Shown: piece by piece, positions 1 to 64,000 of the stretch
How positions within the stretch are numbered: position 1 is the first letter of the stretch
Layout: every line of letters starts with the position of its first letter
Origin: Candidatus Cloacimonadales bacterium
Lineage (GTDB): Bacteria > Cloacimonadota > Cloacimonadia > Cloacimonadales > JAFGVF01
Assembly (NCBI GenBank): GCA_963667035.1
Contig: OY762964.1
Span: 546,815-610,814 of the forward strand
Direction: 5' to 3'
Length of the DNA stretch: 64,000 nt
Position numbers and translations under genes: made by a program
Notes under the pieces: model-generated
Databases searched by the model: none
Told to the model about the DNA's origin: nothing
What the model saw: only the letters and a program-made list of their open reading frames with translations

Positions 1-188
1 CAAAGAAAGATATTAAGCTAAGTTTCAGATCAAAGACAGTGAATGTTGCAAAAATAGCTTCCGATTTTGATGGGGGAGGACACATTCAAGCAGCAGGAGG
101 TGTTATTCATGATACTCTTGAGAATGCTAAAAGACTTGTTATAGAACGCTTAAAGGAATGCGATGAACTTCGGGATTTTATTGATTAA
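1..188 (+). CDS. DHH/DHHA1-family phosphoesterase, C-terminal fragment (NrnA-like); the 5' end lies outside the window
   Basis: Frame 3 is open from the window edge to TAA at 186-188. It reads ...VAKIASDFDGGGHIQAAGGVIHD..., which contains the DHHA1 GGGH motif. It overlaps the truB start by 26 nt. Confidence 0.6.
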   Translation, partial: KKDIKLSFRSKTVNVAKIASDFDGGGHIQAAGGVIHDTLENAKRLVIERLKECDELRDFID

Positions 189-1059
189 TAAACCAAAAGA
201 TAGAACCTCATTTTCTATCGTTGCACAGATCAGAAGAATAACAGGGATAAAAAAAGTGGGTCATACCGGAACACTTGATCCGTTTGCAACAGGGCTTTTA
301 CCTATTTGTATTGGGAAAGCTACTAAACTGGTTGATAAACTGTTATTAGATTATAAGACATATGAAGTGAAAATGAAGTTTGGAGAGCAAACGGATTCCG
401 GAGATGATACAGGGAATGTAACAAGTCGTGGTTATGTACCTAGTAAAATAGATATTAATGAGATAACTAACTATATACTACAGATTGATAAACAGATTCC
501 TCCTAAGTTTTCTGCTTTAAAAGTTAACGGTAGACGTGCTTATAAGCTGGCAAGAGAGCACAAAGAGTTTGAATTGAAAGAGCGTAGCATCAATATTACA
601 AAGTGCAAGATACTAAAGTATGAAGCTCCTTATTTGAGATATGAAGTTACTGTTAGTAAAGGCACTTATATCAGAGTTCTTTCAGAAATGATTGCAAGTA
701 AGTTAAACAGTGTCGCAGTAACAACCGAACTGATAAGGAAATCAATCGGTCCTTTCGAGATTGATACAGCTGTATCTCCCGATACACTAAACAAAGATAA
801 TTGGAAAGAATATCTGTTACCAATTACTACATTGTTCCCTGGTAAGCAATCAATTAAGTTGCGAGATGAAGATGTATTGAATTACGTTAACGGTAGGAGA
901 TTCTCGGTTAATCTTGATGATGGAGAGGAAGAACTTGTTGTAAGTGCCGAGGGAGAGTTTTTGGGATTCTGTAATATTAAAGACGGAATCCTACATCCTA
1001 AAATGGTTTTCGCTGATCAAACTCTGTACACATTTGGAGAAGAGGCGTGCAGTCAATAA
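163..1059 (+). CDS. truB: tRNA pseudouridine(55) synthase TruB
   Basis: 298-aa ORF with the TruB catalytic motif GHTGTLDPFATGLLPICIGKATK and a C-terminal PUA-like region. Confidence 0.95.
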   Translation: MNFGILLINKPKDRTSFSIVAQIRRITGIKKVGHTGTLDPFATGLLPICIGKATKLVDKLLLDYKTYEVKMKFGEQTDSGDDTGNVTSRGYVPSKIDINEITNYILQIDKQIPPKFSALKVNGRRAYKLAREHKEFELKERSINITKCKILKYEAPYLRYEVTVSKGTYIRVLSEMIASKLNSVAVTTELIRKSIGPFEIDTAVSPDTLNKDNWKEYLLPITTLFPGKQSIKLRDEDVLNYVNGRRFSVNLDDGEEELVVSAEGEFLGFCNIKDGILHPKMVFADQTLYTFGEEACSQ

Positions 1060-1994
1060 ACGAAATCAATAAAGATAAAACTGTTGTTACAATTGGCAAC
1101 TTTGATGGAGTTCATTTAGGTCATTTGAAGTTGATTGATAAAGTTGTGGAAAGAGCTATTGCACTTAATGCTGATAGTGTTGTTCTGACGTTTGATATGC
1201 ATCCATACCATTTGCTATATCCTCATATGAAACCATATCTTCTTACTTCCAACGATAAAAGAGAAGAACTGATTAAATCACATGGAGTGCAAAATGTCTG
1301 TGCTTTACAGTTTGATGAAGAGCTAGCTGTAATGTCAGCGGAGAGTTTCTTAAAAACAATTGTTATAGATAAGCTTAAAGCTACTGAGATTGTTATCGGT
1401 TATGATTCCAGATTTGGACATAATAGGGAAGGTGATTATCAGTTCTTGAAAGATAGAGAAGAAAAGTATGGATATAAGGCAATCTATGTTGACTCTCTTA
1501 AACAAGATGGAGTAGTAATAAGTAGTACAATCATAAGAGAATTGCTCATGAACGGAAGAATAGAATTGGCAACAGATTATCTTGGGTATGCATATCACTA
1601 TAAGGGAATTGTTGTTCATGGTAAGAAAATTGGGCATACTATAAATTTCCCTACTTTAAATATAGTCCCTTTGAATTTACATCAGCTTATACCGACTACC
1701 GGAATATATCTGTGTGGCTGTATTATAGAAGATAGACATTATTGGGGAGTTACAAATGTAGGATATAGTCCGACTATAAAGTCCGAGCATAAATTGGAAG
1801 TAGAGATGTTTGTTTTTGATTTTGACAAAAATGTTTATAATAAGACTGTAGAAATAGAGTTCTATTCTCGAATCAGAGAAGAGGAAAAATTTGACACAAT
1901 TGAGCAACTAATCAAACAGATAGAAATTGATGTATGTAGAGCCAGAGAGATGATTCCTCTTTACGTAAGTGTTTTTAATTTTAATAGGAGATGA
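1047..1994 (+). CDS. ribF: Bifunctional riboflavin kinase / FMN adenylyltransferase
   Basis: 315-aa ORF. The N-terminus has the GNFDGVHLGH nucleotidyltransferase motif and the C-terminus has the riboflavin kinase region (PTLN...GIY). truB-ribF synteny is classical. Confidence 0.95.
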   Translation: MQSINEINKDKTVVTIGNFDGVHLGHLKLIDKVVERAIALNADSVVLTFDMHPYHLLYPHMKPYLLTSNDKREELIKSHGVQNVCALQFDEELAVMSAESFLKTIVIDKLKATEIVIGYDSRFGHNREGDYQFLKDREEKYGYKAIYVDSLKQDGVVISSTIIRELLMNGRIELATDYLGYAYHYKGIVVHGKKIGHTINFPTLNIVPLNLHQLIPTTGIYLCGCIIEDRHYWGVTNVGYSPTIKSEHKLEVEMFVFDFDKNVYNKTVEIEFYSRIREEEKFDTIEQLIKQIEIDVCRAREMIPLYVSVFNFNRR

Positions 1995-1995
1995 A

Positions 1996-2937
1996 ATGGA
2001 TAAATTGTTTATTGAAGAATTAAAATATCATGAGAATGAAGAAATTATAAGTTACTTTCTCTGTACAGAGAAGGAGCTTAGAGATGGTCAGGCTAGTCAA
2101 TTTCTTAGGCTATCATTAGCGGACAAAACAGGGAAAATTGTAGGTTATGTATGGGGAAATGCAAAAACTGTTTCACAAGAATTCTCAGAAGGGGATGTAA
2201 TAAAAGTACAAGGGAAAGTGCATAGATATAAAAATCAATTACAAATAAAGATTGAGAAGTTAAGATTAGCAGATGAGACAGAAGTTAATCTTGCGGATAT
2301 GTTACCGACTACGAAAAAAGATTTAAGATTACTTGCAGAGAAATTCTTCCGCTATGTCGATTCAATTGAAAACGAGTACTACTCTCAACTTCTCTCAATC
2401 ATTTTTGATGATAAAGATACTTTTACCAAATTCTCGCGATGCCCTGCAGCGAAAACTTGGCATCACAATTATATAGGTGGACTATTGGAGCATACCGTTT
2501 CTGTTGTAGAATTATGTAGTCATGCATCAGAGATGTATCCTGTTGATAGAGATCTACTGCTTACCGGAGCTATTCTTCATGACTTAGGTAAGATATATGA
2601 GTATGAGCAGTTACCGAAAGTTGAGTTTACCGATATAGGTAGATTGATAGGGCATTTAGCTCTTGGTGATGAGATTGTATATAAGACTGCAGCAAAAATC
2701 AACAACTTTCCCGAGAAACAACTTCTAAAGCTTAGACATCTAATCTTAGCACATCACGGAAGCTATGAGAATGCTTCTGTTAGATTACCTCAAACCTTAG
2801 AAGCTGTTTTGCTACATCAGTGTGATAATTTGGATGCCCAAACAATAGGTGTTAAACAAACAATAGAAGCTTCCGCTGAGGATGCTGATTGGTCTGAATT
2901 TGATAGATTGAATTCGCGTTACTATTATAAAGGGTAA
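1996..2937 (+). CDS. OB-fold + HD-domain 3'-5' exoribonuclease-like protein (YhaM family)
   Basis: N-terminal OB-fold region (KIVGYVWGN...VIKVQGKVHRYKNQLQIKI) followed by an HD domain (HHNYIGGLLEHT...LHDLGK...AHHG). I prefer the ATG at 1996 (AGGAG 5 nt upstream, just after the ribF stop) over the track start at 1969. Confidence 0.7.
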   Translation: MDKLFIEELKYHENEEIISYFLCTEKELRDGQASQFLRLSLADKTGKIVGYVWGNAKTVSQEFSEGDVIKVQGKVHRYKNQLQIKIEKLRLADETEVNLADMLPTTKKDLRLLAEKFFRYVDSIENEYYSQLLSIIFDDKDTFTKFSRCPAAKTWHHNYIGGLLEHTVSVVELCSHASEMYPVDRDLLLTGAILHDLGKIYEYEQLPKVEFTDIGRLIGHLALGDEIVYKTAAKINNFPEKQLLKLRHLILAHHGSYENASVRLPQTLEAVLLHQCDNLDAQTIGVKQTIEASAEDADWSEFDRLNSRYYYKG

Positions 2938-2938
2938 A

Positions 2939-3724
2939 ATGTTTCAGACTTCGGTTTTAGCAAGCGGCTCTAAAGGTAATTGTATACTTGTTCGGAGTGA
3001 TAGTGCAAAAATACTGATAGATGCAGGTCTAAGTGGTATTAAGATATGGAATGCAATGGACTCCTTAGGATTGATTAAGGAAAAAGTAGATTGTTTGTTC
3101 ATTAGCCATGACCATTCTGATCATGTTAAAGGTGCCGGTATTGTAGCAAGAAAACTCATGATTCCTATCTATATTACGGAAGAGACATACTTACGGTCAG
3201 AAAATAAACTTGGTGATGTAGATAAAAATTTAAAGCATTTTGAAGTTGGTGACTCAATCATTATTAATGACTTGGTGGTAGAGACCTTCCCGTCTTCTCA
3301 TGATGCAGTTGATAGCTGTAATTTCATTGTCAGGCAAGTAGATAATGACAAAGCAAAACTAGCAATTTGTACAGATTTAGGATATTCAACAAGAGTAACT
3401 CTAAACAGAATAGCAGGTTGCACAAGTATTATAATTGAATCAAATCATGATGAAATGATGCTACATAACGGACCATATCCATGGGATCTTAAACAAAGGA
3501 TAAGAAGTAATAAAGGCCATCTTTCCAACAAACAAGCCGTTGGAGTAATCAATAGCATCCTTCATGGAGATTTAAGAAATGTAATCTTAGCACATTTATC
3601 GGAAGAGAACAATACTCCAGAGTTAGCAGAAAAGACAACAAGAGATTATCTTGAATCTGTTAGATTCCAAGGGAATCTTTATATCGCTGAGCAGTATAAT
3701 CCTTTACCATTAATAGACATATAG
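2939..3724 (+). CDS. MBL-fold metallo-hydrolase
   Basis: 261 aa with the HxHxDH zinc motif (ISHDHSDHVKG) and downstream SSHD / H residues typical of the beta-lactamase fold. Confidence 0.8.
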   Translation: MFQTSVLASGSKGNCILVRSDSAKILIDAGLSGIKIWNAMDSLGLIKEKVDCLFISHDHSDHVKGAGIVARKLMIPIYITEETYLRSENKLGDVDKNLKHFEVGDSIIINDLVVETFPSSHDAVDSCNFIVRQVDNDKAKLAICTDLGYSTRVTLNRIAGCTSIIIESNHDEMMLHNGPYPWDLKQRIRSNKGHLSNKQAVGVINSILHGDLRNVILAHLSEENNTPELAEKTTRDYLESVRFQGNLYIAEQYNPLPLIDI

Positions 3725-3956
3725 AAGTAGTTTATAGAAAAGGCAACGTTTAAGTAAAATCAATAAATGAATCTTTACAGAGAGTATATGTAATCAACAT
3801 GTTAGAAGATAAATGATGTATGGTTTGAACGTGAAAATAGCCGAGAAATGAATTGACACTATAAACTCGGAAATCTTGTTTAGTAATACATCTCTATATA
3901 TGAGTTTGGAATGTGAATTGCATAAATTTTATAATACATATTAAGTTGGAGGAATA

Positions 3957-5015
3957 ATGCGTAAATTGCTTTATTTGTTAATTGCACCTTTATTGTTAGT
4001 CGCATGTGCTGAGGCTGGAGACCCTTTTAGTGATGGGCACAAGGCTCTTGTCTGGAATCAGAACATTGGAATTAATGGTTATGCTCAAGATTTAAAAACA
4101 AATGACCAGTATCTGTTTGTTGCTGAAGATAGAGCGGGGGTTTCAGTAATTGACAGAAATACACTAGAAAGAACTTGGATAACATCTTTAGCCAATAGTA
4201 CAGGTTCTCAGGAGCTGATAGATAATAACAATATTGCTTATGATGCAGAACATAAGATACTTGCTTTTACCGAGTCAGATGAAGCAGATCAAGTTATTTT
4301 TGCCAGCATTGAAGATATTGAGAATCCTTATTATGTAGGATATACGCTTGGAGGAGTTTCTGCAGTTAGTGAGTTGAGAGTGAAATCTGTTGAGGAAATA
4401 ATTCCGAATCAAGTAGGACAAGCAGTTCCAATATTCGAATACACTTTGGCATCTGGTAGTTACCTTAAAAAAGGATCCTATGGCTATTACTATATACCGG
4501 AAATGGAACCAGATTATCTTAATTTAGGTTTTAGCATGGATATTAATGTAGAAAACAGAGTAAATGGATTTGATGAAGATGATTTGTTCTACTACGTTGC
4601 ATCTGGGCAAAGAGGTTTTAAAATCATCCAAAAAGCCGATACAACAATTGTGGATGTCAATACATTAGGTGATGCTCAAAAACTGAGTGTAGTTGGTGAT
4701 TATCTTTATGTAGCATGTCGTCAAGAAGGGTTGTTTGTTTATGATATTAAAAACCGAATGGCACCGAATACAGAGCCGATTTATCATAAGAGTGTTTCCG
4801 GTATTGCTGTAGACATTGATTATGATGGAGATTACTTAGGTTTAGCTTGTTCTAGTGGTGGTGTGTATTTATTTAATATATCAGATCCAGCAGAACCAGT
4901 CTACCTTGATAAAGATGACTCTCATTACTCACATGCTTATTGTGTGGATGTGAAAGATAATAGAGTCTATGTCGGCGGTAGAGATATGGTTGCAGTATAT
5001 AGTATTGCAAACTAG
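3957..5015 (+). CDS. Lipoprotein with LVIVD-type beta-propeller repeats
   Basis: Signal peptide plus lipobox (LLLVAC). It has repeated Y(L/V)(F/Y)VA..(D/Q)..G(V/L/F).(V/I/L)(I/Y/F)(D/N)I units (YLFVAEDRAGVSVID, YYVASGQRGFKIIQ, YLYVACRQEGLFVYDI, YLGLACSSGGVYLFNI, VYVGGRDMVAVYSI). An AGGAG-type RBS (GGAGGAATAATG) precedes it. Confidence 0.6.
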   Translation: MRKLLYLLIAPLLLVACAEAGDPFSDGHKALVWNQNIGINGYAQDLKTNDQYLFVAEDRAGVSVIDRNTLERTWITSLANSTGSQELIDNNNIAYDAEHKILAFTESDEADQVIFASIEDIENPYYVGYTLGGVSAVSELRVKSVEEIIPNQVGQAVPIFEYTLASGSYLKKGSYGYYYIPEMEPDYLNLGFSMDINVENRVNGFDEDDLFYYVASGQRGFKIIQKADTTIVDVNTLGDAQKLSVVGDYLYVACRQEGLFVYDIKNRMAPNTEPIYHKSVSGIAVDIDYDGDYLGLACSSGGVYLFNISDPAEPVYLDKDDSHYSHAYCVDVKDNRVYVGGRDMVAVYSIAN

Positions 5016-5037
5016 TTGATTAATTTTAATACAGGAT

Positions 5038-5076
5038 GGAGACTACCGCTAAGGTCGGAAGTCTCCTTTCTTTTTC
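5038..5076 (+). terminator. Rho-independent terminator after the LVIVD lipoprotein gene
   Basis: GGAGACT (5038-5044) pairs with AGTCTCC (5060-5066) and is followed by TTTCTTTTTC. Confidence 0.6.
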
Positions 5077-5097
5077 ACTTATTAAAAGGGAGAGTAT

Positions 5098-8000
5098 ATG
5101 ATACGTAGAGGATTTCTGTTATTATTTACGCTTTCAATTATGATGTTATTGGAAGCTAGTGAAATGAAAGAAGGTGCTTTAAGAGCATTTAGAACCGAAG
5201 AAATGGGAAAAGATTATATTGAAATGACCTTTTCCCTTCCTGATTATAGCATTGATACTATCAGCAAAGATGGCAAAGAATTTAAGAAGCTAAACTTCGA
5301 AAATGCTTCTTATTTTTTAGATGAAGGTAAACCGGAGTTACCTTACTTTTCATCATTAATAGCAACTCCACAAGGAAGTTTAATAAAATCAATAGAAGTG
5401 CTATCTTTTGATACCAAAAAGTATGAGGATTTTAGGATTTATCCTGCACAAGATTACTCAAAACCGGACGAACATGTTTTTCATTTTGATTCAGAATACT
5501 ACCAAAGTGATAAGATTTATCCTTACTCTGAAACAAGTATAGGTAATTCAGGAGTACTCAGAGATTTTTATTTGTGTAATTACTCAATTGCACCATGTTT
5601 CTATAATCCATCAGATAACTCTCTGGAAGTCAGGGACAATATTAGAGTCAGGATACATCTTACTAATATTGAAAATTCTTATAATGAATGCAACAAGTAT
5701 TCTATAGCCTTTAAAGATATATATGAGTGCTATATAGATAACTTTGATGCTATTAGAAATAATTTTGAAGAGACTAAGTTTAAACGAATACTTATTATTT
5801 ACAGACAAAATAATGATACCATCTTCCATGCTAAACTAAGTGAGTTCATTAACTGGAAGATACAGCGAGGTTATATTGTTGATACGTTTGATACGAGTGA
5901 AACAGGAACAAGTACTTCCGGTATTAAGAATTTCATCCAATCAAGATATGATGATACAGTTAACAGACCTGATTATCTAATCATAGTTGGAGATGTTAGT
6001 GGAACCTTTGGTATACCGACCTTTATTGAGGACTTATCGAATTATTCAGGTAGTGGGGATCATCCTTATACACATCTTGCAGGAAATGACACTTTAGGTG
6101 ACATGTTTATAGGTAGAATGAGTATAGAAAACACCAACCATTTTTTAACACTTGTTAACAAAGTTTTCTATTATGAAAGAGATATGCCTCTTAATATAAC
6201 AGACTGGTACGATAAAATGTTATTAGTTGGAGATACTGACCCGTCTGGTCAGTCATGTGTCTATGTGAACAAATACATCAAAGCCATTGCTCATCGTATT
6301 AATCCTGATTATAGTTTTACGGAATTATACTCTGACTCACCTTCCATTTCACTAATGAATCAATCTTTATCTCAAGGAGTAGGTATATTTAACTACAGGG
6401 GATTCATTGGAATGAGCAATTGGACTCCTTCTGCCTCAAATCTGAATAATGGTGATAGATTATGTCATAGTACAATACTAACTTGCTCGACAGGAACTTT
6501 TGAATCCAATTCTACAACAGAAGAATTTATCAGATTAGGTTCTCCAACTTTGCCCAAAGGAGCTTTAACAGCGATTGGAATGTCTACTCCGGGTACTCAT
6601 ACTTTGTTTAATAATGCTTTGGCAACAGGAATATGGAATGGAATCTTGAATTATGATATGAGAGATTTGGGACAGGGATTGTTGGCTGGAGAGTTAAACT
6701 TATATAACCAATATAACAGCCGCTATCAAGATGCTGTAGAATATTTTAACCATTGGTGTAATCTAATGGGTGATCCTACTGTAACAATGTATCTTGGAGT
6801 TCCAAAACAGTTTTATGTAGATATCGCTACTACAATTCCTATGGGGACCAGAATTGTTCCCGTTGAAGTACTTGATGAAGACTGGAATCCTTCAATCGGA
6901 GCTATAGTTACAGCTTTCCAACCTCAGGGAATTCATGAGATGGTAAGAACAAATGAATATGGAATGGCGTATATTGAGTTACCTGAAGGTGTTCAAGGGA
7001 ATATTACAGTTACAGTTACAAAAGATGATTATAAATCTAATATCAATACAATTACTGTAGATGGTACCGGAGGAATAGTATATTCGGATTATGTGCTAAT
7101 TGATACGGAAGGAAACAATGACGGAAATGCAAATGCCGGGGAAACAGTTGAACTAAATGTTTCTCTGACAAATAATTCTAATTCTGATATTGATAGCATT
7201 AATGCCACACTTTTGGCATTATCTGATTATGTAACAGTGAATCAGAGCACAGTTTCTTACGGATTGATTTCTCCAAGTAATAATTCAACAGGTAATGGAT
7301 TGTTTAGTGTCTCAATAGCTCCAAATTGCCCTGATACTTTTAAGGCAATAATGAGACTACATATTGAGACTTCTACAGGAAGCAGCTACTCATTTTTTGA
7401 ACTACCGATTCATAATGGTAACTTAGAAATTTCTGACATAGATATTAATGATTATGCCAATGGAATACTTGATCAGGGAGAGACCTCGGAGTTATATATT
7501 AGTTTGATTAACAACGGTACGACAGATTTAACTAACATTAGTTTAGAATTAGTAAGTCTGAATGCATCTGTTGTTGTAGAAGATAGTTTGGTTGAATTAG
7601 GGAATATCAGTGTAAATGATACTGAAGTTAATACCTCCGATCCATTTATAATAAGAACTCGGACTAACGTACTTCCGGGTATGACTATTCCTATGAATAT
7701 CATCTGTTCTAACCAAGATGGATATGAAGAGATGATTAGGTTCAACTTAGAGATTGGGCAGATTAGTGATGAAGACCCCTTTGGACCTGACGATTATGGC
7801 TACTTTATTTATCATAGCTCAGATGATTCATATCACGATTGTCCTGAATACAATTGGATTGAGATTGCACCGGACGAAGGTGGGCAAGGTACGGAATTGA
7901 ATCTATACGACCCGGGTAGTTGGTCAGAGGGAGATGTAGTAGAGGCTAATGCTATTACCCAAACTACACTACCTTTTGAATTTTCATTCTATGGGCAAAC

Positions 8001-10515
8001 TTATGATACAATTTGGATTTGTTCGAATGGATTTGTATCTTTTCTAGAAACTGAATGTGCTGATTGGAGAAACAATGAAATATTTGGAGCGATGACACAG
8101 AATGCTCTTATTGCACCATTCTGGGATGACTTGGATTTAGATTCAAATGCTTCTGTATCGACTTACTATAACAATGAGGAGCAATATTTCGTTATAGAAT
8201 GGAATGAGATGTCTCATGGAGTGACAGGTGCAACAGAGACTTTTGAGATTGTTCTCTACAGTCAGGATTATTATCCTACTTCCATAGGTGATGGGATGAT
8301 TAAGATTCAATATAAAACTTTCAATAATAATGATTATGGATCTGAACATACAGGAGGAAACTTCAGCACAATTGGTATTAGAGATCATACTGGTAAGATG
8401 GGGCTTCAATATAGTTTTAACAATGAATATCTAACAGGGGCGAATGAGATTAATTCTGGTGATGCTTTGTTAGTTACCGGCTCTCCTATATTCTTAGAGG
8501 AGTCATTCCTAGTCTTAGGTTATCCTGTTATTCATGATTCAAATGATAACCATGTAATTGAACCGGGAGAAAGTGTTAATCTTGGAATAAACCTAGTCAA
8601 TATTGGAGCAGGAGTTGCCGAGGGAGTAACTATCAGTGTCTCATCTGAAAGTCCTTATGTCTCAATAAGTAATCATCAGTCAACTTATGACTCCATTCCA
8701 GGTGAAGGTAGTATGTTTGGAAACGAGTTCATTAGTCTGAATATTGCTGATAATACTCCTGACAACCATGAGATTGCTTTAAATGTTGATATCGAGACTC
8801 TCAATAATGGATGGGTAAGAGTTCAAACTCTTAATGTTGTCTCAAATAAGTTAATATATAAAAATGCAAGTATTAATGATCAGGTTAATGGTAATGGTGA
8901 TAAAATAGTACAAGCTGGTGAAGACATTTTTCTCTGTGTAAACCTAGAAAATCCTGAAGTAGTTAAGACAACAGGCATTCAAGTTGGATTAAATTGCTCA
9001 TATCCGGGAGTCGAGATACCAAATAATCTGCAATTAATAGGTGATGCTGATGCTAACAGCACGATACAGACATATTTTGAAATCAGCATTCCTGAAGGAA
9101 TTGCAGATCTGACATATATATCCTTTGAAATAACATATTCTGCAAATGGTGTTAATCAATCCACAGCAAATCTTACTATTGGAATTGGTTTGGCTGATTT
9201 CGATTTTAACTTTGAGAATTCTAATGGTGGTTTGATATCTCAGGGTGGCTGGCAATGGGGTTATGATACTTTAATGGGTTCACATTCAGGGCTTAGAGTC
9301 TGGGGAACTTATTTGAGTGGTAATTATCCTGATAACAATGAGACAACGTTAACAACTCCTGTTATACCGCTAAGTGATAATGCTCAGTTACGTTTCTGGC
9401 ATAAATACCAGTATGATAATCATTATGATGGTGGTAATGTTAAAGTATCCACAGATATGGGTAATAGTTGGGTGTTGATTTATCCTGAGACTGGTTATGA
9501 TGATGCTGTGATTTTCGCTTTAAATGACCAATCAGGTTTTACAGGTAGCAATGGGGTGTGGACTGAAGTTGTCTTTGACCTTTCGAGTTATGCAAATACT
9601 TGTGTTCAGATTAGATGGACTTCAGCTAGTGATTATTATGTTAATGATTATGGTTGGTATATTGATGACTTAGTGATCGAAGGATATACCGGAGGCTCCG
9701 GATATATTACCGGTAATGTAATTTTAGATGGGGAAGAGGATGTAACTAAAGTAAACATCTCAAATGGAGAAGTAGTTACTCATCCCGATAACTCAGGCTC
9801 TTACTATCTTTTCCAAAAAGAAGGAGGTTATAACATTCACGCATTTACTCCACATTATTCAGAAGGGTATGTGAACAGACTTCTTTTAAGTACAGTTAAT
9901 CCGAGTTATTCTGATATTGATTTCTCATTGTTAAGACTAAATGAACCAAACAATTTAAATTGCGTGCAGAACCGTACTGATTTGTTACTTAGTTGGCAAG
10001 CACCCGAATATGAAGGATTAACTCTGAATAGCTATAATATATACAGAAGTATTGATTCCGAACCTTTTGCATTAATTGGTAACACAACAGATACTGCTTA
10101 TACAGATATACTCAGCTATGCTGGTCAGTATAACTATTATGTTGCAGCCTCGTATGAAGAAGGAGAGAGTTTTGATTCTGATTTATTCTCAATAGTCCCG
10201 GATATGACAGATGTAGAGTCTAATACTGTGATAGCAACATGCACTCAGCTTGTGGGTAATTATCCTAATCCATTTAATCCGACTACTTCTTTGATGTTTT
10301 CATTAAAAGAAAATGAAAGAGTCACTATAAAGGTATATAACATTAAAGGACAATTGGTTAATACTATATGCGATGATGTTATGGAAGCCGGAAATCACCG
10401 TATTGTATGGAACGGTAATGATGAACGTGGTAAAATGGTTTCTACTGGTGTGTATCTTTTTAGAATGAAGACAGATAATTATACCGGAACACTTAAATCA
10501 ATTATGATAAAATAG
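5098..10515 (+). CDS. Giant secreted gingipain-like (peptidase C25 family) multidomain protein with a C-terminal sorting domain
   Basis: 1805 aa with a signal peptide. It has a C25 propeptide/catalytic-type region (ILIIYRQ...WKIQRGY..., LIIVGDV, NYRG...W, ILTCSTGTF, GALTAIGMST). There are at least four CARDB-like modules (GETVELNVSLTNN, GETSELYISLINNG, GESVNLGINLVNIG, GEDIFLCVNLEN) and a MAM-like region (GGWQWGYD...). The protein ends in an NYPNPFNPTT... domain. Confidence 0.75.
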   Translation: MIRRGFLLLFTLSIMMLLEASEMKEGALRAFRTEEMGKDYIEMTFSLPDYSIDTISKDGKEFKKLNFENASYFLDEGKPELPYFSSLIATPQGSLIKSIEVLSFDTKKYEDFRIYPAQDYSKPDEHVFHFDSEYYQSDKIYPYSETSIGNSGVLRDFYLCNYSIAPCFYNPSDNSLEVRDNIRVRIHLTNIENSYNECNKYSIAFKDIYECYIDNFDAIRNNFEETKFKRILIIYRQNNDTIFHAKLSEFINWKIQRGYIVDTFDTSETGTSTSGIKNFIQSRYDDTVNRPDYLIIVGDVSGTFGIPTFIEDLSNYSGSGDHPYTHLAGNDTLGDMFIGRMSIENTNHFLTLVNKVFYYERDMPLNITDWYDKMLLVGDTDPSGQSCVYVNKYIKAIAHRINPDYSFTELYSDSPSISLMNQSLSQGVGIFNYRGFIGMSNWTPSASNLNNGDRLCHSTILTCSTGTFESNSTTEEFIRLGSPTLPKGALTAIGMSTPGTHTLFNNALATGIWNGILNYDMRDLGQGLLAGELNLYNQYNSRYQDAVEYFNHWCNLMGDPTVTMYLGVPKQFYVDIATTIPMGTRIVPVEVLDEDWNPSIGAIVTAFQPQGIHEMVRTNEYGMAYIELPEGVQGNITVTVTKDDYKSNINTITVDGTGGIVYSDYVLIDTEGNNDGNANAGETVELNVSLTNNSNSDIDSINATLLALSDYVTVNQSTVSYGLISPSNNSTGNGLFSVSIAPNCPDTFKAIMRLHIETSTGSSYSFFELPIHNGNLEISDIDINDYANGILDQGETSELYISLINNGTTDLTNISLELVSLNASVVVEDSLVELGNISVNDTEVNTSDPFIIRTRTNVLPGMTIPMNIICSNQDGYEEMIRFNLEIGQISDEDPFGPDDYGYFIYHSSDDSYHDCPEYNWIEIAPDEGGQGTELNLYDPGSWSEGDVVEANAITQTTLPFEFSFYGQTYDTIWICSNGFVSFLETECADWRNNEIFGAMTQNALIAPFWDDLDLDSNASVSTYYNNEEQYFVIEWNEMSHGVTGATETFEIVLYSQDYYPTSIGDGMIKIQYKTFNNNDYGSEHTGGNFSTIGIRDHTGKMGLQYSFNNEYLTGANEINSGDALLVTGSPIFLEESFLVLGYPVIHDSNDNHVIEPGESVNLGINLVNIGAGVAEGVTISVSSESPYVSISNHQSTYDSIPGEGSMFGNEFISLNIADNTPDNHEIALNVDIETLNNGWVRVQTLNVVSNKLIYKNASINDQVNGNGDKIVQAGEDIFLCVNLENPEVVKTTGIQVGLNCSYPGVEIPNNLQLIGDADANSTIQTYFEISIPEGIADLTYISFEITYSANGVNQSTANLTIGIGLADFDFNFENSNGGLISQGGWQWGYDTLMGSHSGLRVWGTYLSGNYPDNNETTLTTPVIPLSDNAQLRFWHKYQYDNHYDGGNVKVSTDMGNSWVLIYPETGYDDAVIFALNDQSGFTGSNGVWTEVVFDLSSYANTCVQIRWTSASDYYVNDYGWYIDDLVIEGYTGGSGYITGNVILDGEEDVTKVNISNGEVVTHPDNSGSYYLFQKEGGYNIHAFTPHYSEGYVNRLLLSTVNPSYSDIDFSLLRLNEPNNLNCVQNRTDLLLSWQAPEYEGLTLNSYNIYRSIDSEPFALIGNTTDTAYTDILSYAGQYNYYVAASYEEGESFDSDLFSIVPDMTDVESNTVIATCTQLVGNYPNPFNPTTSLMFSLKENERVTIKVYNIKGQLVNTICDDVMEAGNHRIVWNGNDERGKMVSTGVYLFRMKTDNYTGTLKSIMIK

Positions 10516-10530
10516 GTTTTATGAAACTTA

Positions 10531-10560
10531 CTAACGCCCTTTTAATTAAAAGGGCGTTAG
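10531..10560 (+). terminator. Palindromic hairpin terminator after the C25-like gene
   Basis: Perfect palindrome CTAACGCCCTTTTAA/TTAAAAGGGCGTTAG 15 nt after the stop codon. The flanking T/A runs are weak. Confidence 0.5.
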
Positions 10561-10809
10561 TACTTTATTATACCTGTGAATACTATGAGTTATATTCATC
10601 AGTGTAACTGCTTACAACATAAATAAATAAAAATAAGTTGACCTGACATAAACAACATCTAATGTTTGTAAGGTATACATTAGTTAGAATATAAAATAAA
10701 CAGATAAATGGTGGCATTATGTTAATTAATCATTTCAAGAATAAGCGTCGCAATATTAAAGCTTATCTACAATTTCGACAAAAGTATCTGTGGAGGATAT
10801 ATATGTCAG

Positions 10810-10840
10810 AGGGTGGTTAGTATAACCACCCTTCTTTTTT
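10810..10840 (+). terminator. Strong plus-strand intrinsic terminator with no annotated plus-strand gene upstream
   Basis: AGGGTGGTTA-GTA-TAACCACCCT (10-bp stem) followed by TCTTTTTT. The T-tract abuts the stop codon of the convergent bcp gene. On the minus strand no T-run follows the hairpin. Confidence 0.6.
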
Positions 10841-11306
10841 ATCCAAGTTGTTTCGCTATTTTCAGAATTCTTTCGGCATGACCTTTCGCTTTCACATTAT
10901 AAAAGCATTCTTCAATCTTACCTTCGGGATTTACAATGAAAGTACTTCTGATAACTCCCGTCAGTTTTTTCCCATACATCATTTTATCTCCCCAGGTTTC
11001 AAAGATTCTGTGCATCTCAAGTTTCGGGTCACTCAGTAGCGTGAAAGATAGCCCTTGCTTGCTTTTAAAGCTTTGGTGGCTTTTTACGGAATCTTTACTG
11101 ACTCCGATAATTTCGAAACCAATCTCTTTAAACTTATCCTGTAAGCATGTAAAATCTTTTGCCTCCAAAGTACATCCTGGAGTATTATCTTTAGGATAGA
11201 AATAAAGTATCGTCCATTGTCCAACTATATCATCTTTAGTTATTGTATTTCCTGACTCATCAATTGCACTAAATTCAGGTAAATCGGAACCTTTGTTTAA
11301 TTTCAT
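10839..11306 (-). CDS. bcp: Thiol peroxidase Bcp (peroxiredoxin Q type)
   Basis: 155 aa with the peroxidatic Cys motif FYPKDNTPGCTLEA and overall AhpC/TSA-family similarity. Confidence 0.9.
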   Translation of the reverse strand: MKLNKGSDLPEFSAIDESGNTITKDDIVGQWTILYFYPKDNTPGCTLEAKDFTCLQDKFKEIGFEIIGVSKDSVKSHQSFKSKQGLSFTLLSDPKLEMHRIFETWGDKMMYGKKLTGVIRSTFIVNPEGKIEECFYNVKAKGHAERILKIAKQLG

Positions 11307-11390
11307 GTTACCTCCAATAAATATAGTTTATTGTCTAAAACAAAAAAGGCTACAATTAATGTAGCCTAAATCTATTATTGATCTAAATAT

Positions 11391-14129
11391 TTATTTCATT
11401 AACAAGGTTTTTCTAACTTTTGATTGTCCCTGAGATTCTAACTTAAAGAAGTAAACTCCTGAACTTAAAGTGTTTCCGTTATTATCATCACCATTCCAAA
11501 TAACAGTGTGTTCTCCTTGAGTCATGCTATTATTAACCAGTGTATTGACTTTTCTTCCTCTTATATCATACACTGATAGATTAGCAAGTCCGTTCTCCGG
11601 AATACTGAATGCTATGTTAGTTGTAGGATTAAATGGATTAGGATAATTACTAAGCATCATCTTGCTATTAACAACTTGATGCTGTTCTCCATTTGCAGTA
11701 GGAGCTCCAAGAACTGATGTTATCATTAAATTTCCTGAAGCATATTCTTGCCAATCCGATGTATTGGTCTCTTTAACCAAGGTATTACCGGATTGCTCAG
11801 TATCTACACCAATAGCAGAACTATTTACTGTATAAATCACACCTATAAAGTAGTTATTGCTAATCTCCAAGTTTTCAGAAGTCAAATCAATAGTGTGCCA
11901 TCCTTCAGTAATATTTTTTCTGTAAACTTGCTGAGACAGCATACTGTCGGGCTCTCCATTAACCTCGTCATATACTCTTAGAACTATAGGATTAGTATCA
12001 GCGGTTTGTATATAGAATCTTATATAGTCTATATTAGCTGATTCATTATTTGAGAATTTTACTACTGCAATACCACCGGGGTTATATAGAATTCCGTCTT
12101 CTGCAGTGTCATTGACATATCCAAAATTAGTGTATTCATTACCAAAAACAAAAGCTTCGGTTTCTTGAGTTGGTTCTGATTCTCCGTCTAAATATCCTGC
12201 TGTTACTGTATAGTGATGCAATCCTGGTTCAGGATTAGAATCAGTATATGATAAAATATAACGATCATAGATTGTATCTATAACTTGTCCATTATCCAAG
12301 ATGTTATAACCAAGTAACGAAGAATTGCTTATCCCGGGATGGTTCCAATTAATAGTAACCGCTTCTTCTTCATTGATTATTGAGTTTATGTTAATGGCAG
12401 GATAAACAGTAATATTACTATTAAAAAAGTTAAATACATTATGAATGAATTGATTCTTGGCGGATAAATCAGTCAAACGACTTAGGGAATATGACATCAC
12501 AACGCTTCTTTGTCCGTTGTCTCCTATATTCTGAACAGCAACGACACCATAGTCACTTTCAGAAAAGACAGGTTTACCGTTACCTGGTTCATAATAATCT
12601 ATTGTTTCAAGATTTGTTTGGTATGTATCATTGAAAGAAAGATGCATACCTACAGAAAAGGGATAGCCTTGTAAATTATCTATATCGTTGTATGTCCCGT
12701 TATTAACCGATTCTATACCTAACAAATTTAATAAGGTAGTATTTGAATTCTGGTCAACTCCAAGTACATCTGCACCTTCAATATATAGATTACCACCTTT
12801 CTGTAAATAATCTTTTACTGCTAATGCCATAGGATCTGTAAGCTCTGAATAACCGTCTTGCGAATTACCGAAGCTTAAGAAAACAGCATCATAACCATTT
12901 AAATTGTAAGGAAGCTCATAGGTGTTTTCTGCAACAAAACCTTGTGCATTTGCTTCGACATAAAAGTCGTTTCCACTGCAATCTGCAGAATTCATACCAT
13001 TCCAAATTAGTAGTCCTTCATTTGGTGTATAATTCTCGGGGACTATACCTATTACTGCTGCTTGATTGTCATTAAAGACATAACCTGGGTTAATATTCGA
13101 AACTAAATAATATCCGTTACCACTGCCGGACCAACCGAAATCAATATGAAAATAATCATTTTCCCGATAGCCATCCATGACAAAAGCATGTCCACCATCA
13201 TCACCTGATCCAGAATAATATATTACTCGAGCTTCATCAAGCTCTGATCTAAGCATATTACCCCATTGTGTTGGAGAATAGTAACTTTTTTCAACAAAAG
13301 TAGTTGAGTTAGCATAGCCGAAATAATCTTTCATAGCATCTGGAACATCCCGAGAAAAAGCTCCGGAAGCATCAGCTGAATACATCATTTCAACTGAAAC
13401 TCCACAATCATAAATCAATTTAGCTATCTGTTCATAATCAGAACCGATTTCTCTTGGCATTTGCCACCAATCATACTCAGAAGCAGAATAATTAACACTC
13501 AAATATCCATAACCAGTAGAATAGAAGCTATGAGTTCCTTCCCCGACTTCAGGATAATTCCAATATCTCATACATTGAGCCATTGCTGTTGCAACACAAC
13601 CGGCAGCAACATGACCTCCGGACCCATCCGGATCTTCAGGGCATAGGGCATTATATGGCCAGGTTTGATGCCATCGACTTGGAAGAAGTGGAGCTACTGA
13701 ACTATCTGTCCTTGAAAAAGTATTAGTATCTATGCTTTGCCATAAAGCTCTTGTCTCAGTTGAAGGAAGATCTTTTTCAATTACTTGATAAACTTCTTCA
13801 CTATAGGTGTTTAACCAGTATTTGATTCCCGGGTTGTCGCTATCAAGAGTAAGGCTACCTTCATCGGACCAAGCCAATATGGGTTGGCATCTATCATCGG
13901 AAGTTGTTATAACAAATCCATCGTTTTTATAGTTAATTATGTAAAGAGCTAACATGCTCTTATTGTATACTTTGTGTACACTTTCAATTGAAGATGTATC
14001 TTTTCTCATTGATGTTTGCAAATCCATCCATTTCCCGGCTACTGAAATTACTTTTGATTCAGGTACCGGGATTGCTCTTATAGTGCTGATTAACAACAAT
14101 ATAATCAGCAAACCGATTAATCTCTTCAT
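11391..14129 (-). CDS. Secreted peptidase C10 (streptopain-like cysteine peptidase) with N-terminal inhibitor propeptide and C-terminal sorting domain
   Basis: 912 aa with a signal peptide. The propeptide is Spi-type (LYIINYKNDGFVITTSDDRCQPILAWSDEG). The catalytic Cys context is HVAAGCVATAMAQCMRYWNYP and the catalytic His context is GGHAFVMDGY. The C-terminus is an NYPNPFNPTT... domain. Confidence 0.8.
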   Translation of the reverse strand: MKRLIGLLIILLLISTIRAIPVPESKVISVAGKWMDLQTSMRKDTSSIESVHKVYNKSMLALYIINYKNDGFVITTSDDRCQPILAWSDEGSLTLDSDNPGIKYWLNTYSEEVYQVIEKDLPSTETRALWQSIDTNTFSRTDSSVAPLLPSRWHQTWPYNALCPEDPDGSGGHVAAGCVATAMAQCMRYWNYPEVGEGTHSFYSTGYGYLSVNYSASEYDWWQMPREIGSDYEQIAKLIYDCGVSVEMMYSADASGAFSRDVPDAMKDYFGYANSTTFVEKSYYSPTQWGNMLRSELDEARVIYYSGSGDDGGHAFVMDGYRENDYFHIDFGWSGSGNGYYLVSNINPGYVFNDNQAAVIGIVPENYTPNEGLLIWNGMNSADCSGNDFYVEANAQGFVAENTYELPYNLNGYDAVFLSFGNSQDGYSELTDPMALAVKDYLQKGGNLYIEGADVLGVDQNSNTTLLNLLGIESVNNGTYNDIDNLQGYPFSVGMHLSFNDTYQTNLETIDYYEPGNGKPVFSESDYGVVAVQNIGDNGQRSVVMSYSLSRLTDLSAKNQFIHNVFNFFNSNITVYPAININSIINEEEAVTINWNHPGISNSSLLGYNILDNGQVIDTIYDRYILSYTDSNPEPGLHHYTVTAGYLDGESEPTQETEAFVFGNEYTNFGYVNDTAEDGILYNPGGIAVVKFSNNESANIDYIRFYIQTADTNPIVLRVYDEVNGEPDSMLSQQVYRKNITEGWHTIDLTSENLEISNNYFIGVIYTVNSSAIGVDTEQSGNTLVKETNTSDWQEYASGNLMITSVLGAPTANGEQHQVVNSKMMLSNYPNPFNPTTNIAFSIPENGLANLSVYDIRGRKVNTLVNNSMTQGEHTVIWNGDDNNGNTLSSGVYFFKLESQGQSKVRKTLLMK

Positions 14130-14264
14130 TCATCACCTCTCATTTTATTATCCAATTTCGTACAATCTTTATTTGTCATATTGCTATTTTTAAGTAATTT
14201 TTCTTCCAAAGAGGACATAAAGTACTCACGATTAAGAAATAATTGTTAAAGGAGCATAAATAAT

Positions 14265-14762
14265 ATGGCAAAAATTACATTACAAGGCAATCCAATCAAC
14301 ACATTTTCCGATTTACCAAAAATAGGAAGCAAAGCACCTGAGTTTAAGCTTACTGCAGGTGATTTAAGCGACAAGGCACTAGACCAATGGAAAGGAAAGA
14401 AGATTATTCTTAACATTTTCCCTAGTATAGATACATCCGTATGTGCAAATTCAGTTAGAAGATTCAATGCAGAGGCTTCTAGCCTTAAGAACACTGTTGT
14501 ATTATGCATTTCTCGTGATCTCCCATTTGCACAAGCAAGATTCTGTGGAGCTGAAGGACTCGATAACGTTATTACTCTTTCCAGTATGAAAGATGAGAGC
14601 TTTGGTAAGGAGTATGGTGTTAAGATTATAGACGGTCCAATGGAGTCTTTGTTAGCCAGGTCGGTTTTGATTGTTGACGAAGAAGGAAAAATCAAATATA
14701 CACAGCTAGTACCTGAAATAGTAGAAGAACCTAATTATGAGGATGTGTTATCTAATCTTTAA
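14265..14762 (+). CDS. tpx: Thiol peroxidase Tpx
   Basis: 165 aa with FPSIDTSVCANSVRRFN (peroxidatic Cys) and a resolving Cys in ARFCGAEG. The N-terminus is Tpx-like (ITLQGNPI). Confidence 0.9.
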   Translation: MAKITLQGNPINTFSDLPKIGSKAPEFKLTAGDLSDKALDQWKGKKIILNIFPSIDTSVCANSVRRFNAEASSLKNTVVLCISRDLPFAQARFCGAEGLDNVITLSSMKDESFGKEYGVKIIDGPMESLLARSVLIVDEEGKIKYTQLVPEIVEEPNYEDVLSNL

Positions 14763-14780
14763 AATAGAATTGTTTATGTT

Positions 14781-14814
14781 GAAGAAGATTGCTTTATGGC
14801 AATCTTCTTTTTTT
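14781..14814 (+). terminator. Rho-independent terminator after tpx
   Basis: GAAGAAGATTGC-TTTATG-GCAATCTTCTT followed by a T-run (TTTTTTT). Confidence 0.65.
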
Positions 14815-15022
14815 AATTATTCTAAAAAATTAAGTTTGCCAAAATATTAATTATTAAAATTGACTGTTATTTATGCAATGGGTACATGCCTGAGATGTAT
14901 CTGTTATAAAGGAATAAGAGCTTTTACAAAACAAAAGGATGTATTAATTAATTGACATTTAACCTATGAGATACTTTAGTGATAATGTTAGTATTTTGCT
15001 ATAGAAAGAAATTGAGGAGTAC

Positions 15023-17290
15023 ATGAAGCATATAAAAAAAAGTGATGTCATTGCTATATTCATTATTTTTATTGTAGTTTGGCTTTCTGATTCATTATTA
15101 ACTATGTTTCTCCTCACTCATGAATTTATTCAATGCGTATTAATAAATCCATTATCTCCTATCGCTATTAAGAGAGCTTGTCTTGCTCTGATAATGACCG
15201 TGACTTATATGTTACTCTTCAAAACTACCGTAAAAAAGAACTATCTTAACATCTGTGGCAGTGTATTTAAAGAAACCATTCAGAAAGCACCTTTTGGAGC
15301 TTTAGTAAGTGACATAAATGGTAACTTTCTTTTCTTTAACGAAAGATTTACCGAGATGACAGGGTACACGATTGATCAGATTAAGACTTTTGACGATTGG
15401 TTTAGAATAGTCTATCCCGACCCTGAATATTGTGAACTGGTAAAAAAAGCTTGGGATAATGACTTAAGAGCTTTGATAACTAAAGAATCAAGGGTAGTAA
15501 ATAATCAAGTTAAAATCCGATGCTCTGAAAATCAAAATAAATATCTCTCCCTATCGGCTTCCTACGCTAAAGATTTTGTTATTATATCTGCTGAAGATGT
15601 CACTGAACATATTCTTACAAAGGATGCACTGTTACAACAACAAAGAGAGCTTAGACAAATCATTAACTCTGTTCCGCACTTTATATATATCAAAGATGAG
15701 AATCGTAAGGTATATATGATAAACAATGCTCTAGCCGAATTCTTCGGGTGTGCTGTTAGCGATATAGAAGGCAATAATGAGATTAATGAGAAGGCTGTTT
15801 TTGAAGATGAAGAACGTTTTATAAGAACTGATATGCAGATAATAAACGGTGAAGTTGATAAACTTGAATACATAGAGAAGGTAACTTACAAGGATGGTAG
15901 GTCAACTTGGTTCATGACCATCAAAGTGCCGTTTTATACTAATAATAACAAACGATATGTTCTAGGTATTTCCGTAGATGTTTCAGAGCTTCTTAACAAA
16001 GATAAAGAACTCATCGAGACCAGTACAAAGCTAGAGAAAGAAACCATTGCGAGGATGATCTCAGATAAACGCTTGCTTGAAACTCAAGAGACTCTTTCTC
16101 GAATCGTTTATAACAGTCCTAATCTATTTTTCTCAATGGACCCTGATCTTAACCTGACATTTATTAGCCCTCAAGTTGAAACTATTCTCGGATATAAACC
16201 GGACGAGATTAATGATAACTTTGATTGGATATTTATCAATAGTAAGACTCGAGCTTATATCAGAAATAGTATTAAAAGGGCTTTGGAGACTAGGGAGGAG
16301 CAACCTCACTATACAATAGAACTCCGGAAAAGGAATGGAGAGAAGCTGTGGGCTGAGATTAGAGAAACACCAATTATTGAAGATGGAAAAGCGGTTGCAG
16401 TTATTGGGTTGATTGTGGATGTTACCAAGAATAAGCAAGCAGAAACCGAGATTTATAGCTACCAAGAGAATCTTGAAAGTATCATTGAGAAAAGGACGAG
16501 TGAACTTGAGGAGAGAACAAAGAGATTAACTGACTCCCAGAGAGCTTTGACTTACCTCTTGGAAGATGTTAACTCTTCTCAGAAGAAACTTGAAAAAACT
16601 AATAAAGCCTTAATTGCTGCCAATAAGGAATTGGAAGCATTCTCATACTCAATTTCACATGATTTACGAACTCCTCTAAGGGCTATCAACAGCTTTGCCA
16701 AACTACTTGCGGATGAATACTCACACCTCTTTGATGATGAAGCTTTCAGGATGTTCAATATAATAAGAGAGAACTCCATTATCATGAGTAATCTTATAAA
16801 TGACTTATTGGCATTCTCAAAGTTAGGACTTGAAAAAGTGGAAAAAGTACCGGTGGACATGGAAACTATCATAAAGGATGAATATAAAAGTGCAGTAAAC
16901 TTCTTAGATTATCCTATTGAATTAAGAATGGAAACAATTCATTCGGTAATAGGAGATAAACATCTATTGAAGCAGGTGTGGACAAATCTTATCTCTAATG
17001 CGATAAAGTACAGTCGAAACTCAAAACCTTCTATTATTACAATAACTTCAAAAGAGGACTCAGAGTCTGTAACCTATATGATCTCTGACAACGGAGTGGG
17101 TTTTGATACACGATACAAGGATAAATTGTTCGGAGTATTCCAAAGGTTGCATTCTGTTAAAGATTTTGAAGGTACGGGCGTAGGACTTGCCATTGCTCAT
17201 CGAATAGTCCAGAAACATAGCGGGACAATTGATGCAGATTCCGACGGTAAGACCGGAGCAACCTTTATGTTTACATTACCTAAGAAATAA
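15023..17290 (+). CDS. Membrane-anchored multi-PAS sensor histidine kinase (no adjacent response regulator)
   Basis: 755 aa with N-terminal TM helices and several PAS/PAC-like segments. It has a coiled coil, an H-box (FSYSISHDLRTPL) and HATPase_c motifs (NAIKYS..., DNGVGF, GTGVGLAI). Confidence 0.9.
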   Translation: MKHIKKSDVIAIFIIFIVVWLSDSLLTMFLLTHEFIQCVLINPLSPIAIKRACLALIMTVTYMLLFKTTVKKNYLNICGSVFKETIQKAPFGALVSDINGNFLFFNERFTEMTGYTIDQIKTFDDWFRIVYPDPEYCELVKKAWDNDLRALITKESRVVNNQVKIRCSENQNKYLSLSASYAKDFVIISAEDVTEHILTKDALLQQQRELRQIINSVPHFIYIKDENRKVYMINNALAEFFGCAVSDIEGNNEINEKAVFEDEERFIRTDMQIINGEVDKLEYIEKVTYKDGRSTWFMTIKVPFYTNNNKRYVLGISVDVSELLNKDKELIETSTKLEKETIARMISDKRLLETQETLSRIVYNSPNLFFSMDPDLNLTFISPQVETILGYKPDEINDNFDWIFINSKTRAYIRNSIKRALETREEQPHYTIELRKRNGEKLWAEIRETPIIEDGKAVAVIGLIVDVTKNKQAETEIYSYQENLESIIEKRTSELEERTKRLTDSQRALTYLLEDVNSSQKKLEKTNKALIAANKELEAFSYSISHDLRTPLRAINSFAKLLADEYSHLFDDEAFRMFNIIRENSIIMSNLINDLLAFSKLGLEKVEKVPVDMETIIKDEYKSAVNFLDYPIELRMETIHSVIGDKHLLKQVWTNLISNAIKYSRNSKPSIITITSKEDSESVTYMISDNGVGFDTRYKDKLFGVFQRLHSVKDFEGTGVGLAIAHRIVQKHSGTIDADSDGKTGATFMFTLPKK

Positions 17291-18060
17291 CTATTACTTA
17301 TCACTATTACAGTTAGACGTTTTTAGACTTAACTCGTAGTCTTCTAATATAAACAGATCCCAATATAATTCCTTCAATCCTTCTCATTTAAATTGAATAC
17401 TTCTGATAGAGAAACAAAAAACATCATATCAAAAAAAGCAATGAACATTTTCTGTTTAAAGGGACTATTCTGCTCGTTCACTCCTCTATCATAATAATTA
17501 ATCGAAAACGGTTCAATTCTTGAGAGTCTCTTGGGCAACCCCTGTGCCCGGAGATAAGAGACGGATAAGATTTTGAGTAGAAAATGATATCTTTCAGACA
17601 ATAATTATGATAGAGCTATGAGAGATTAGAGATATTGAAAAACTTCAAAATGAAATTACAGTTTATCAGCCTATCCGTTATCTTATTTAGCAGTGTGGTT
17701 AGTTCAAAAAGTTTTCTTTTCTCGTTACAATACCGATAGCAATTTCTATAGTTTGCTCCTTTGGCAAAATTTCTTTAGCCATAGAGGATGACAATGATAA
17801 TTTTGTCAGGATGTTTGAATGTTTTGTCCTGTAGTTGACTCTCTTTAAGTACTGCACTATAGGTTAATTCATCCTAATATTCTCATTCTAAGCATGAACT
17901 ATCAATGTAGCACCCTATAAAATAAATATCAAAAACTCACGAGTTAAAGCTTGATGAATCCTCTTATGATAATGGTTTTAAACTGTATGATATAATTCCT
18001 ATTAAAATGGTGTAAGTATTATATTGACACATTTTCAGACTGTAATTTTCATAATATATT

Positions 18061-19131
18061 ATGAAACCATATAAAATATTCGGCATAGTACAGCCGGGAT
18101 TGGAACATATTGCAGAACAAGAATTAAAAAGATTAGGTGTGAAGAACTATACTCTGTTAAATGGAGGTATAGAGTTTGTTGGACATCAATCTCTTCTGAT
18201 TAAATGTAATCTCATAAGTCGTGTATTCTCTCGCTTTATCATTCGGAATGGTGAGTTTATTGCCACTACTTTTCAAGAATTGGAAGCTAAGATAATGCAA
18301 TTGAATTGGCAAGATTTCTTTAAGGATCAGAATTTGTGTTTGCATGTGAACTCAATCGATTCTAAGCTATACCATGAGAAAGCAATAGGGCTAACAGTAA
18401 TCTCAGCTTTAAATAAGCTATATAAGAAAGACATAAATGTTGATTCTGTCCCTCAATCCGAGAATAGTCAACTGGTCATTATAAATGTGTATAGAAACAA
18501 ATTTACTGTAAGTATGGATAGCAGTGGAGAGCATTTACATAAACGAGGTTACATGGATTGGAGAGAAAAAGCACCGATAAGAGAAACTATCGCTGCAGCT
18601 ATGCTTCAATCAGTGAAAGAACCTGTACACTTTCTTTTAGATCCTTTGTGTGGTTCCGGTACTATACCAATTGAGATGGCTATCCAACAAATGCAACTTC
18701 CGCTTTCCAGGTTTAGAAAGTTTGCTTTTCAGGATTGGCCTTCAATACAAACAAACAGATTTATAAAAATAAATTCGGAACTCGAAGATAATACAATTAC
18801 TAAACCTGACATTTTTATTAAAGGTTCCGATATAGACCAAAAGTCAATAACAACAGCTTCTCATAACGCAGATAAAGCGGGAGTAGGGGACCTTATCCAA
18901 TGGGAAATAAAAGATATTAACGATTATAATAATCAACTAGAGAATAAATTAATTGTAACTAATCCACCATACGGTGTTAGAATCAATGGAACAGAATCAC
19001 TAAAATCATTGAGTTTGCTGTCAAAACAGAATAGGGTATATTTAATACACCCTAGAAAGTTTAAGAACAGTGAGGAATTATTTAGTATAAAAAACGGTTC
19101 AATCAGAGTCAGTTTTCAGAAGCTGACTTAA
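18061..19131 (+). CDS. THUMP-domain class I SAM-dependent RNA methyltransferase (COG0116-like)
   Basis: 356 aa with an N-terminal THUMP-like region, the SAM-binding loop LDPLCGSGTIPIE and the catalytic NPPYG motif. Confidence 0.75.
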   Translation: MKPYKIFGIVQPGLEHIAEQELKRLGVKNYTLLNGGIEFVGHQSLLIKCNLISRVFSRFIIRNGEFIATTFQELEAKIMQLNWQDFFKDQNLCLHVNSIDSKLYHEKAIGLTVISALNKLYKKDINVDSVPQSENSQLVIINVYRNKFTVSMDSSGEHLHKRGYMDWREKAPIRETIAAAMLQSVKEPVHFLLDPLCGSGTIPIEMAIQQMQLPLSRFRKFAFQDWPSIQTNRFIKINSELEDNTITKPDIFIKGSDIDQKSITTASHNADKAGVGDLIQWEIKDINDYNNQLENKLIVTNPPYGVRINGTESLKSLSLLSKQNRVYLIHPRKFKNSEELFSIKNGSIRVSFQKLT

Positions 19132-19146
19132 CTGAAGGAGACAACA

Positions 19147-19908
19147 GTGTACTCACATGAAGTTGAATATGAAATTATTGGTGATGATATACAGGTAGTG
19201 GAAATTAGTCTGGATCCGAGAGAGACAATTGTTGCAGAAGCTGGGGCGATGAACTGGATGGATGAAGGTATTACTTTTGAATCAAAACTAGGTGACGGTT
19301 CGGAAGTAAATAAAGGATTAGCCGGGAAGCTTTTTCAAACAGCTAAAAGAGCTTTGAGCGGGGAGTCAATATTCTTAACGCATTTCACAAATTCTGTAAA
19401 TTCAGTACAGAAAGTTGCTTTTGCGGCACCTTATCCGGGTAAAATAATTCCTGTTAATCTTGCAGAAACAGGTAACGTAATATACTGCCAAAAAGATGCA
19501 TATCTTTGTTCCGCATTCGGAACAAAGATTGATATTGCTTTTACAAAAAGAATAGGAACAGGCTTTTTTGGTGGAGAAGGATTCATTCTACAGAAAATAA
19601 GCGGTGACGGACTTGCTTTTCTTCATGCAGGTGGTGCAATAGTGAAGAAAGAGCTTAAAGGTGGAAAACTTCGAGTAGATACCGGATGTCTTGTTGCTTT
19701 TACTGACGGAATAGAATATGATATTGAGTTAGCAGGCGGATTGAAATCAATGCTTTTTGGTGGAGAAGGTCTATTTTTAGCTACACTTCGAGGACACGGA
19801 TATGTCTACCTCCAATCGCTGCCATTTTCAAGACTTGCAAATAATGTTTTAAAACATGCTCCCGGAATGGGAGGAACTAATAAAGGTGAAAGTAGTATAA
19901 GCTTTTAG
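19147..19908 (+). CDS. AIM24 / TIGR00266-family protein (function unknown)
   Basis: 253 aa with a GTG start 7 nt after GGAG. It has typical AIM24 repeats ([41 protein letters not shown]). Confidence 0.8.
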
Positions 19909-20084
19909 TTGCTTTAGTGAATATAATTCATATTATATATTTATGATTATTAATAGCTGATTTATTGAGCTTTTTACTCTCACTTGATATTTGTAATGCA
20001 TTGGTGAATAAACTACTTCGATTTATTCCATAAATAGCAGTTTACATTTTAGTACTAATCGTAAACTTTATACAAAAATTAATT

Positions 20085-20096
20085 TTGTTGCAACAA
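20085..20096. promoter_or_regulatory. Perfect 12-bp palindrome TTGTTGCAACAA, candidate MarR operator
   Basis: It sits about 95 nt upstream of the MarR-family gene start. MarR dimers typically bind short palindromes in their own promoter regions. Confidence 0.35.
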
Positions 20097-20189
20097 TACG
20101 GAGTTTTGTTATACTATAAATGTTATCTGAGTTTATGGTTGGAAGTGAAATTATTTAAACTAAGATAATAAAAATGACAGGAGGTTATT

Positions 20190-20642
20190 ATGAAATACTC
20201 AGTTGAGGATTTTATAGCTCTTACTAACAGAATGCAGAAGATACTGTATGAACGTGACACATTACACAAATCATCCATGAATATTGGTAAAATGGAATGT
20301 AACATGTTACAATATCTTTTCACACAGAACAAACCGGTAAGCATGAACCAGCTTGCCAAAGCTTTAAACGTGTCACACAGTCGTGTTACCAGAATAATGG
20401 ATAATCTGGTTTTGAAGGGATTTGCAGAAAGACAACATTCGGAAGAAGACAGAAGAAGATGGTTTGCTGTTGTTACCGAAGGTGGTCAGAGACTAGCCTC
20501 TGAATGCAGCAAAAAGATTTTTGCTCAGCAACGCAAAGTATATGATGAGCTTAGCGAAACTGACAGAGATGCTGTATATGAAAGTCTTGATAAATTCATT
20601 AAAACCTACGAAGTAATTATCGCAAAACATAAAAAGAAATAA
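20190..20642 (+). CDS. MarR-family transcriptional regulator
   Basis: 150 aa with a winged-HTH region (MNQLAKALNVSHSRVTRIMDNLVLKGFAERQHSEEDRRR). An AGGAGG RBS precedes it. Confidence 0.85.
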   Translation: MKYSVEDFIALTNRMQKILYERDTLHKSSMNIGKMECNMLQYLFTQNKPVSMNQLAKALNVSHSRVTRIMDNLVLKGFAERQHSEEDRRRWFAVVTEGGQRLASECSKKIFAQQRKVYDELSETDRDAVYESLDKFIKTYEVIIAKHKKK

Positions 20643-20643
20643 A

Positions 20644-21063
20644 ATGAATACTGTAGTAACTTGGCAGGGCGGTTTCAAATTTGAATCCGTCCAGGGAGAT
20701 CATAAATTAATTATGGACTCCAATAAACCCGGTAAAAAGGGTGAGGGACCTTCTCCTAAACCCTTATTGCTTTCTGCGTTAGCGGGTTGTACCGGAATGG
20801 ATGTTGTTTATATTCTAAACAACTATGGATACACTGATTTCGATTTTAAATTGGAAGTTGATGCTGATAATTCGGATACGCATCCCAAGATTTATAGTGC
20901 TATTAGAATCAAGTATATCTTCAATGGAAAAGATCTAAGCGATTATAAAATAAAGAGAGCAGTAGAGTTATCTGCTACTAAATACTGTGGTGTTTCTGCT
21001 ATGCTTAAACAAAGCTCTGATATCTCTTTTGAAGTATATTTAAATGGAGAGAAAATTGACTAA
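20644..21063 (+). CDS. OsmC-family (OsmC/Ohr-like) peroxiredoxin-fold protein
   Basis: 139 aa with PSPKPLLLSALAGCTGMDV and SATKYCGVSAML, the two conserved Cys contexts of the OsmC family. It starts 1 nt after the marR stop. Confidence 0.85.
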   Translation: MNTVVTWQGGFKFESVQGDHKLIMDSNKPGKKGEGPSPKPLLLSALAGCTGMDVVYILNNYGYTDFDFKLEVDADNSDTHPKIYSAIRIKYIFNGKDLSDYKIKRAVELSATKYCGVSAMLKQSSDISFEVYLNGEKID

Positions 21064-21538
21064 AATTAAGATTGTAATAATGGCTCTACTCCTAGTTGGA
21101 TTTATAACAGGAATAGGCTGTACAAAAGCTGATGTTGCGAATGCCGGTAATGAAGATAAACTGACTTGGTCAGAAGATTTTGCTACAACTGCGGAATTGG
21201 CTAAAGAAAAGAATTTACCTATCTTAGTTAATTTCACAGGCTCAGATTGGTGTGGTTGGTGTTTTAAACTTCGTGATGAAGTTTTTGCTACTGATGAATT
21301 CGCTGAATATGCAGAGAAAAATCTAGTGCTTTTTAAAGCTGATTTTCCTAAGAACATTGCCCAGACTGATGAGCTGAAGGCTCAGAATAGAAGTTTAATG
21401 CAAAAATATGGAGTTCGTGGATTCCCGACAATCGTATTGTTGAAGAGTGACGGAACGTTAATAGCTCAAACAGGTTACCAACAAGGTGGAGCTACAAAAT
21501 ATATAGAGCATTTGAATAGCTTGCTTTCTAAAGAGTAA
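21044..21538 (+). CDS. Exported thioredoxin-fold protein (CxxC)
   Basis: 164 aa with a signal/lipobox-like N-terminus (ITGIGC). The thioredoxin motif is FTGSDWCGWCFKL, with a downstream GFPT cis-Pro loop. It overlaps the osmC end by 20 nt. Confidence 0.8.
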   Translation: MERKLTKIKIVIMALLLVGFITGIGCTKADVANAGNEDKLTWSEDFATTAELAKEKNLPILVNFTGSDWCGWCFKLRDEVFATDEFAEYAEKNLVLFKADFPKNIAQTDELKAQNRSLMQKYGVRGFPTIVLLKSDGTLIAQTGYQQGGATKYIEHLNSLLSKE

Positions 21539-21598
21539 AAAAGTGATTAATTTTGCTTGACGGAGTCAGCTCGTTCTAAAAAAGTGCTTATACGTTGA

Positions 21599-21675
21599 CG
21601 CGAGGTGGAGCAGTTAGGTAGCTCGTTGGGCTCATAACCCAAAGGCCGGAGGTTCAAATCCTCCCCTCGCTACCA
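21599..21675 (+). tRNA. tRNA-fMet (CAT), initiator type
   Basis: Manual cloverleaf. It has a C1/U72 mismatch at the top of the acceptor stem and three consecutive G-C pairs closing the anticodon stem (GGGCTCATAACCC). The T-arm is GGAGGTTCAAATCCTCC and the 3' CCA is encoded. Confidence 0.9.
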
Positions 21676-21676
21676 A

Positions 21677-21753
21677 GGCGGCGTAGCTCAGTTGGTTAGA
21701 GCATCGGAATCATAATCCGAGTGTCCGGGGTTCAAGTCCCTGCGCCGCTACCA
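21677..21753 (+). tRNA. tRNA-Met (CAT) elongator type, or tRNA-Ile2 if C34 is lysidinylated
   Basis: GGCGGCG acceptor, D-arm TAGCTCAGTTGGTTAGAGC, anticodon loop ATCATAA, T-arm CGGGGTTCAAGTCCCTG, CCA encoded. Met versus Ile2 cannot be decided from the sequence alone. Confidence 0.85.
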
Positions 21754-21801
21754 AGTTTATAATCGCTTATCGCAAGATAAGCTAATTTTATATGTGAATG
21801 C

Positions 21802-21878
<77 letters not shown>

Positions 21879-21888
21879 TTTCTTTTAT

Positions 21889-21965
21889 GGTGGCTGTAGC
21901 TCAGCTGGCAGAGTACTTGATTGTGGCTCAAGATGTCGCGGGTTCAAGTCCCGTCAGCCACCCCA
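21889..21965 (+). tRNA. tRNA-His (GTG)
   Basis: It has the extra G-1 opposite C73 that is diagnostic of tRNA-His. The anticodon stem-loop is CTTGA-TTGTGGC-TCAAG and the T-arm is GCGGGTTCAAGTCCCGT. CCA is encoded. Confidence 0.9.
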
Positions 21966-22036
21966 CTTTTAAATCAATCATTGCTTATTTTATAATCTAT
22001 ATTATCATGTCTCCAAACAAATATTTCGGAGGATTT

Positions 22037-22846
22037 ATGAATATTGAATTAATAAAAGAAACGATTGTTCCTTTCATTACAACTTATTCTGTTAAACTTG
22101 CAGGAGCTCTAGCAGTTTGGATCATTGGTGCTATATTAGTTAAGATGATCTTGAAGATTGTTTCCAAAGGCTTTAAGAAAAAGCAAACAGAACCTACTGT
22201 TTCAAATTTTATGCTATCACTTCTAAAGTTCATGTTGAATTTAGTATTGCTCATTATAGTAGGAACCATGCTTGGTGTGCAGATGTCTTCTTTAGTTGCA
22301 GTACTAGGTGCTGCCGGTCTGGCTATAGGTTTAGCGTTACAAGGATCATTGTCTAACTTTGCAGGTGGAATTATTCTCTTAGTCCTTAAACCATTCAAAG
22401 TAGGGGATTACATAAAAGCTAACGGACTGGAAGGAAGTGTAAAAAGCTTGGCAATTCTATTTACTACTCTAGAGACAGTTGATAAGAAAACGGTATATAT
22501 TCCTAATGGTAGTTTAGCTAATGCACCAATTACAAACTTCTCAGTTTCAGAGAACAGAAGAGTAGACTTAGTATTCTCTACTTCTTATGACAATGATATT
22601 GATAAGGTTAAAGCCATTATTACTGAAGTTGCTGTAGCACATCCTAAAGTATTAAAAGATCCTGAACCATTTATTAGACTATCGGCTCATAACTCAAGCT
22701 CATTGGACTATACTTGCAGATTATGGGTAAAAGGTGTCGATTACTGGACAGTACATTTTGATTTGTTAGAGCAAGTTAAGAAAGCTTTTGATGCAAATGA
22801 CATTGAGATTCCGTATCCTCAAATTGTTGTTCATCAAGATAAATAA
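22037..22846 (+). CDS. Small-conductance mechanosensitive channel (MscS family)
   Basis: TM helices followed by the conserved MscS beta-domain (FKVGDYIKANGLEGSVKSLAILFTTLETVDKKTVYIPNGSLANAPITNFS). I prefer the start at ATG 22037 (GGAGG 4 nt upstream), because the track start at 21887 lies inside tRNA-His. Confidence 0.85.
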   Translation: MNIELIKETIVPFITTYSVKLAGALAVWIIGAILVKMILKIVSKGFKKKQTEPTVSNFMLSLLKFMLNLVLLIIVGTMLGVQMSSLVAVLGAAGLAIGLALQGSLSNFAGGIILLVLKPFKVGDYIKANGLEGSVKSLAILFTTLETVDKKTVYIPNGSLANAPITNFSVSENRRVDLVFSTSYDNDIDKVKAIITEVAVAHPKVLKDPEPFIRLSAHNSSSLDYTCRLWVKGVDYWTVHFDLLEQVKKAFDANDIEIPYPQIVVHQDK

Positions 22847-22859
22847 ATTATGATAAAAA

Positions 22860-22880
22860 AAGCCCGGTAAATCCGGGCTT
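22860..22880. terminator. Shared terminator hairpin between convergent mscS and the minus-strand envelope operon
   Basis: AAGCCCGG-TAAAT-CCGGGCTT, flanked by an A-run on the left (a T-run for the minus-strand transcript) and AAATTTTA on the right. Confidence 0.6.
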
Positions 22881-22885
22881 AAATT

Positions 22886-24871
22886 TTATAGAAGACCTTT
22901 CCTACGCCTTAACAGCAATTCTGTTGAAAAAACTGCTAAAAATACTGCTAGAAGCCAAATCTTCTTGTAGAGGTGTATTTCATAATCTCTAGTTAGCTTT
23001 CTTTCTGTTGCCTCTTTTAAGTCTATATCCTTAACATTGATAAAAACCGCTCCGTTTGTAATGGCACTTATGTATTTTAGATTCTCGGCATTGTAGCCTT
23101 TGTTTGAGTTTTCTAAACCGGCTTCAAGGACTAAAAAACTCTCTTCACTCAAAGCTTCCTTATCCTCAATTGATACATTTGCCGTATACTCTCCTGATAC
23201 CAGACCTTCTAAACTTGTTGAATAGTACTCGTCCTTACTAACCATATATTTATGAGTGACAAGTTTACCCTTATTATCATAGATATTAACTTCCGGATTC
23301 AGACCATACATTCTATCCATCTTCTCGTCAAAGGCTTGTAACTCTAACAATACTTTCTCTCCATAGAGGTAGCCGGGCTTAGAACTAGATAAAATAAAGC
23401 TTTTGGTTTGATTAGAACTAAGCCAGTTAAACAAAGCTTCGAATGTAGTTTGATAACTATTGTCCTCTCCCCATAGACTCCATTTCCATAGATTTTTAGT
23501 AGCAAAGTTTAGAAAAGTACCTGCACCTGTTTTCTTTAAAGCAATAGCAGGAGAAAGATCCGAGTTGTTAAAATTAGCCAGAATAGTTGCACCATTCTCG
23601 GGACCATAGTACTGATAACTTAATGGAGGAATCTTGTCTGTGTTGTTTGCTAAATCAATTAGTGCAGTGTATTCTTTACCTTCGTTAGTTATGCTAATTG
23701 TACTTTCGAAATTTCTGGTCATATTAGTCTTCTTCAAAGGCTGCACATCCCTTAACCCGGAAATCGGAGCTCCGATAAGTATGGCACTTTTACCATTGAT
23801 AACTTTATCTCTTATTGTAGTTTGGTCTTCTCTGGTAAAAGTTAGATTACCATTGTTAACTAAAATGAGAAGCGAGTAGTCGATTTCCTTAAGCGGACTT
23901 TGGATAAGATCCCTTCCACTATAGAATCTTCTATTCTTAGTTTGAAGAATATCAAGATCAAATCTTGAATTGTTTTTTACTGCATCTTTAATCTGCTTAG
24001 TTTCCCAGTTTAGTGCATCAGTAACAAGCAGGACCCTATTCTTAGAGCTTATTACTCGAACAGTCGCACTTGAATAAAGACTATTATCTCCTTCACTTCC
24101 GATTACTTCAAATGTAACTCTCTTTATGCCAAGATTCTTAAAGCTATAATCAAACTCAAACTGAGAGGATAGTTCAGAGTTTGAAGAAGTATTCTTTCTT
24201 AATACTTCTTTCCCACCTATACTCATGATGCAAGTTAGCTTCTTCGTGTTAACAGCATTGTTTAAATGAACAATAAAAGGAGATTTCTCATTTATATAGC
24301 TTGTATTGTTAAATTCAACAAAAGATATTTGTAATGAGTCGTCAGAAGTATTAATTTGGGGGATATAGCAATTCACTTTTTTGTTAAGAAGTGAAATGTC
24401 ATTTAGACTATCATCGTGAAACCAACCATCAGACAATAGAAATATTTCCTCTACATTATCTATGTTTAACTTAGAGGCTAAATCATTTAAAGATTTACTA
24501 ATCTGAGTCTGATTAGTTTTACCATTAATCCCATCGGCAAAAGTAAAATCGTTTACTTCGTATCCATGTTGTTTAAGTAAATTAATAAGATCTTTTTTTA
24601 CAGGTGATAATTGAGTTTGTTTAGTTGACTCCCCTAAAAATCCATCCATGCTATCAGAATCATCTATTAGTACAACTGCTTGTGATAAAATGGTTTGTTT
24701 ACGAATGAATCTCAAAATTGGATTAAACAGATATAATAGAACAACTGCTATTGAGATTGTCCGGAGTAAGATAAATCCCAATTTCCATCCTCTGGTTAAT
24801 GAAGGTGTTGAACCAGTATAAAACCAGATAGCTATTAGTAAAGATATGACAGCAATTAGGATGTATATCAT
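22886..24871 (-). CDS. Membrane protein with an N-terminal double-TM segment, a vWA/MIDAS-like region and a C-terminal TM anchor (function unknown)
   Basis: 661 aa. Two N-terminal hydrophobic helices resemble the BatA-type N-terminal domain. The DxSxS motif is in VVLIDDSDSMDG. The C-terminal helix IWLLAVFLAVFSTELLL is followed by RRRKG. Its start overlaps the stop of the upstream gene (ATGA). Confidence 0.5.
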   Translation of the reverse strand: MIYILIAVISLLIAIWFYTGSTPSLTRGWKLGFILLRTISIAVVLLYLFNPILRFIRKQTILSQAVVLIDDSDSMDGFLGESTKQTQLSPVKKDLINLLKQHGYEVNDFTFADGINGKTNQTQISKSLNDLASKLNIDNVEEIFLLSDGWFHDDSLNDISLLNKKVNCYIPQINTSDDSLQISFVEFNNTSYINEKSPFIVHLNNAVNTKKLTCIMSIGGKEVLRKNTSSNSELSSQFEFDYSFKNLGIKRVTFEVIGSEGDNSLYSSATVRVISSKNRVLLVTDALNWETKQIKDAVKNNSRFDLDILQTKNRRFYSGRDLIQSPLKEIDYSLLILVNNGNLTFTREDQTTIRDKVINGKSAILIGAPISGLRDVQPLKKTNMTRNFESTISITNEGKEYTALIDLANNTDKIPPLSYQYYGPENGATILANFNNSDLSPAIALKKTGAGTFLNFATKNLWKWSLWGEDNSYQTTFEALFNWLSSNQTKSFILSSSKPGYLYGEKVLLELQAFDEKMDRMYGLNPEVNIYDNKGKLVTHKYMVSKDEYYSTSLEGLVSGEYTANVSIEDKEALSEESFLVLEAGLENSNKGYNAENLKYISAITNGAVFINVKDIDLKEATERKLTRDYEIHLYKKIWLLAVFLAVFSTELLLRRRKGLL

Positions 24872-26115
24872 TAAATTTTAGTTCTCCAGTGAATACCTAA
24901 GGCAGTACCTTTGGAATCAGAACCCGGGATGATGCTATCATAAGACTGGATGTTAAATCCGAACTCATAATAATCTGACCTATAACCTAGTCCCCAAGAG
25001 AAGATCGTTGGAACTACACTATTACCGAATCTGATACCTACTTGAATAGGCATAGCTGCCCACATTGTTTCTGCGGCCATTGAAAAGTCGGGTTTGTCAG
25101 AAGTGAAGGAAGAGGTTTTTGAGGATTGTCTATAATCTAATGAAACAGATGATTTTTTGTATTCATATATAGAACCTATAGCAAATGTAAAAGGAAGTTT
25201 GGTTGTGCGATCTTTTATCTGTTCACTTGTATGTTCTTCATAATAAAAGTCTTCGTCAAGATTCATAACGAATATTGAATCCGCCCATACAATATAGTGT
25301 AATTCTTGATTATCAAGAGTCCAGTTAATTCTTGCGAATATATTATCAAAAGTTAAGCCAAGTTTTAAGTTCTCAAGAGGTTCGGTAGCAAAGCCAAGCA
25401 TACCTTTGTAACCAAGACCGCCTGTACTTGAATGAAGAGTAATATCTTGAATAAAATCAGCCCCGACAATATCATCTCCTTCCAAACCATTAGAGAAGTG
25501 ACCTGCATATTCCTTCGTTTCTGTATTATTCAAGCCAATTAGGGCACTTAAAGAGATACCCATAGTAGTAGGAAAATATTCAGATATATAAGGTACTTTA
25601 ATACCTCCATAACTCCAAGTAAAATCCATATAGCTTAGAAAATCAAAACTATTGTTCTCTTGCGAGAATTCATAGTTATTCAAAGTATTACCATATAGAA
25701 CTAATCTAAGATATTTTTCTGAGAATTTACCATTAAGGGCAAAATGAGTTCTTAAGCCTAAACCGGTATTCCCATTATTCCAAGCGAATTCTTGTACAGA
25801 TGCTTCTGCATTGAAAACAAGAGATCCGTCAACATCTTCAAGTATCTTCTCCTTCATTTTTTCATCTATGAATTCACCGGCAATAGAATTGTAAGTATCA
25901 ACGGTGAATGCATTGTTTGAAACCGAGAAGTTCATATTGGAAAATGGGACTTCCATGTAAGATTCGTCACTACTTAAGTTAGCGGGATTCCAGAATATAG
26001 CGTCAGAGCCTTTAGCTCTCATCATAAAACTTCCCGCAAATCCCTTGGAACGTGGAGTAGCAGTCAAGAGTAGGGAAGTAGATATCAAAACAAGTATTAT
26101 AACTATTCTTTTCAT
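24871..26115 (-). CDS. Putative outer-membrane beta-barrel protein (resembles the PorV/PorQ/DUF5723 type)
   Basis: 414 aa with a signal peptide. The N-terminal motif is GFAGSFMMRAKGSDAIFWNPANL. It shows alternating amphipathic strands throughout and a C-terminal aromatic-rich end (GIHWRTKI). Confidence 0.5.
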   Translation of the reverse strand: MKRIVIILVLISTSLLLTATPRSKGFAGSFMMRAKGSDAIFWNPANLSSDESYMEVPFSNMNFSVSNNAFTVDTYNSIAGEFIDEKMKEKILEDVDGSLVFNAEASVQEFAWNNGNTGLGLRTHFALNGKFSEKYLRLVLYGNTLNNYEFSQENNSFDFLSYMDFTWSYGGIKVPYISEYFPTTMGISLSALIGLNNTETKEYAGHFSNGLEGDDIVGADFIQDITLHSSTGGLGYKGMLGFATEPLENLKLGLTFDNIFARINWTLDNQELHYIVWADSIFVMNLDEDFYYEEHTSEQIKDRTTKLPFTFAIGSIYEYKKSSVSLDYRQSSKTSSFTSDKPDFSMAAETMWAAMPIQVGIRFGNSVVPTIFSWGLGYRSDYYEFGFNIQSYDSIIPGSDSKGTALGIHWRTKI

Positions 26116-26126
26116 TGATACACCTC

Positions 26127-27725
26127 CTATGATTGCATTAGCACTTTTAGTTTTAGGGAACCGGAGATTTTGATATAATCATCCACAGTACCTGTTATTA
26201 CAACCGGTTCTTGAGTCGGATCTGCATACATTAAGAACTTAATATAAATCTCGTCATTTATGAATACTTCGAAATTATTGACTGATATTTTATATGTCTC
26301 GCTATTATTTCCGGCTTCCACATAGAAACCGTCTCCAATACCATCATCATCAATGTCATCACCATTAAAATAAAGAGTTGCTTCGTATAATGAATCGACA
26401 GTGTTGCCAAGTGGGACACTATGAATAAAAATAGAAAGACGAGCCCCAATTGGAAGTTTATTATCTATTCTCAGTTCTAGTTCAGCACTTTGGCAATATT
26501 CATCAATAATCTTCTGATTATCTTGGGAGATGTTTGCAATAGTATCCTTATCTGTTATTAATGGGACACTGGAATCTTGAAGAGAGAAATTGAAGGGAAT
26601 ATTTCCGGTATAATCGCCAAAAATTGAATGGTTAGTTGATATAAAGCCATATCCATCAGCAGGATTTTCAACATGAACGCGAGAGCTTTTAATGACAAGA
26701 CTCGTTGGCATAATTGAGAATAAGTAGTCAATCTGCTCATCGCTTATAAACTGATAATCTACAGGTTGAGTTACAGGATAATTAGAGATTAACTCGATAT
26801 CTGCAGAAGGAATGGTGAATCTCTCTCCATGGTCATCAAGTATATCAATTCGAATACTATCACCTTTATCATTATAAGAAGTGATAGAACCTTCAAAGAT
26901 AGTTGAAAAGCCAATATTGGAAGTAAGATTCAATTCTACTAAAGCATCCTCAATTATAACAACATCATCAATATTCTGGGGATACTCTATTTCCACATTC
27001 GCCAAGTCTTCTTCTATCTCAATATAATACCCGTCTATATTACCTAGAAATGATTCAAAATAAATCATGTCAGATAACTTAATATTCAGACTACCATAAT
27101 CAACCATTCCAGGGTTTCCTTGGTTATCGGTAACAGAAATTGTGAATGATAGTGAATTAATGGAATTACCTTCCATAATATTATCCGTAGATTTAATCAC
27201 ATAATCAGCTAGGTTGAAACGATACTCGAAACTACCGAATTGAGATATATCAATGGCTGGGGAGAAATGTTCACCTTCTTGTGTATATATCTCATTAAAT
27301 ACTATTTTTGCAGTAGCATCATGTGTCTCTTGAACAATATCGTTTAGATTAAGTATCAAATACCCGGATTCAATTTTACCTGCAACAACCTCAATAGTGT
27401 AATCAGGAAGAATAGAAACAAAAGGAATACTACCCGGAAAAGAATTCAACGTACTATAAAGATGGTTAACTGAGAACTCAGAATCAAGTTCTACAGCTAA
27501 CTCTTCAATTCTTTTTGTGTTAATATCCCCCTTGGTCTCAACGTAGAGAGTACTATCAGACTCATTCAAAAATATATTTTCATTGTCTATCAAGTCACTA
27601 ACCGGATATTTCTCATCTAACAAAGGGAGATTCAAATCAATTTCCCATTGGGTTCCTTTTGTACCCTTTATCGTACACCCTGCCAGAATGATTGCTATCA
27701 ATAAAATAATGATATATCGCTTCAT
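26127..27725 (-). CDS. Lipoprotein of unknown function
   Basis: 532 aa with a signal peptide and lipobox (ILAGC). I recognised no other motif. It sits 11 nt upstream of the barrel gene. Confidence 0.7.
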   Translation of the reverse strand: MKRYIIILLIAIILAGCTIKGTKGTQWEIDLNLPLLDEKYPVSDLIDNENIFLNESDSTLYVETKGDINTKRIEELAVELDSEFSVNHLYSTLNSFPGSIPFVSILPDYTIEVVAGKIESGYLILNLNDIVQETHDATAKIVFNEIYTQEGEHFSPAIDISQFGSFEYRFNLADYVIKSTDNIMEGNSINSLSFTISVTDNQGNPGMVDYGSLNIKLSDMIYFESFLGNIDGYYIEIEEDLANVEIEYPQNIDDVVIIEDALVELNLTSNIGFSTIFEGSITSYNDKGDSIRIDILDDHGERFTIPSADIELISNYPVTQPVDYQFISDEQIDYLFSIMPTSLVIKSSRVHVENPADGYGFISTNHSIFGDYTGNIPFNFSLQDSSVPLITDKDTIANISQDNQKIIDEYCQSAELELRIDNKLPIGARLSIFIHSVPLGNTVDSLYEATLYFNGDDIDDDGIGDGFYVEAGNNSETYKISVNNFEVFINDEIYIKFLMYADPTQEPVVITGTVDDYIKISGSLKLKVLMQS

Positions 27726-27743
27726 ACAATTACCTCATTTTTG

Positions 27744-28709
27744 TTAAAATAAACTGAAATTACCTTTAGCTAATTCTTTATTGAAACTAACTCCTTGAAT
27801 TTTGAATCTGCTTCTTTCATAAAGCTGTTTCAATATATAATGGTCATTTCCATAGAGTAAAGAAATATTTTTTTCTGAGACCTCAATTCTGCAATCATGT
27901 TCCATTGATTTTAAGATGTCTCTAATCAATATTTCTCCTTTTACTAATTCTCCAAAGTTGGGATGAAACGGTCCATCAATTACAGCATCTCTTTCAACAA
28001 TGTCCGAGTGAAGTCCTACTTTAGCAATCGTAATGTTTGCCTTTTCGAAGTTCTCAATCATTGTGACCGAATCATAAAGAGCTTGTTCTAAAGTAAGCGG
28101 AGTATACAATCCTCTATTATATAGTAATTCCAAAGGAGTTTCCTTTAAAATTAATAACGGATATATTCTAACAAAATCAGGTTTAATATCTACAGTTGTC
28201 TTAATAGTCTTTTCCAGAGTTTCTTTACTATACCCGGGGAGTCCCGGCATTAGCTGTATGCCAAGAGATAAACCACTATTCTTTATAAGTTTAGAAGCTT
28301 TAATAGCAACATCACAGGTGTAGTTTCTGCTGGATTTCTTTAATACATCATTATCGAAACTCTGAATCCCCAACTCAACAGTTCTGACTTGATTATCAAT
28401 ACTTTCAACAAGAATTTCTTCACTAATGCAATCGGGACGTGTTGAATATCGAATATGTGTATCAGTATCTAGAAATGGTTTAACCAATTGATAGTATTCT
28501 TTTCTTGTCTCAATAGGTAAGGCCGTGAAAGTGCCCCCGAAGAAAGCTATTTCCTTTGGTTGGTTAGGATTGTTTATTTTAAAAAGATGTAATCCTTCTT
28601 TCAATTTCTCAGGATTGATACTATCTGATCCGGTAATATCAAATTGATTACAGTAAATACATTGATAAGGGCATCCTTGCTGAGGAATGAATACAGGATA
28701 AATTCTCAT
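27744..28709 (-). CDS. Radical SAM protein (ELP3-like catalytic domain, no GNAT domain)
   Basis: 321 aa. The N-terminal sequence VFIPQQGCPYQCIYCNQ carries the CxxxCxxC cluster motif in the context typical of bacterial ELP3-like enzymes. Its start overlaps the rnc stop. Confidence 0.8.
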   Translation of the reverse strand: MRIYPVFIPQQGCPYQCIYCNQFDITGSDSINPEKLKEGLHLFKINNPNQPKEIAFFGGTFTALPIETRKEYYQLVKPFLDTDTHIRYSTRPDCISEEILVESIDNQVRTVELGIQSFDNDVLKKSSRNYTCDVAIKASKLIKNSGLSLGIQLMPGLPGYSKETLEKTIKTTVDIKPDFVRIYPLLILKETPLELLYNRGLYTPLTLEQALYDSVTMIENFEKANITIAKVGLHSDIVERDAVIDGPFHPNFGELVKGEILIRDILKSMEHDCRIEVSEKNISLLYGNDHYILKQLYERSRFKIQGVSFNKELAKGNFSLF

Positions 28710-29482
28710 TAAATCTTTAGAATGCTACAAGCTTCTTTGGCTGCATTTTGCTGAGCTTCTTTTTTGCTTGAACCGGAACCGGTCCCTACTTTCTCTCCGT
28801 TTATAAAAACACTCATAATAAATGTTTTATTATGATCCGGTCCGACTTCTCCGTCTTTCTCATATGTAGGAGGAGCTTGGAATTTTGATTGGCTGTATTC
28901 TTGTAACATACTCTTAAAGTTTTTCAGCTCATCCTGATTGATTAGTTTTCTGAAATTAGTAAGCACGATGTTTCTAACAAGTGCCCCTGCTTCTTCCAAA
29001 TCACTATCCAAATAAACGGCACAAATCAATGCTTCCATAGCATCAGATAGAATCGACGGACGTTTTCTGCCTCCGTTTCTATCTTCATCTTCGCTCAGCA
29101 TTAAATAACTTCCGAGATCTATCTCTATTGCTTTCACAGTGAGATACTTCTCTGAAACTATTTTAGATTTCATTTTAGAGAGTGTGCCTTCCTGACTTTC
29201 CGGAAATGTTAGAAACAGTTCTTGAGAAACAAAGAGCCCAAGAATTGAGTCCCCTAAGAACTCCATTCTCTCAAAAGGTGATATAGAACAGGCATAGGGA
29301 GCTTTCTTCCTAAAATAGGAGTTATGTGTAAAAGCACTTTTCAAAAGATTTATATCATTAAATTTATAATTAATTCTTTTCTGAAACTCAAGGAGTCTAT
29401 CTTCCCATTCACTATCTTCAATTACTATTGTTTCTCTACGTGAATTGAAAATCCCTGACAGACGTTTGATAATTGTATTCAA
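28709..29482 (-). CDS. rnc: Ribonuclease III
   Basis: 257 aa with the RNase III signature ERMEFLGDSILG and a C-terminal dsRBD (GPDHNKTF...GSGSSKKEAQQNAAKEA). Confidence 0.95.
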   Translation of the reverse strand: MNTIIKRLSGIFNSRRETIVIEDSEWEDRLLEFQKRINYKFNDINLLKSAFTHNSYFRKKAPYACSISPFERMEFLGDSILGLFVSQELFLTFPESQEGTLSKMKSKIVSEKYLTVKAIEIDLGSYLMLSEDEDRNGGRKRPSILSDAMEALICAVYLDSDLEEAGALVRNIVLTNFRKLINQDELKNFKSMLQEYSQSKFQAPPTYEKDGEVGPDHNKTFIMSVFINGEKVGTGSGSSKKEAQQNAAKEACSILKI

Positions 29483-29495
29483 TACTACCTCTGAG

Positions 29496-29519
29496 ATGAG
29501 GGGGCGTGATGCCCCCCAT
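29496..29519 (-). promoter_or_regulatory. GC-rich hairpin in the fabF-rnc intergenic leader
   Basis: ATG(A)GGGGGC-GTGAT-GCCCCCCAT (9 bp plus one bulge), located 14-37 nt upstream of the rnc ATG. It is conspicuously GC-rich in AT-rich surroundings and no T-run follows it on the minus strand. Confidence 0.3.
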
Positions 29520-29523
29520 AAAA

Positions 29524-30759
29524 TCAGTATTTACCGATAACTATTGCAGAGTTTTGTCCACCAAATCCTAGAGAATTACTTATAGCATAAGTTATTTTAT
29601 GGTCTATAGATTTACCTTGTACATAATCAAGGTCACATTCCGGATCCGGATTGATAAGGTTTGCGGTTAAGTGAACTTTTTGATCATTAATTGACTTAAC
29701 ACAAACGATTGCTTCCATAGCTGCGGCAGCACCTAACATATGTCCAACCATTGATTTTGTTGAACTAATTTTTACTGTATAAGCATGGTCACCAAAAACA
29801 CTCTTTATTGCTCTTGTTTCTGTAACATCATTTAAAGGTGTTGAGGTCCCATGTGCGTTAATATAATCAATATCTTCAGGTTTCAGTCCTGCATCAGAAA
29901 TAGCCATTTGCATAGCTCTGGTACTACCTTCTCCAGATTCAGTTGGAGCGGTAATATGATATGCATCTGCAGTAGCACCATATCCCAAAAGTTCTGCATA
30001 TATCTTTGCTCCACGAGCTTTGGCATGTTCAAGCTCTTCAAGAACAAGAACAGCTGCACCTTCAGAGATAACAAATCCGTCTCTATCTTTATCAAATGGT
30101 CTACTTGAAGTAGCAGGATCATCATTTCTGGTAGAGAGTGCTTTCATGGATGAGAAACCACCTACAGCCATTGGAGAGACAGAAGCCTCACAGCCTGTAG
30201 TTAAAACCAGGTCAGCGTCACCGTACTGAATAGAACGGAAAGCTGTTCCAATCGCATGATTAGAACTTGCACAAGCAGACACAACGTTAAAGTTGATACC
30301 TTTAAGATTGTGCTCAATTGATATGTGAGCAGATGCTATATTAGATATCATTTTTGGGATAAAAAACGGACTGATACGTCTAGGTCCTTTCAGAACCTTC
30401 TTTTCGACTTCTTCTTCAAATGTATGAATTCCACCAATTCCTGCACCGGTAATGCATCCAAATCTGTCAGGATTGTAGTCACAGTTCTTTAATCCTGAAT
30501 CTTTCATTGCCTGACGAGCAGCAACTACCGCGTACTGGGCATATAAGTCTATTTTTTTTACTTCTTTAGCATCAAAATGGTCTATTGGATCATAACCGTT
30601 TATCTGGGCAGCGAATTTGACTCCAAATTTTTCGGTATCAAATCTTTCGATATTTCTTATACCTACTTTCCCGGACAAGAGGTTTGCCCATGTTTCATCA
30701 ACACTATTTCCTACAGGGTTTATGGTTCCTAATCCTGTAATAACAACTCTTCTTTTCAT
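29524..30759 (-). CDS. fabF: 3-oxoacyl-ACP synthase II
   Basis: 411 aa with the active-site Cys in VVSACASSNHAIG, the His motifs INAHGTSTP and KSMVGHMLGAAA, and the C-terminus GFGGQNSAIV. Confidence 0.95.
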   Translation of the reverse strand: MKRRVVITGLGTINPVGNSVDETWANLLSGKVGIRNIERFDTEKFGVKFAAQINGYDPIDHFDAKEVKKIDLYAQYAVVAARQAMKDSGLKNCDYNPDRFGCITGAGIGGIHTFEEEVEKKVLKGPRRISPFFIPKMISNIASAHISIEHNLKGINFNVVSACASSNHAIGTAFRSIQYGDADLVLTTGCEASVSPMAVGGFSSMKALSTRNDDPATSSRPFDKDRDGFVISEGAAVLVLEELEHAKARGAKIYAELLGYGATADAYHITAPTESGEGSTRAMQMAISDAGLKPEDIDYINAHGTSTPLNDVTETRAIKSVFGDHAYTVKISSTKSMVGHMLGAAAAMEAIVCVKSINDQKVHLTANLINPDPECDLDYVQGKSIDHKITYAISNSLGFGGQNSAIVIGKY

Positions 30760-30785
30760 AAAAACCTCTGTTCATTAATGTGTAG

Positions 30786-30825
30786 AAAATAAAAGGTTGC
30801 TCAAATGTTGCCATCCGAACAACCT
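30786..30825 (-). terminator. Hairpin plus T-run after acpP (possible partial terminator or attenuator)
   Basis: On the minus strand, AGGTTG...CAACCT is followed by TTTTATTTTC. It lies between acpP and fabF. Confidence 0.4.
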
Positions 30826-30838
30826 CAAATATCTAAGA

Positions 30839-31075
30839 TTAACCGTTAAGTTTTGATGTAAGATAACTGACAGCTTGACCAACAGTGCGAAGTTTGTCCT
30901 GATCTTCTTCAGGGATTTCGATATCGAATTTGTCTTCAAACTTCATTACAAGCTCAACTGTATCTAATGAATCTGCACCTAAATCATCGATGAAATTAGC
31001 TTCATCAGTGATTTGACTTTCATCTACGTTAAGTTCTTCCATTATGATTTTTTTTACTTCTTGTGCGATATCCAT
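30839..31075 (-). CDS. acpP: Acyl carrier protein
   Basis: 78 aa with the phosphopantetheine attachment motif [13 protein letters not shown]. Confidence 0.95.
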
Positions 31076-31099
31076 TATATCCTCCTAAGTTTTATACTT

Positions 31100-31846
31100 C
31101 TAGATTATAAGGCCACCGTCAACATTGATGACTTGACCTGTTATATATTCTGCTTCATCAGAAGCAAGGAATAAACATAAATCCGCAACATTCTTCACTG
31201 AGCCCATTCTACTTAATGGTATGGCTTTTGCATATTCAGCGATAACGTTCTCACCGAGATTCTCCGTCATCTCGGTTTCAATAAATCCCGGAGCTACTGC
31301 ATTTACTCTTATACCTCTTGAGGCAAATTCTTTAGCAGTAGATTTGGTTAAAGCAATAACTCCACCTTTTGAGGCAGCGTAATTAGCCTGACCTGCATTT
31401 CCCATAACACCAATAACCGAGGCGATATTAACAATAACGCCTGATTTTTGTTTTAAAAGATAACGACTAAGCTTCTGAGTACAAATAAAAGTTCCTTTCA
31501 GATTTACGGCAATGACTGTATCCCAATCGGATTCTTTCATTCTCATTATAAGGTTATCTTTAGTGATACCGGCGTTATTTACTAAAATATCTATGTGACC
31601 ATGTTTAGCACTTACTTCTTTGAAGATGTCTGCTATAGTATCTCCATCAGTCACATTGGCAGCATATCCTTCAGCTTTGTAACCTAAATCGGTTAACTTC
31701 TTAACTGCTTCATCAATAGATTCTTGCATCAAATCAAGAATAACTATTAAAGCACCTTCTTCAGCAAAGCGTTGTGCTATTCCAAAGCCTATGCCACGAG
31801 CACTTCCGGTTATTACTGCTACTTTATCTTTTAATCTATTCTGCAT
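31100..31846 (-). CDS. fabG: 3-oxoacyl-ACP reductase
   Basis: 248 aa SDR with TGSARGIG, NNAG and YAASK motifs. It sits within the fab operon. Confidence 0.95.
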   Translation of the reverse strand: MQNRLKDKVAVITGSARGIGFGIAQRFAEEGALIVILDLMQESIDEAVKKLTDLGYKAEGYAANVTDGDTIADIFKEVSAKHGHIDILVNNAGITKDNLIMRMKESDWDTVIAVNLKGTFICTQKLSRYLLKQKSGVIVNIASVIGVMGNAGQANYAASKGGVIALTKSTAKEFASRGIRVNAVAPGFIETEMTENLGENVIAEYAKAIPLSRMGSVKNVADLCLFLASDEAEYITGQVINVDGGLII

Positions 31847-32792
31847 TGTTTAATCCTTCTAAAACTGTGTCTATATCTGAAAGTTTATCAACGTTATAAA
31901 CAATTGCATTCCTGTCTATTTTTTTTATCATACCACTAAGAACTTTGTTAGGTCCAAACTCAATAAATACTTTAACACCTTCGTTAACCATGCGAGTTAC
32001 ACAATCTACCCACAGTACAGAAGATGTTACTTGTTTTGTTAAGTTATCAACAATTTTCATTGGGTCGGTTGCCGGTAAGGCATCCACATTTGATACTACC
32101 GGAATATCGGTTGTATTGAATTGCATCTTAGTCATTTCTTCATTTAACCAGATACCGGCTTTCTCAATTAGCGGAGAGTGGAAAGGACCACCGACAACTA
32201 ACGGAACAGCTCTTTTAGCTCCATTAGCTTTACATATCTCTGCAGCTTTTTTTACACCTGCTTCACTACCTGATATAACGGTTTGTACCGGAGTATTAAA
32301 GTTAGCAGCTATTACTATCCCTTCACTTTGGGCTTCTTCACAGGCATTTTTTACACCTTCGGAGTCCATACCGATAATTGCATACATTGCATAGGGCTGA
32401 TCTCCGTTAGCATCAATCATGAATTGTCCTCTTTTATGAACAAGGTGTAATGCATCTTCAACCGATAAAACACCATTTGCAACTAATGCTGAGAACTCAC
32501 CTAATGAATGACCTGCAACGAAACCGGGTGTTATACCGCTTTTCTCTATGAAACTTTTCCAAGCACAGTAGCTATGAAATAAAATAGCAGGTTGTGTATA
32601 TTTTGTTTCTTTTAATTCGCTTTCAGGACCTTCAGCCATTATAGTAGCTAGTGTTGTTTCATGATTTGCATCAAAACTAGTTAAAATTTCTTGCAGTTCG
32701 GGATTTGCTTCTATAAAATCTGAAGCCATTCCAATATATTGAGCACCTTGTCCAGGAAAGACAAAAGCTATTTCTTCATTTGAAAGGTTCAT
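31836..32792 (-). CDS. fabD: Malonyl-CoA:ACP transacylase
   Basis: 318 aa with FPGQGAQ and the active-site motif GHSLGE. Confidence 0.95.
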   Translation of the reverse strand: MNLSNEEIAFVFPGQGAQYIGMASDFIEANPELQEILTSFDANHETTLATIMAEGPESELKETKYTQPAILFHSYCAWKSFIEKSGITPGFVAGHSLGEFSALVANGVLSVEDALHLVHKRGQFMIDANGDQPYAMYAIIGMDSEGVKNACEEAQSEGIVIAANFNTPVQTVISGSEAGVKKAAEICKANGAKRAVPLVVGGPFHSPLIEKAGIWLNEEMTKMQFNTTDIPVVSNVDALPATDPMKIVDNLTKQVTSSVLWVDCVTRMVNEGVKVFIEFGPNKVLSGMIKKIDRNAIVYNVDKLSDIDTVLEGLNNAE

Positions 32793-32801
32793 TTTTACTC
32801 C

Positions 32802-33797
32802 TTAATATCTAAAGAGAACACTACCCCAAGTTAATCCGGCTCCGAAGGAAACAATGTGAATTACATCTCCACGTCTTATCTTTCCCTCTTCAATTGCTTC
32901 GGAAATTGCAATAGGAATAGTAGCGGATGAAGTATTTGCATATTTTTCAATATTAACAATTACTTTATCCTTATTTATCTTCATTTTATTACCTAGACTT
33001 TCAATAATTCTCATGTTTGCCTGATGAGGAACTAACCAATCAAGATCATTGAAGTCCATGTTATTGCGTTTTATTATATTCTCACTCGTTGAATACATTG
33101 ATTTAACAGCCAATTTGAAAACTCGATTACCTTGCATTGAAACGGTATGCTTGTTTTCTCTTACAGTTTCTTCAGTTGCAGGTAATCTTGAACCACCGGC
33201 TTCCTGAACCAATAACTCATGATAGTTACCATCAGCAAGAATCTCAGAATCGATAATCTTGGAAGTTTCATTACTCTGAGCTCTGGAGATAATGGCTGCA
33301 CCGGCTCCGTCACCGAAAAGAACACAAGTGTTTCTATCTTTCCAGTTTAGGATTTTTGAGAGTATTTCTACTCCAATAACTAGTACATTCTGCTTTGTTC
33401 CGTTCTCCACGAATTGTCTGGCAATATCGGATGCATAGATGAATCCGGGGCATCCTGCCGAGATATCAAAAGCCGGTATCCCTTTCAACCCGAGATTGTT
33501 CTGTACAAAACAAGCTGTTGATGGGAAGGCATGATCGGGAGATATTGTTCCACAGATTATTAAATCTATGTCCTTATACTTAATATTTGAGTTTTCGATA
33601 CAGTTTTGGGCTGCTTTTGTTGCCAAGTCACTTGCTGCCTGCTCAGGAGCTGCAATTCTCCTTTCAAACATTCCTGTTCTAGTTCTGATCCATTCGTCAC
33701 TTGTATCAACTATTTTCTCAAGATCGTAGTTGTTTAAGATTTTCTCAGGAACATAACGTCCGAACGCAGTATACTTTGCTTTGTATTTCATATTCAC
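32802..33797 (-). CDS. fabH: 3-oxoacyl-ACP synthase III
   Basis: 331 aa with the active-site Cys in ISAGCPGFIYA, plus HQAN and GAGLTWG motifs. Confidence 0.95.
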   Translation of the reverse strand: MNMKYKAKYTAFGRYVPEKILNNYDLEKIVDTSDEWIRTRTGMFERRIAAPEQAASDLATKAAQNCIENSNIKYKDIDLIICGTISPDHAFPSTACFVQNNLGLKGIPAFDISAGCPGFIYASDIARQFVENGTKQNVLVIGVEILSKILNWKDRNTCVLFGDGAGAAIISRAQSNETSKIIDSEILADGNYHELLVQEAGGSRLPATEETVRENKHTVSMQGNRVFKLAVKSMYSTSENIIKRNNMDFNDLDWLVPHQANMRIIESLGNKMKINKDKVIVNIEKYANTSSATIPIAISEAIEEGKIRRGDVIHIVSFGAGLTWGSVLFRY

Positions 33798-34789
33798 TGC
33801 CTTTCAAAATAATCGATAGAATGCTTAACGAAACCTGAATTTACTATTCTGGTTGCATATTTTATCGCATTCTTAATTGACAAGGCGTTTGAACTGCCAT
33901 GTCCGATTATCGTTATACCTCTTACTCCAACAAGGAGTGAACCACCGTATTCCGTGTGGTCTAATCGTTTTTTTAGATATGCATAAGCGGGGAAAGAAAG
34001 CAATGCACCTATCTTTGCTATCCAGTCTTTAGCAATCTGTTCTTTTATTATTTTGAGTACAGATAACACTGAACCTTCAAATGTCTTTAGCATTACATTT
34101 CCAACAAATCCATCACATACAATTACATCCGTTCCACCCTGAAGCAGATATTTACCTTCTATGTTTCCATGAAAGTTTATCCTTTCCTCATTGGATAGTA
34201 GCTCGTATGTCCGCTTAACAAGATCATTTCCTTTCTCAGCTTCTTCTCCTATATTGAGTAATGATACTCGAGGAGATTTAGTGTGAAAGAAATACTGACT
34301 ATATAAGGTTCCTAAAAGGGCAAATTGCTGAAGATGCTCAGGGGCACAATCAACGTTAGCTCCCACATCCAGTAAAATGACAGGGTTTTCAGTAGTTGGA
34401 AATACAACTGCTAAAGCAGGGCGCATAATGTTTTTTATACGCTTATATGCGAATAGAGATGCACTCATAACCGCACCGGTATTGCCGGCACTTACAGCTG
34501 CATCTGCAATCCCTTCTTTATGTAATTCTACTGTACGAACCAGAGAAGAGTCTTTTTTCTTTCTGACAGAGCTTGCCGCTTTGTCACTCATCTCGATTCG
34601 CTCTGATGCCGGAATTATCTCAATTCTGGACTTATCATAAAAATACTTTTCCAACTCTTTGGCTAATACTTCTTCCTTACCAACTAGGAATATCTTATCA
34701 CAAATATTCTCCCTAATAGCAAGAACCGCACCCTCCACTTCAGGATAAGGTGCGTGATCACTGCCAAATGCGTCTAAAGCTATTTGCAT
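33794..34789 (-). CDS. plsX: Phosphate acyltransferase PlsX
   Basis: 331 aa. The N-terminus is MQIALDAFGSDHAP, with SAGNTGA and VCDGFVGN motifs. rpmF-plsX-fabH synteny is classical. Confidence 0.95.
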   Translation of the reverse strand: MQIALDAFGSDHAPYPEVEGAVLAIRENICDKIFLVGKEEVLAKELEKYFYDKSRIEIIPASERIEMSDKAASSVRKKKDSSLVRTVELHKEGIADAAVSAGNTGAVMSASLFAYKRIKNIMRPALAVVFPTTENPVILLDVGANVDCAPEHLQQFALLGTLYSQYFFHTKSPRVSLLNIGEEAEKGNDLVKRTYELLSNEERINFHGNIEGKYLLQGGTDVIVCDGFVGNVMLKTFEGSVLSVLKIIKEQIAKDWIAKIGALLSFPAYAYLKKRLDHTEYGGSLLVGVRGITIIGHGSSNALSIKNAIKYATRIVNSGFVKHSIDYFERQ

Positions 34790-34791
34790 CC

Positions 34792-34977
34792 TTATTTTTC
34801 ACTCTTTATCTCAATTACCTGCTTTCCTTTATAAAATCCGCATGCTTTACAAACATTATGTGGTTTGAATGCTTCTCCACAATTTGGACATATACTGAAG
34901 GCAGGAGCTGAAATCTTATAGTGAGTACGCCTTTTATCTCTACGTGTCTTAGATGTTTTCCGTTTAGGTACTGGCAT
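34792..34977 (-). CDS. rpmF: 50S ribosomal protein L32
   Basis: 61 aa with [17 protein letters not shown] and the zinc-ribbon cysteines CPNCGE...CKACG. Confidence 0.95.
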
Positions 34978-35036
34978 GATGTCTCCTTATTTATATCTTA
35001 CTTATCTATCTTACTCATTAAAGACAATTTCAGCAC

Positions 35037-35064
35037 AAATTATTTTGACCGTCCCATGTGTCAA
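35037..35064 (-). promoter_or_regulatory. Candidate sigma-70-type promoter for the rpmF-plsX-fab operon
   Basis: The minus strand reads TTGACA (35064->35059), 16 nt, then TAATTT (35042->35037), about 55 nt upstream of the rpmF ATG. Confidence 0.35.
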
Positions 35065-35330
35065 GAACTTTAAATAAGTACTTCTCTCGAATACTATTAG
35101 AACTTTTCTGTCACTAATAGGACAATCCTATGACATTTAAGACAAAATATTATGTAGGATATATATTCACTACTATGTTTCAACTATTTCTCTGTTAAAT
35201 GAAACAAATTCATTATTGACGTCAAGAGTTTTTCCATTCAATTTCCATAGCTTTATCACTGAGCTCTATCATTCATAGTTTTTTACTATGCCTTTATTCT
35301 GCAATAAACAATAGATTTCTCTTATTACTA

Positions 35331-36236
35331 CTAGAGTTTTTTAAATCCTGTACCTAATGTCTCGTGAACATCACTTATCGTTACAAAGGCTTTAGTATCT
35401 ATATTTTTAAGGATGCTTTTAACTTTAGGAATTTCTCTTCTATTGATTACAGTATATACAATTTCTTTTTTGCTCTCACTAAATGAGCCCTTTCCATAGA
35501 ATATAGTGCAACCTCGATGAAGTTCTGTCATTATTGATTTTCTTACGGGTGTAGATTTATCAGTAACAATCATTACTCCTTTAGAATAAGAAAAGCCTTC
35601 TAATACTAGATCACATATTTTTGAGCTAACAACTAATGAAAGCAAACCCCAAAAAAATAAATTTGGATTCTTAAAAATTGTCCCTATTACAAATATAATG
35701 AAAGTATCTATGATTAAATATGAGTTTCCTATAGTAAATCCAAAATACTTTCTCATCAGTAATGCAGGAATATCTGTTCCCCCAGTTGATCCGTTGAATT
35801 TTATAACCAAACCAAACCCAGCGCCGACTATAACAGAACCGGCCATTATAGCCAGAAAAGGTTCATTAGAAAGAGACCATGCTCTATCATTGATTTTAAA
35901 AAGATAATCCCTTAGAAAAAATACCTTTATCATGTTTCTTGAGGAGAAAAAATCCGTAAAAAAAGTCAACGAAAACATTCCTACTATTGTTTTAATTCCA
36001 AATTGTTTACCAAAAGCAATCAACCCAACAATAAACAGGGGAATATTTATCATTAACATACTTATCCCTGCTGGAAACTGAAATAAATAATAAAAGATTT
36101 GAGCTATACCACCAACTCCACCTGGTGATGATTTATAAGGTATAAGAAACAGAGAAAAGCCGATTCCGCAAAGAATAGTTCCAATTATAATGCCAATTGC
36201 ATCTTTAATAAAACCAAAGTTAATTTTCACAAGCAC
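35331..36236 (-). CDS. YitT-family membrane protein (with DUF2179 C-terminal domain)
   Basis: 301 aa with multiple TM helices. It has GGTGG-type motifs (SSPGGVGGIAQI, GSTGGTDIPA) and a soluble C-terminal domain. Confidence 0.8.
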   Translation of the reverse strand: MLVKINFGFIKDAIGIIIGTILCGIGFSLFLIPYKSSPGGVGGIAQIFYYLFQFPAGISMLMINIPLFIVGLIAFGKQFGIKTIVGMFSLTFFTDFFSSRNMIKVFFLRDYLFKINDRAWSLSNEPFLAIMAGSVIVGAGFGLVIKFNGSTGGTDIPALLMRKYFGFTIGNSYLIIDTFIIFVIGTIFKNPNLFFWGLLSLVVSSKICDLVLEGFSYSKGVMIVTDKSTPVRKSIMTELHRGCTIFYGKGSFSESKKEIVYTVINRREIPKVKSILKNIDTKAFVTISDVHETLGTGFKKL

Positions 36237-36323
36237 CTCTTGCTTTTTAAAAGTAAAATGTTTAATAGTAATAATAAACTAAGAATGTTGAAATATCTAT
36301 TTGCTAACACTTGATTCAAAAAA

Positions 36324-36509
36324 TCAAAGTTTATCAATCAACATCTGTTTTTGAGCTTTAGCTTTTTTCTCAGAATCAAACTTATAGGATAATATTTTGT
36401 TATCTTTCGTTACTACATCAAAAACATAAAGCCATCCTGTGTGATAAAAGACTTCATATATCTCTGAGACATTGACAATTTTTCCTATATCTATGTTTTC
36501 AATCTTCAT
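36324..36509 (-). CDS. Small hypothetical protein (61 aa), last gene of the riboswitch-controlled operon
   Basis: Its start overlaps the EamA stop by 4 nt, which suggests translational coupling. I recognised no motif. Confidence 0.35.
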   Translation of the reverse strand: MKIENIDIGKIVNVSEIYEVFYHTGWLYVFDVVTKDNKILSYKFDSEKKAKAQKQMLIDKL

Positions 36510-37426
36510 TGTTTATTCCTCACTGAAAGTCTTTTTTTTATCATAACTGTTTTTTTTACAATAGTCTCTATATTTATACCCATTATGACTAATGCGATTC
36601 CCAAGAATTGACCAATATATATAGTCTCATGAAACATAATAAAAGCCAGTATTGAAACTATTACAGGTTTTAGAAAAAAGAGTATAGCTCCGGTAGTAGT
36701 TGGAACACTCTTCAATCCTTCAAAATATGAAAGATAAGCTAAACCAGAGACAAAAATCCCTAAGTAAACTATTGTAATTACATTAAACCATGTAATCTCA
36801 AATGTAACATCTACTTTCGAGATTAATGCTATCATACCTAAAACTATGCTACCTATTATAAATGAGATAGTATTGGTAACGACATTACCGTGTTTTTTTA
36901 CATTCTTTTTTGAGAGTATAGTATATAGTCCAAATGAGAAAGAAGCTACACAACCGAATATAATCCCTAATAAAGGATTAAGAGCTTTACTTTCCTGGAA
37001 AGACTCATATCCAATAATTGTAATTACACCAATAATTCCAACTATGATTCCAATTATTTTAACAAATGATAAACTCTCTTTCAATATGTATTTAGCTAGT
37101 ATTGCTACAAACACAGGATTTGCACTTATAAGAATTGCACTTAATGATGCCTCTCCATAGTAAACAGCTAATTGTAAAGATAGCATTGATATGACAATAT
37201 TGATTATGCCAAGAAGAGATAAGGAGAACATATCTTTAAAACTGAGCGTTGCTTCCTTGTTTATTATTTTTTTTAAACAAAGAGGTAGCATTATGATACC
37301 TCCAAGCATAAATCTATAAATAGTAATTCCAATTGGAGAAATGCTATCTCCCAAAAGTTTGCTTGTTAACTCCAATGTAGAGAATAGGAACACAGCAACT
37401 AGAATAAATAAGTAACTCATTAACAA
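36506..37426 (-). CDS. EamA/DMT-family transporter
   Basis: 306 aa with about 10 TM helices in two EamA-like halves. Its start overlaps the ligase gene stop by 7 nt. Confidence 0.85.
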   Translation of the reverse strand: MLMSYLFILVAVFLFSTLELTSKLLGDSISPIGITIYRFMLGGIIMLPLCLKKIINKEATLSFKDMFSLSLLGIINIVISMLSLQLAVYYGEASLSAILISANPVFVAILAKYILKESLSFVKIIGIIVGIIGVITIIGYESFQESKALNPLLGIIFGCVASFSFGLYTILSKKNVKKHGNVVTNTISFIIGSIVLGMIALISKVDVTFEITWFNVITIVYLGIFVSGLAYLSYFEGLKSVPTTTGAILFFLKPVIVSILAFIMFHETIYIGQFLGIALVIMGINIETIVKKTVMIKKRLSVRNKQ

Positions 37427-39438
37427 TTCTCCAACTGATTTATAATCTTGTATATATCTGAAGGTAACTCAGCTATCATGCACCCTGCATTCTTGAGTAT
37501 TTCTTTTTTATACTGTACTGTCGATTTCTCACTATTAATGATTGCACCTGCATGTCCCATTTTGGAACCTTTAGGAGCAGAATCTCCTGCAAAAAAAGCA
37601 ATTAAAGGTTTTGTTTTGTTAATTGATTTTATCAGATTTGCTAATTTTTCTTCCTCCTCTCCACCACCTATCTCTCCTATATAGACTATATAATCACTCT
37701 CTTTAGAATTTAATAGGAATGTAACTGTATCAATCACAGAGGTTCCTGATATTGGATCACCACCTAATCCGATAGCAGTTGAAACTCCTTTAGTATTATT
37801 ACTGATCTCATTTGCAATTTCATAGAGTAGTGTTCCGCTTTTTGACATTATTGCAACATTTCCCTTTTTAAGAATCTTACCAGGAATGATACCTAGATTC
37901 GCTTCATTTACTCGTATTATCCCAGGACAATTAGGTCCTATAATCCTAGCACCTTTTTCATACGCATAATGAACCATTTCCATAGTATCATGAATAGGCA
38001 CATGTTCTGTAATTATAACTATCAAATTTACTCCAGCGTCAATTGCTTCAATAGTTGCGGATTTTACATGAGGAGCGGGAACAAACAATACAGTTGCATC
38101 AACATGAGTGTTTGCAGTAACTTCTTTTACTGAGTTATAAATTGTAACACCATGTATTGTTTCCCCTCCACGACCAGGAGTAACACCAGCTACTATCTTA
38201 GTACCATATTCTAGCATTTTTTTTGCATGATATGAGCCATATTTCCCTGAAATGCCTTGCACAATTACTTTAGAATCTCTGGATACAAAGAATTGAGAAT
38301 CATGCTTTTGCGATATTTCTACTGCCTTGCGGGCTGCTCTTTCCATACTATTATAAGCAAAGATACCATTTTCTTTAAGCATTGAAATTGCTATATCAGA
38401 ATTGTTTCCCATCATTCTTATAATCATCGGTAGTGAGTTTATATTCGTAGAGCGATACTCTATAATTGCTTCAGCAATCTTGTCACAAAATGTTATTCCT
38501 CCAAAAATATTTACGAAGATACAATTGATTTTACTATTAGAGTTTAACAGTTTAAGAGCGTTTAAAGTAATTTCTTTAGTTGCTCCACCACCTAAATCCA
38601 AGAAATTAGCAGGTGTACCGTTAAATTTTTTTATCATATCCATTGAAGCCATTACTATACCTGCTCCACATCCCATTATCCCAATACTTCCGTCTAGTTC
38701 AAGATAATGTGAACCGAAATGATTCGAACCATCAAAATACAATTGATTCATTGAAAGATTCTCTAGTTCGGCAAAAAGTTCTTCATGTCTAAACTTTGCT
38801 GATTCATCTATATCTATAACACAATCAAGGCAAATTGGTGTATCTTCTTTATCAAATACAAATGGATTGATTTCTAAAAGAGTGGCATCGATAGATAAGA
38901 ATACTTGCTTTATCAATACTGCAAACTCAATAAATTTGTTTAACTTTTTTTTATTGGGGAAGAAACAAAATGTGTTATCCATTAATTGTCTTTTAAACAC
39001 TTCATTTTTTATACTTACTTGTAAAGTAATTATGCTTTCAGGATTATCTGATGCTACTTTTTCAATATCAACACCACCAAAAGGAGAGAAAATTGCAGTT
39101 AAGCTCTTCGAAGCTCTGTCAATTAACATACAAAAATAATACTCTTGCTCTATATTAATAGACTCTTCAACTAATATGCCTACAGATCTTTCACCTTTAA
39201 ACTCTTGGTTTATAATCCAATTACACATTTCTTCAAACTTTGATGTATCATCTAGTAATTGAACTAGATTTGCTTTACCTCTTCCTCCTGCTAGAACTTG
39301 ACTCTTGAGTACTACTGGGAAACTAAAAGGGATTTTTGAATAATCAAACAGCTCCCCTTCTTTAAAGAAGTGATTTCGAGGAATAGTTAAATTGTGCTCT
39401 TCTAGAATTTTTTTTGATTGGAATTCATGAATCTTCAT
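37420..39438 (-). CDS. Fused succinyl-CoA-synthetase-like ligase (SucC-like ATP-grasp beta part + SucD-like CoA-binding alpha part in one polypeptide)
   Basis: 672 aa. The N-terminus (MKIHEFQSKKILEEH..., VVLKSQVLAGGRGKA, NIFGGI) is SucC-like. From about residue 385 (KVIVQGISGKYGSYHAKKMLEYGTKIVAGVTPG, IGPNCPGII, SKSGTL, phosphohistidine loop MGHAGAII) it is SucD-like. Confidence 0.75.
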   Translation of the reverse strand: MKIHEFQSKKILEEHNLTIPRNHFFKEGELFDYSKIPFSFPVVLKSQVLAGGRGKANLVQLLDDTSKFEEMCNWIINQEFKGERSVGILVEESINIEQEYYFCMLIDRASKSLTAIFSPFGGVDIEKVASDNPESIITLQVSIKNEVFKRQLMDNTFCFFPNKKKLNKFIEFAVLIKQVFLSIDATLLEINPFVFDKEDTPICLDCVIDIDESAKFRHEELFAELENLSMNQLYFDGSNHFGSHYLELDGSIGIMGCGAGIVMASMDMIKKFNGTPANFLDLGGGATKEITLNALKLLNSNSKINCIFVNIFGGITFCDKIAEAIIEYRSTNINSLPMIIRMMGNNSDIAISMLKENGIFAYNSMERAARKAVEISQKHDSQFFVSRDSKVIVQGISGKYGSYHAKKMLEYGTKIVAGVTPGRGGETIHGVTIYNSVKEVTANTHVDATVLFVPAPHVKSATIEAIDAGVNLIVIITEHVPIHDTMEMVHYAYEKGARIIGPNCPGIIRVNEANLGIIPGKILKKGNVAIMSKSGTLLYEIANEISNNTKGVSTAIGLGGDPISGTSVIDTVTFLLNSKESDYIVYIGEIGGGEEEEKLANLIKSINKTKPLIAFFAGDSAPKGSKMGHAGAIINSEKSTVQYKKEILKNAGCMIAELPSDIYKIINQLENC

Positions 39439-39444
39439 TATTAT

Positions 39445-39467
39445 CTCCTTAATTTCATATTAAGGAG
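39445..39467 (-). promoter_or_regulatory. Shine-Dalgarno-sequestering hairpin of the riboswitch expression platform
   Basis: The minus strand forms CTCCTTAAT-ATGAA-ATTAAGGAG. The 3' arm contains the AAGGAG SD, which lies 6 nt before the ATG at 39438. GGAGGG at 39541->39536 could compete for CCCTCC at 39469->39464. Confidence 0.5.
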
Positions 39468-39573
39468 GGTTAGAGTAACCTATGTGAATAGTAATAGAGA
39501 AGTATTACCCCTTATCCACAAGCGTCATACACTTTCCCTCCGAAAGTAATTCCGTACAGATTTAAATCTGTAT

Positions 39574-39730
39574 GATACGGCATGTCTCCTGACTTGAAGT
39601 TTACCTCCGAGCTCCCTTCCCATCAGTTTAATGACAGTGGTATGAACTCTTTGTTCCTTCTTACAGTAGCGGGGGCTGTTCTCGATTTTCACGAGATTCC
39701 ATCTTAGCTCTTCATTAGAGAACCAGTATC
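39574..39730 (-). promoter_or_regulatory. Cobalamin (B12) riboswitch aptamer
   Basis: The minus strand carries three conserved blocks in the canonical order: GGAATCTCGTGAAAATCGAGAACAGCCCCCGCTACTGTAA, then CCACTG...GGGAAGG, then the B12 box AGTCAGGAGACATGCC. A GATAC/GTATC P1 closes the structure. A candidate -35 TTGACT lies at 39764->39759. Confidence 0.85.
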
Positions 39731-39952
39731 TTGTTTAATGATTATTTGCTTCAAAATGAGTCAAGAAAATCTTACTGCTTTCTTCAATGTTTGCTCCATT
39801 AGTACAGGTAAGTTCCCATATTTCATTAATATACATTTCTTTGTAATATGTGCTCACATATTACCAGATACGCAAGGATCCTGCTCGCTATAAGACATGC
39901 CGGTAAAATGCTAGCGTACCCCGGTTTGTAGTGCAAGTGCCCTCACTTGCAC

Positions 39953-39976
39953 ATAGCTCGAAGAGCTATATTTTTT
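39953..39976 (+). terminator. Intrinsic terminator on the plus strand with no associated ORF
   Basis: ATAGCTC-GAA-GAGCTAT followed by A-TTTTTT. It is immediately preceded by a second 9-bp hairpin, GTGCAAGTG-CCCT-CACTTGCAC (39931-39952). Confidence 0.65.
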
Positions 39977-40316
39977 GCATACTTTGTCAGCACAGCAATT
40001 CAGGGGAGTCGCAGTACATCATACGAGTTTGCGAGTACAACGCAAAGCGATTACACCATGTTCCGATTGGAGTCGAACTCCCACCGGTCGTTTGGACTTG
40101 AGCTATAGACTATTACCTGTAGAACATCCTTTTATATATATTAGCTCACAAAATCCTCATTTTAGTCACAACATCCCCTTTTTTTTACATTTTGCATCTT
40201 TCATTTAGCATTTTCTCTTAATTTCTAATTCATATTCCTCTCTCTGCTCTAAGCAGTAACAATTGCTTTTAAATCAATTCTAACTTATTAATAAATTAGT
40301 AATTTCTTGATAATTA

Positions 40317-40371
40317 ACCCAAGGATTACCCAAGGATTACCCAAGTGTTTCACAAGTATTTCACAGGAATT
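40317..40371. repeat. Five tandem 11-bp repeats (ACCCAAGGATT x2, ACCCAAGTGTT, TCACAAGTATT, TCACAGGAATT)
   Basis: Read directly from the sequence. The period is 11 bp (one helical turn) and the array ends 55 bp upstream of a TTGACA box. Confidence 0.8.
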
Positions 40372-40426
40372 ACTGCAGGGAGATGAAGGAGAAGTAAAGA
40401 AGAAGTAAGCAGGTCGTGCATATTTC

Positions 40427-40453
40427 TTGACATACATGTTTCAGGGGTATACT
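40427..40453 (+). promoter_or_regulatory. Candidate promoter of the TPR/FG-GAP/ASPIC gene
   Basis: TTGACA (40427-40432), 15 nt, TATACT (40448-40453), about 30 nt before the start codon. It contains the recurrent TTGACA-NN-CATGT motif. Confidence 0.35.
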
Positions 40454-40483
40454 AGTCGGTAAGAAATAATACAGGATGTGAGT

Positions 40484-42781
40484 ATGAAGTATTCTATAGC
40501 CATTGTTTTTGTGATGTTAATGAGTTTTCTATTAGCCGGTGTTGGAGTGAGAATTATACCGGATAGATACGAAGAGTTAACTGAGGAATTGGAGAGAGGA
40601 GATGTTGATTCTCTCCGATTTGAAGAAATTAAAGAGATTATGAGGAAGGATTTCCCGAATACAAAGACTTCATTTGAACTTGTTAGTAATGAATTCTACT
40701 CTCTAATTAATCCTATCTGGACAAATGACTCTCTGAATGTATCAGTTCTATCAGGTATGCTTGAAAAGTATCCTCGGAATAACCGGAGAAGGACAATTTA
40801 CCAATATTACCTCTATTCATTAGCAAATCTACATAGGAATGAAGCTATTATGGATGCTCTTAAAAACTTTCGAAGAGCATTTAAGGACGATTATATTAGT
40901 TGGTATTTGAGTGCCAGATATTACAGCTCTTTGGAAATAGACTCTCTGAAAGCATTAAGCTATGCAGAGAAAGCATATTTAAAAAGCAGAAACTATCCAA
41001 AGCTTAAGTTCTATCCAAAAATGGAATGGGAGTTAGAGAAACGTTCAGCTCCTGTTAAATCAGCAACGTTATATGCGAATCTGCTCTTGAAGAACGGTAA
41101 TGATAAAGCAGCTAAAAGAGTGCTTAATGAAATAATAAAGAATAACGAGCTCGGTATTGAAGATGAAGAAACACTAGCCTCCTGTTACTATATATATGCA
41201 AAGTACTATGATAAGATTGGTAAGCCTAAGAAGTCGGCAGAACAATCAGTGAAGGCTCTTGTTGCAGGAGATTTACGAAACAGTTATGCTCCTTTGGCAG
41301 ATTCACTTTTGAGAAAAACAGAAGGTATGACTAACAGCACGAATGAAGAGGTACTCGTTAAAGCTAGGGAGTTGGCAAAATATAAAGGTGTAACATTCAA
41401 AGATGCTACTTCGGAATTGGGTTTGAGTGATGTCTCGGCTGGAAGGGTCGCTTTAGCCGATTACAATCTGGACGGCTATGTAGATATATTGCTAGACAAC
41501 GGTCATCTGTACAAAAACAATAAGGGAATAGGTATTGAAGATGTAACTTCGGAAGCATTCAATGGTAGCTTCTCTTCTGGTGGTTCTGTTTGGGCGGATA
41601 TGGATAATGACGGTGATTATGATATTGTTACAAAAGATCCAGAAGCTGTTTGGCTGAATAACAATGGAGTGTTCTCAAAACCGGAAAAGGATAACGGACT
41701 AAGTGATAACGGTATTTCGACTGAGGGGCTTGGTGTCGGTGATGTGAATGGAGATGGCTTGCCTGATATATATTATGCAAATTATGAAATTTGGACCGGA
41801 AGTAACTCCGAACCGTTCGCTGATCAGTATTATCAAAATATTGGGAATGGTAGATTCAAAGAAATGACTGCCGAAGCCGGTCTTTTGCCAGAAGATGGAA
41901 AACCCAGAGCCGGTAGGGGAGTGAACTTCGGTGATTTCGATAACGATGGAGATTTGGATATCTATGTTTCAAATTATAGACTTCAAGATAATTTCCTATG
42001 GCAGAACGATGGAACAGGCCACTTTACGGAAGTTTCGGAACTAAAGGGAGTGAAAGGAGATAAGGTCGACAATTGGTATGGTCATACTATCGGTTCACAA
42101 TGGGGAGATATTGATAATGACGGTGATTTGGATTTGATATGTGCTAATTTAGCTCATCCTCGTTATATAGATTTCTCTAACAAAACAAGGGTATACATTA
42201 ATAGCGGAGCTCCCGATTACACTTTCACGGATAGAAGAAAAGAGAAAGGTATTGTATACGAAGAAACTCACTCGGAACCTTTACTAGCTGATTTTGATAA
42301 CAATGGCTATCTTGACCTGTATTTAACTTCTGTTTATGATGGAAGACGTTCATTCCTATACATGCAACAAGAAAACGGTACATATATTGATAATGCTTAT
42401 TTAGCCGGAGTGAGACATTTCAACGGATGGGGAAGTGCTTCAGCCGATTTTAACAATGACGGGAAAATGGATTTTATTGTTTGCGGAGGAAAGATTCAAC
42501 TCTTTATCAATACTACCGAGATAAAGAATAATTGGTTAGAGATTGATGTTAAGCCAGGAGCTGAGAGAAATGTTATAGGAACCCGAATATTATTTAAAGG
42601 CAAGCATGGTACTTATACAAGAGAAATTGAAGGTGGAAAAGGGACAACAAATCAGAGTAGTCTGGTCCAACATATCGGTTTAGGAAAAGAGAAGAAGGGA
42701 GAGTTGGTAATAACCTATCCCGACGGGCAGGTTGTGAAGAGGCAGATTGAAAAAGTTAATAGAAGAGTTGAGATAGAATAA
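40484..42781 (+). CDS. Secreted TPR-like + FG-GAP/VCBS repeat + ASPIC/UnbV-domain protein (CRTAC1 family)
   Basis: Signal/TM N-terminus followed by a helical repeat region. It has multiple D.D.DG.D calcium-binding FG-GAP repeats (DMDNDGDYDIV, GDVNGDGLPDIY, GDFDNDGDLDIYV, GDIDNDGDLDLI, ADFNNDGKMDFIV) and a C-terminal ASPIC/UnbV-like beta region (NNWLEIDV...GGKGTTNQSS). I prefer ATG 40484 to the GTG at 40478. Confidence 0.75.
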   Translation: MKYSIAIVFVMLMSFLLAGVGVRIIPDRYEELTEELERGDVDSLRFEEIKEIMRKDFPNTKTSFELVSNEFYSLINPIWTNDSLNVSVLSGMLEKYPRNNRRRTIYQYYLYSLANLHRNEAIMDALKNFRRAFKDDYISWYLSARYYSSLEIDSLKALSYAEKAYLKSRNYPKLKFYPKMEWELEKRSAPVKSATLYANLLLKNGNDKAAKRVLNEIIKNNELGIEDEETLASCYYIYAKYYDKIGKPKKSAEQSVKALVAGDLRNSYAPLADSLLRKTEGMTNSTNEEVLVKARELAKYKGVTFKDATSELGLSDVSAGRVALADYNLDGYVDILLDNGHLYKNNKGIGIEDVTSEAFNGSFSSGGSVWADMDNDGDYDIVTKDPEAVWLNNNGVFSKPEKDNGLSDNGISTEGLGVGDVNGDGLPDIYYANYEIWTGSNSEPFADQYYQNIGNGRFKEMTAEAGLLPEDGKPRAGRGVNFGDFDNDGDLDIYVSNYRLQDNFLWQNDGTGHFTEVSELKGVKGDKVDNWYGHTIGSQWGDIDNDGDLDLICANLAHPRYIDFSNKTRVYINSGAPDYTFTDRRKEKGIVYEETHSEPLLADFDNNGYLDLYLTSVYDGRRSFLYMQQENGTYIDNAYLAGVRHFNGWGSASADFNNDGKMDFIVCGGKIQLFINTTEIKNNWLEIDVKPGAERNVIGTRILFKGKHGTYTREIEGGKGTTNQSSLVQHIGLGKEKKGELVITYPDGQVVKRQIEKVNRRVEIE

Positions 42782-42798
42782 AACATTTAGATATATAG

Positions 42799-42829
42799 AA
42801 AGGTAGCGGACTAATCGTCGGCTACCTTT
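42799..42829. terminator. Hairpin between the convergent ASPIC-family gene and azoR
   Basis: AAAGGTAGC...GCTACCTTT outer stem (9 bp) with additional inner pairs. The flanking sequence is T-rich on the plus side only. Confidence 0.5.
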
Positions 42830-42851
42830 ACTTCTATATTATATTTTTAAA

Positions 42852-43457
42852 TTACAGTTTCCAATGTTTCACAATAGAATCAATAGAATGTTGTGCATTT
42901 TGAATTGATTCATCTAACAGTGTTGGATTAGCTGTTGCAGCGTGAACGAAGTTGCGTTCTTTGATACCAATATAGTCCAACAGTATCTTGTATAGAGTTA
43001 CCACATTGTTCAGATACTCATAATCAGAGCCTTTTGGATAGTTACCGCCACTTGTATAGATGATTATAGCTTTCTTATCACCCAAAAGTCCGTGAGTTGG
43101 ATTTCCATAAGTAAAAGTTTCACCATTAAGAATGATAGAGTCCATGAACTGTTTAACCAATCCCGGAAGCGAGAAGTTATGCATTGGATGAACAAACACA
43201 ATCAAGTCAGCAGCTTTCATTTTAGCAGCAAGAGCTTTGAAAGGAACCATAAGCAATTCTGATTTTGAATCACCCATACCCATATTAATTCTATTATTGG
43301 CATTTATAGTCTCAGGATTGAAAATAGGAAGCTTGGTCTCAAGCAAATCCAATTCTTCAATTTCATGCTTTCCTATCTTATTGAGAAAGTGTTTATATAG
43401 TTTCAGAGTGTTCGAGTTTTCCCCGGAAGGTAGATATTTTACAACTAATAACTTCAT
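42852..43457 (-). CDS. azoR: FMN-dependent NADH-azoreductase / flavodoxin-like quinone reductase
   Basis: 201 aa that is colinear with AzoR. Matching regions are MKLLVVK..S.S..L at the N-terminus, ADLIVFVHPMHNFSLPGLVKQFMD, GETFTY and KKAIIIYTSGG. Confidence 0.7.
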   Translation of the reverse strand: MKLLVVKYLPSGENSNTLKLYKHFLNKIGKHEIEELDLLETKLPIFNPETINANNRINMGMGDSKSELLMVPFKALAAKMKAADLIVFVHPMHNFSLPGLVKQFMDSIILNGETFTYGNPTHGLLGDKKAIIIYTSGGNYPKGSDYEYLNNVVTLYKILLDYIGIKERNFVHAATANPTLLDESIQNAQHSIDSIVKHWKL

Positions 43458-43586
43458 TTTTATAATCTCCTGTCATTTTTGTATGACAATATAAACTGTT
43501 TTTGGGAATACACAAAAAACTCTCTTGCTTTATTAGGCTTTAATTTATTCTTTACTAAGTAATACTTAATTATTATCATTGAAGAA

Positions 43587-43616
43587 TTGACAGACATGTG
43601 ACAGGAATAATAATTA
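43587..43616 (+). promoter_or_regulatory. Candidate promoter of the small secreted protein/uvrB unit
   Basis: TTGACA (43587-43592), 17 nt, ATAATT (43610-43615). It contains the TTGACA-GA-CATGT motif. Confidence 0.35.
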
Positions 43617-43633
43617 GTCATGGAGCTGATGAA

Positions 43634-44113
43634 ATGAGATGGTCGAATAAAACGATGTTATTACTAGTATTAATAGTTACGATAGTGAATAGGCTAGCAT
43701 CTGAAACTTACTATTTTTATAAAGAACCTACTATAAGTAGTAACTCTGTAAAACAAGGTGAAAGAAACTTTGACTTAAAAGCTATCACCGATAGTTTTAA
43801 AGGTAATGCTTATTCCCAATATTTGGGATTAGATACACTCTTTGCTGAAGACTCTATGTTTTGGGGATATTATCAAGACAGTTATGATTTGTTTAAAAAG
43901 TATTACTTGGATGATATATATAAAACTACTTTACCGATGAATATAACGATAAGAGTAAATTTAAGCGGTTATGTACAAGATAACCATTTTATGTATTTTA
44001 GTATGCCACTGGATTTGGAGACTAATCCGGTTATAAGCAATGGTATTAAGTATTTTAGGGATATCTTTCTACCTAATTACAGAAGTAGTAGCAGTAAATT
44101 AAGAGGAAATTGA
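43634..44113 (+). CDS. Hypothetical exported protein
   Basis: I prefer the start at ATG 43634 (GGAG 9 nt upstream), which gives a signal-peptide-like N-terminus MRWSNKTMLLLVLIVTIVNRLASE. Its stop overlaps the uvrB start (ATGA). I recognised no motif. Confidence 0.5.
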   Translation: MRWSNKTMLLLVLIVTIVNRLASETYYFYKEPTISSNSVKQGERNFDLKAITDSFKGNAYSQYLGLDTLFAEDSMFWGYYQDSYDLFKKYYLDDIYKTTLPMNITIRVNLSGYVQDNHFMYFSMPLDLETNPVISNGIKYFRDIFLPNYRSSSSKLRGN

Positions 44114-46125
44114 TGGATAGATTTAAACTAACCTCTGAATACAAGCCCATGGGAGATCAACCGGAAGCTATAAATGAGCTTTCTGTTGGGATATTGGAAG
44201 GACGTAAACATCAGGTACTTCTTGGAGCGACAGGCTCGGGTAAGACCTTCACAATTGCTAATGTGATTCAAAAAGTTAACAAACCTACTCTTGTGTTATC
44301 TCACAACAAGACGCTTGCTGCTCAGCTCTATGGAGAGTTAAAGCAACTATTCCCCGAGAATGCCGTAGAATTCTTTATAAGTTACTACGATTACTATCAG
44401 CCGGAAGCTTATATACCGGGGAAGGACATATACATAGAAAAGGATGCTGATATTAATGACCAGATAGAGATGTTGAGATTGAGAACAACTATGTCTTTAA
44501 TGGAAAGACAAGATGTGATTGTTGTTGCCAGTGTCTCATGTATATATGGTTTGGGAGTTCCTGAAGAATATAGGGAAGCATTTGTTGAAATAAAAGTCGG
44601 TGATGAGATTGATAGAGATAAGCTATTGGAGAAACTTGTTAATGCTCATTACGGAAGAAACGATGTTGCTTTCCAAAGAGGTGCTTTCAGAGTAAAAGGT
44701 GATATAGTCGACATATATCCGGCTTACTTGGAGCAAAGCGTGAGAGTAGAATTTTTTGGGGATGAGATTGTGAATTTGAAGAAGATTAATCCCATTAATA
44801 ATAAAGTGCTGGAGAATGTGGACTCATACCCTATTTATCCTGCTAACCACTATGTGATGGGGAGTGACAGATCAAAGCAGGCAATACGATCGATAGAATC
44901 TGAACTTGAGCAGAGAGTTAAATTCTTCCATGATAGGGATATGTTCGTTGAAGGACAAAGAATTCATCAAAGAACTAAATATGACCTCGAGATGTTAAAA
45001 GAGATTGGGTATTGCTCGGGGATTGAGAATTATGCCAGACATATTAGCGGAACAGAACCCGGAGCAACTCCATACTGTCTTTTAGACTACTTTCCTAAAG
45101 ATTTTCTCATGGTTATTGATGAATCGCATGTTACAGTTTCTCAAGTTAGAGCAATGTATGCTGGGGATTATTCAAGAAAAAAGAATCTGGTGGACTACGG
45201 ATTTAGATTACCATCTGCCTTCGATAACAGACCACTTAAATTTGATGAGTTTGAAGAACATATACATCAGGTAGTCTTTATGTCTGCAACTCCCGGGGAT
45301 TATGAATTGGATAAAACAAAAGGCGTGATTGTTGAACAGGTAATCAGACCTACAGGTCTGGTAGACCCCGAAGTAGATATCAGACCGGTTGATACTCAGG
45401 TTGACGATATACTCGGAGAGATCAATCTGATGGTTAAGAGAGGACATAAATCACTTATAACCACTCTTACAAAGAGAATGTCGGAAGATCTCACTACCTA
45501 TTTACAGAACGCAGGGATTAAAGTTGCTTATCTTCATAGTGAAATCGATACATTCGGAAGAGCCAAAGTAATCAGAGACCTTAGACTTGGTAACATTGAC
45601 GTTATTGTAGGTGTTAACCTGTTAAGAGAAGGTTTGGATATGCCGGAAGTAGCATTGGTCGCTATACTGGATGCAGATAAAACCGGATTCTTAAGGTCAA
45701 CAAGGTCAATTATCCAAACATCAGGTAGAGCTGCCAGAAATGTAGACGGTAAAGTAATTTTGTATGCAGACACCATGACAGATGCCATTAAAGCTGCTGT
45801 CGGTGAAATGAATCGTCGTCGGGATAAACAATTGGCATACAATGAAAGAATGGGGATTAAACCTGAGACGGTTTATAAAACTGTGGAGCAGATTATGCAA
45901 TCTACTGAGGTTGCCGAGGGTTATAGCAAATACGATAAATCGGATAAAGATAAAAAAGAGAACAAGGCCGATGAACTTAACATGATTAATAATTCCGAGT
46001 CATTGTTGGAAATGTTAAAAAGTGAGATGAAGAAAGCAGCCTCTAATCTCGACTTTGAACTTGCAGCATCTTTAAGAGATAGAATCTGGGAACTTGAAAG
46101 TTTGCAAGAGCAAAAAGAAAAATAA
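44110..46125 (+). CDS. uvrB: Excinuclease ABC subunit B
   Basis: 671 aa with Walker A GATGSGKT, helicase motifs (DESH, LREGLD) and a C-terminal UVR domain (LDFELAASLRDRIWEL). Confidence 0.97.
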   Translation: MMDRFKLTSEYKPMGDQPEAINELSVGILEGRKHQVLLGATGSGKTFTIANVIQKVNKPTLVLSHNKTLAAQLYGELKQLFPENAVEFFISYYDYYQPEAYIPGKDIYIEKDADINDQIEMLRLRTTMSLMERQDVIVVASVSCIYGLGVPEEYREAFVEIKVGDEIDRDKLLEKLVNAHYGRNDVAFQRGAFRVKGDIVDIYPAYLEQSVRVEFFGDEIVNLKKINPINNKVLENVDSYPIYPANHYVMGSDRSKQAIRSIESELEQRVKFFHDRDMFVEGQRIHQRTKYDLEMLKEIGYCSGIENYARHISGTEPGATPYCLLDYFPKDFLMVIDESHVTVSQVRAMYAGDYSRKKNLVDYGFRLPSAFDNRPLKFDEFEEHIHQVVFMSATPGDYELDKTKGVIVEQVIRPTGLVDPEVDIRPVDTQVDDILGEINLMVKRGHKSLITTLTKRMSEDLTTYLQNAGIKVAYLHSEIDTFGRAKVIRDLRLGNIDVIVGVNLLREGLDMPEVALVAILDADKTGFLRSTRSIIQTSGRAARNVDGKVILYADTMTDAIKAAVGEMNRRRDKQLAYNERMGIKPETVYKTVEQIMQSTEVAEGYSKYDKSDKDKKENKADELNMINNSESLLEMLKSEMKKAASNLDFELAASLRDRIWELESLQEQKEK

Positions 46126-46349
46126 CGACAAATAAAACTAAAAGTTAATGGGTGTTCAATTGCAAGAGAATGTTAAGATCTCCCTTGGCTATCGCTAGCC
46201 TGTTTGTTAAAAAATGAGAGTTTAAACTAAAGCAAATTGACTAAATAATTACATAACCATCATATTCTCTATTGCTTAAATAAATTAATACCTTTGACAG
46301 TTCGTGCCTATGCAAAAACATGACACCAAATAAATTACTAAGGAAAAAG

Positions 46350-47954
46350 ATGACAAAATTTACTGACATGGCCTTGCCCGAACAGTTAATTCATGCTGTT
46401 ACTGATTTAAACTTTATTACTCCGACCGAGATTCAACAAAAGGCAATTCCATGGCTTTTAGAGAATAAGACCGATTTGATTGCTCTATCACAGACAGGAA
46501 CAGGTAAGACTGCTGCTTTCGGATTACCTCTTTTGGCTCGAGTTGAACCAAGAAACAAAAGTGTCCAAGCATTAATCCTCTGTCCTACAAGAGAGCTTTG
46601 TATGCAGATTACCAAAGACCTGGAAAACTATGGAAAATATACTAAAGATATAAAAATATGTGCTGTTTACGGAGGAGCTTCTATAATACGCCAGAAAGAA
46701 CAACTTAAAAAAGGTGTGCATATTGTGGTAGGAACTCCCGGACGTGTTTTTGATATGCTAAGACAAAAGGCTTTAAAGCTGGGTGGACTTGAGACATTAA
46801 TACTTGATGAAGCTGATGAAATGCTTAACATGGGTTTCAAAGAAGAGTTATTCAGCATTATGGAGTTTACTCCGGAGGAAAAGCAATCTGTGCTTTTCTC
46901 TGCAACAATGCCTAATGAAGTTGTGAGACTTGCAAGAGAATTCATGCAAGACGCACATAGAATAGAAGCAAGTCCTCAGATTAAAGGTGCTGAGAATATA
47001 AAGCATTATTACTATAAAGTTCATGCGAAAGATAAATATAAAGCACTTAAGAGAATTGCTGATATAAATCCGGACATTTATGGTATTGTTTTTTGTAAAA
47101 CTCGTAAAGAGACTCAAGAAATTGCTGATAAGCTTCAACATGACGGTTACAATGCCGATGCTATCCATGGTGATTTATCTCAAGCTCAGAGAGAATATGT
47201 CATGAATAGATTCCATAGCAGACACATTCAATTACTTGTAGCAACTGATGTAGCTGCAAGAGGTATTGATGTGGATGATTTAACTCATATAATCAACTAT
47301 CATCCTCCGATGGAAGCCGATATTTATATACATCGTTCAGGTAGAACTGGAAGAGCCGGTAAAAGTGGTGTGTCTGTTACAATTATTCATAGTCGTGAAA
47401 TGGGACAGATGAAAGCTATTCAACGTAGACTTGGTCGAGAAATTGAATGGTTGCATGTTCCAACCGGAAAAGAGGTTTGTGAGAAGCAATTGTTTAATCT
47501 GGTAGATAAAATTCAACAATTTGAGGTTGATGAAGAACAGATTGAGCCGTTTGTCGATGTAGTTTATAAAAAACTCGGATGGTTGAGTAGAGAAGACTTG
47601 ATTAAGAAATTTATTTCTGTTGAATTTGATAGATTCCTTCAATATTATAAAGATGCGGAGGATATTGACTATGAAGTTACTCCTAGATTTGAGCGAAATA
47701 GATCAGGAGTTGAATTCAAGAAATTCCAACTAAATATCGGGTCTATCGATGGACTCACAAAGAAGAATTTCTTAGGTTTCATTAATCGTATGAAGATAAC
47801 AAATTCTATTGAAGTTGGACAAATTGATATTTTTAATAAGAAGACGATTGTAGAATTGGATGCCAATTTCGAGGGAAAAATCTTGAAAGTGCTCAATACA
47901 AGACAGTTCAATCGTCGTCCTATAGTTGCAAAGGTATTTAAAGGGAGAAAATGA
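46350..47954 (+). CDS. DEAD-box ATP-dependent RNA helicase (DeaD/CsdA-like, with a DbpA-type C-terminal RNA-binding domain)
   Basis: It has the Q-motif, AQTGTGKT, PTRELC, DEAD, SAT and HRSGRTGRAG motifs. I prefer the ATG at 46350 (AAGGA upstream) because the candidate TTGACA at 46294 leaves too little room for the track start at 46320. Confidence 0.9.
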   Translation: MTKFTDMALPEQLIHAVTDLNFITPTEIQQKAIPWLLENKTDLIALSQTGTGKTAAFGLPLLARVEPRNKSVQALILCPTRELCMQITKDLENYGKYTKDIKICAVYGGASIIRQKEQLKKGVHIVVGTPGRVFDMLRQKALKLGGLETLILDEADEMLNMGFKEELFSIMEFTPEEKQSVLFSATMPNEVVRLAREFMQDAHRIEASPQIKGAENIKHYYYKVHAKDKYKALKRIADINPDIYGIVFCKTRKETQEIADKLQHDGYNADAIHGDLSQAQREYVMNRFHSRHIQLLVATDVAARGIDVDDLTHIINYHPPMEADIYIHRSGRTGRAGKSGVSVTIIHSREMGQMKAIQRRLGREIEWLHVPTGKEVCEKQLFNLVDKIQQFEVDEEQIEPFVDVVYKKLGWLSREDLIKKFISVEFDRFLQYYKDAEDIDYEVTPRFERNRSGVEFKKFQLNIGSIDGLTKKNFLGFINRMKITNSIEVGQIDIFNKKTIVELDANFEGKILKVLNTRQFNRRPIVAKVFKGRK

Positions 47955-49342
47955 ACCCCAAACATAGACCCGGCGGAATAGCAGAAATGCTGGCTATTGC
48001 TCTTCCCATGGTTATTTCCATGGCATGCGACGGAGTAATGGTTTTTACCGATAGACTCTTTTTAGCGAGTCTAAGTCCGGTACATATGAATGCAGCAATG
48101 GGTGGTGGTGTTATGATTTCCACTTTTACATTGTTCTTCGTAGGCTTAACCGGATATTCTACCGCATTAGTCGCTCAATATCTTGGAGCGGGATTGAAGA
48201 AAAAATCAGCGAATGTGACTTTTCAAGCCATTATCATCTCTTTGCTTTCTTTCCCCGTTTTTGTTCTGGTAAGACCCTTGGCAGGATTGCTCTTCAGTTT
48301 GATGAAGATTCCTCCTGAACAGCTTGTTTTACAGAATCAATATTTTAATATCCTGATTCTGGGGTCAGTATTTGCAATCCTTAGAAACAGCTTCAGCTGT
48401 TTCTTTTCAGGGATTGGTAAAACCAAATACGTTATGATTTCGGCAATTGGAGCCATGGTCGTTAATGTAATAGCAAATTATTGCCTGATATTTGGCAAAT
48501 TTGGAGCACCTGCCTTAGGTATTAGAGGTGCAGCTATCGGTACAATCATAGGTAGTATTTTTGGTATGATCCTATTGATGTTTGCATATTTCTCAAAGAA
48601 TAATAGAGAAGAATACAATGTTATGGCATCCTCTAAGTTTAATATGGATATGATGAAGAAACTTCTTTATTACGGATCTCCTCAAGGTTTTGAAAGCTTA
48701 TTGAATATGCTTGCCTTCTCAATTATGGTTTACATATTTTATGCTCAAGGTAATGTCGTTGCAACTGCAACAACCGTGATGTTTAACTGGGACTACGTCT
48801 CATTTATTCCGCTTATTGGAGTTGAAATTGGTGTAACAAGTCTGGTAGGGAGATACATGGGAGCTGGCGATCCTGATACAGCACATAAAGCTACAATGTC
48901 TGGGATAAAAACAGGTTTCCTGTATTCTGCGTTGTGTTTCCTTCTATTCTTCCTGATTCCTGAACCACTCGTGAGAATGTTTAAACCGAATGAAACTGTT
49001 GAGATTTTTGAACAAGCAGTACCAATAGCTGTTATGATGCTCAGAATTGCTACTCTATATATTTTAGCTGAATCAGTTATGATAAGCTTTGTAGGGGCTT
49101 TAAGAGGAGCAGGAGATACTTACTGGGCGATGCGTTCATCAGTGATTTTACACTGGTTGTTTGTACCGATTATTTGGGTGTCTTTCAATGTTTTCCATTT
49201 CTCAGCAATCACTGGTTGGATTATCCTGGTATCATTTATACTTATATTCTGCCTTGTCTTCGCCTGGAGATACTATAAGGGAAAATGGCGAACCTTAAAA
49301 GTTATCGAAACTCCGGGAGTTGATTTTCCCGAATATTTATAA
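47951..49342 (+). CDS. MATE-family efflux transporter
   Basis: 463 aa with about 12 TM helices and a typical MATE N-terminus (LAIALPMVISMACDGVMVFTDRLFL). Its start overlaps the helicase stop. Confidence 0.9.
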   Translation: MNPKHRPGGIAEMLAIALPMVISMACDGVMVFTDRLFLASLSPVHMNAAMGGGVMISTFTLFFVGLTGYSTALVAQYLGAGLKKKSANVTFQAIIISLLSFPVFVLVRPLAGLLFSLMKIPPEQLVLQNQYFNILILGSVFAILRNSFSCFFSGIGKTKYVMISAIGAMVVNVIANYCLIFGKFGAPALGIRGAAIGTIIGSIFGMILLMFAYFSKNNREEYNVMASSKFNMDMMKKLLYYGSPQGFESLLNMLAFSIMVYIFYAQGNVVATATTVMFNWDYVSFIPLIGVEIGVTSLVGRYMGAGDPDTAHKATMSGIKTGFLYSALCFLLFFLIPEPLVRMFKPNETVEIFEQAVPIAVMMLRIATLYILAESVMISFVGALRGAGDTYWAMRSSVILHWLFVPIIWVSFNVFHFSAITGWIILVSFILIFCLVFAWRYYKGKWRTLKVIETPGVDFPEYL

Positions 49343-49347
49343 AGATT

Positions 49348-49378
49348 AAAAGTGACTCGGAATTGAGTCACTTTTTTT
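49348..49378 (+). terminator. Rho-independent terminator after the MATE gene
   Basis: AGTGACTC-GGAATT-GAGTCACT followed by TTTTTT. Confidence 0.75.
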
Positions 49379-49552
49379 ATGAATGGGCTATTGATGCATA
49401 AATAGAACTCTTCTCACAATAGAAACATATTCAAATCATTATTCATGCAAGTAAGATAACAAAGAATAATAGTTAAAAGTAAAAACTTTAATTGACTTAA
49501 TTAGTAATCTTTCATATCTTTGATATTAATCAATGGAGGATAACTATTTATT

Positions 49553-50803
49553 ATGTATTTACTACAAAAGATTACTGGAAACAAGTTTAACCGAATTAAT
49601 TCAATTATTGATTCATATAATTATACTCAGAATAATTTCATCAATCTTATTGCCTGTGTATGTTATATTTTTCCAGAAGTTATAGAAGCGATGAAATTCC
49701 CATTATCCACTTTGCCAACAGAAGGATTAATGAATAATAGATATTTCCCAACATATGATTATATGGAAAGAATTGAAGTATTATCACAAGAGCAAGCCTT
49801 GAAATTGTTTAAAATTAGTTCTGGTTATAAAGTAAACATACAACCACATTCAGGAACTCAAGCTAACCATATTATTTACAATGCAATATTAAAGGATGGA
49901 GATAGGGTTATTAGCATGTCTCCTTTTGATGGCGGACATATTTCACACACTAAATTAGCTGGAAGAAAATTAGAGTTACTTCATTTCTATTTGAATGACG
50001 ACTACAAACTGGATTACAATCTGATTGAGAATATGATTATGGAGTTTAAACCAACTCTGTTAATTGCAGGAGTTAGTTCTTATCCAAGAGAAATTGACTT
50101 CCAACTTCTATCACAGATATCACACAAGCATAATTGCTATATTCTTGCTGATATAAGTCATACTGCTATATTTGTTGCAGGAGAAGTACATAAAAACGTT
50201 TTCCCATATGTAGATTTTGCTACTTTCACTATGGAAAAAAACTTGAGAGGTCCTCATGGAGGAGTTATCATTTATAAAGAGAAATTTCACAAGGCAATAT
50301 CATATTCAACATTCCCTATATCCCAAGGAGGTCCTATACAAAATATGCTTTTTGGTAAACTTGTTGCATTTGAATTACTAAATCAAACAAATGTTAAAGA
50401 ATATGCTAATAGATTGGTTTCAAATGCCAGGAGTGTATCTAAAACATTATTAGAGAGAGGTTGCGATGTTGTAACTTCAGGGACAGATAGTCACATAATC
50501 TTAGTTAATACTAAATCTCATGGACTTCTAGGTAATAAAGCTGAGAATATCCTAGAAAAGAACAGAATTTTGGTAAATCGAAATCTGATTCCAAAAGATA
50601 AAGAGAAACCTTTAATTACTTCTGGGATTAGAATAGGGAGTACTACAATTACTAATCTTAATTATGAGTTTGTAGACGTCATAAATTTATCCAATACTTT
50701 AGCTGATGTATTATTGAATAGAAAAACTGATGAACATAATGTAAGATATCTATTGAACAAATACCATAGTAGTATCAATATCTCCAGTGAGGAGACAAAA
50801 TAA
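49553..50803 (+). CDS. Divergent serine hydroxymethyltransferase-family PLP enzyme (paralog, function uncertain)
   Basis: 416 aa, colinear with GlyA. Matching regions are NIQPHSGTQANHIIYNAIL, FDGGHISH, ADISHTA, the PLP-lysine context TMEKNLRGPHGG and SGIRIGSTTITN. The canonical N-terminal motifs are altered (see findings). Confidence 0.65.
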   Translation: MYLLQKITGNKFNRINSIIDSYNYTQNNFINLIACVCYIFPEVIEAMKFPLSTLPTEGLMNNRYFPTYDYMERIEVLSQEQALKLFKISSGYKVNIQPHSGTQANHIIYNAILKDGDRVISMSPFDGGHISHTKLAGRKLELLHFYLNDDYKLDYNLIENMIMEFKPTLLIAGVSSYPREIDFQLLSQISHKHNCYILADISHTAIFVAGEVHKNVFPYVDFATFTMEKNLRGPHGGVIIYKEKFHKAISYSTFPISQGGPIQNMLFGKLVAFELLNQTNVKEYANRLVSNARSVSKTLLERGCDVVTSGTDSHIILVNTKSHGLLGNKAENILEKNRILVNRNLIPKDKEKPLITSGIRIGSTTITNLNYEFVDVINLSNTLADVLLNRKTDEHNVRYLLNKYHSSINISSEETK

Positions 50804-53126
50804 ATAGAAATTGTATTAATCCATCATTTATAGGTAATTTAATAACTAGCTCATTACCTGTTTCTTTTCTTGCATTAAGTCTTGTTAGGAAATAGCTAGA
50901 GATTTGAATTGTTTTGTTAGTTACTAAACAACTTTCAATTGATACTAGATTGTAACCTATACAAAACTGCATCCATGGATCTTGAATTTTAGTAACACAT
51001 TCATACATTTTTTCTATTTCACTCTTAGCCATTAGAATATCCAATTCTTTTAAGGCAATATTAATAATAATCTGATTATTCGACAGCATTAATTGATCTA
51101 ATATTAGTGACTTAGGATAAGAATCAATCGCTCTTTCGATGTATTCTTTTGCGATATCATATTTTCTATTTATCGTATATAAAGCAGCCATATTACACAA
51201 TGGTTCAAAAATTTCATTAGAGTTTATTTGATTAAACAACTCTATGGAATTTGATAAATTTCTCTCAGCTTCAGGATAACTGTGGTTCCATAAATAAACT
51301 AATCCTAAATTGTTTAGCGCAGTAGCTCTACCAAACAGAAAATTGTTTTGTCTGAAATAATTGTAAACACTTTTCAGATTTATAATAGCTTTCTCATAAC
51401 TAAAATAATGTGCTGAGTTTCTTAAAATTACGAAATATGACTCATCATTGGTTGGTGGAAGATTATAGATTATTTCTTTTGCTTCTTTATCGTAGCAAAG
51501 GTGTTGGTAAATGTTTAACCTATACAAGATTGTTTCCAATTTGTTGTTATCTAATTGAGTGCATACTTTTAACGCTTCTTTAAAGTGATAGGATTGAGTT
51601 AGGTACTTAACCTTATATAGCAAATAATCTGAAGTTTTTGCATAAGTTGTATCTTCAATAATTCTAATTGCTTCAATTCCTAAATAAATCTCAGAAGTTT
51701 TTTGAAATGAGTCAAGTAACTGAGTGACCGAGATATCTGGCAAAATGGTTATTATTTCTTTATACGCTTTATAAATAAGGATGATGTATTGATACATATT
51801 ATTATTATATTGAATGTCGATTAGTCGTATAACGTAATCAAGTTTGGTCTTATATTGATTTATTGAAAAAATACCAACAAAGCAGTGGAGTATATAAGAA
51901 TAATCATTAGGAGCTATGTTAGTATTAAACAGCTCCTCCATTGCAATCAAGATATCATCTCTAATCTGGAGAAACTCTTCATCAGTTAAACCTTTCTTTG
52001 TAGAAGTAATAATCTTCTCGTGAGCTGGTTTAAGAAGTTGTCCATTAGAACTATTTAGTACTATGTATCCAATCTTTACCAAATCTCTAATGCTATCCTC
52101 AATAACATCATTTTCGTTTCCATTCAGAATAGACTTAAGTAACTCTATAATGTATTTCTTTTTCATTCCTGCAGGAAACATTGATGAGATTGTTACCAAA
52201 TATTTTTTTATATAAGGAAAATAGCATATTGTTTCTGTGATATCATAAATACTTTTTCTTGTAGTTGGCTCTTTATAAGCATTTAAGAACAATTCCATTT
52301 CTTTTAAGTTACCTAATGTTTTTTCATAACACCTATTAGCAACGAACATAGCTTCTTCATGATTGCAGTGTATAACTTTTTTTACTAATTCTATGATCTC
52401 ATCAATGTTAAATTGAGAAAGGGATATGAGTAAACTACTTTTAGTAAAAGTAGAAGCAAGATTAAAATTATCAATATCTAAAATTGTTCTGTTAATAAAT
52501 ATAAAATTTATCTCTTTTTTTAATCGCGAAATATGAGACTCAAAAAGAGTTTTAGTATATTTAGGTAGAAATTGATAGTTATCTATGGCAATATAGGTTT
52601 TAGTTTTATTTGCTATATAATCTAAGTATTTATATAAGGTAATCATTATATCTGGTGTAGGATCATGAGAATTCTTTTTAAATAAATTTCTCGGGAAAAG
52701 CTCTTTTAAAGGTTTTCCAAATGAAGGTATTAATTCTAAAGTTGATGAGATAGTTTTAACCAGTTTATTTATAGCAGACTTCTTTAATCCTGAGGATTTT
52801 AAAAAGGCAGGGAATGTACATCCTTTTAAAACATTTAGTGGATAGTTAAATTCAAACGAATGCTCATTCCAAGCACAATAGATTAAATATTCAGCAAAAA
52901 GAGTAATAGTAAAATCATCATTACTCAAATCTATGTAAATCATAGTAACATCTTTTTGAATTGTATATATTGAATGCATTAACTCCTTTACTAGAAAAGT
53001 TTTTCCTGTACCAGAATTACCTTCTACGATAAGGAGTTTAGGTTGTTTCTTTTCTATATTCTTGAAAAAAGACATAGCAGAATCAATTAAGCATTGTCTC
53101 ACAACGAATGGAAATCTAGAACCCAT
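50775..53126 (-). CDS. P-loop NTPase (AAA_16/STAND-like) with a C-terminal TPR-like repeat region
   Basis: 783 aa. The sequence FVVRQ...KKQPKLLIVEGNSGTGKTFLVKEL carries Walker A, and TYIAIDNYQFL looks like Walker B. The C-terminus is long and helical with TPR-like units (ALNNLGLVYLWNHSYPEAERNLSNSIELF). I found no recognisable HTH or enzymatic effector domain. Confidence 0.6.
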   Translation of the reverse strand: MGSRFPFVVRQCLIDSAMSFFKNIEKKQPKLLIVEGNSGTGKTFLVKELMHSIYTIQKDVTMIYIDLSNDDFTITLFAEYLIYCAWNEHSFEFNYPLNVLKGCTFPAFLKSSGLKKSAINKLVKTISSTLELIPSFGKPLKELFPRNLFKKNSHDPTPDIMITLYKYLDYIANKTKTYIAIDNYQFLPKYTKTLFESHISRLKKEINFIFINRTILDIDNFNLASTFTKSSLLISLSQFNIDEIIELVKKVIHCNHEEAMFVANRCYEKTLGNLKEMELFLNAYKEPTTRKSIYDITETICYFPYIKKYLVTISSMFPAGMKKKYIIELLKSILNGNENDVIEDSIRDLVKIGYIVLNSSNGQLLKPAHEKIITSTKKGLTDEEFLQIRDDILIAMEELFNTNIAPNDYSYILHCFVGIFSINQYKTKLDYVIRLIDIQYNNNMYQYIILIYKAYKEIITILPDISVTQLLDSFQKTSEIYLGIEAIRIIEDTTYAKTSDYLLYKVKYLTQSYHFKEALKVCTQLDNNKLETILYRLNIYQHLCYDKEAKEIIYNLPPTNDESYFVILRNSAHYFSYEKAIINLKSVYNYFRQNNFLFGRATALNNLGLVYLWNHSYPEAERNLSNSIELFNQINSNEIFEPLCNMAALYTINRKYDIAKEYIERAIDSYPKSLILDQLMLSNNQIIINIALKELDILMAKSEIEKMYECVTKIQDPWMQFCIGYNLVSIESCLVTNKTIQISSYFLTRLNARKETGNELVIKLPINDGLIQFLFILSPHWRY

Positions 53127-53142
53127 AATAAATAGTTATCAT

Positions 53143-54105
53143 TTATTCATTCAACACCTCCTTACTCATTGAAAATTTCCGTCTTGGATGTTTTGAGTTT
53201 AGGATTTTCTTTTGGCTCTTTCTATTTACATGAGTATATATTTGGGTTGTATTGATTGAGCTATGTCCCAGAAAGTGTTGAATATACTTTATATCTACAC
53301 CCTCTTCCAATAGAAGAGTAGCGAAGGTATGTCGGAAGGTATGAGGAGTGATTTTTTTATCTATTTTCGCTAATTTAACATATCTGTTTATCATAAATCG
53401 TACTGATTGAGCTGAAATGTTATTGTCTAATCTGTTAAGAAAAAAGTAGGTTCTATTAGGGTGATTTTTAGCAATTGCTATATCAAAGTTCCTAAGAGAT
53501 TGAATAATTTCTTTACTACAGATATGTATGATTCTTTCTTTTGCTCCTTTCCCATAAACAATAATATGATTACTTTTTAGATCAATTTGATTGTGCTTGA
53601 GTGAACAAAGCTCCGAAATTCTTATTCCTGTTCCAAACAATAACTCTAGAATCGCAATATCCCTACAACATGAAGTGTAAGTATAGTGACTGGAGTTTAT
53701 CATAGAGTTCTTAAAATTGTATGCAGAAGTAAGTATTCTTTTTACTTCGCTTAATGTTAGCACATTAGGTAGAGTTTTAGGAACCTTAAGTTTGATGCGT
53801 AGTTTCCTAAAAGGGTTTACAGCTATAATATCTTCAAATTCAAGATAGTTTAAGAATGATTTTAAAGACGCTATTTTCCTTTTAGCTGTTTTAACTTTGT
53901 ATGAAGACACTAAAAATTCCACATACTGTCTGATTAATGCCTTGTCTAAATTAGATATATCCGATTGAGAATCACCTGTCTTTTCATTAATAAAGTTCAT
54001 GAATTGAGTAAAATCCGATTTATATGCCGATAAGGTTTTCTTACTTAGGTTCTTCTCATAAGTGCAATGAAAAGTAAACTGCTCCAAACATTCTTTAACT
54101 GTCAT
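53143..54105 (-). CDS. Tyrosine site-specific recombinase (XerC/XerD-like integrase family)
   Basis: 320 aa with an N-terminal SAM-like domain (LSKKTLSAYKSDFTQFMNFI). The catalytic region contains R (GTGIRISEL), HTFRHTFATLLL and GHSSINTTQIYTH (catalytic Tyr). Confidence 0.9.
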   Translation of the reverse strand: MTVKECLEQFTFHCTYEKNLSKKTLSAYKSDFTQFMNFINEKTGDSQSDISNLDKALIRQYVEFLVSSYKVKTAKRKIASLKSFLNYLEFEDIIAVNPFRKLRIKLKVPKTLPNVLTLSEVKRILTSAYNFKNSMINSSHYTYTSCCRDIAILELLFGTGIRISELCSLKHNQIDLKSNHIIVYGKGAKERIIHICSKEIIQSLRNFDIAIAKNHPNRTYFFLNRLDNNISAQSVRFMINRYVKLAKIDKKITPHTFRHTFATLLLEEGVDIKYIQHFLGHSSINTTQIYTHVNRKSQKKILNSKHPRRKFSMSKEVLNE

Positions 54106-54310
54106 TTAAACTCCCCAATTTAAATGTAGAACAACTTAGGAATATAGAATATCATGTCTATAGTGAATTTGGAAAAGAGTAATCAATAGTTCCATGACTA
54201 ACTATCAACTTTCATAATCTAATCAGTATGGTATCAGTTATGTTTCTCAATAATCTGATTGACTAAACACGAAGGTCAGAAATATTCTCTGAGAATAAGG
54301 AGAGTATATT

Positions 54311-57202
54311 ATGAGACTAAAGATAGTTTTTTCGATATTGTTACTGGTATTGCTGTCCATATTGATAGCCAGACCTCATTTTGAGGAACCTACACCTACA
54401 TATGAAACGGAACAATACTTTAAAAGTTATATTAGAGCTGATTCATTGCATGGTTTTGATGTTGAGAAATATGAGATTTATCTATCCATTGATGATCAGG
54501 CACAATATATAAATGGAAATGTAATTGCAACGGTAACAGCAGAAGAGAATCTTCAGTCGATAGAATGGGATCTTTGTGGGCTAACTGCAACAGCAGTTGA
54601 AGTTAATGGAATAATGCAGAATAATTTTTCACAAAATGATACTCATGTAATAATTCCATTAGCAGGAATATCCAATGGTGATCAGTTCTCAACAACAGTT
54701 TACTATTCAGGTAATCCATCTTTGAGCCCTTCTCCTTATGGATGCGGGATGTTCTTCAGAACCGGCTCTGTCTTCACTATTTCCGACCCGGATGCGTCAC
54801 GATATTGGTGGCCATGCTATGATCATCCATGGGATAAAGCTTTAGTTGATTTGCATGTAACCGTTAGAGACGATTGGGTCGCAGCATGTAACGGATTAAG
54901 AGATTCTATAGAGGATAATGGGGACGGTACGAGAACCCATCACTGGTTAGGCTCAAACCCTATGACTACATATCTTGCTTGTATAACAGCCGGTAATTAT
55001 CAGGAACTTCCTTTGCAATACTACAACGATATACCAATTCAAGATTTTGTTTTACCTAATCAGGTAGCAAATGCAACTGAAGATTTATCTAGATTGCCTG
55101 ATATGATGAGTGCTTTCTCCCAGATGTTTGGAGAGTATCCCTTTGAAAAATACGGACAGACAACTGTAAGTATGGGAGTATATGGTGCTATGGAACATCA
55201 AACTATGACTACTCTCAATAGTTACATGATAACAGGAACACATCTTTATGATACTACTTATGCTCATGAACTTGCTCATCAATGGTTTGGTAATTGCCTA
55301 AGCGTGCTTACTTTTAAAGATATATGGTTATCAGAGGGATTTGCTACATACTCAGAAGCTCTTTGGACTGAATATGATCAGGGATACGAAGCAATGTGCG
55401 AGTACTTTCAAGATAACATATCGGGTTATTATCTATCCTATGCAAATAGTCATGGACCTCAGACAACCTACGATCCAGCCTTCAATGCTATATTTACTCC
55501 GGTATCTTACGAGAAACCCGGCTCTGTTCTTCATATGCTAAGAGCAAGAGTGGGGAATGAGATGTTTTTCGATATTCTCCAATCCTGGTTTCAGGAGCAC
55601 CATAATGGTAATGTGATTACTTCTGAGTTTCAAGCAAAATGCGAAGAGTTAACGGGAGAGGACTTTAGTCAGTTCTTTGACCAATGGATATATGGTTCCG
55701 GAATCCCGGAATTAGAATATAGTGTCTTTTACAACTATAATCTAGCCATACCTAGATATAAAGTATATGCTAAATCCATATCAAATACTGATACGGAATT
55801 TGTTCTTGATATTCCTTTCCATTACAATAGTCCTACTTTAGCAGATAGTTCGTTAGTACAAGCCGGACCGGAAGTAACAGAATCCATAGTACTTCTTAAC
55901 TATATTCCTACCGGCTACAGCATAGACCCTAATAATTGGATGCTCTTGAGAGGAATGACAGAGAAAAGGGTAGAAATTGTTGATGCTTACGCCGGAGTCA
56001 GCAGTGCAAGGGTTTCTTGGTCTCCTTACTGGACAGATGTTCAACCTGTTGGTTACTATATCTATAGAGCTACATTTGACGGTCCGTTTATACTCCAAAC
56101 AATAGAACCTATCACAGGAACCGAATGGGTAGACAGTGATTTATCTCCCGAGACAGAGTATTCTTACTATGTGGTTGCCGTTGATAATCAAGGTTTTGAA
56201 TCAATGCCGTCTGAGACACGTATTGTTAGGACAATAGATATGCCAATGGATCAGGGAATGCTTGTAGTTGATGAAACTAGAGATTTAGGCGGTACAATAC
56301 TTTCTCCTAATGATCTGCAGGTAGACGATTTTTATAGAACAATATTCGAAGATATGATTTATACAGAATATGATTATGCTTCTCAAGGTACTATTACTTC
56401 TCAGATACTTGGACAGTATTCTACAGTTTTTTGGCATAATGATGATTTTACCGAGTTGCTTATTAATGATAATCTAAATGCTTTAGGTAGCTACATTCTT
56501 GAAGGAGGAAATCTAATTCTCTCAGGGTTTAAGATTGCCGGACAAATTGACCAGGATTTTCTTACTCAATACTTCCCTAACTTAACACCCATTTATGCAA
56601 ATAATTCAGTGTTTGAATATGCATATAGTAATGAATATCCCAGCTTGATAATAGATCAATCAAAGCTCCCTGCAAATTGGAATCAGAACCTCAGAATGAC
56701 ATATAGCTTCCCTAATTATTCCGAAAATGCTATCTATAATGCCGATTATTCCGATACAGAGCCAACAGATGGTAATGGAGTTATTATAGCTACTGACACC
56801 GGAGGTTCTCTAACGATTAGCGGTATACCTCTATATATGTTTGAGATCGACGGTGTGAGGAGTTTTCTTAATCAGTATATTGCTTCTATTGACGAATCAG
56901 TGAGTAATAATGAACAACAGCAGGAATTAGGGGTTATTGCTATTAATGCGTATCCGAATCCATTTAATCCCGAACTGAATATAAAAATAGAAGGTTTGAG
57001 TGATGAAAGGGTTGAAGTTTCTATATACAATGTCAAGGGACAGAAAGTAATGGCTTTATTCAATGATGTTGTTAAAGGAAGCAAGGAGCTTGTTTGGTCA
57101 GGTAGAGATAGCAATAATCATAAAATGGGGTCAGGCATATATTTTGTGAAAGTCAAAACAGATAGTGTAGCAACTACTAGAAAGATAATATTGCTTAAAT
57201 AG
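54311..57202 (+). CDS. Secreted M1-family aminopeptidase with Fn3-like module and C-terminal sorting domain
   Basis: 963 aa with a signal peptide, a GAMEN-type motif (YGAMEHQ) and the zinc site HELAHQWFGN...WLSEGFATY. It has an Fn3-like segment (YYIYRA...EYSYYVVAVDNQGFES) and ends in AYPNPFNPEL.... Confidence 0.85.
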   Translation: MRLKIVFSILLLVLLSILIARPHFEEPTPTYETEQYFKSYIRADSLHGFDVEKYEIYLSIDDQAQYINGNVIATVTAEENLQSIEWDLCGLTATAVEVNGIMQNNFSQNDTHVIIPLAGISNGDQFSTTVYYSGNPSLSPSPYGCGMFFRTGSVFTISDPDASRYWWPCYDHPWDKALVDLHVTVRDDWVAACNGLRDSIEDNGDGTRTHHWLGSNPMTTYLACITAGNYQELPLQYYNDIPIQDFVLPNQVANATEDLSRLPDMMSAFSQMFGEYPFEKYGQTTVSMGVYGAMEHQTMTTLNSYMITGTHLYDTTYAHELAHQWFGNCLSVLTFKDIWLSEGFATYSEALWTEYDQGYEAMCEYFQDNISGYYLSYANSHGPQTTYDPAFNAIFTPVSYEKPGSVLHMLRARVGNEMFFDILQSWFQEHHNGNVITSEFQAKCEELTGEDFSQFFDQWIYGSGIPELEYSVFYNYNLAIPRYKVYAKSISNTDTEFVLDIPFHYNSPTLADSSLVQAGPEVTESIVLLNYIPTGYSIDPNNWMLLRGMTEKRVEIVDAYAGVSSARVSWSPYWTDVQPVGYYIYRATFDGPFILQTIEPITGTEWVDSDLSPETEYSYYVVAVDNQGFESMPSETRIVRTIDMPMDQGMLVVDETRDLGGTILSPNDLQVDDFYRTIFEDMIYTEYDYASQGTITSQILGQYSTVFWHNDDFTELLINDNLNALGSYILEGGNLILSGFKIAGQIDQDFLTQYFPNLTPIYANNSVFEYAYSNEYPSLIIDQSKLPANWNQNLRMTYSFPNYSENAIYNADYSDTEPTDGNGVIIATDTGGSLTISGIPLYMFEIDGVRSFLNQYIASIDESVSNNEQQQELGVIAINAYPNPFNPELNIKIEGLSDERVEVSIYNVKGQKVMALFNDVVKGSKELVWSGRDSNNHKMGSGIYFVKVKTDSVATTRKIILLK

Positions 57203-57221
57203 CATAAACTATTCCTAATAG

Positions 57222-57248
57222 AAGGTCATGGATTTCCATGACCTTTTT
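57222..57248 (+). terminator. Rho-independent terminator after the M1 peptidase gene
   Basis: AAGGTCATGG-ATTT-CCATGACCTT followed by TTT. Confidence 0.75.
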
Positions 57249-57331
57249 GGTGCAGCGAAAACCAACGGCTGATCTGGTGGTCATGATTATAGTTGGAATG
57301 TGCATTGAATGCAAAACGAGGAATAAATAGT

Positions 57332-57360
57332 TTGACAGGCATGTCTGTTTATGATATCAA
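57332..57360 (+). promoter_or_regulatory. Candidate promoter of the SPFH gene
   Basis: TTGACA (57332-57337), 17 nt, TATCAA (57355-57360). It contains TTGACA-GG-CATGT. Confidence 0.35.
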
Positions 57361-57386
57361 AAATCATACTATATTTAGGAGGAAAT

Positions 57387-58313
57387 ATGAAAGCTTTATT
57401 TGCTTTGATAATGATAATAGTTTCATTGATAGTCTTAGGGATTGCCAAGTCAGTTCCTGATCGAACCAAACAGATTAGAAGAATAGGTTTAATCATGATT
57501 CTAGTTTTTGGTGTTATGTTTGTATTGCAGAGTGTTCAGATAATTAATGCCGGTGAAGTTGGTGTGCAGATAGTGTTTGGAAAAGTACAGAAACATGTTC
57601 TGATGGAAGGTATTAATTTCAAGAATCCCTTTGCAGATGTATCTAATTTTACAATTCGTTTGAAAGAATACACAATGTCAAGCACCAGAGGAGAAGGAAG
57701 CATAAACGGTGATGATTCTATAACAGCCTTAACTCGAGATAATCTTGAGATAAAGATTGATGTGTCTATTTGGTATGCTCTTGATCCTACAAAAGCAGCA
57801 GATATTTATAGGTCAATTGCAAAGGATGACTTAACTTTTATGAATTCTATTGTAAGACCAGCTATCAGAACAGCTATTCGTGATATTACCGCTGAGTTAA
57901 CTTTTACCGAGATAATCGAAGCTCGAGAGAAGTTCACAAAAGATATTTATGCATCTTTCCAGGAGATTACTGATAATAAGGGTGTAATCGGAGATAAAGT
58001 GCTAATTAGGAATGTAACTCCTCCACCAACGGTTAAAGGTGCAATTGAAAAGAAGCTCATGCAACAGCAAGAGCTTGCTGCTAAAGAATATGAACTTGAT
58101 AAGATGAGAAAGGATGCAGAGATTAGAAGAGTAGAAGCTCAAGGTATTGCAGATGCTCAGGCAATTATTCAAAAGAAACTGACTCCTCTTTATGTTCAAT
58201 ATCTAGCAATTGAATCATATAAAGAACTGGCTAATTCAGAGAATACTACTTTTGTAATTTTACCAACAAATCCTGAAGCAGCAGGAATGCCACTGATTCT
58301 CAACGCTAAATAA
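57387..58313 (+). CDS. SPFH/band-7 (prohibitin-like) membrane protein
   Basis: N-terminal TM helix followed by an SPFH domain (GEVGVQIVFGKV..., ITALTRDNLEIKIDVSIWY, IRPAIRTAIRDI) and a C-terminal coiled coil. I prefer the ATG at 57387 (GGAGG 5 nt upstream). Confidence 0.85.
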   Translation: MKALFALIMIIVSLIVLGIAKSVPDRTKQIRRIGLIMILVFGVMFVLQSVQIINAGEVGVQIVFGKVQKHVLMEGINFKNPFADVSNFTIRLKEYTMSSTRGEGSINGDDSITALTRDNLEIKIDVSIWYALDPTKAADIYRSIAKDDLTFMNSIVRPAIRTAIRDITAELTFTEIIEAREKFTKDIYASFQEITDNKGVIGDKVLIRNVTPPPTVKGAIEKKLMQQQELAAKEYELDKMRKDAEIRRVEAQGIADAQAIIQKKLTPLYVQYLAIESYKELANSENTTFVILPTNPEAAGMPLILNAK

Positions 58314-58331
58314 ATTGATTACTTTGTTACG

Positions 58332-58368
58332 AAGGACCATAGATTACTTACTTATGGTCCTTTTTTTG
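58332..58368 (+). terminator. Rho-independent terminator after the SPFH gene
   Basis: AAGGACCATA...TATGGTCCTT (10-bp stem) followed by TTTTTGTTTT. Confidence 0.75.
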
Positions 58369-58468
58369 TTTTAGTGATTATCATTCATGATAGGAATATT
58401 TTCCTTGACAGTCTGTATTTATAACAGAGAATCTAAGCAAGAGGTATTTATTTCAGCAAAGGTGAAAC

Positions 58469-60016
58469 ATGAAAAAGATAGTATTATTACTTCTTATCTT
58501 GGCTATTGGGGTCATACTGTTTTCTGAAACCGATAATGACCATAAAGCCCTATTAGATAAGTTTCTTAAGCAAGCGAAAACTCAGGTTAATGAAGATCCT
58601 AGCATCAGTGTTCAATATGCTGAGACAGGAGTAAGTTATTCAAAAGAGAATAATTTACCGGAGTATGAAGCAGAGTTCTATCTGATTTTGGGAGTTGCGT
58701 ATGAGAATCTCAAAATTGAGGATAAGCTTCTCAAAGCATATAAAAATGCCTTAATTATTTATTCCAAACTTAAAGATGACTATGGTAAGATTACAGTTAT
58801 AAACAAAATTGCTGAATATAATTACAATATTTTCAGGTTAACTGAAGCTGCTGATTTCTACGAGCGTTCTTTAAAATTGTATCAAAAGCATAATGATATG
58901 ACCGGAGAGATGCACATTAACTATGCTCTTGCAGTATTATACTATGATGCGGATGATTACGAACGAGCTTATGCATATCTTGAAATTGCTGATAGAGTTA
59001 AAGAAGCCCTTGGCAAGATTATGGGTGAAGATGCACCTGATATTAAAGATATACTAAATCAACAACAACGTAAGCGTTTAAGTGAATTAGTAGAGAAGAA
59101 GAAGCTTGATGAAATTAAAGAAAAAAGCAGAGTTAGTAGAAAAGATAAATCTCAAGTAAAAGATATTAGAGATGATAGTAAAGAGAAAGAATTAGAACAA
59201 AAACTGAAGAGAACCGAAGTAGAAGTAAAAGCTAAAGAAATAGAAGTAAATGAACTCATTTCGACTCTTACCAAACAAGAAAACCAACTTATTGAGCATT
59301 ATGTTACTCAAAAAGTTAATGAAGGAAGAATTAAATCATTACGCTCGAGAAACTTTCTTCTGATTCTTTTTCTAATCATTGTTGTTATAAACATGATTCT
59401 TATTATAAGAAGCTATCTTGGGAAAGTGAGATCTAATAATGAGCTTTTAAAAGCACATGAGTTAATTAAAAAGCAAAATAACCAGCTAACAAAAGCTTAT
59501 GATCAAATAGAGCGAATTTCTCGTATAGATCCACTTACTAAGGTTTTTAATCGTAGAGATATGGAAGAAAAAATGCTAGATGCAGTTAATCTCTTTGAGC
59601 GTGAGATGAACCCATTTTCGTTCTTACTTCTTGATATTGATTTATTCAAGAATATTAATGACACTTATGGTCACGATGCAGGTGATTATGTTCTTAAGAC
59701 TCTTGCCGCTTTACTCAAGACATCTTTACGTAAGATTGATAACATCTCAAGATGGGGTGGCGAGGAGTTTCTTATCTTGTTGAATAAAACAGGAGAAGAA
59801 GGAGCTAGAGTAGCTGCCGAAAAGATACGTAAAGCAGTTGAGGACTTTATGTTCGAATACAATGACAATACTTTTAATATAACTGTTTCAGTTGGTTACA
59901 GCACATATAATGAATTAAGAGAAGTTCACGAAGTAATCAAAGAAGCAGATGTTGCTTTATATAGAGCAAAACAGAACGGCCGCAATCAATGTGCTAAATA
60001 CGAGGAAAACAATTAG
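58469..60016 (+). CDS. TPR + coiled-coil + TM + GGDEF diguanylate cyclase
   Basis: 515 aa with a signal/TM N-terminus and TPR-like repeats. A long charged coiled coil is followed by a TM helix ([18 protein letters not shown]). The GGDEF domain has an intact GGEEF active site ([11 protein letters not shown]) and an RxxD-like I-site context. Confidence 0.9.
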
Positions 60017-60816
60017 TGAGTAATGTTTCTTATGCTTTAGGTTTAACTCTCTTTGCAGGATTAAGCACGGGTATAGGCAGTCTTTTCGCTTTTATTTCAA
60101 AAAAGACAGACGCTAAATTTTTATCAGTTTCTTTAGGATTCTCAGCGGGAGTAATGATTTATGTGTCATTTGTTGAGATTTTTCTCAAAGCTAAGAATGC
60201 TTTAATCCCGGTTTATGGAGTTAAAACAGGTACATGGTATACTGTTTTAGGTTTTTTCGCAGGAATGTTTCTTATTGCTATTATTGATAAACTGGTCCCG
60301 TCTTATGAGAATCCTCATGAGATTACTAAACTTGACGAAGACTTAACGAAGAATAAAGATAAGAAGAATCTCATGAGAATGGGAATTCTTTCCGCTTTGG
60401 CAATTACAATACATAATTTCCCCGAAGGCTTAGCAACTTTTGCTTCAGCTATGAAAGATCCTACCCTTGGAGTCAGCATTGCAATAGCTATAGCAATACA
60501 TAACATTCCTGAGGGTATAGCTGTTTCAGTTCCTATCTTTTATGCTACAGGTTCAAAGAAAAAGGCTTTTGTCTATTCATTCTTATCTGGATTATCAGAG
60601 CCAGTAGGTGCAGTGTTAGGATATTTTCTACTAAAAACGATATTCAATGATACAACTTTTGGTATTATCTTCGCCTCGGTTGCCGGTATCATGGTTTATA
60701 TTTCTCTTGATCAGTTGCTTCCTACAGCAGAGGAGTATGGAGAACACCACCTTAGTATTTGGGGTATGGTTGCCGGCATGATGCTAATGGCGTTAAGTTT
60801 ACTATTATTCCTTTAA
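60016..60816 (+). CDS. zupT: ZIP-family zinc transporter ZupT
   Basis: 266 aa with a GTG start overlapping the GGDEF stop by 1 nt. The protein is colinear with ZupT ([22 protein letters not shown]). Confidence 0.85.
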
Positions 60817-61233
60817 TCAGTCTATTTGATTACCATAAATATACCATCTTCCACCTTCTTTATGAAGGTAAGATAGATTTCCAAAAGTCAAGGGCTCTTG
60901 GTATATCTCTTCAGATTCGCCTGTAAATGTTACTATAAAGCTTACTTCTGCGAAGTTATCTCCAACACTGTTTATTTCCAAGTTATCGAAAGTGAGTTGA
61001 GAATAGTTTTCTCTTTTATCTCTCCACCAGTCTTCTTCAGTCCAGATTGTTCTGCCGTTATGCATAAAATCATCTGAGTATTTATCATAGATATCGTCCA
61101 ACTCATACAGTAAGAAATCATAACTAATCTGGTTATAGAATTCTTTGATATTATAGTTGTCTGCTTCTTTTGGCTTTGATACATCGCATCCTGCGATTGA
61201 TAATATGACTAATAATATGAGGATGTATTTCAT
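60817..61233 (-). CDS. Small lipoprotein of unknown function
   Basis: I prefer the start at ATG 61233 (MKYILILLVILSIAGC lipobox), which overlaps the rlmD stop as ATGA. The track start at 61269 would lie inside rlmD. Confidence 0.55.
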   Translation of the reverse strand: MKYILILLVILSIAGCDVSKPKEADNYNIKEFYNQISYDFLLYELDDIYDKYSDDFMHNGRTIWTEEDWWRDKRENYSQLTFDNLEINSVGDNFAEVSFIVTFTGESEEIYQEPLTFGNLSYLHKEGGRWYIYGNQID

Positions 61234-62555
61234 TTTCTTTCCAATACTATTATGTTTTCTATATGCCAAGTATATGGGAACATATCAAATGGTTGAATAT
61301 CTTTTATTATGTATCCTTCTTCAAGAAATTGCTTTAAATCTCTTACTTGAGTTGATGGATTACAACTGATGTATATAATGTTTTTAACTCCCAGACCTGA
61401 TGTAGCTGATATTATGGACTTAGTCATTCCTTTTCTGGGTGGGTCGAAAATAATTGTATCCGGGGTGGTTTTTTTGAATATCTCAGGGAGGACAGATTCT
61501 ACATCTCCACAGTAATAATGGCAATTGGACATGTTATTTCTTTCTGCATTCTCTTTTGCATCTTTTACTGCTTCTTCAACTGATTCAATACCAATAATCT
61601 CTTTGCATAGATCACTTAATGCAATACCAATGCTTCCGGTACCGCAATATGCATCAATTACTACAGAATCTTTGGTAAGATATTCAGAGACATACCTAAG
61701 CATTGCTTCTGCTTGAGGAGTGTTTACTTGGAAAAATGATTGATAGTTAATTCTGAATGTTTTACCGCAGAGTATATCGTACAAGTATGGCACACCGTAT
61801 AGAATTTTCTCTTGCTCCCCCAGAATCCTGTTACCGTTTGTAGGATTAATATTCTGTATTATCCCCTTTACTTGAGGGAATTCATCTGTTAGACGCTTTA
61901 CCAGTTGCTTTGTGAAAGGTAGTTTAGAGGATTTAGTAACTAGTATGATAAGCAATTCTTCGGTAACTTCTGAATATCGGATTCCAACATGCCTTAACAG
62001 ACCACTCTGCTTCTTTTCATCATAAATCTTTACTTTTGCAGAGATAATGTAATCTTTAATCACATCCATTATTCGTTTATATAGGGGAGGGTGAAGTAAA
62101 CAATCTTCGTGCTCAATGACATCATGACTTTGATTGGCAAACATCCCTATCAATGGAGAGTCTGTTGTTCCTCCAACAGGCATGAAGCTCTTGTTGCGAT
62201 AATATCTTTCCTGAGGAGAAGGTGAAACCGATTTCACATGAAAGTCTATATCTCTGAATAATTCTCTGATAATGGTTGTTTTATATTCTATCTGTTTAGC
62301 GTATTCAAGGTGAGACCAATTACAACCGCCGCATTTAGAAAATGCTGTGCATTCAGGTTCAATATAATCCGGAGAATGTGATACATACTTGTTAATCTCA
62401 GCAAAAAGAGATCTCTTCTTTGTGTACTTTACCTTGACATCAACTATGTCTCCGGGAAGTGCAGAAGGGACAAAAACGCTTTGTCCCTCCCAAAATCCGA
62501 GACCATAGCCACCGAATACCGGCTTTTCTATCTTTAAACTTTTAATGTTTTTCAT
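61230..62555 (-). CDS. rlmD: 23S rRNA (uracil-C5)-methyltransferase, RlmD/RumA family
   Basis: 441 aa with an N-terminal TRAM-like domain, an Fe-S cysteine cluster (CTAFSKCGGCNWSHL) and the SAM fold DAYCGTGSIG. The C-terminal catalytic region is DPPRKG...YISCNP. Confidence 0.85.
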   Translation of the reverse strand: MKNIKSLKIEKPVFGGYGLGFWEGQSVFVPSALPGDIVDVKVKYTKKRSLFAEINKYVSHSPDYIEPECTAFSKCGGCNWSHLEYAKQIEYKTTIIRELFRDIDFHVKSVSPSPQERYYRNKSFMPVGGTTDSPLIGMFANQSHDVIEHEDCLLHPPLYKRIMDVIKDYIISAKVKIYDEKKQSGLLRHVGIRYSEVTEELLIILVTKSSKLPFTKQLVKRLTDEFPQVKGIIQNINPTNGNRILGEQEKILYGVPYLYDILCGKTFRINYQSFFQVNTPQAEAMLRYVSEYLTKDSVVIDAYCGTGSIGIALSDLCKEIIGIESVEEAVKDAKENAERNNMSNCHYYCGDVESVLPEIFKKTTPDTIIFDPPRKGMTKSIISATSGLGVKNIIYISCNPSTQVRDLKQFLEEGYIIKDIQPFDMFPYTWHIENIIVLERK

Positions 62556-63263
62556 TTATCCTTTGATTGGCATAAACCTTATTTTCCAAACATTCCAGAT
62601 TGCTTCGTAGACAATTTCGGAAGACATCTTAGATTGACCGTCTCTTCTTTCTGTGAATACTATTGGCATTTCTTTTATTCTGAACTTCTTCTGCCAGGCT
62701 CTATATTTCATTTCAATTTGGAATGAGTATCCATCAGATATTATTGAATCAAAATCTATGCTTTCAAGTACTTCTCTTCTATAGCACTTAAAACCCGCTG
62801 TAGGGTCTTTGAAAGGCATTCCGGTTATTGCCCTAACATACCAAGAAGCAAAATAACTCAGTAACAATCTTTTAAAAGGCCAGTTCACAACATTAATACC
62901 ATCGCAATAACGAGAACCGATAATCAAGTCTTTATGCTCAATCTCTTTAAGCATTCTTAGAATATCATCCGGATTATGCGAGAAGTCAGCGTCCATCTCA
63001 ACAATGAAATCGTATCCATGTTCAAGTGCATACTTAAAACCGGCAATGTAAGCAGTTCCCAGTCCTTGTTTACCCTTTCTCTTCATCAGGTGTAAACGTT
63101 GATGGTCGGAAAGTAGTTGCTCAACAAGTTTTCCTGTTCCGTCAGGGGAGTTGTCATCGACTATCAATATCTCTAATTCATCATTTAGATTTAGAACATA
63201 GTCAATGATTTTGGGAGCATTCTCTATCTCATTATATGTTGGTATTATTATTAAAGTACTCAT
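62556..63263 (-). CDS. GT2 polyprenol-phosphate mannosyltransferase (Dpm1/Ppm1-like)
   Basis: 235 aa with MSTLIIIPTYNE, VDDNSPDGT and MDADFSHNP (DxD) motifs. Confidence 0.85.
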   Translation of the reverse strand: MSTLIIIPTYNEIENAPKIIDYVLNLNDELEILIVDDNSPDGTGKLVEQLLSDHQRLHLMKRKGKQGLGTAYIAGFKYALEHGYDFIVEMDADFSHNPDDILRMLKEIEHKDLIIGSRYCDGINVVNWPFKRLLLSYFASWYVRAITGMPFKDPTAGFKCYRREVLESIDFDSIISDGYSFQIEMKYRAWQKKFRIKEMPIVFTERRDGQSKMSSEIVYEAIWNVWKIRFMPIKG

Positions 63264-63283
63264 TATATCTTCCTTACGAGAGC

Positions 63284-64000
63284 TTATTTGTCCAGATTGT
63301 TCTCCAGACGTTGTCCCTCTAAAACATCTCTTATCTCTCTAGACGGATGGCCAAGATAAAGCTTTCCGGGTGCCGTGTCCTTGCTTACAAGAGTTCCTGC
63401 AGCAATCTGACTATCCTCACCAATTACTTTTCCGGGAAGTATAGTTGCATTAACTCCAATTCTTCCACCACGTTTTATTGTTACGCCCTTGAAATGTTCG
63501 TAACGCTCTTTATCTCTTGCCATATAGTTATCGTTACTTGTTGCTACGCATGGAGCAACAAAACAATAATCCTCTACTTCAGAGTATGCTGTAATGTAAG
63601 CATTTGTTTCGAATTTATTTCTGTCACCAATCTTAACAAAATTCTCTATAGTTACATTACGTCCTACTATGTTTAGATTTCCTATTGTCACATTTTCTCT
63701 TACGGTTGCTAAATCTGCTACCAAGTTGTTGTCACCAATGGTTGCTTGACAATATATCACAACATTAGCTCCAATCTGACAGAGTTTTCCAATTCTAGCC
63801 GGTTCCATGTTATCGGCAACTTTGAATATACTTCTTGGTGAACTTAAAGGTCTTTTCCCAATTATGGTATTAGCATCAACTCTAACACCTTCACCAATAA
63901 CACTATTACTATATATTACAACGTTATGTCCAATAAGACAATTATCGCCTATTTCAACGTTATCTTCTATTACTACGTTAAAACCTAATTTAACATTTTC
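63284..64000 (-). CDS. Hexapeptide-repeat (left-handed beta-helix) acyl/acetyltransferase; the 5' end lies outside the window
   Basis: The frame stays open upstream of the track ATG (63808) to the window edge and keeps reading hexapeptide repeats (...NVVIEDNVEIGDNCLIGHNVVIYSNSVIGEGVRVDANTIIG...). The true start is therefore beyond 64000. The specific substrate cannot be determined. Confidence 0.7.
   Translation of the reverse strand, partial: ENVKLGFNVVIEDNVEIGDNCLIGHNVVIYSNSVIGEGVRVDANTIIGKRPLSSPRSIFKVADNMEPARIGKLCQIGANVVIYCQATIGDNNLVADLATVRENVTIGNLNIVGRNVTIENFVKIGDRNKFETNAYITAYSEVEDYCFVAPCVATSNDNYMARDKERYEHFKGVTIKRGGRIGVNATILPGKVIGEDSQIAAGTLVSKDTAPGKLYLGHPSREIRDVLEGQRLENNLDK

What the first reader, a model, noticed from the sequence alone, without database searches (positions are those of the whole stretch)
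39439..39730. Cobalamin riboswitch with an SD-sequestering platform in front of a non-classical regulon (fused SucCD-like ligase, EamA transporter, 61-aa protein)
On the minus strand, 39730->39574 reads GATACTGGTTCTCTAATGAAGAGCTAAGATGGAATCTCGTGAAAATCGAGAACAGCCCCCGCTACTGTAAGAAGG...ACCACTGTCATTAAACTGATGGGAAGGGAGCTCGGAGGTAAACTTCAAGTCAGGAGACATGCCGTATC. This carries the conserved B12-riboswitch blocks in canonical order: the GGAA..GTGAAAATC..GCCCCCGCTACTGTAA core, then CCACTG..GGGAAGG, then the B12 box AGTCAGGAGACATGCC. A GATAC/GTATC P1 closes the aptamer.

Downstream, CTCCTTAAT-ATGAA-ATTAAGGAG (39467->39445) buries the AAGGAG SD. GGAGGG (39541->39536) can alternatively pair with CCCTCC (39469->39464). 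Together these look like a translational switch.

The three downstream genes overlap each other by 7 nt and 4 nt, so they form one unit. None belongs to the classical B12 regulon (btuB, cob/cbi, metE, nrd).

B12 riboswitches normally repress either B12 supply genes or B12-independent alternatives. One inference is that this ligase supplies succinyl-CoA, or a related acyl-CoA, when the B12-dependent methylmalonyl-CoA mutase route is unavailable, with the EamA protein moving a related metabolite.
Basis: partly seen in the sequence, partly recalled or inferred. Interest (0 to 1): 0.7.

Follow-up and report, generated by a model that had tools for sequence, protein, structure and literature searches.

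The report
B12 riboswitch controlling fused succinyl-CoA synthetase operon
A genuine vitamin-B12-sensing RNA sits in front of a fused succinyl-CoA synthetase gene and two membrane-protein genes in a Cloacimonadota-like bacterium, but B12 control of succinyl-CoA synthetase is already documented in other anaerobes, so this is a new example rather than a new kind of regulation.

Summary
Rfam RF00174 (cobalamin riboswitch) matches window 39743..39562 on the minus strand at 107.6 bits (gathering score 31.5), over the full model.

The RNA lies 123 nt upstream of a 672-aa fused SucC(beta)-SucD(alpha) ligase.

All six loci encoding close orthologues of the ligase (50-68% identity, Cloacimonadota) carry the same riboswitch. 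Four distant fused ligases and a stand-alone EamA orthologue do not.

The expression platform is conserved. It has a hairpin whose loop, GGAGG(G), mimics a Shine-Dalgarno (SD) sequence, an anti-SD (CCCUCCUUAAU), and an SD hairpin with no terminator. This fits a translational OFF switch.

The "non-classical regulon" claim is overstated. B12 riboswitches upstream of sucCD are catalogued for Thermotogales and a Clostridium. sucC and sucD fell 4-10-fold with B12 in Thermosipho africanus. The methylmalonyl-CoA mutase rationale is also published.

New here are the phylum, the fused enzyme, the co-transcribed permeases and the relay-type platform.

Verdict: a real feature and a new member of a known kind, of modest interest.

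The parts
39562..39743 (-). Cobalamin riboswitch aptamer (RF00174). P1 is GATAC 39730..39726 with GTATC 39578..39574. The L5 loop CCCCCG lies within AGCCCCCGCT. The B12 box is AGTCAGGAGACATGCC.
   Evidence: 107.6 bits against gathering score 31.5, E = 5.4e-26, full model 1-189. Orthologous aptamers score 115-121 bits. 14 of 24 predicted pairs carry compensatory changes.
39531..39547 (-). P13-like hairpin ACUUUC-GGAGG-GAAAGU. Its loop plus the first 3' stem base (GGAGGG, 39541..39536) mimics an SD sequence. It is the proposed partner of either L5 (B12-bound state) or the anti-SD CCCUCC (B12-free state).
   Evidence: CTTTCGGAGGGAAAGT is identical in 5 of 6 leaders, although the proteins are only 54-68% identical. 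The hairpin appears in the MFE folds of the window, L001 and L002. The L5 kissing interaction is inferred, not tested.
39459..39470 (-). Anti-SD element ACCCUCCUUAAU. CCCUCC (39469..39464) can pair with GGAGGG of the upstream hairpin. CUCCUUAAU (39467..39459) pairs with the SD region.
   Evidence: Conserved in 5 of 6 leaders. Only C-to-U and A-to-G changes occur, and these keep G-U pairs.
39445..39467 (-). SD-sequestering hairpin CUCCUUAAU-AUGAA-AUUAAGGAG. The SD AAGGAG is at 39450..39445, 6 nt before the ATG at 39438..39436.
   Evidence: Present in the MFE and centroid folds. The arms are conserved while the loop varies from 5 to 11 nt in length and in sequence. No U-tract follows, and no terminator was found in the leader.
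37420..39438 (-). Fused succinate-CoA-ligase-like protein of 672 aa. SucC/beta (ATP-grasp) covers residues 1-~380 and SucD/alpha (CoA-binding, phosphohistidine) covers ~383-672.
   Evidence: Pfam and NCBIfam. PDB alignments show GHAGA (MGHAGAI), SKSGT, NIFGGIT and ANFLDLGGGAT. Clade orthologues P0002-P0007 are 50-68% identical.
36506..37426 (-). EamA/DMT-family permease. 306 aa from TTG 37426, or more likely 304 aa from ATG 37420, which overlaps the ligase stop as TAATG.
   Evidence: PF00892 at 158 bits with two repeats. Follows the ligase in all six loci at 41-58% identity. Start codon.
36324..36509 (-). 61-aa ORF with an ATGA overlap with the EamA stop. No known family.
   Evidence: No Pfam or NCBIfam hit. 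Weak homologues sit at the same position in L001 (6936-7067, 32% identity) and L002 (39% identity over 41 aa). Absent in L005. The small ORF at this position in L006 is unrelated.
35331..36236 (-). YitT/DUF2179 membrane protein, probably the fourth gene of the unit. The start may be GTG 36230.
   Evidence: PF02588 at 178 bits and PF10035 at 75 bits. Orthologues of 57-69% identity lie directly after the EamA or small ORF in L001, L002 and L005, overlapping them in L002 and L005. No terminator-like site in the 87-nt gap.

Best explanation
A canonical long-form (class-I type, presumably adenosylcobalamin-sensing) cobalamin riboswitch acts as a translational OFF switch. It controls a Cloacimonadota-specific operon: a fused SucC-SucD succinyl-CoA synthetase, an EamA/DMT permease, a tiny ORF, and probably a YitT/DUF2179 membrane protein.

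Proposed mechanism:
- The expression platform holds a hairpin whose loop (GGAGG plus G) mimics the Shine-Dalgarno (SD) sequence.
- Without B12, this mimic can pair with the anti-SD CCCUCC. The true SD (AAGGAG) is then free and the operon is translated.
- With B12 bound, aptamer loop L5 (CCCCCG) captures the mimic loop as the usual L5-L13 kissing loop.
- The anti-SD then pairs with the SD in the hairpin CUCCUUAAU/AUUAAGGAG, and initiation is blocked. The downstream genes are translationally coupled through TAATG and ATGA overlaps.

Proposed physiological logic: the ligase is the B12-independent way to make succinyl-CoA, from succinate plus ATP plus CoA. The permeases may bring in the succinate. 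The ligase becomes dispensable when B12-dependent methylmalonyl-CoA mutase can supply succinyl-CoA. This logic is already proposed for riboswitch-controlled sucCD in Thermotogales.

Shown here: the aptamer's identity, its strict linkage to this ligase clade, the conserved platform elements, and the absence of a terminator.

Inferred: the ligand form, the L5-L13 contact, the OFF direction, succinate as substrate, and the roles of the permeases.
For: Aptamer:
- 107.6 bits over the full model.
- Compensatory changes at 14 of 24 predicted pairs.

Linkage to the ligase clade:
- The riboswitch is present in 6 of 6 loci of the 50-68%-identity ligase clade.
- It is absent from 4 of 4 loci of distant fused ligases at 31-39% identity (L008, L009, L015, L016).
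- It is absent from a stand-alone EamA orthologue at 52% identity (L017).

Platform:
- CTTTCGGAGGGAAAGT and ACCCTCCTTAAT...ATTAAGGAG are conserved in 5 of 6 leaders, while the spacers and the hairpin loop vary.
- L006 implements the same three-part logic with different sequences. Its hairpin is CUUCA-CGGGAUUA-UGAAG, the downstream complement is CUUCAUAAAUCCCG, and that complement overlaps the anti-SD ...ACUUC.
- The ON and OFF states differ by only 0.1-2.6 kcal/mol in L001, L002, L004 and L005, and by 1.4 kcal/mol in L006.
- Blocking the L13 loop lowers the predicted SD accessibility in all six leaders. In L004 it falls from 0.36 to 0.002 and in L005 from 0.28 to 0.004.
- No terminator-like site lies in the leader.

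Enzyme:
- All SCS domains are present, as are the phosphohistidine motif MGHAGAI and the NIFGGIT and ANFLDLGGGAT motifs.

Precedent:
- B12 riboswitches upstream of sucCD are documented, with 4-10-fold repression by B12 in Thermosipho. Methylmalonyl-CoA mutase is named as the compensating route (PMC3509894; PMC3766115).
- Methylmalonyl-CoA mutase is reported in over 90% of digester Cloacimonadota genomes. 2-oxoglutarate:ferredoxin oxidoreductase is reported to link succinyl-CoA to 2-oxoglutarate (bioRxiv 10.1101/2025.11.11.687785).
Against: - In the window itself the OFF fold is 6.2 kcal/mol more stable than the ON fold. The SD is predicted to be masked at equilibrium whether or not L13 is free (0.004 against 0.002). 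The switch would therefore have to be kinetic, or the model is incomplete for this leader.
- L5 (CCCCCG) and L13 (CGGAGGG) pair only as 3+3 bp around a bulged A. No covariation test of this contact is possible, because both loops are invariant in five leaders.
- The SD-hairpin arms show only one-sided (wobble-preserving) changes and no double compensations.
- The ligase clade carries substitutions at positions that are 80-100% conserved in other SCS: SRSGTLTYE to SKSGTLLYE, VNGAG to GCGAG, K207V and G58L. The beta half scores below the NCBIfam equivalog cut-off, 329.9 against 370. The substrate need not be succinate.
- EamA-family proteins are mostly known as exporters (own knowledge), which fits succinate import poorly.
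- The presence of methylmalonyl-CoA mutase in this genome is unverified.
Confidence: 0.6

Rival explanations
1. The RNA switch is the same, but the operon is an overflow or detoxification module for B12 starvation. When the mutase is inactive, methylmalonyl-CoA (or another dicarboxylyl-CoA) accumulates and traps CoA. The diverged fused ligase then runs in the thioester-cleaving, ATP-yielding direction, and the EamA and YitT proteins export the free acid.
For: - The ligase clade is well separated from other SCS: 729 bits for the last clade member against 439 bits for the next hit.
- It has clade-specific substitutions at otherwise conserved positions.
- The beta half scores below the equivalog cut-off.
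- Two membrane proteins are co-regulated.
- EamA relatives with known functions are mostly exporters (NCBIfam names: YddG, YedA, the O-acetylserine/cysteine exporter).
- SCS is described as otherwise 'missing' in digester Cloacimonadota that run a methylmalonyl-CoA pathway.
Against: - The motifs around the succinate and phosphohistidine sites (NIFGGIT, ANFLDLGGGAT, GHAGA) match bona fide SCS.
- The alpha half passes the SucD equivalog cut-off, 343.2 against 336.
- No direct evidence exists for an altered substrate.
- An EamA orthologue exists alone and unregulated in another genome, so its role is not tied to B12.
Confidence: 0.18
2. The operon belongs to cobamide supply rather than to a B12-independent bypass. 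The permeases would import a corrinoid precursor or lower ligand. The ligase would provide succinyl-CoA for tetrapyrrole synthesis (C4 route) or would activate a precursor.
For: - Most riboswitch-controlled genes fall in B12 synthesis or in B12, precursor or cobalt transport (PMC3766115).
- Two uncharacterised membrane proteins sit in the operon.
Against: - No cob, cbi, btu, hem or ALA-synthase gene lies in the window or in any of the six orthologous loci.
- The riboswitch tracks the ligase, not the permease.
- No known cobamide step uses an ADP-forming succinyl-CoA synthetase (own knowledge).
Confidence: 0.07
3. The riboswitch is real but does not act by SD masking. It might act by Rho-dependent or intrinsic termination, or through mRNA stability. 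Alternatively, the conserved GGAGGG hairpin might be the SD of a short leader ORF (GGAGGG-N8-AUG ACG CUU GUG GAU AAG GGG UAA in the window) whose translation couples to the main gene.
For: - In the window the SD is predicted to be masked at equilibrium in both states, so something beyond simple thermodynamic SD masking is needed.
- GGAGGG followed by an AUG at a suitable distance exists in the window.
- B12 repression of sucCD in Thermosipho was measured at the RNA level.
Against: - No terminator-like hairpin with a U-tract lies in the leader.
- The leader-ORF start codon and reading frame are not conserved in L001, L002, L004 or L005.
- The anti-SD and SD arms are the most conserved platform elements.
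- Blocking L13 lowers SD accessibility in every leader.
Confidence: 0.12

Closest known systems
B12-riboswitch-controlled sucCD clusters of Thermotogales (Thermotoga lettingae, Thermosipho, Fervidobacterium) and Clostridium sp. OhILAs
   Same: - A cobalamin riboswitch lies directly upstream of succinyl-CoA synthetase genes.
- Translational control was suggested for Tt. lettingae.
- Extra uncharacterised genes share the operon (sucCD-Tmel_1872, sucCD-TM0177, THA_169-sucCD-Clos_0625).
- The rationale is that B12-dependent methylmalonyl-CoA mutase is the alternative source of succinyl-CoA.
- Sources: PMC3509894 and PMC3766115.
   Different: - Here the two subunits are fused into one 672-aa polypeptide.
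- The host is a Cloacimonadota-like bacterium.
- The co-transcribed genes are an EamA permease, a tiny ORF and YitT/DUF2179. Whether the Thermotogales extra genes are of these families could not be determined.
- The alpha half is closest to archaeal-type SucD.
- B12 repression is measured there and only inferred here.
Kissing-loop translational cobalamin riboswitches (E. coli btuB, env8 HyCbl; Johnson et al. 2012, Peselis and Serganov 2012; own knowledge)
   Same: - The aptamer carries the L5 CCCCC loop.
- A downstream hairpin has a G-rich loop able to pair with L5.
- Regulation works through access to the ribosome-binding site, without a terminator.
   Different: - In those RNAs the ribosome-binding site lies in or next to P13/L13 itself.
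- Here the candidate L13 hairpin is about 90 nt upstream of the real SD and carries only an SD mimic.
- A separate anti-SD/SD hairpin would relay the signal.
- The L5-L13 contact is untested here.
B12-riboswitch repression of B12-independent isozymes (metE, nrdAB/nrdDG)
   Same: The regulatory logic matches. A B12-independent way to reach a product is switched off when B12 makes the B12-dependent route available (PMC3766115, category 'isozymes of B12-dependent enzymes').
   Different: SCS is not an isozyme of methylmalonyl-CoA mutase. It reaches the same product, succinyl-CoA, from a different substrate. The parallel is therefore at pathway level and is inferred.
Other fused SucC-SucD ligases (Desulfonauticus, Desulfonatronovibrio and uncultured lineages; P0008-P0054)
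   Same: The beta-alpha domain order and length (670-700 aa) are the same. One of them (L009) sits next to ndk-yceD-rpmF-plsX-fabH, the same neighbourhood as in the window.
   Different: - They are only 31-39% identical.
- They have no riboswitch, EamA or YitT.
- L015 lies among TCA-type genes: citrate synthase, isocitrate dehydrogenase and malate dehydrogenase.

Membership tests
Rfam RF00174 cobalamin riboswitch | Covariance-model score at or above the curated gathering score, over the whole model | tested here: met
   107.6 bits against 31.5, model positions 1-189 of 189, E = 5.4e-26.
Rfam RF00174 cobalamin riboswitch | Conserved core and B12 box in canonical order (GGAA...GUGAAAAUC...GCCCCCGC-ACUGUAA...CCACUG...GGGAAGG...AGUCAGGAGAC-UGCC) | tested here: met
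   Residue-by-residue alignment to the consensus, and the sequence read.
Rfam RF00174 cobalamin riboswitch | Helices supported by compensatory changes among homologues | tested here: met
   14 of 24 RNAalifold pairs have double changes in the six orthologous aptamers. Only six sequences were available, so this is modest support.
Rfam RF00174 cobalamin riboswitch | Sense orientation in the 5' leader of the regulated gene | tested here: met
   The aptamer ends 123 nt before the ligase ATG on the same strand. The arrangement is the same in L001, L002, L004, L005 and L006.
Rfam RF00174 cobalamin riboswitch | Binds a cobalamin and changes gene expression in response | not testable with these tools
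   Needs in-line probing or ITC and reporter assays.
Succinate-CoA ligase (ADP-forming), SucCD | Beta ATP-grasp domain plus alpha CoA-binding and CoA-ligase domains | tested here: met
   PF08442 at 140 bits, PF02629 at 99.5 bits, PF00549 at 131.8 bits.
Succinate-CoA ligase (ADP-forming), SucCD | Catalytic phosphohistidine loop (GHAGA) and the SxSGT and GGI motifs | tested here: met
   MGHAGAI, SKSGTL, NIFGGIT and ANFLDLGGGAT align to solved SCS chains. The assignment of these motifs to catalytic sites rests on own knowledge of SCS structures.
Succinate-CoA ligase (ADP-forming), SucCD | NCBIfam equivalog cut-offs for both subunits | tested here: inconclusive
   The alpha half passes NF004230 (343.2 against 336) but not TIGR01019 (346.6 against 353.2). 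The beta half fails NF001913 (329.9 against 370) and TIGR01016 (319.8 against 375.55).
Succinate-CoA ligase (ADP-forming), SucCD | Two separate subunits encoded by sucC and sucD | tested here: not met
   A single 672-aa ORF with beta then alpha. It works like SCS but is a fused variant.
Succinate-CoA ligase (ADP-forming), SucCD | Succinate as the carboxylate substrate | not testable with these tools
   Clade-specific substitutions at conserved positions leave this open.
B12-riboswitch-regulated sucCD operons (Rodionov 2003 via PMC3509894; RegPrecise via PMC3766115) | RF00174 element immediately upstream of the succinyl-CoA synthetase beta gene | tested here: met
B12-riboswitch-regulated sucCD operons (Rodionov 2003 via PMC3509894; RegPrecise via PMC3766115) | Expression falls when B12 is supplied | not testable with these tools
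   Shown for Thermosipho africanus H1760334 (sucC 4.1-fold, sucD 9.8-fold). Inferred here from the platform.
Kissing-loop (L5-L13) translational cobalamin riboswitches | A downstream hairpin whose loop is complementary to L5 | tested here: inconclusive
   L5 CCCCCG against hairpin loop CGGAGGG gives 3+3 bp around a bulged A. In L006, L5 ACCCG pairs with loop CGGGA over 4 bp. There is no covariation to test.
Kissing-loop (L5-L13) translational cobalamin riboswitches | The ribosome-binding site lies within P13/L13 | tested here: not met
   The real SD (39450..39445) is about 90 nt downstream of the candidate L13 (39541..39537), in a separate hairpin.
EamA / drug-metabolite transporter (DMT) superfamily | Two EamA repeats in a protein of about 300 aa | tested here: met
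   PF00892 at 158.4 bits with two stretches. No NCBIfam equivalog reaches its cut-off, so the substrate is unknown.

The most novel reading that the evidence does not exclude
The riboswitch-linked clade of fused ligases, together with the co-regulated EamA and YitT/DUF2179 membrane proteins, may form a previously undescribed B12-starvation module in Cloacimonadota. In this reading the ligase has shifted substrate, for example to methylmalonyl-CoA or another dicarboxylyl-CoA. The permeases would move the free acid. The module would be controlled by a relay-type expression platform in which L13 is an SD mimic rather than the SD itself. If so, it would give the first functional handle on the widespread YitT/DUF2179 family.
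Probability: 0.15. Interest if true: 0.55.

Novelty: new member of a known kind. Interest (0 to 1): 0.3.

Why it matters
- It extends a little-noticed but documented link, B12 riboswitch to succinyl-CoA synthetase, to a third and uncultivated phylum. Published work already assigns that phylum a carbon metabolism centred on the B12-dependent methylmalonyl-CoA pathway. Succinyl-CoA synthetase is reported there as a 'missing step' in many genomes.
- The strict co-occurrence of riboswitch and ligase clade (6 of 6 against 0 of 4) marks this fused ligase as a specialised paralogue that responds to B12 status. That matters for metabolic reconstructions of syntrophic propionate oxidisers.
- The conserved co-transcription with an EamA permease and a YitT/DUF2179 protein offers a testable hint for two poorly characterised membrane-protein families.
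- It does not change what is known about how cobalamin riboswitches work or what they regulate.

Tried and rejected
1. Metagenome-wide pattern scan. Searching for ACATGCC-N15-45-CTTTCGGAGGGAAAG to collect more leaders gave five hits. Only one was real, and it was the already known P0005 contig. The other four had no riboswitch. The platform comparison therefore stayed at six sequences.

2. Genome-contig scan with the ligase. This found one locus, L007, which is the same species as L001. The source genome is not a GTDB representative.

3. Naming the source organism. The exact-sequence look-ups returned no names, and the ligase is not on record for contig retrieval. The Cloacimonadota assignment rests on the names of the closest relatives.

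4. Looking for B12-related or mutase genes in the window. A Pfam survey of 44 further ORFs found none.

5. A leader peptide behind GGAGGG. Rejected, because the start codon and frame are not conserved.

6. An intrinsic terminator in the leader. None was found.

7. Testing whether the EamA gene is the primary B12 target. Rejected, because a 52%-identical orthologue stands alone without a riboswitch.

8. Testing whether the alpha half is close to Thermotogales or Clostridia SucD, which would suggest a shared B12-regulated subfamily. The named nearest hits are archaeal-type, so there is no support.

9. Literature on YitT/DUF2179 function, and on TM0177, Tmel_1872, Clos_0625 and THA_169. Nothing usable turned up. 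The TM0177 hits are a steel-corrosion test standard.

10. Retrieving Rodionov et al. 2003 directly. The paper is not held, so it is cited through PMC3509894.
Full report
**Observation**

On the minus strand, Rfam RF00174 (cobalamin riboswitch) matches window 39743..39562. The score is 107.6 bits against a gathering score of 31.5, with E = 5.4e-26 and model positions 1-189 of 189 covered. It is the only riboswitch hit in the 64 kb window.

- P1: GATAC 39730..39726 with GTATC 39578..39574
- GGAGGG at 39541..39536
- CCCTCC at 39469..39464
- the hairpin CTCCTTAAT-ATGAA-ATTAAGGAG at 39467..39445
- the ATG at 39438

**Genes behind the riboswitch**

- The first ORF (39438..37420, 672 aa) is a single-chain succinyl-CoA-synthetase-like ligase.
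  - The N-terminal half is SucC/beta: ATP-grasp_2 at 140 bits.
  - The C-terminal half is SucD/alpha: CoA_binding at 99.5 bits and Ligase_CoA at 131.8 bits.
  - Alignments to solved SCS chains show the phosphohistidine loop MGHAGAI, together with SKSGTL, NIFGGIT and ANFLDLGGGAT.
  - The alpha half passes one NCBIfam SucD equivalog cut-off (343.2 against 336). The beta half falls short (329.9 against 370).
- The second ORF is an EamA/DMT permease (PF00892, 158 bits).
  - Its likely start is the ATG at 37420, which overlaps the ligase stop as TAATG and has GGAG 9 nt upstream.
- A 61-aa ORF with no family follows, with an ATGA overlap.
- A YitT/DUF2179 membrane protein (36236..35331) lies 87 nt further on.

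**Comparative evidence**

The ligase has a small, sharply separated set of close relatives. P0002-P0007 are 50-68% identical and score 729-1037 bits. The next hit drops to 439 bits and 35% identity. Names attached to these relatives are Candidatus Cloacimonadota.

DNA was retrievable for five of these relatives: L001 (= L007), L002 (= L003), L004, L005 (= L014) and L006. Each has RF00174 at 115-121 bits immediately upstream of the ligase.

The gene order is conserved:
- The EamA gene follows the ligase in all five loci (41-58% identity).
- YitT follows in L001, L002 and L005 (57-69% identity). It overlaps the preceding gene in L002 and L005.
- The L004 contig ends before this position.
- L006 lacks YitT.
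- A weak homologue of the 61-aa ORF is present in L001 and L002 only.

Several related loci lack the riboswitch:
- Four more distant fused ligases (31-39% identity) have no riboswitch, EamA or YitT. These are L008 from Desulfonauticus, L009, L015 among TCA-cycle-type genes, and L016.
- A 52%-identical EamA orthologue in another 2.9-Mb genome stands alone without a riboswitch.

The riboswitch therefore tracks this ligase clade, 6 of 6 against 0 of 4, and the ligase is the primary regulated gene.

In an alignment of the six aptamers, 14 of 24 RNAalifold-predicted pairs show compensatory double changes.

**Expression platform**

Between the aptamer and the start codon, three elements are conserved, while the spacers differ in length and sequence.

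1. A hairpin, (A)CUUUC-GGAGG-GAAAG(U), at 39547..31. It is identical in five of six leaders.
2. The anti-SD ACCCUCCUUAAU.
3. AUUAAGGAG, which contains the SD 6 nt before the ATG.

Elements 2 and 3 form a 9-12-bp hairpin. Its loop varies from 5 to 11 nt, and its arms change only by C-to-U or A-to-G, keeping G-U pairs. It appears in the MFE and centroid folds. No U-tract follows, and no terminator-like site lies in the leader.

The hairpin loop plus the next G (GGAGGG) is an SD mimic complementary to CCCUCC. I compared two constrained states. In 'ON', the mimic pairs with the anti-SD. In 'OFF', both the hairpin and the SD hairpin are formed.
- The two states differ by 0.1-2.6 kcal/mol in L001, L002, L004 and L005.
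- In the window, OFF is favoured by 6.2 kcal/mol.

Making the loop unavailable lowers the ensemble probability that the SD core is unpaired in all six leaders.
- L004 falls from 0.36 to 0.002.
- L005 falls from 0.28 to 0.004.
- The window falls only from 0.004 to 0.002.

L006 has different sequences but the same layout. Its hairpin is CUUCA-CGGGAUUA-UGAAG. A downstream near-perfect complement, CUUCAUAAAUCCCG, overlaps its anti-SD. The alternative fold lies within 1.4 kcal/mol of the MFE.

**Mechanism**

From established knowledge of cobalamin riboswitches (Johnson et al. 2012; Peselis and Serganov 2012; own knowledge), ligand binding stabilises a kissing loop between L5 (here CCCCCG) and a downstream loop, L13. 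The conserved GGAGG(G) loop is the obvious L13 candidate. It would pair with L5 as 3+3 bp around a bulged A. In L006 the equivalent pairing is CCCG with CGGG.

I therefore propose a relay:
- When B12 is bound, L13 is captured by L5. The anti-SD is then free to mask the SD, and translation is off.
- Without B12, the SD mimic titrates the anti-SD, and translation is on.

The conserved elements, the bistability and the absence of a terminator are shown. The L5-L13 contact, the direction of the switch and the ligand form are inferred.

The weak point is the window's own leader, where equilibrium folding keeps the SD masked in both states. The switch would have to be kinetic (co-transcriptional), or further elements take part.

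A leader peptide behind GGAGGG was considered, since the window has GGAGGG-N8-AUG and a 7-codon ORF. It was rejected because the start and frame are not conserved.

**Comparison with what is known**

- Swithers et al. 2012 (PMC3509894) state, citing Rodionov et al. [quoted passage not shown]
- They describe riboswitch-linked sucCD clusters in Thermotoga lettingae, Thermosipho and Fervidobacterium, and suggest translational control in Tt. lettingae.
- They report that sucC and sucD expression is 4.1- and 9.8-fold lower with cyanocobalamin in Thermosipho africanus H1760334.
- They name B12-dependent methylmalonyl-CoA mutase as the compensating route to succinyl-CoA.
- Sun et al. 2013 (PMC3766115, Additional file 1) list four entries under the cobalamin riboswitch:
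  - 'sucCD' in Tt. lettingae
  - 'sucCD-Tmel_1872' in Ts. melanesiensis
  - 'sucCD-TM0177' in F. nodosum
  - 'THA_169-sucCD-Clos_0625' in Clostridium sp. OhILAs

For Cloacimonadota specifically, a 2025 preprint (10.1101/2025.11.11.687785) reports three relevant points.
- Methylmalonyl-CoA mutase is present in over 90% of digester genomes.
- Succinyl-CoA synthetase is a 'missing step' in representative digester genomes.
- 2-oxoglutarate:ferredoxin oxidoreductase links succinyl-CoA to 2-oxoglutarate.

This makes a B12-independent supply of succinyl-CoA under B12 limitation plausible. It is phylum-level context, not evidence about this genome. The window itself holds no mutase, B12 synthesis or B12 transport gene.

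**What is new**

- The phylum.
- The fusion of both subunits into one polypeptide in a clade that is strictly riboswitch-linked.
- Clade-specific substitutions at positions that are 80-100% conserved in other SCS: SRSGTLTYE to SKSGTLLYE, VNGAG to GCGAG, K207V and G58L.
- The conserved co-transcription with an EamA permease and a YitT/DUF2179 protein.
- A platform in which the candidate L13 is an SD mimic about 90 nt upstream of the real SD, rather than the SD itself.

Nothing here requires a new principle.

The alpha half is closest to archaeal-type SucD (47-54% identity). No link to the Thermotogales enzymes could be shown.

**Rivals**

1. *Overflow module for B12 starvation.* The ligase would cleave accumulated methylmalonyl-CoA or a related CoA ester with ATP gain, and the permeases would export the acid. 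This is favoured by the divergence of the clade and by the exporter bias of EamA relatives. It is disfavoured by the intact SCS motifs.
2. *A role in cobamide supply.* This is disfavoured by the absence of any cob, btu or hem neighbour in six loci, and because the riboswitch tracks the ligase rather than the permease.
3. *A non-translational mechanism.* This is disfavoured by the absence of a terminator and by the conservation pattern. It is kept alive by the window's equilibrium prediction.

**Verdict**

The biological link is already known in other phyla, including experimentally. I rate it a new member of a known kind, with interest 0.3.

The most novel reading not excluded is a substrate-shifted ligase working with EamA and YitT as a distinct B12-starvation module. 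I give this a probability of about 0.15.

Noticed in passing
L009 6001-12250 compared with window 32802-39438: A distant fused SucC-SucD ligase (35% identity, no riboswitch) sits upstream of CBS-ndk-yceD-rpmF-plsX-fabH. In the window the riboswitch-controlled ligase operon sits directly upstream of rpmF-plsX-fabH. L016 also has ndk right after its fused ligase. The shared neighbourhood suggests that the riboswitch-linked ligase descends from a housekeeping fused ligase at this chromosomal position, and that it later gained the leader and the permeases.
   Followed up: partly
window 39744-40477: A 735-bp stretch with no convincing ORF lies between the riboswitch and the divergent FG-GAP/ASPIC gene. 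It contains a plus-strand terminator-like hairpin (39953-39969, ATAGCTCGAAGAGCTAT followed by ATTTTTT), although no plus-strand gene lies upstream of it. No Rfam family matches at gathering score. A promoter for the riboswitch transcript was not identified.
   Followed up: no
window 39541-39505 (minus strand): In the window only, GGAGGG is followed 8 nt later by AUG ACG CUU GUG GAU AAG GGG UAA, a 7-codon ORF. UAAGGGG (39516..39510) could also pair with the anti-SD CUCCUUA. Neither feature is conserved in the other leaders.
   Followed up: partly
same 3.1-Mb source contig, outside the window (P0137): The source genome encodes a second EamA paralogue that is 41% identical to the operon's EamA. 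More EamA orthologues (44-54% identity, P0122-P0136) exist in the databases than ligase orthologues. The permease family is therefore wider than the riboswitch-linked operon.
   Followed up: partly
window 22886-27725 (minus strand): Three consecutive large ORFs (661, 414 and 532 aa) have no Pfam family at E <= 1e-5. They lie next to a radical-SAM gene (27744-28709) and rnc.
   Followed up: no
window 21599-21962: A cluster of four tRNA genes lies on the plus strand. The mechanical MscS-like ORF start at 21887 overlaps the last tRNA, so its real start must lie further downstream.
   Followed up: no
window 5098-10515 and 11391-14129: Two very large secreted proteases carry FlgD_ig or Por_Secre_tail (type IX secretion) C-termini. 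One is an 1805-aa gingipain-like C25 peptidase and the other a 912-aa C10 (streptopain-like) peptidase with an I69 inhibitor domain. This is consistent with a proteolytic lifestyle in the FCB group. A third T9SS-tailed M1 peptidase lies at 54311-57202.
   Followed up: no
window 35331-36236: The YitT ORF as listed (GTG 36236) is not an exact match to any database protein. A second GTG at 36230 has AGAGG 5 nt upstream and is the more likely start. Alignments to orthologues begin around residue 10-12.
   Followed up: partly

Follow-up and report, generated by a model that had tools for sequence, protein, structure and literature searches.

The three-gene segment described here is probably a site-specific DNA inversion switch, in which an Xer-like tyrosine recombinase flips a cassette made up of a STAND-type NTPase gene and a convergent gene for a diverged SHMT-fold enzyme. 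Two exact 17-nt inverted repeats (GATAACTATTTATTATG) bracket both cargo genes, and in related loci near-identical cassettes are found in opposite orientations. The most likely role of the segment is that of a phase-variable switch, by which the two genes of a candidate conflict module would trade expression slots. More tentatively, in view of its architecture and context, we take the pair for a conflict or defence-type module of mobile elements. All the positions refer to the window, i.e. the whole 64-kb stretch of DNA that was analysed (Table 1).

Table 1. Positions of the features of the segment in the window
Feature	Position	Strand	Basis or remark
Low-GC, probably accessory segment with the whole module	49380..54310	.	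GC, tetranucleotide distance
MATE terminator hairpin	49348-49378
Fixed outer flank ("distal slot"), reads into the cassette	49380..49538	+
Promoter-like TTGACT-17-TATCTT in the distal slot	49492-49520		consensus match only; the consensus may not be that of the host
SD-like GGAGG in the distal slot	49535-49539		13 nt upstream of the ATG
Left extended repeat	49528-49555
Left candidate recombination core, GATAACTATTTATTATG	49539..49555	+	last 3 nt are the start codon of the SHMT-like gene
Diverged SHMT-fold PLP-dependent enzyme, 416 aa	49553..50803	+	Pfam SHMT
Convergent 3' overlap of the NTPase and SHMT-like genes, 29 nt	50775..50803	.
STAND-type P-loop NTPase with a TPR array (as modelled), 783 aa	50775..53126	-	Pfam, AF2, fold search
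Right candidate recombination core, same 17-mer inverted	53124..53140	-	last 3 nt are the start codon of the NTPase gene
Right extended repeat	53124-53151
Xer-like tyrosine recombinase, 320 aa	53143..54105	-	Pfam Phage_integrase and SAM-like N-terminal domain
Region from the recombinase gene to the M1 peptidase gene	54106..54310	.	M1 peptidase gene divergent
Imperfect palindrome between the recombinase and M1 peptidase genes	54181-54211

Segment, recombination sites and recombinase

An earlier reading of the same DNA, made from its letters only (the sequence-only reading), had described the segment as an AT-rich insert of three genes lying beyond a MATE terminator. The three ORFs are as described and Pfam backs all three identities; the terminator hairpin and the 29-nt overlap of the convergent genes are present, and the NTPase start, which had been placed 17 nt after the recombinase stop, is separated from it by a 16-nt gap, the ATG starting at the 17th nt. 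The AT-richness, judged by eye in that reading, is borne out by composition, the GC content of the segment being 0.290 vs 0.352 ± 0.011 in all the other stretches of the same size in the window (minimum 0.318; z = -5.4 for the segment), with a tetranucleotide distance greater than that of every other such stretch.

No direct repeats were found at the ends of the segment, the tRNAs are 27 kb distant from it and an Rfam scan of the flanks for riboswitches gave no match. The recombinase promoter presumably lies between the recombinase and M1 peptidase genes. In a cluster look-up 5/5 window proteins checked were singletons, hence these proteins have no close relatives, and an exact-sequence look-up gave no identical sequence on record for the NTPase. 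In the two nearest relatives of the M1 peptidase that were found (74% and 66% identity) the trio is absent beside the peptidase gene, and the MATE gene does not adjoin it either; since the neighbourhood of this gene is not conserved in relatives, no clean empty site could be defined. We consider the segment as probably accessory and horizontally acquired.

The 17-mer has only two exact copies in the 64 kb, and a search nearby with up to 3 mismatches gave no further core site. Both sites are dif-like, with palindromic arms, a 7-bp asymmetric spacer and inverted orientation; in the left core the arms are GATAA and TTAT around the spacer CTATTTA. Between the recombinase stop and the start of the right core there are 2 nt; the cassette between the two cores is 3.6 kb long. 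The sequence-only reading had missed this exact inverted repeat. It had proposed a search for att-type direct repeats, and none were found.

The recombinase matches Phage_integrase in Pfam (E = 4.8e-43) in addition to a SAM-like N-terminal domain, its best PDB match is XerD (E = 3.5e-33), and its catalytic set R-K-H-R-H-Y is complete, the six residues aligning with those of XerD. A housekeeping XerC or XerD, for which the earlier reading had left room, was rejected, since both equivalog scores are below the cut-off (247.3 vs 335.15 for XerC and 244.3 vs 329.6 for XerD). No second Xer-like gene was found within the 64-kb window. We considered this protein as the candidate invertase of the cassette, with the two adjacent inverted cores as its candidate cognate sites.

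The two cargo genes and their distribution

For the NTPase, Pfam gave a weak P-loop match (AAA_16 / nSTAND) plus TPR_12. The window protein has a Walker A motif GNSGTGKT, a Walker B motif IDNYQF and a C-terminal SPHWRY, and in the family GxSGTGKT and hhhIDNYQF are kept in 16/16 aligned members, with an invariant SP(H/N)WRY at the C-terminus. The AF2 model (pLDDT 83) had as top Foldseek match 6mfv, a STAND-TPR protein (E = 1e-13), followed in order by Cdc6/Orc1, MalT, Apaf-1, CED-4 and NRC. As modelled, the protein is laid out as a P-loop NBD, a helical domain, a winged helix that contains a conserved His, and a TPR repeat sensor, the same array as in Avs, bNACHT, MalT, Apaf-1/CED-4 and PH0952 (6mfv), so that on the model it is STAND-like, as had been proposed. 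It differs from the known STANDs in its Walker B, which is D-N and not D-D/E, in its invariant C-terminal end and in its obligate convergent SHMT-like partner.

No effector domain is fused to the window NTPase, which starts directly with the P-loop domain, and no DNA-binding output domain was recognised in it by Pfam or in the AF2 model. Its relatives, like the antiviral STANDs, include proteins with N-terminal effector-type domains: PRTase-CE is fused to the NTPase in two of them (P0006 and P0008), and one more distant relative has a TIR-like N-terminus. Unlike Avs, the window NTPase lacks a fused effector, and it matches no Avs model; its sole PADLOC match, which we did not consider as a model match, was to mad8 over a 50-residue stretch of the P-loop (E = 1e-5), and the recombinase and the SHMT-like protein had no match at all. 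The 4.4-kb variants have an additional ORF of 159 aa, which was evaluated as a split PRTase-CE and rejected, as it has no similarity to it.

The convergent gene encodes a protein with a strong match to SHMT in Pfam (PF00464, E = 1.6e-85), whose best PDB matches are SHMTs and whose score for the NCBIfam SHMT model NF000586 (323.7) is below the cut-off of 335. Like GlyA, of the same fold family, its clade retains the PLP lysine K229 and E57, D200, H126, N347 and R363. Unlike GlyA, it carries the near-fixed active-site changes Y55P, Y65F, G66P, S99T, H228D/E and R235Q/H (Y55P, Y65F, H228D/E and R235Q/H are found in almost every one of the 27 members of the clade) and is always paired with the NTPase. 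A canonical GlyA was hence rejected, the active-site set (Y55, E57, Y65, H228, R235, R363) being incomplete and the NCBIfam cut-off missed, and the diverged SHMT paralogue of the sequence-only reading is upheld by this score and by the clade signature. PGAP labels the relatives only as a generic PLP-dependent enzyme.

That reading had also called the cargo unrelated, and in this respect it was mistaken: the two genes are obligate, co-evolving partners. The two genes converge in 35/35 loci, the NTPase is present in 73 of the 74 SHMT-seeded loci with room for it, and the pairwise identities of the two genes are correlated with r = 0.97; the search for their co-occurrence across genomes, which the same reading had suggested, thus found them to be partners. 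In the loci examined gene by gene the convergent 3' overlap measures 17-29 nt. Dif-like inverted repeats flank the pair in 34/35 loci from the NTPase-seeded searches and, within a further 73 SHMT-seeded loci, in all those with both ends on the contig; the PRTase-fused variant is flanked by equivalent repeats too, with the same core. A recombinase gene lies beside the cassette in 71 loci, and among the loci with enough flank only one (L030) has no adjacent recombinase.

The module occurs sporadically across several phyla, its hosts including Cloacimonadota, Bacteroidota, Bacillota (oral streptococci and gut Lachnospiraceae) and Acidobacteriota. In streptococci it is found in an ICE-like context beside PezAT, as cargo of an element with its own machinery, and it is also found on a 188-kb plasmid. 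None of the phage records and viral contigs searched carried it.

Cassette orientation and the proposed switch

Inversion was seen in relatives and not in the window's own genome, since the window holds a single orientation, with the SHMT-like gene in the distal slot and the NTPase gene after the recombinase gene. In the closest relative (L001) the recombinase gene is followed by the SHMT-like gene. For this reason the co-transcription of recombinase and NTPase, which the sequence-only reading considered as probable, fits only one of the two switch states.

Precisely, L022 and L019 have conserved flanks between which a 98.9%-identical cassette is inverted at the repeats, and L013 and L015 carry a 99.97%-identical cassette in opposite orientation. 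The cassette is flipped likewise between L046 and L050, which belong to an independent gut lineage, and the pairs L077/L073 and L079/L069 have the same flip between conserved flanks. All four configurations of recombinase and cassette were found. Moreover, the repeats form both ends of at least nine contigs, which we read as the presence of both orientations in those samples.

Since both start codons either adjoin the repeats or lie within them, a promoter of its own would not fit inside the cassette for either gene, and the promoters should lie outside it. Each cargo gene would be expressed from whichever fixed outer flank faces it, and inversion would make the NTPase and SHMT-like genes trade places in two expression slots that are not equal; the first follows the recombinase gene and the second is behind the opposite flank, where in the window a putative promoter and the SD-like GGAGG are found. 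As no terminator was found between the convergent genes at the window junction, antisense read-through is expected; transcripts of whichever gene occupies the stronger slot would continue antisense through the other gene, and the expression of the two would be reciprocal. Promoter-like sequences are present on both flanks in many loci, without a consistent asymmetry. For the streptococci a strong promoter on one flank only was also considered, and it was dropped because extended -10 motifs are present on both sides.

As regards the products, the STAND NTPase might act as a sensor or switch and the SHMT-like enzyme as its catalytic partner on an amino-acid, folate or nucleotide-linked substrate, and inversion would make the activity of the module phase-variable within the population. 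We advance only tentatively, as a possibility with clearly less in its favour than the switch itself, that this is a new phase-variable conflict system in which the toggle gives either the STAND NTPase or the PLP enzyme, not both strongly, and in which the PLP enzyme is a new type of effector. Such an effector would rewire one-carbon, amino-acid or nucleotide metabolism, and a clonal population would divide into two functional states, either armed and safe or producer and responder.

A recombinase of the same kind (65% identical) flanks a very divergent sister cassette (L121) of the same design, in which a methyltransferase is added next to the PLP enzyme. In the 896-aa protein of this cassette there are a P-loop, a Walker B of the form IIDN and repeats similar to TPR, and hhalign detected no homology between it and the NTPase family. 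On the tentative reading as a conflict system, the same layout in so divergent a cassette suggests that the mechanism depends on inversion, which would not be a side effect.

Alternative readings and known systems

The repeats could mainly be cassette-exchange sites, through which the pair moves between compatible Xer-like recombinase loci, inversion being a by-product without regulatory meaning. We consider this rather unlikely, in spite of several observations that agree with it. In L098 and L099 the cassette is 96.7% identical and the homology ends exactly at the core sites, the flanks being different and the recombinase lying on opposite sides; the divergence of the recombinase is only loosely correlated with that of the cassette (r about 0.42, vs 0.97 between the cargo genes); the family of the recombinase greatly exceeds that of the NTPase in size; and the core GATAACTATTTATTAT is common to cassettes with only 32-45% NTPase identity. 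However, near-identical loci with identical flanks repeatedly differ in orientation and many contigs break at the repeats, which argues for frequent ongoing inversion. Nor does exchange predict repeats that coincide exactly with the start codon or the RBS of each gene, or a convergent overlap that is kept even in L121. The sites may serve cassette exchange also, or instead of inversion, and the two roles are mutually compatible.

Two further readings are less probable. The pair might be a metabolic unit without any conflict role, i.e. an SHMT-like aldolase or transaldolase under a MalT/AfsR-like STAND regulator, with inversion phase-varying a metabolic trait. The SHMT family includes threonine transaldolases, the window enzyme has a weak NCBIfam match to fluorothreonine transaldolase, MalT is among the fold matches of the NTPase, which also has a weak AfsR TPR match in NCBIfam, and the sister cassette adds a methyltransferase beside the PLP enzyme. 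We nonetheless find this improbable, because a DNA-binding output domain could not be recognised in the NTPase, other conserved genes for biosynthesis or for transport were not found near the module, and the PRTase-CE fusions and the distant TIR-like domain are typical of conflict systems. The sequence-only reading itself, for which the 4.9-kb segment is an integrated island with the recombinase as an integrase acting at att sites of its ends, seems to us very improbable as a whole. Its part on accessory, horizontal origin agrees with the anomalous composition, the sporadic distribution, the location on mobile elements and the absence of the trio beside the M1 peptidase in relatives. Its part on the integrase is not supported, since no direct repeats were found at the segment ends and no third core nearby, and the only two sites are inverted, internal to the segment and bracket just the other two genes, which in relatives are inverted; in addition, the streptococcal module is cargo of a larger element with its own machinery, and the broken M1 peptidase synteny leaves no empty site to compare.

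The inversion switch that we prefer resembles the invertible segments of phage Mu (G segment, Gin), phage P1 (C segment, Cin) and the Moraxella pilin locus (Piv), each with an adjacent invertase. It has in common with them a segment of a few kb, short inverted repeats, a recombinase gene just outside, convergent alternative genes inside and, as predicted for the cassette, expression signals coming from outside. Gin and Cin are serine invertases and Piv is yet another kind of invertase, and in each of these systems the segment alternates between allelic variants of a single protein, whereas here an Xer-like tyrosine recombinase would swap two unrelated genes, for an NTPase and a PLP enzyme. Tyrosine-recombinase invertons (Type I R-M hsdS, fimS with FimB/FimE, Bacteroides promoters) are described, in passages of PMC7672463 and PMC9881135, as forming populations of mixed orientation and as often defence-related, and a dedicated tyrosine recombinase beside short inverted repeats is common to them and to our segment; the searched passages of PMC9881135 make no mention of the cargo family. 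These known switches flip a promoter or shuffle domains within a gene, whereas this cassette flips two whole genes, which would exchange slots. The Xer-like recombinase and the ATAA...TTAT inner arms of the sites recall XerC/XerD-dif, from which the segment differs in having a single dedicated recombinase encoded next to the sites, a spacer of 7 bp instead of 6 and no link to chromosome dimer resolution that we could see. Inverted sites also bracket the pdif modules of Acinetobacter plasmids. Neither the literature search nor the PADLOC scan gave a described system with this trio, in agreement with the sequence-only reading.

With these results, a three-gene insert becomes a defined and testable device, a proposed recombinase toggle of two whole unrelated genes. 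The 17-nt core sites and the single recombinase are a possible tool for inversion or cassette exchange, and short contigs ending at such repeats are an assembly signature of these switches. Loci of this design are conserved across several phyla, and among their carriers are the human oral S. mitis, S. oralis and S. pneumoniae and gut Lachnospiraceae. If its cargo is a defence or conflict module, an SHMT-fold PLP enzyme would join the known partners of STAND NTPases, and the switch would be a new example of phase-variable immunity on ICEs and plasmids.

Gene content and recombination cores of the window module

The sequence-only reading had described the segment 49380-54310 as an AT-rich insert holding a tyrosine recombinase, a STAND-like NTPase and a divergent SHMT paralog, and the three ORFs were recovered at the positions it had assigned, with a 29-nt overlap between the 3' ends of the two cargo genes and 16 nt between the recombinase stop codon and the NTPase ATG. 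Pfam agreed with the three identities, though the P-loop/nSTAND matches of the large protein were weak. The compositional shift was also real, the GC content of the segment being 0.290 versus 0.352 +/- 0.011 in the other windows of the same size (z = -5.4), and its tetranucleotide distance exceeded that of every other such window. The source names borne by homologues of the M1 peptidase point to a Cloacimonadota bacterium as the host.

By a repeat search we found an imperfect inverted repeat of 28 nt, overlooked in that reading, with an exact 17-nt core that occurs only twice in the 64-kb window; further matches there with up to 3 mismatches were only at chance level. In this core the arms GATAA and TTAT flank a 7-bp asymmetric spacer, CTATTTA, which is the layout of a tyrosine-recombinase site, and the whole is similar to the inner part of dif. 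The core sequence differs by lineage and the architecture is kept (GATAA-TAAATTG-TTATC in streptococci; CCAAATAA-CTACGAA-TTATTTGG in Paenibacillus). In locus L099, each long inverted repeat (5876-5936 and 10272-10332) holds two different cores ~20-40 nt apart, as in L102, L108 and L110, which suggests nested or alternative recombination sites.

Coordinates of the window module and of related loci
Feature	Location	Strand	Description
SHMT-like gene	window 49553-50803	+	Pfam SHMT, E = 1.6e-85
NTPase, 783 aa	window 50775-53126	-	Pfam weak P-loop/nSTAND matches and TPR_12
Tyrosine recombinase	window 53143-54105	-	Pfam Phage_integrase and SAM-like N-terminal domain, E = 4.8e-43
Left core GATAACTATTTATTATG	window 49539-49555		ends on ATG of SHMT-like gene
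Right core GATAACTATTTATTATG	window 53124-53140		ends on ATG of NTPase; starts 2 nt past recombinase stop
Sister cassette	L121 7001-12800		adjoins 65%-identical recombinase
Streptococcal ICE-like element and plasmid contexts	L016 2836-6592 and 11906-13197; also L039		

The recombinase, which belongs to a very large family (7309 matches with E < 1e-30), is the sole candidate enzyme encoded with the cassette. Six of six catalytic residues align to XerD, and, as regards the earlier caution that it might be the housekeeping XerC/XerD, it scored under both equivalog cut-offs. Between its gene and that of the M1 peptidase lies an imperfect palindrome (ATAGTT...AACTAT, 54181-54211), which might serve as an operator or as an accessory site. 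Four tRNA genes, two for Met and one each for Arg (TCT) and His, stand close together at 21599-21965; they are 27 kb away from the module and have no connection with it.

Inversion of the cassette between the two cores

Inversion of the cassette is seen among the relatives of the window module. Streptococcus oralis L022 and S. rubneri L019 have both flanks in common (89-95% identity), and their cassettes are 98.9% identical and in opposite orientation, with the breakpoints within the repeats. The same flip was found between L013 and L015 (cassette 99.97% identical) and, in an independent gut-metagenome lineage, between L046 and L050 (flanks 97-99% and cassette 99.55% identical); L077/L073 and L079/L069 are further flipped pairs. 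Because a G/A polymorphism on the inner side of the core travels with its gene and the outer flank is exchanged, the crossover is placed within the 17-bp core.

In independent assemblies, at least nine contigs (L006, L011, L020, L024, L028, L058, L063, L091 and L107) both start and stop at the repeats and, since typical assembler k-mers are longer than these, we infer that these are assembly breaks produced by mixed orientation in the sample. Two other contigs, L123 (7960-8082) and L124, stop ~100 nt past a recombinase 59% identical to that of the window, having just run through a core (GGATAACTGTATATTATG) and into an NTPase-like ORF; here too the assembly was broken at a switch of the same sort.

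Over 71 loci all four recombinase/cassette configurations were found, the recombinase-proximal gene being the NTPase in 23 and the SHMT-like gene in 48, with the recombinase directed toward the cassette in 32 and in the other direction in 39. L001, the closest relative of the window module, with an NTPase 54% identical to that of the window, shows the other state, in which the recombinase is followed by the SHMT-like gene.

Distribution, linkage and genomic context

A word-indexed search with the NTPase gave 17 matches, and an exhaustive search among 1.84 billion proteins gave ~112 cluster representatives (E <= 1e-30), nearly all of 750-820 aa; the family is small and sharply delimited. Exact look-up retrieved six contexts; the NTPase was convergent and overlapping with an SHMT-like gene in all six and had an adjacent tyrosine recombinase in four. 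A genome scan added 29 loci, from mitis-group Streptococcus, Gemella, Lachnospiraceae, Roseburia, Eubacterium, Prolixibacteraceae, Thermoanaerobaculia, Anaeroplasmataceae and Bacilli MAGs, and in all 35 loci the SHMT-like gene and the NTPase were convergent, with inverted repeats surrounding the pair in 34 of them. As a reciprocal test, a metagenome scan seeded by motifs of the SHMT-like clade returned 80 loci: where there was room, the NTPase lay convergently downstream in 73 of 74, and inverted repeats were present in every case with both cassette ends on the contig. The exception, L105, seems to be what is left of a decayed module, the SHMT-like gene (1053-2279) being broken into two ORFs with no NTPase downstream. 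The trio is a conserved unit; pairwise identities of the two cargo proteins are correlated with r = 0.97, and those of the recombinase with either of them with r of only ~0.42. Cassette variants of ~4.4 kb (L005 7357-7954; also L006, L011, L018 and L020) carry two additional small ORFs (52 and 159 aa) that lie inside the repeats, upstream of the NTPase, with no Pfam match and no PRTase-CE similarity.

In streptococci, both an ICE-like element and a 188-kb plasmid (S. salivarius) carry the module. In S. mitis C22 it has ICE-type genes (Rep_trans, FtsK/SpoIIIE and two DUF961 genes) on one side and a PezAT toxin-antitoxin pair on the other; on the plasmid, where PGAP gives the three genes only generic names, it adjoins a PezAT (zeta/epsilon) pair. 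The neighbours of L001 are IS, HTH and HEPN/NTase genes, and the module was not found in phage records or viral contigs. The nearest relatives by M1 peptidase lack not only the trio but also a MATE gene beside that of the peptidase, and so offer no definable empty site; the att-type direct repeats that the sequence-only reading had proposed to look for did not emerge from the repeat search at the window module.

The recombinase nearest to that of the window (65% identity) is in L121, another Cloacimonetes MAG, next to a cassette bounded by inverted repeats (GGATAA-CTGTATA-TTATCC) that carries the genes of a methyltransferase and of a highly diverged SHMT-fold enzyme (22% identity to that of the window). 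The SHMT-fold gene converges on and overlaps one that encodes a protein of 896 aa, which has a P-loop (GKGKT), a Walker B of the form IIDN, transmembrane segments and TPR-like repeats. Since hhalign did not detect homology of this protein to the NTPase family, the cassette design is older and broader than that family. Just beyond the cassette (13043-13495) there are four copies of one palindromic repeat of ~60-70 nt at ~128 nt spacing, perhaps REP/MITE-like.

Cargo proteins and proposed switch

The NTPase conserves a Walker A GxSGTGKT, a Walker B IDNYQF, an Arg following the sensor strand, a GxP-like FPAG, a winged-helix His and an invariant C-terminal SP(H/N)WRY. Its AF2 model (pLDDT 83) comprises an NBD, a helical domain, a winged helix, an array of TPRs and, at the terminus, a beta-hairpin, and the top match among solved structures was the STAND-TPR protein 6mfv (E = 1e-13), followed by Cdc6/Orc1, SAMD9, MalT, Apaf-1, CED-4 and plant NRCs. 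In two related proteins, P0006 and P0008, an N-terminal PRTase-CE domain is fused to the NTPase, the P0006 cassette being bounded by a core identical to that of the window, and the N-terminus of a more distant relative is TIR-like. The SHMT-like clade retains the PLP lysine, D200, H126, E57, N347 and R363 and has near-fixed substitutions (Y55P, Y65F, G66P, S99T, H228D/E and R235Q/H); from these residues we read it as a probable active PLP enzyme with altered chemistry rather than a decaying copy.

The repeats reach the start codon in the window and in L001, and contain the RBS in streptococci and Paenibacillus, from which it would follow that the signals driving both cargo genes lie in the fixed flanks. 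Inversion would then swap the NTPase and the SHMT-like gene between two slots. Promoter-like sites are present on both flanks in many loci. The distal slot of the window, which would now be serving the SHMT-like gene, has a promoter-like TTGACT-17-TATCTT, a consensus match only, and a GGAGG lying 13 nt upstream of the ATG; the NTPase, which comes after the recombinase, has no Shine-Dalgarno sequence. There is no terminator between the convergent genes, which makes antisense read-through across the pair, and hence reciprocal expression, likely.

The cores may also be used, instead or in addition, for cassette exchange. In L098 and L099 the cassettes (~1243-5717 and 5916-10292, respectively) are 96.7% identical, with homology stopping exactly at the cores and different flanks, and here the cassette acts like a self-contained unit that can be exchanged; the loose coupling of the recombinase to the cassette points the same way. 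The recombinases of these two loci are 84% identical and lie on opposite sides in differing orientations.

Inversion switches as such are known, and so are STAND NTPases. PADLOC and literature searches gave no description of the NTPase/SHMT-like cargo pair, of a whole-gene swap of two unrelated convergent genes, or of a dedicated Xer-like invertase acting on dif-like cores at both start codons. More tentatively, the pair may form a conflict module in which the STAND protein is the sensor and the PLP enzyme its partner, with phase variation brought about by inversion, and its effector logic is possibly new.
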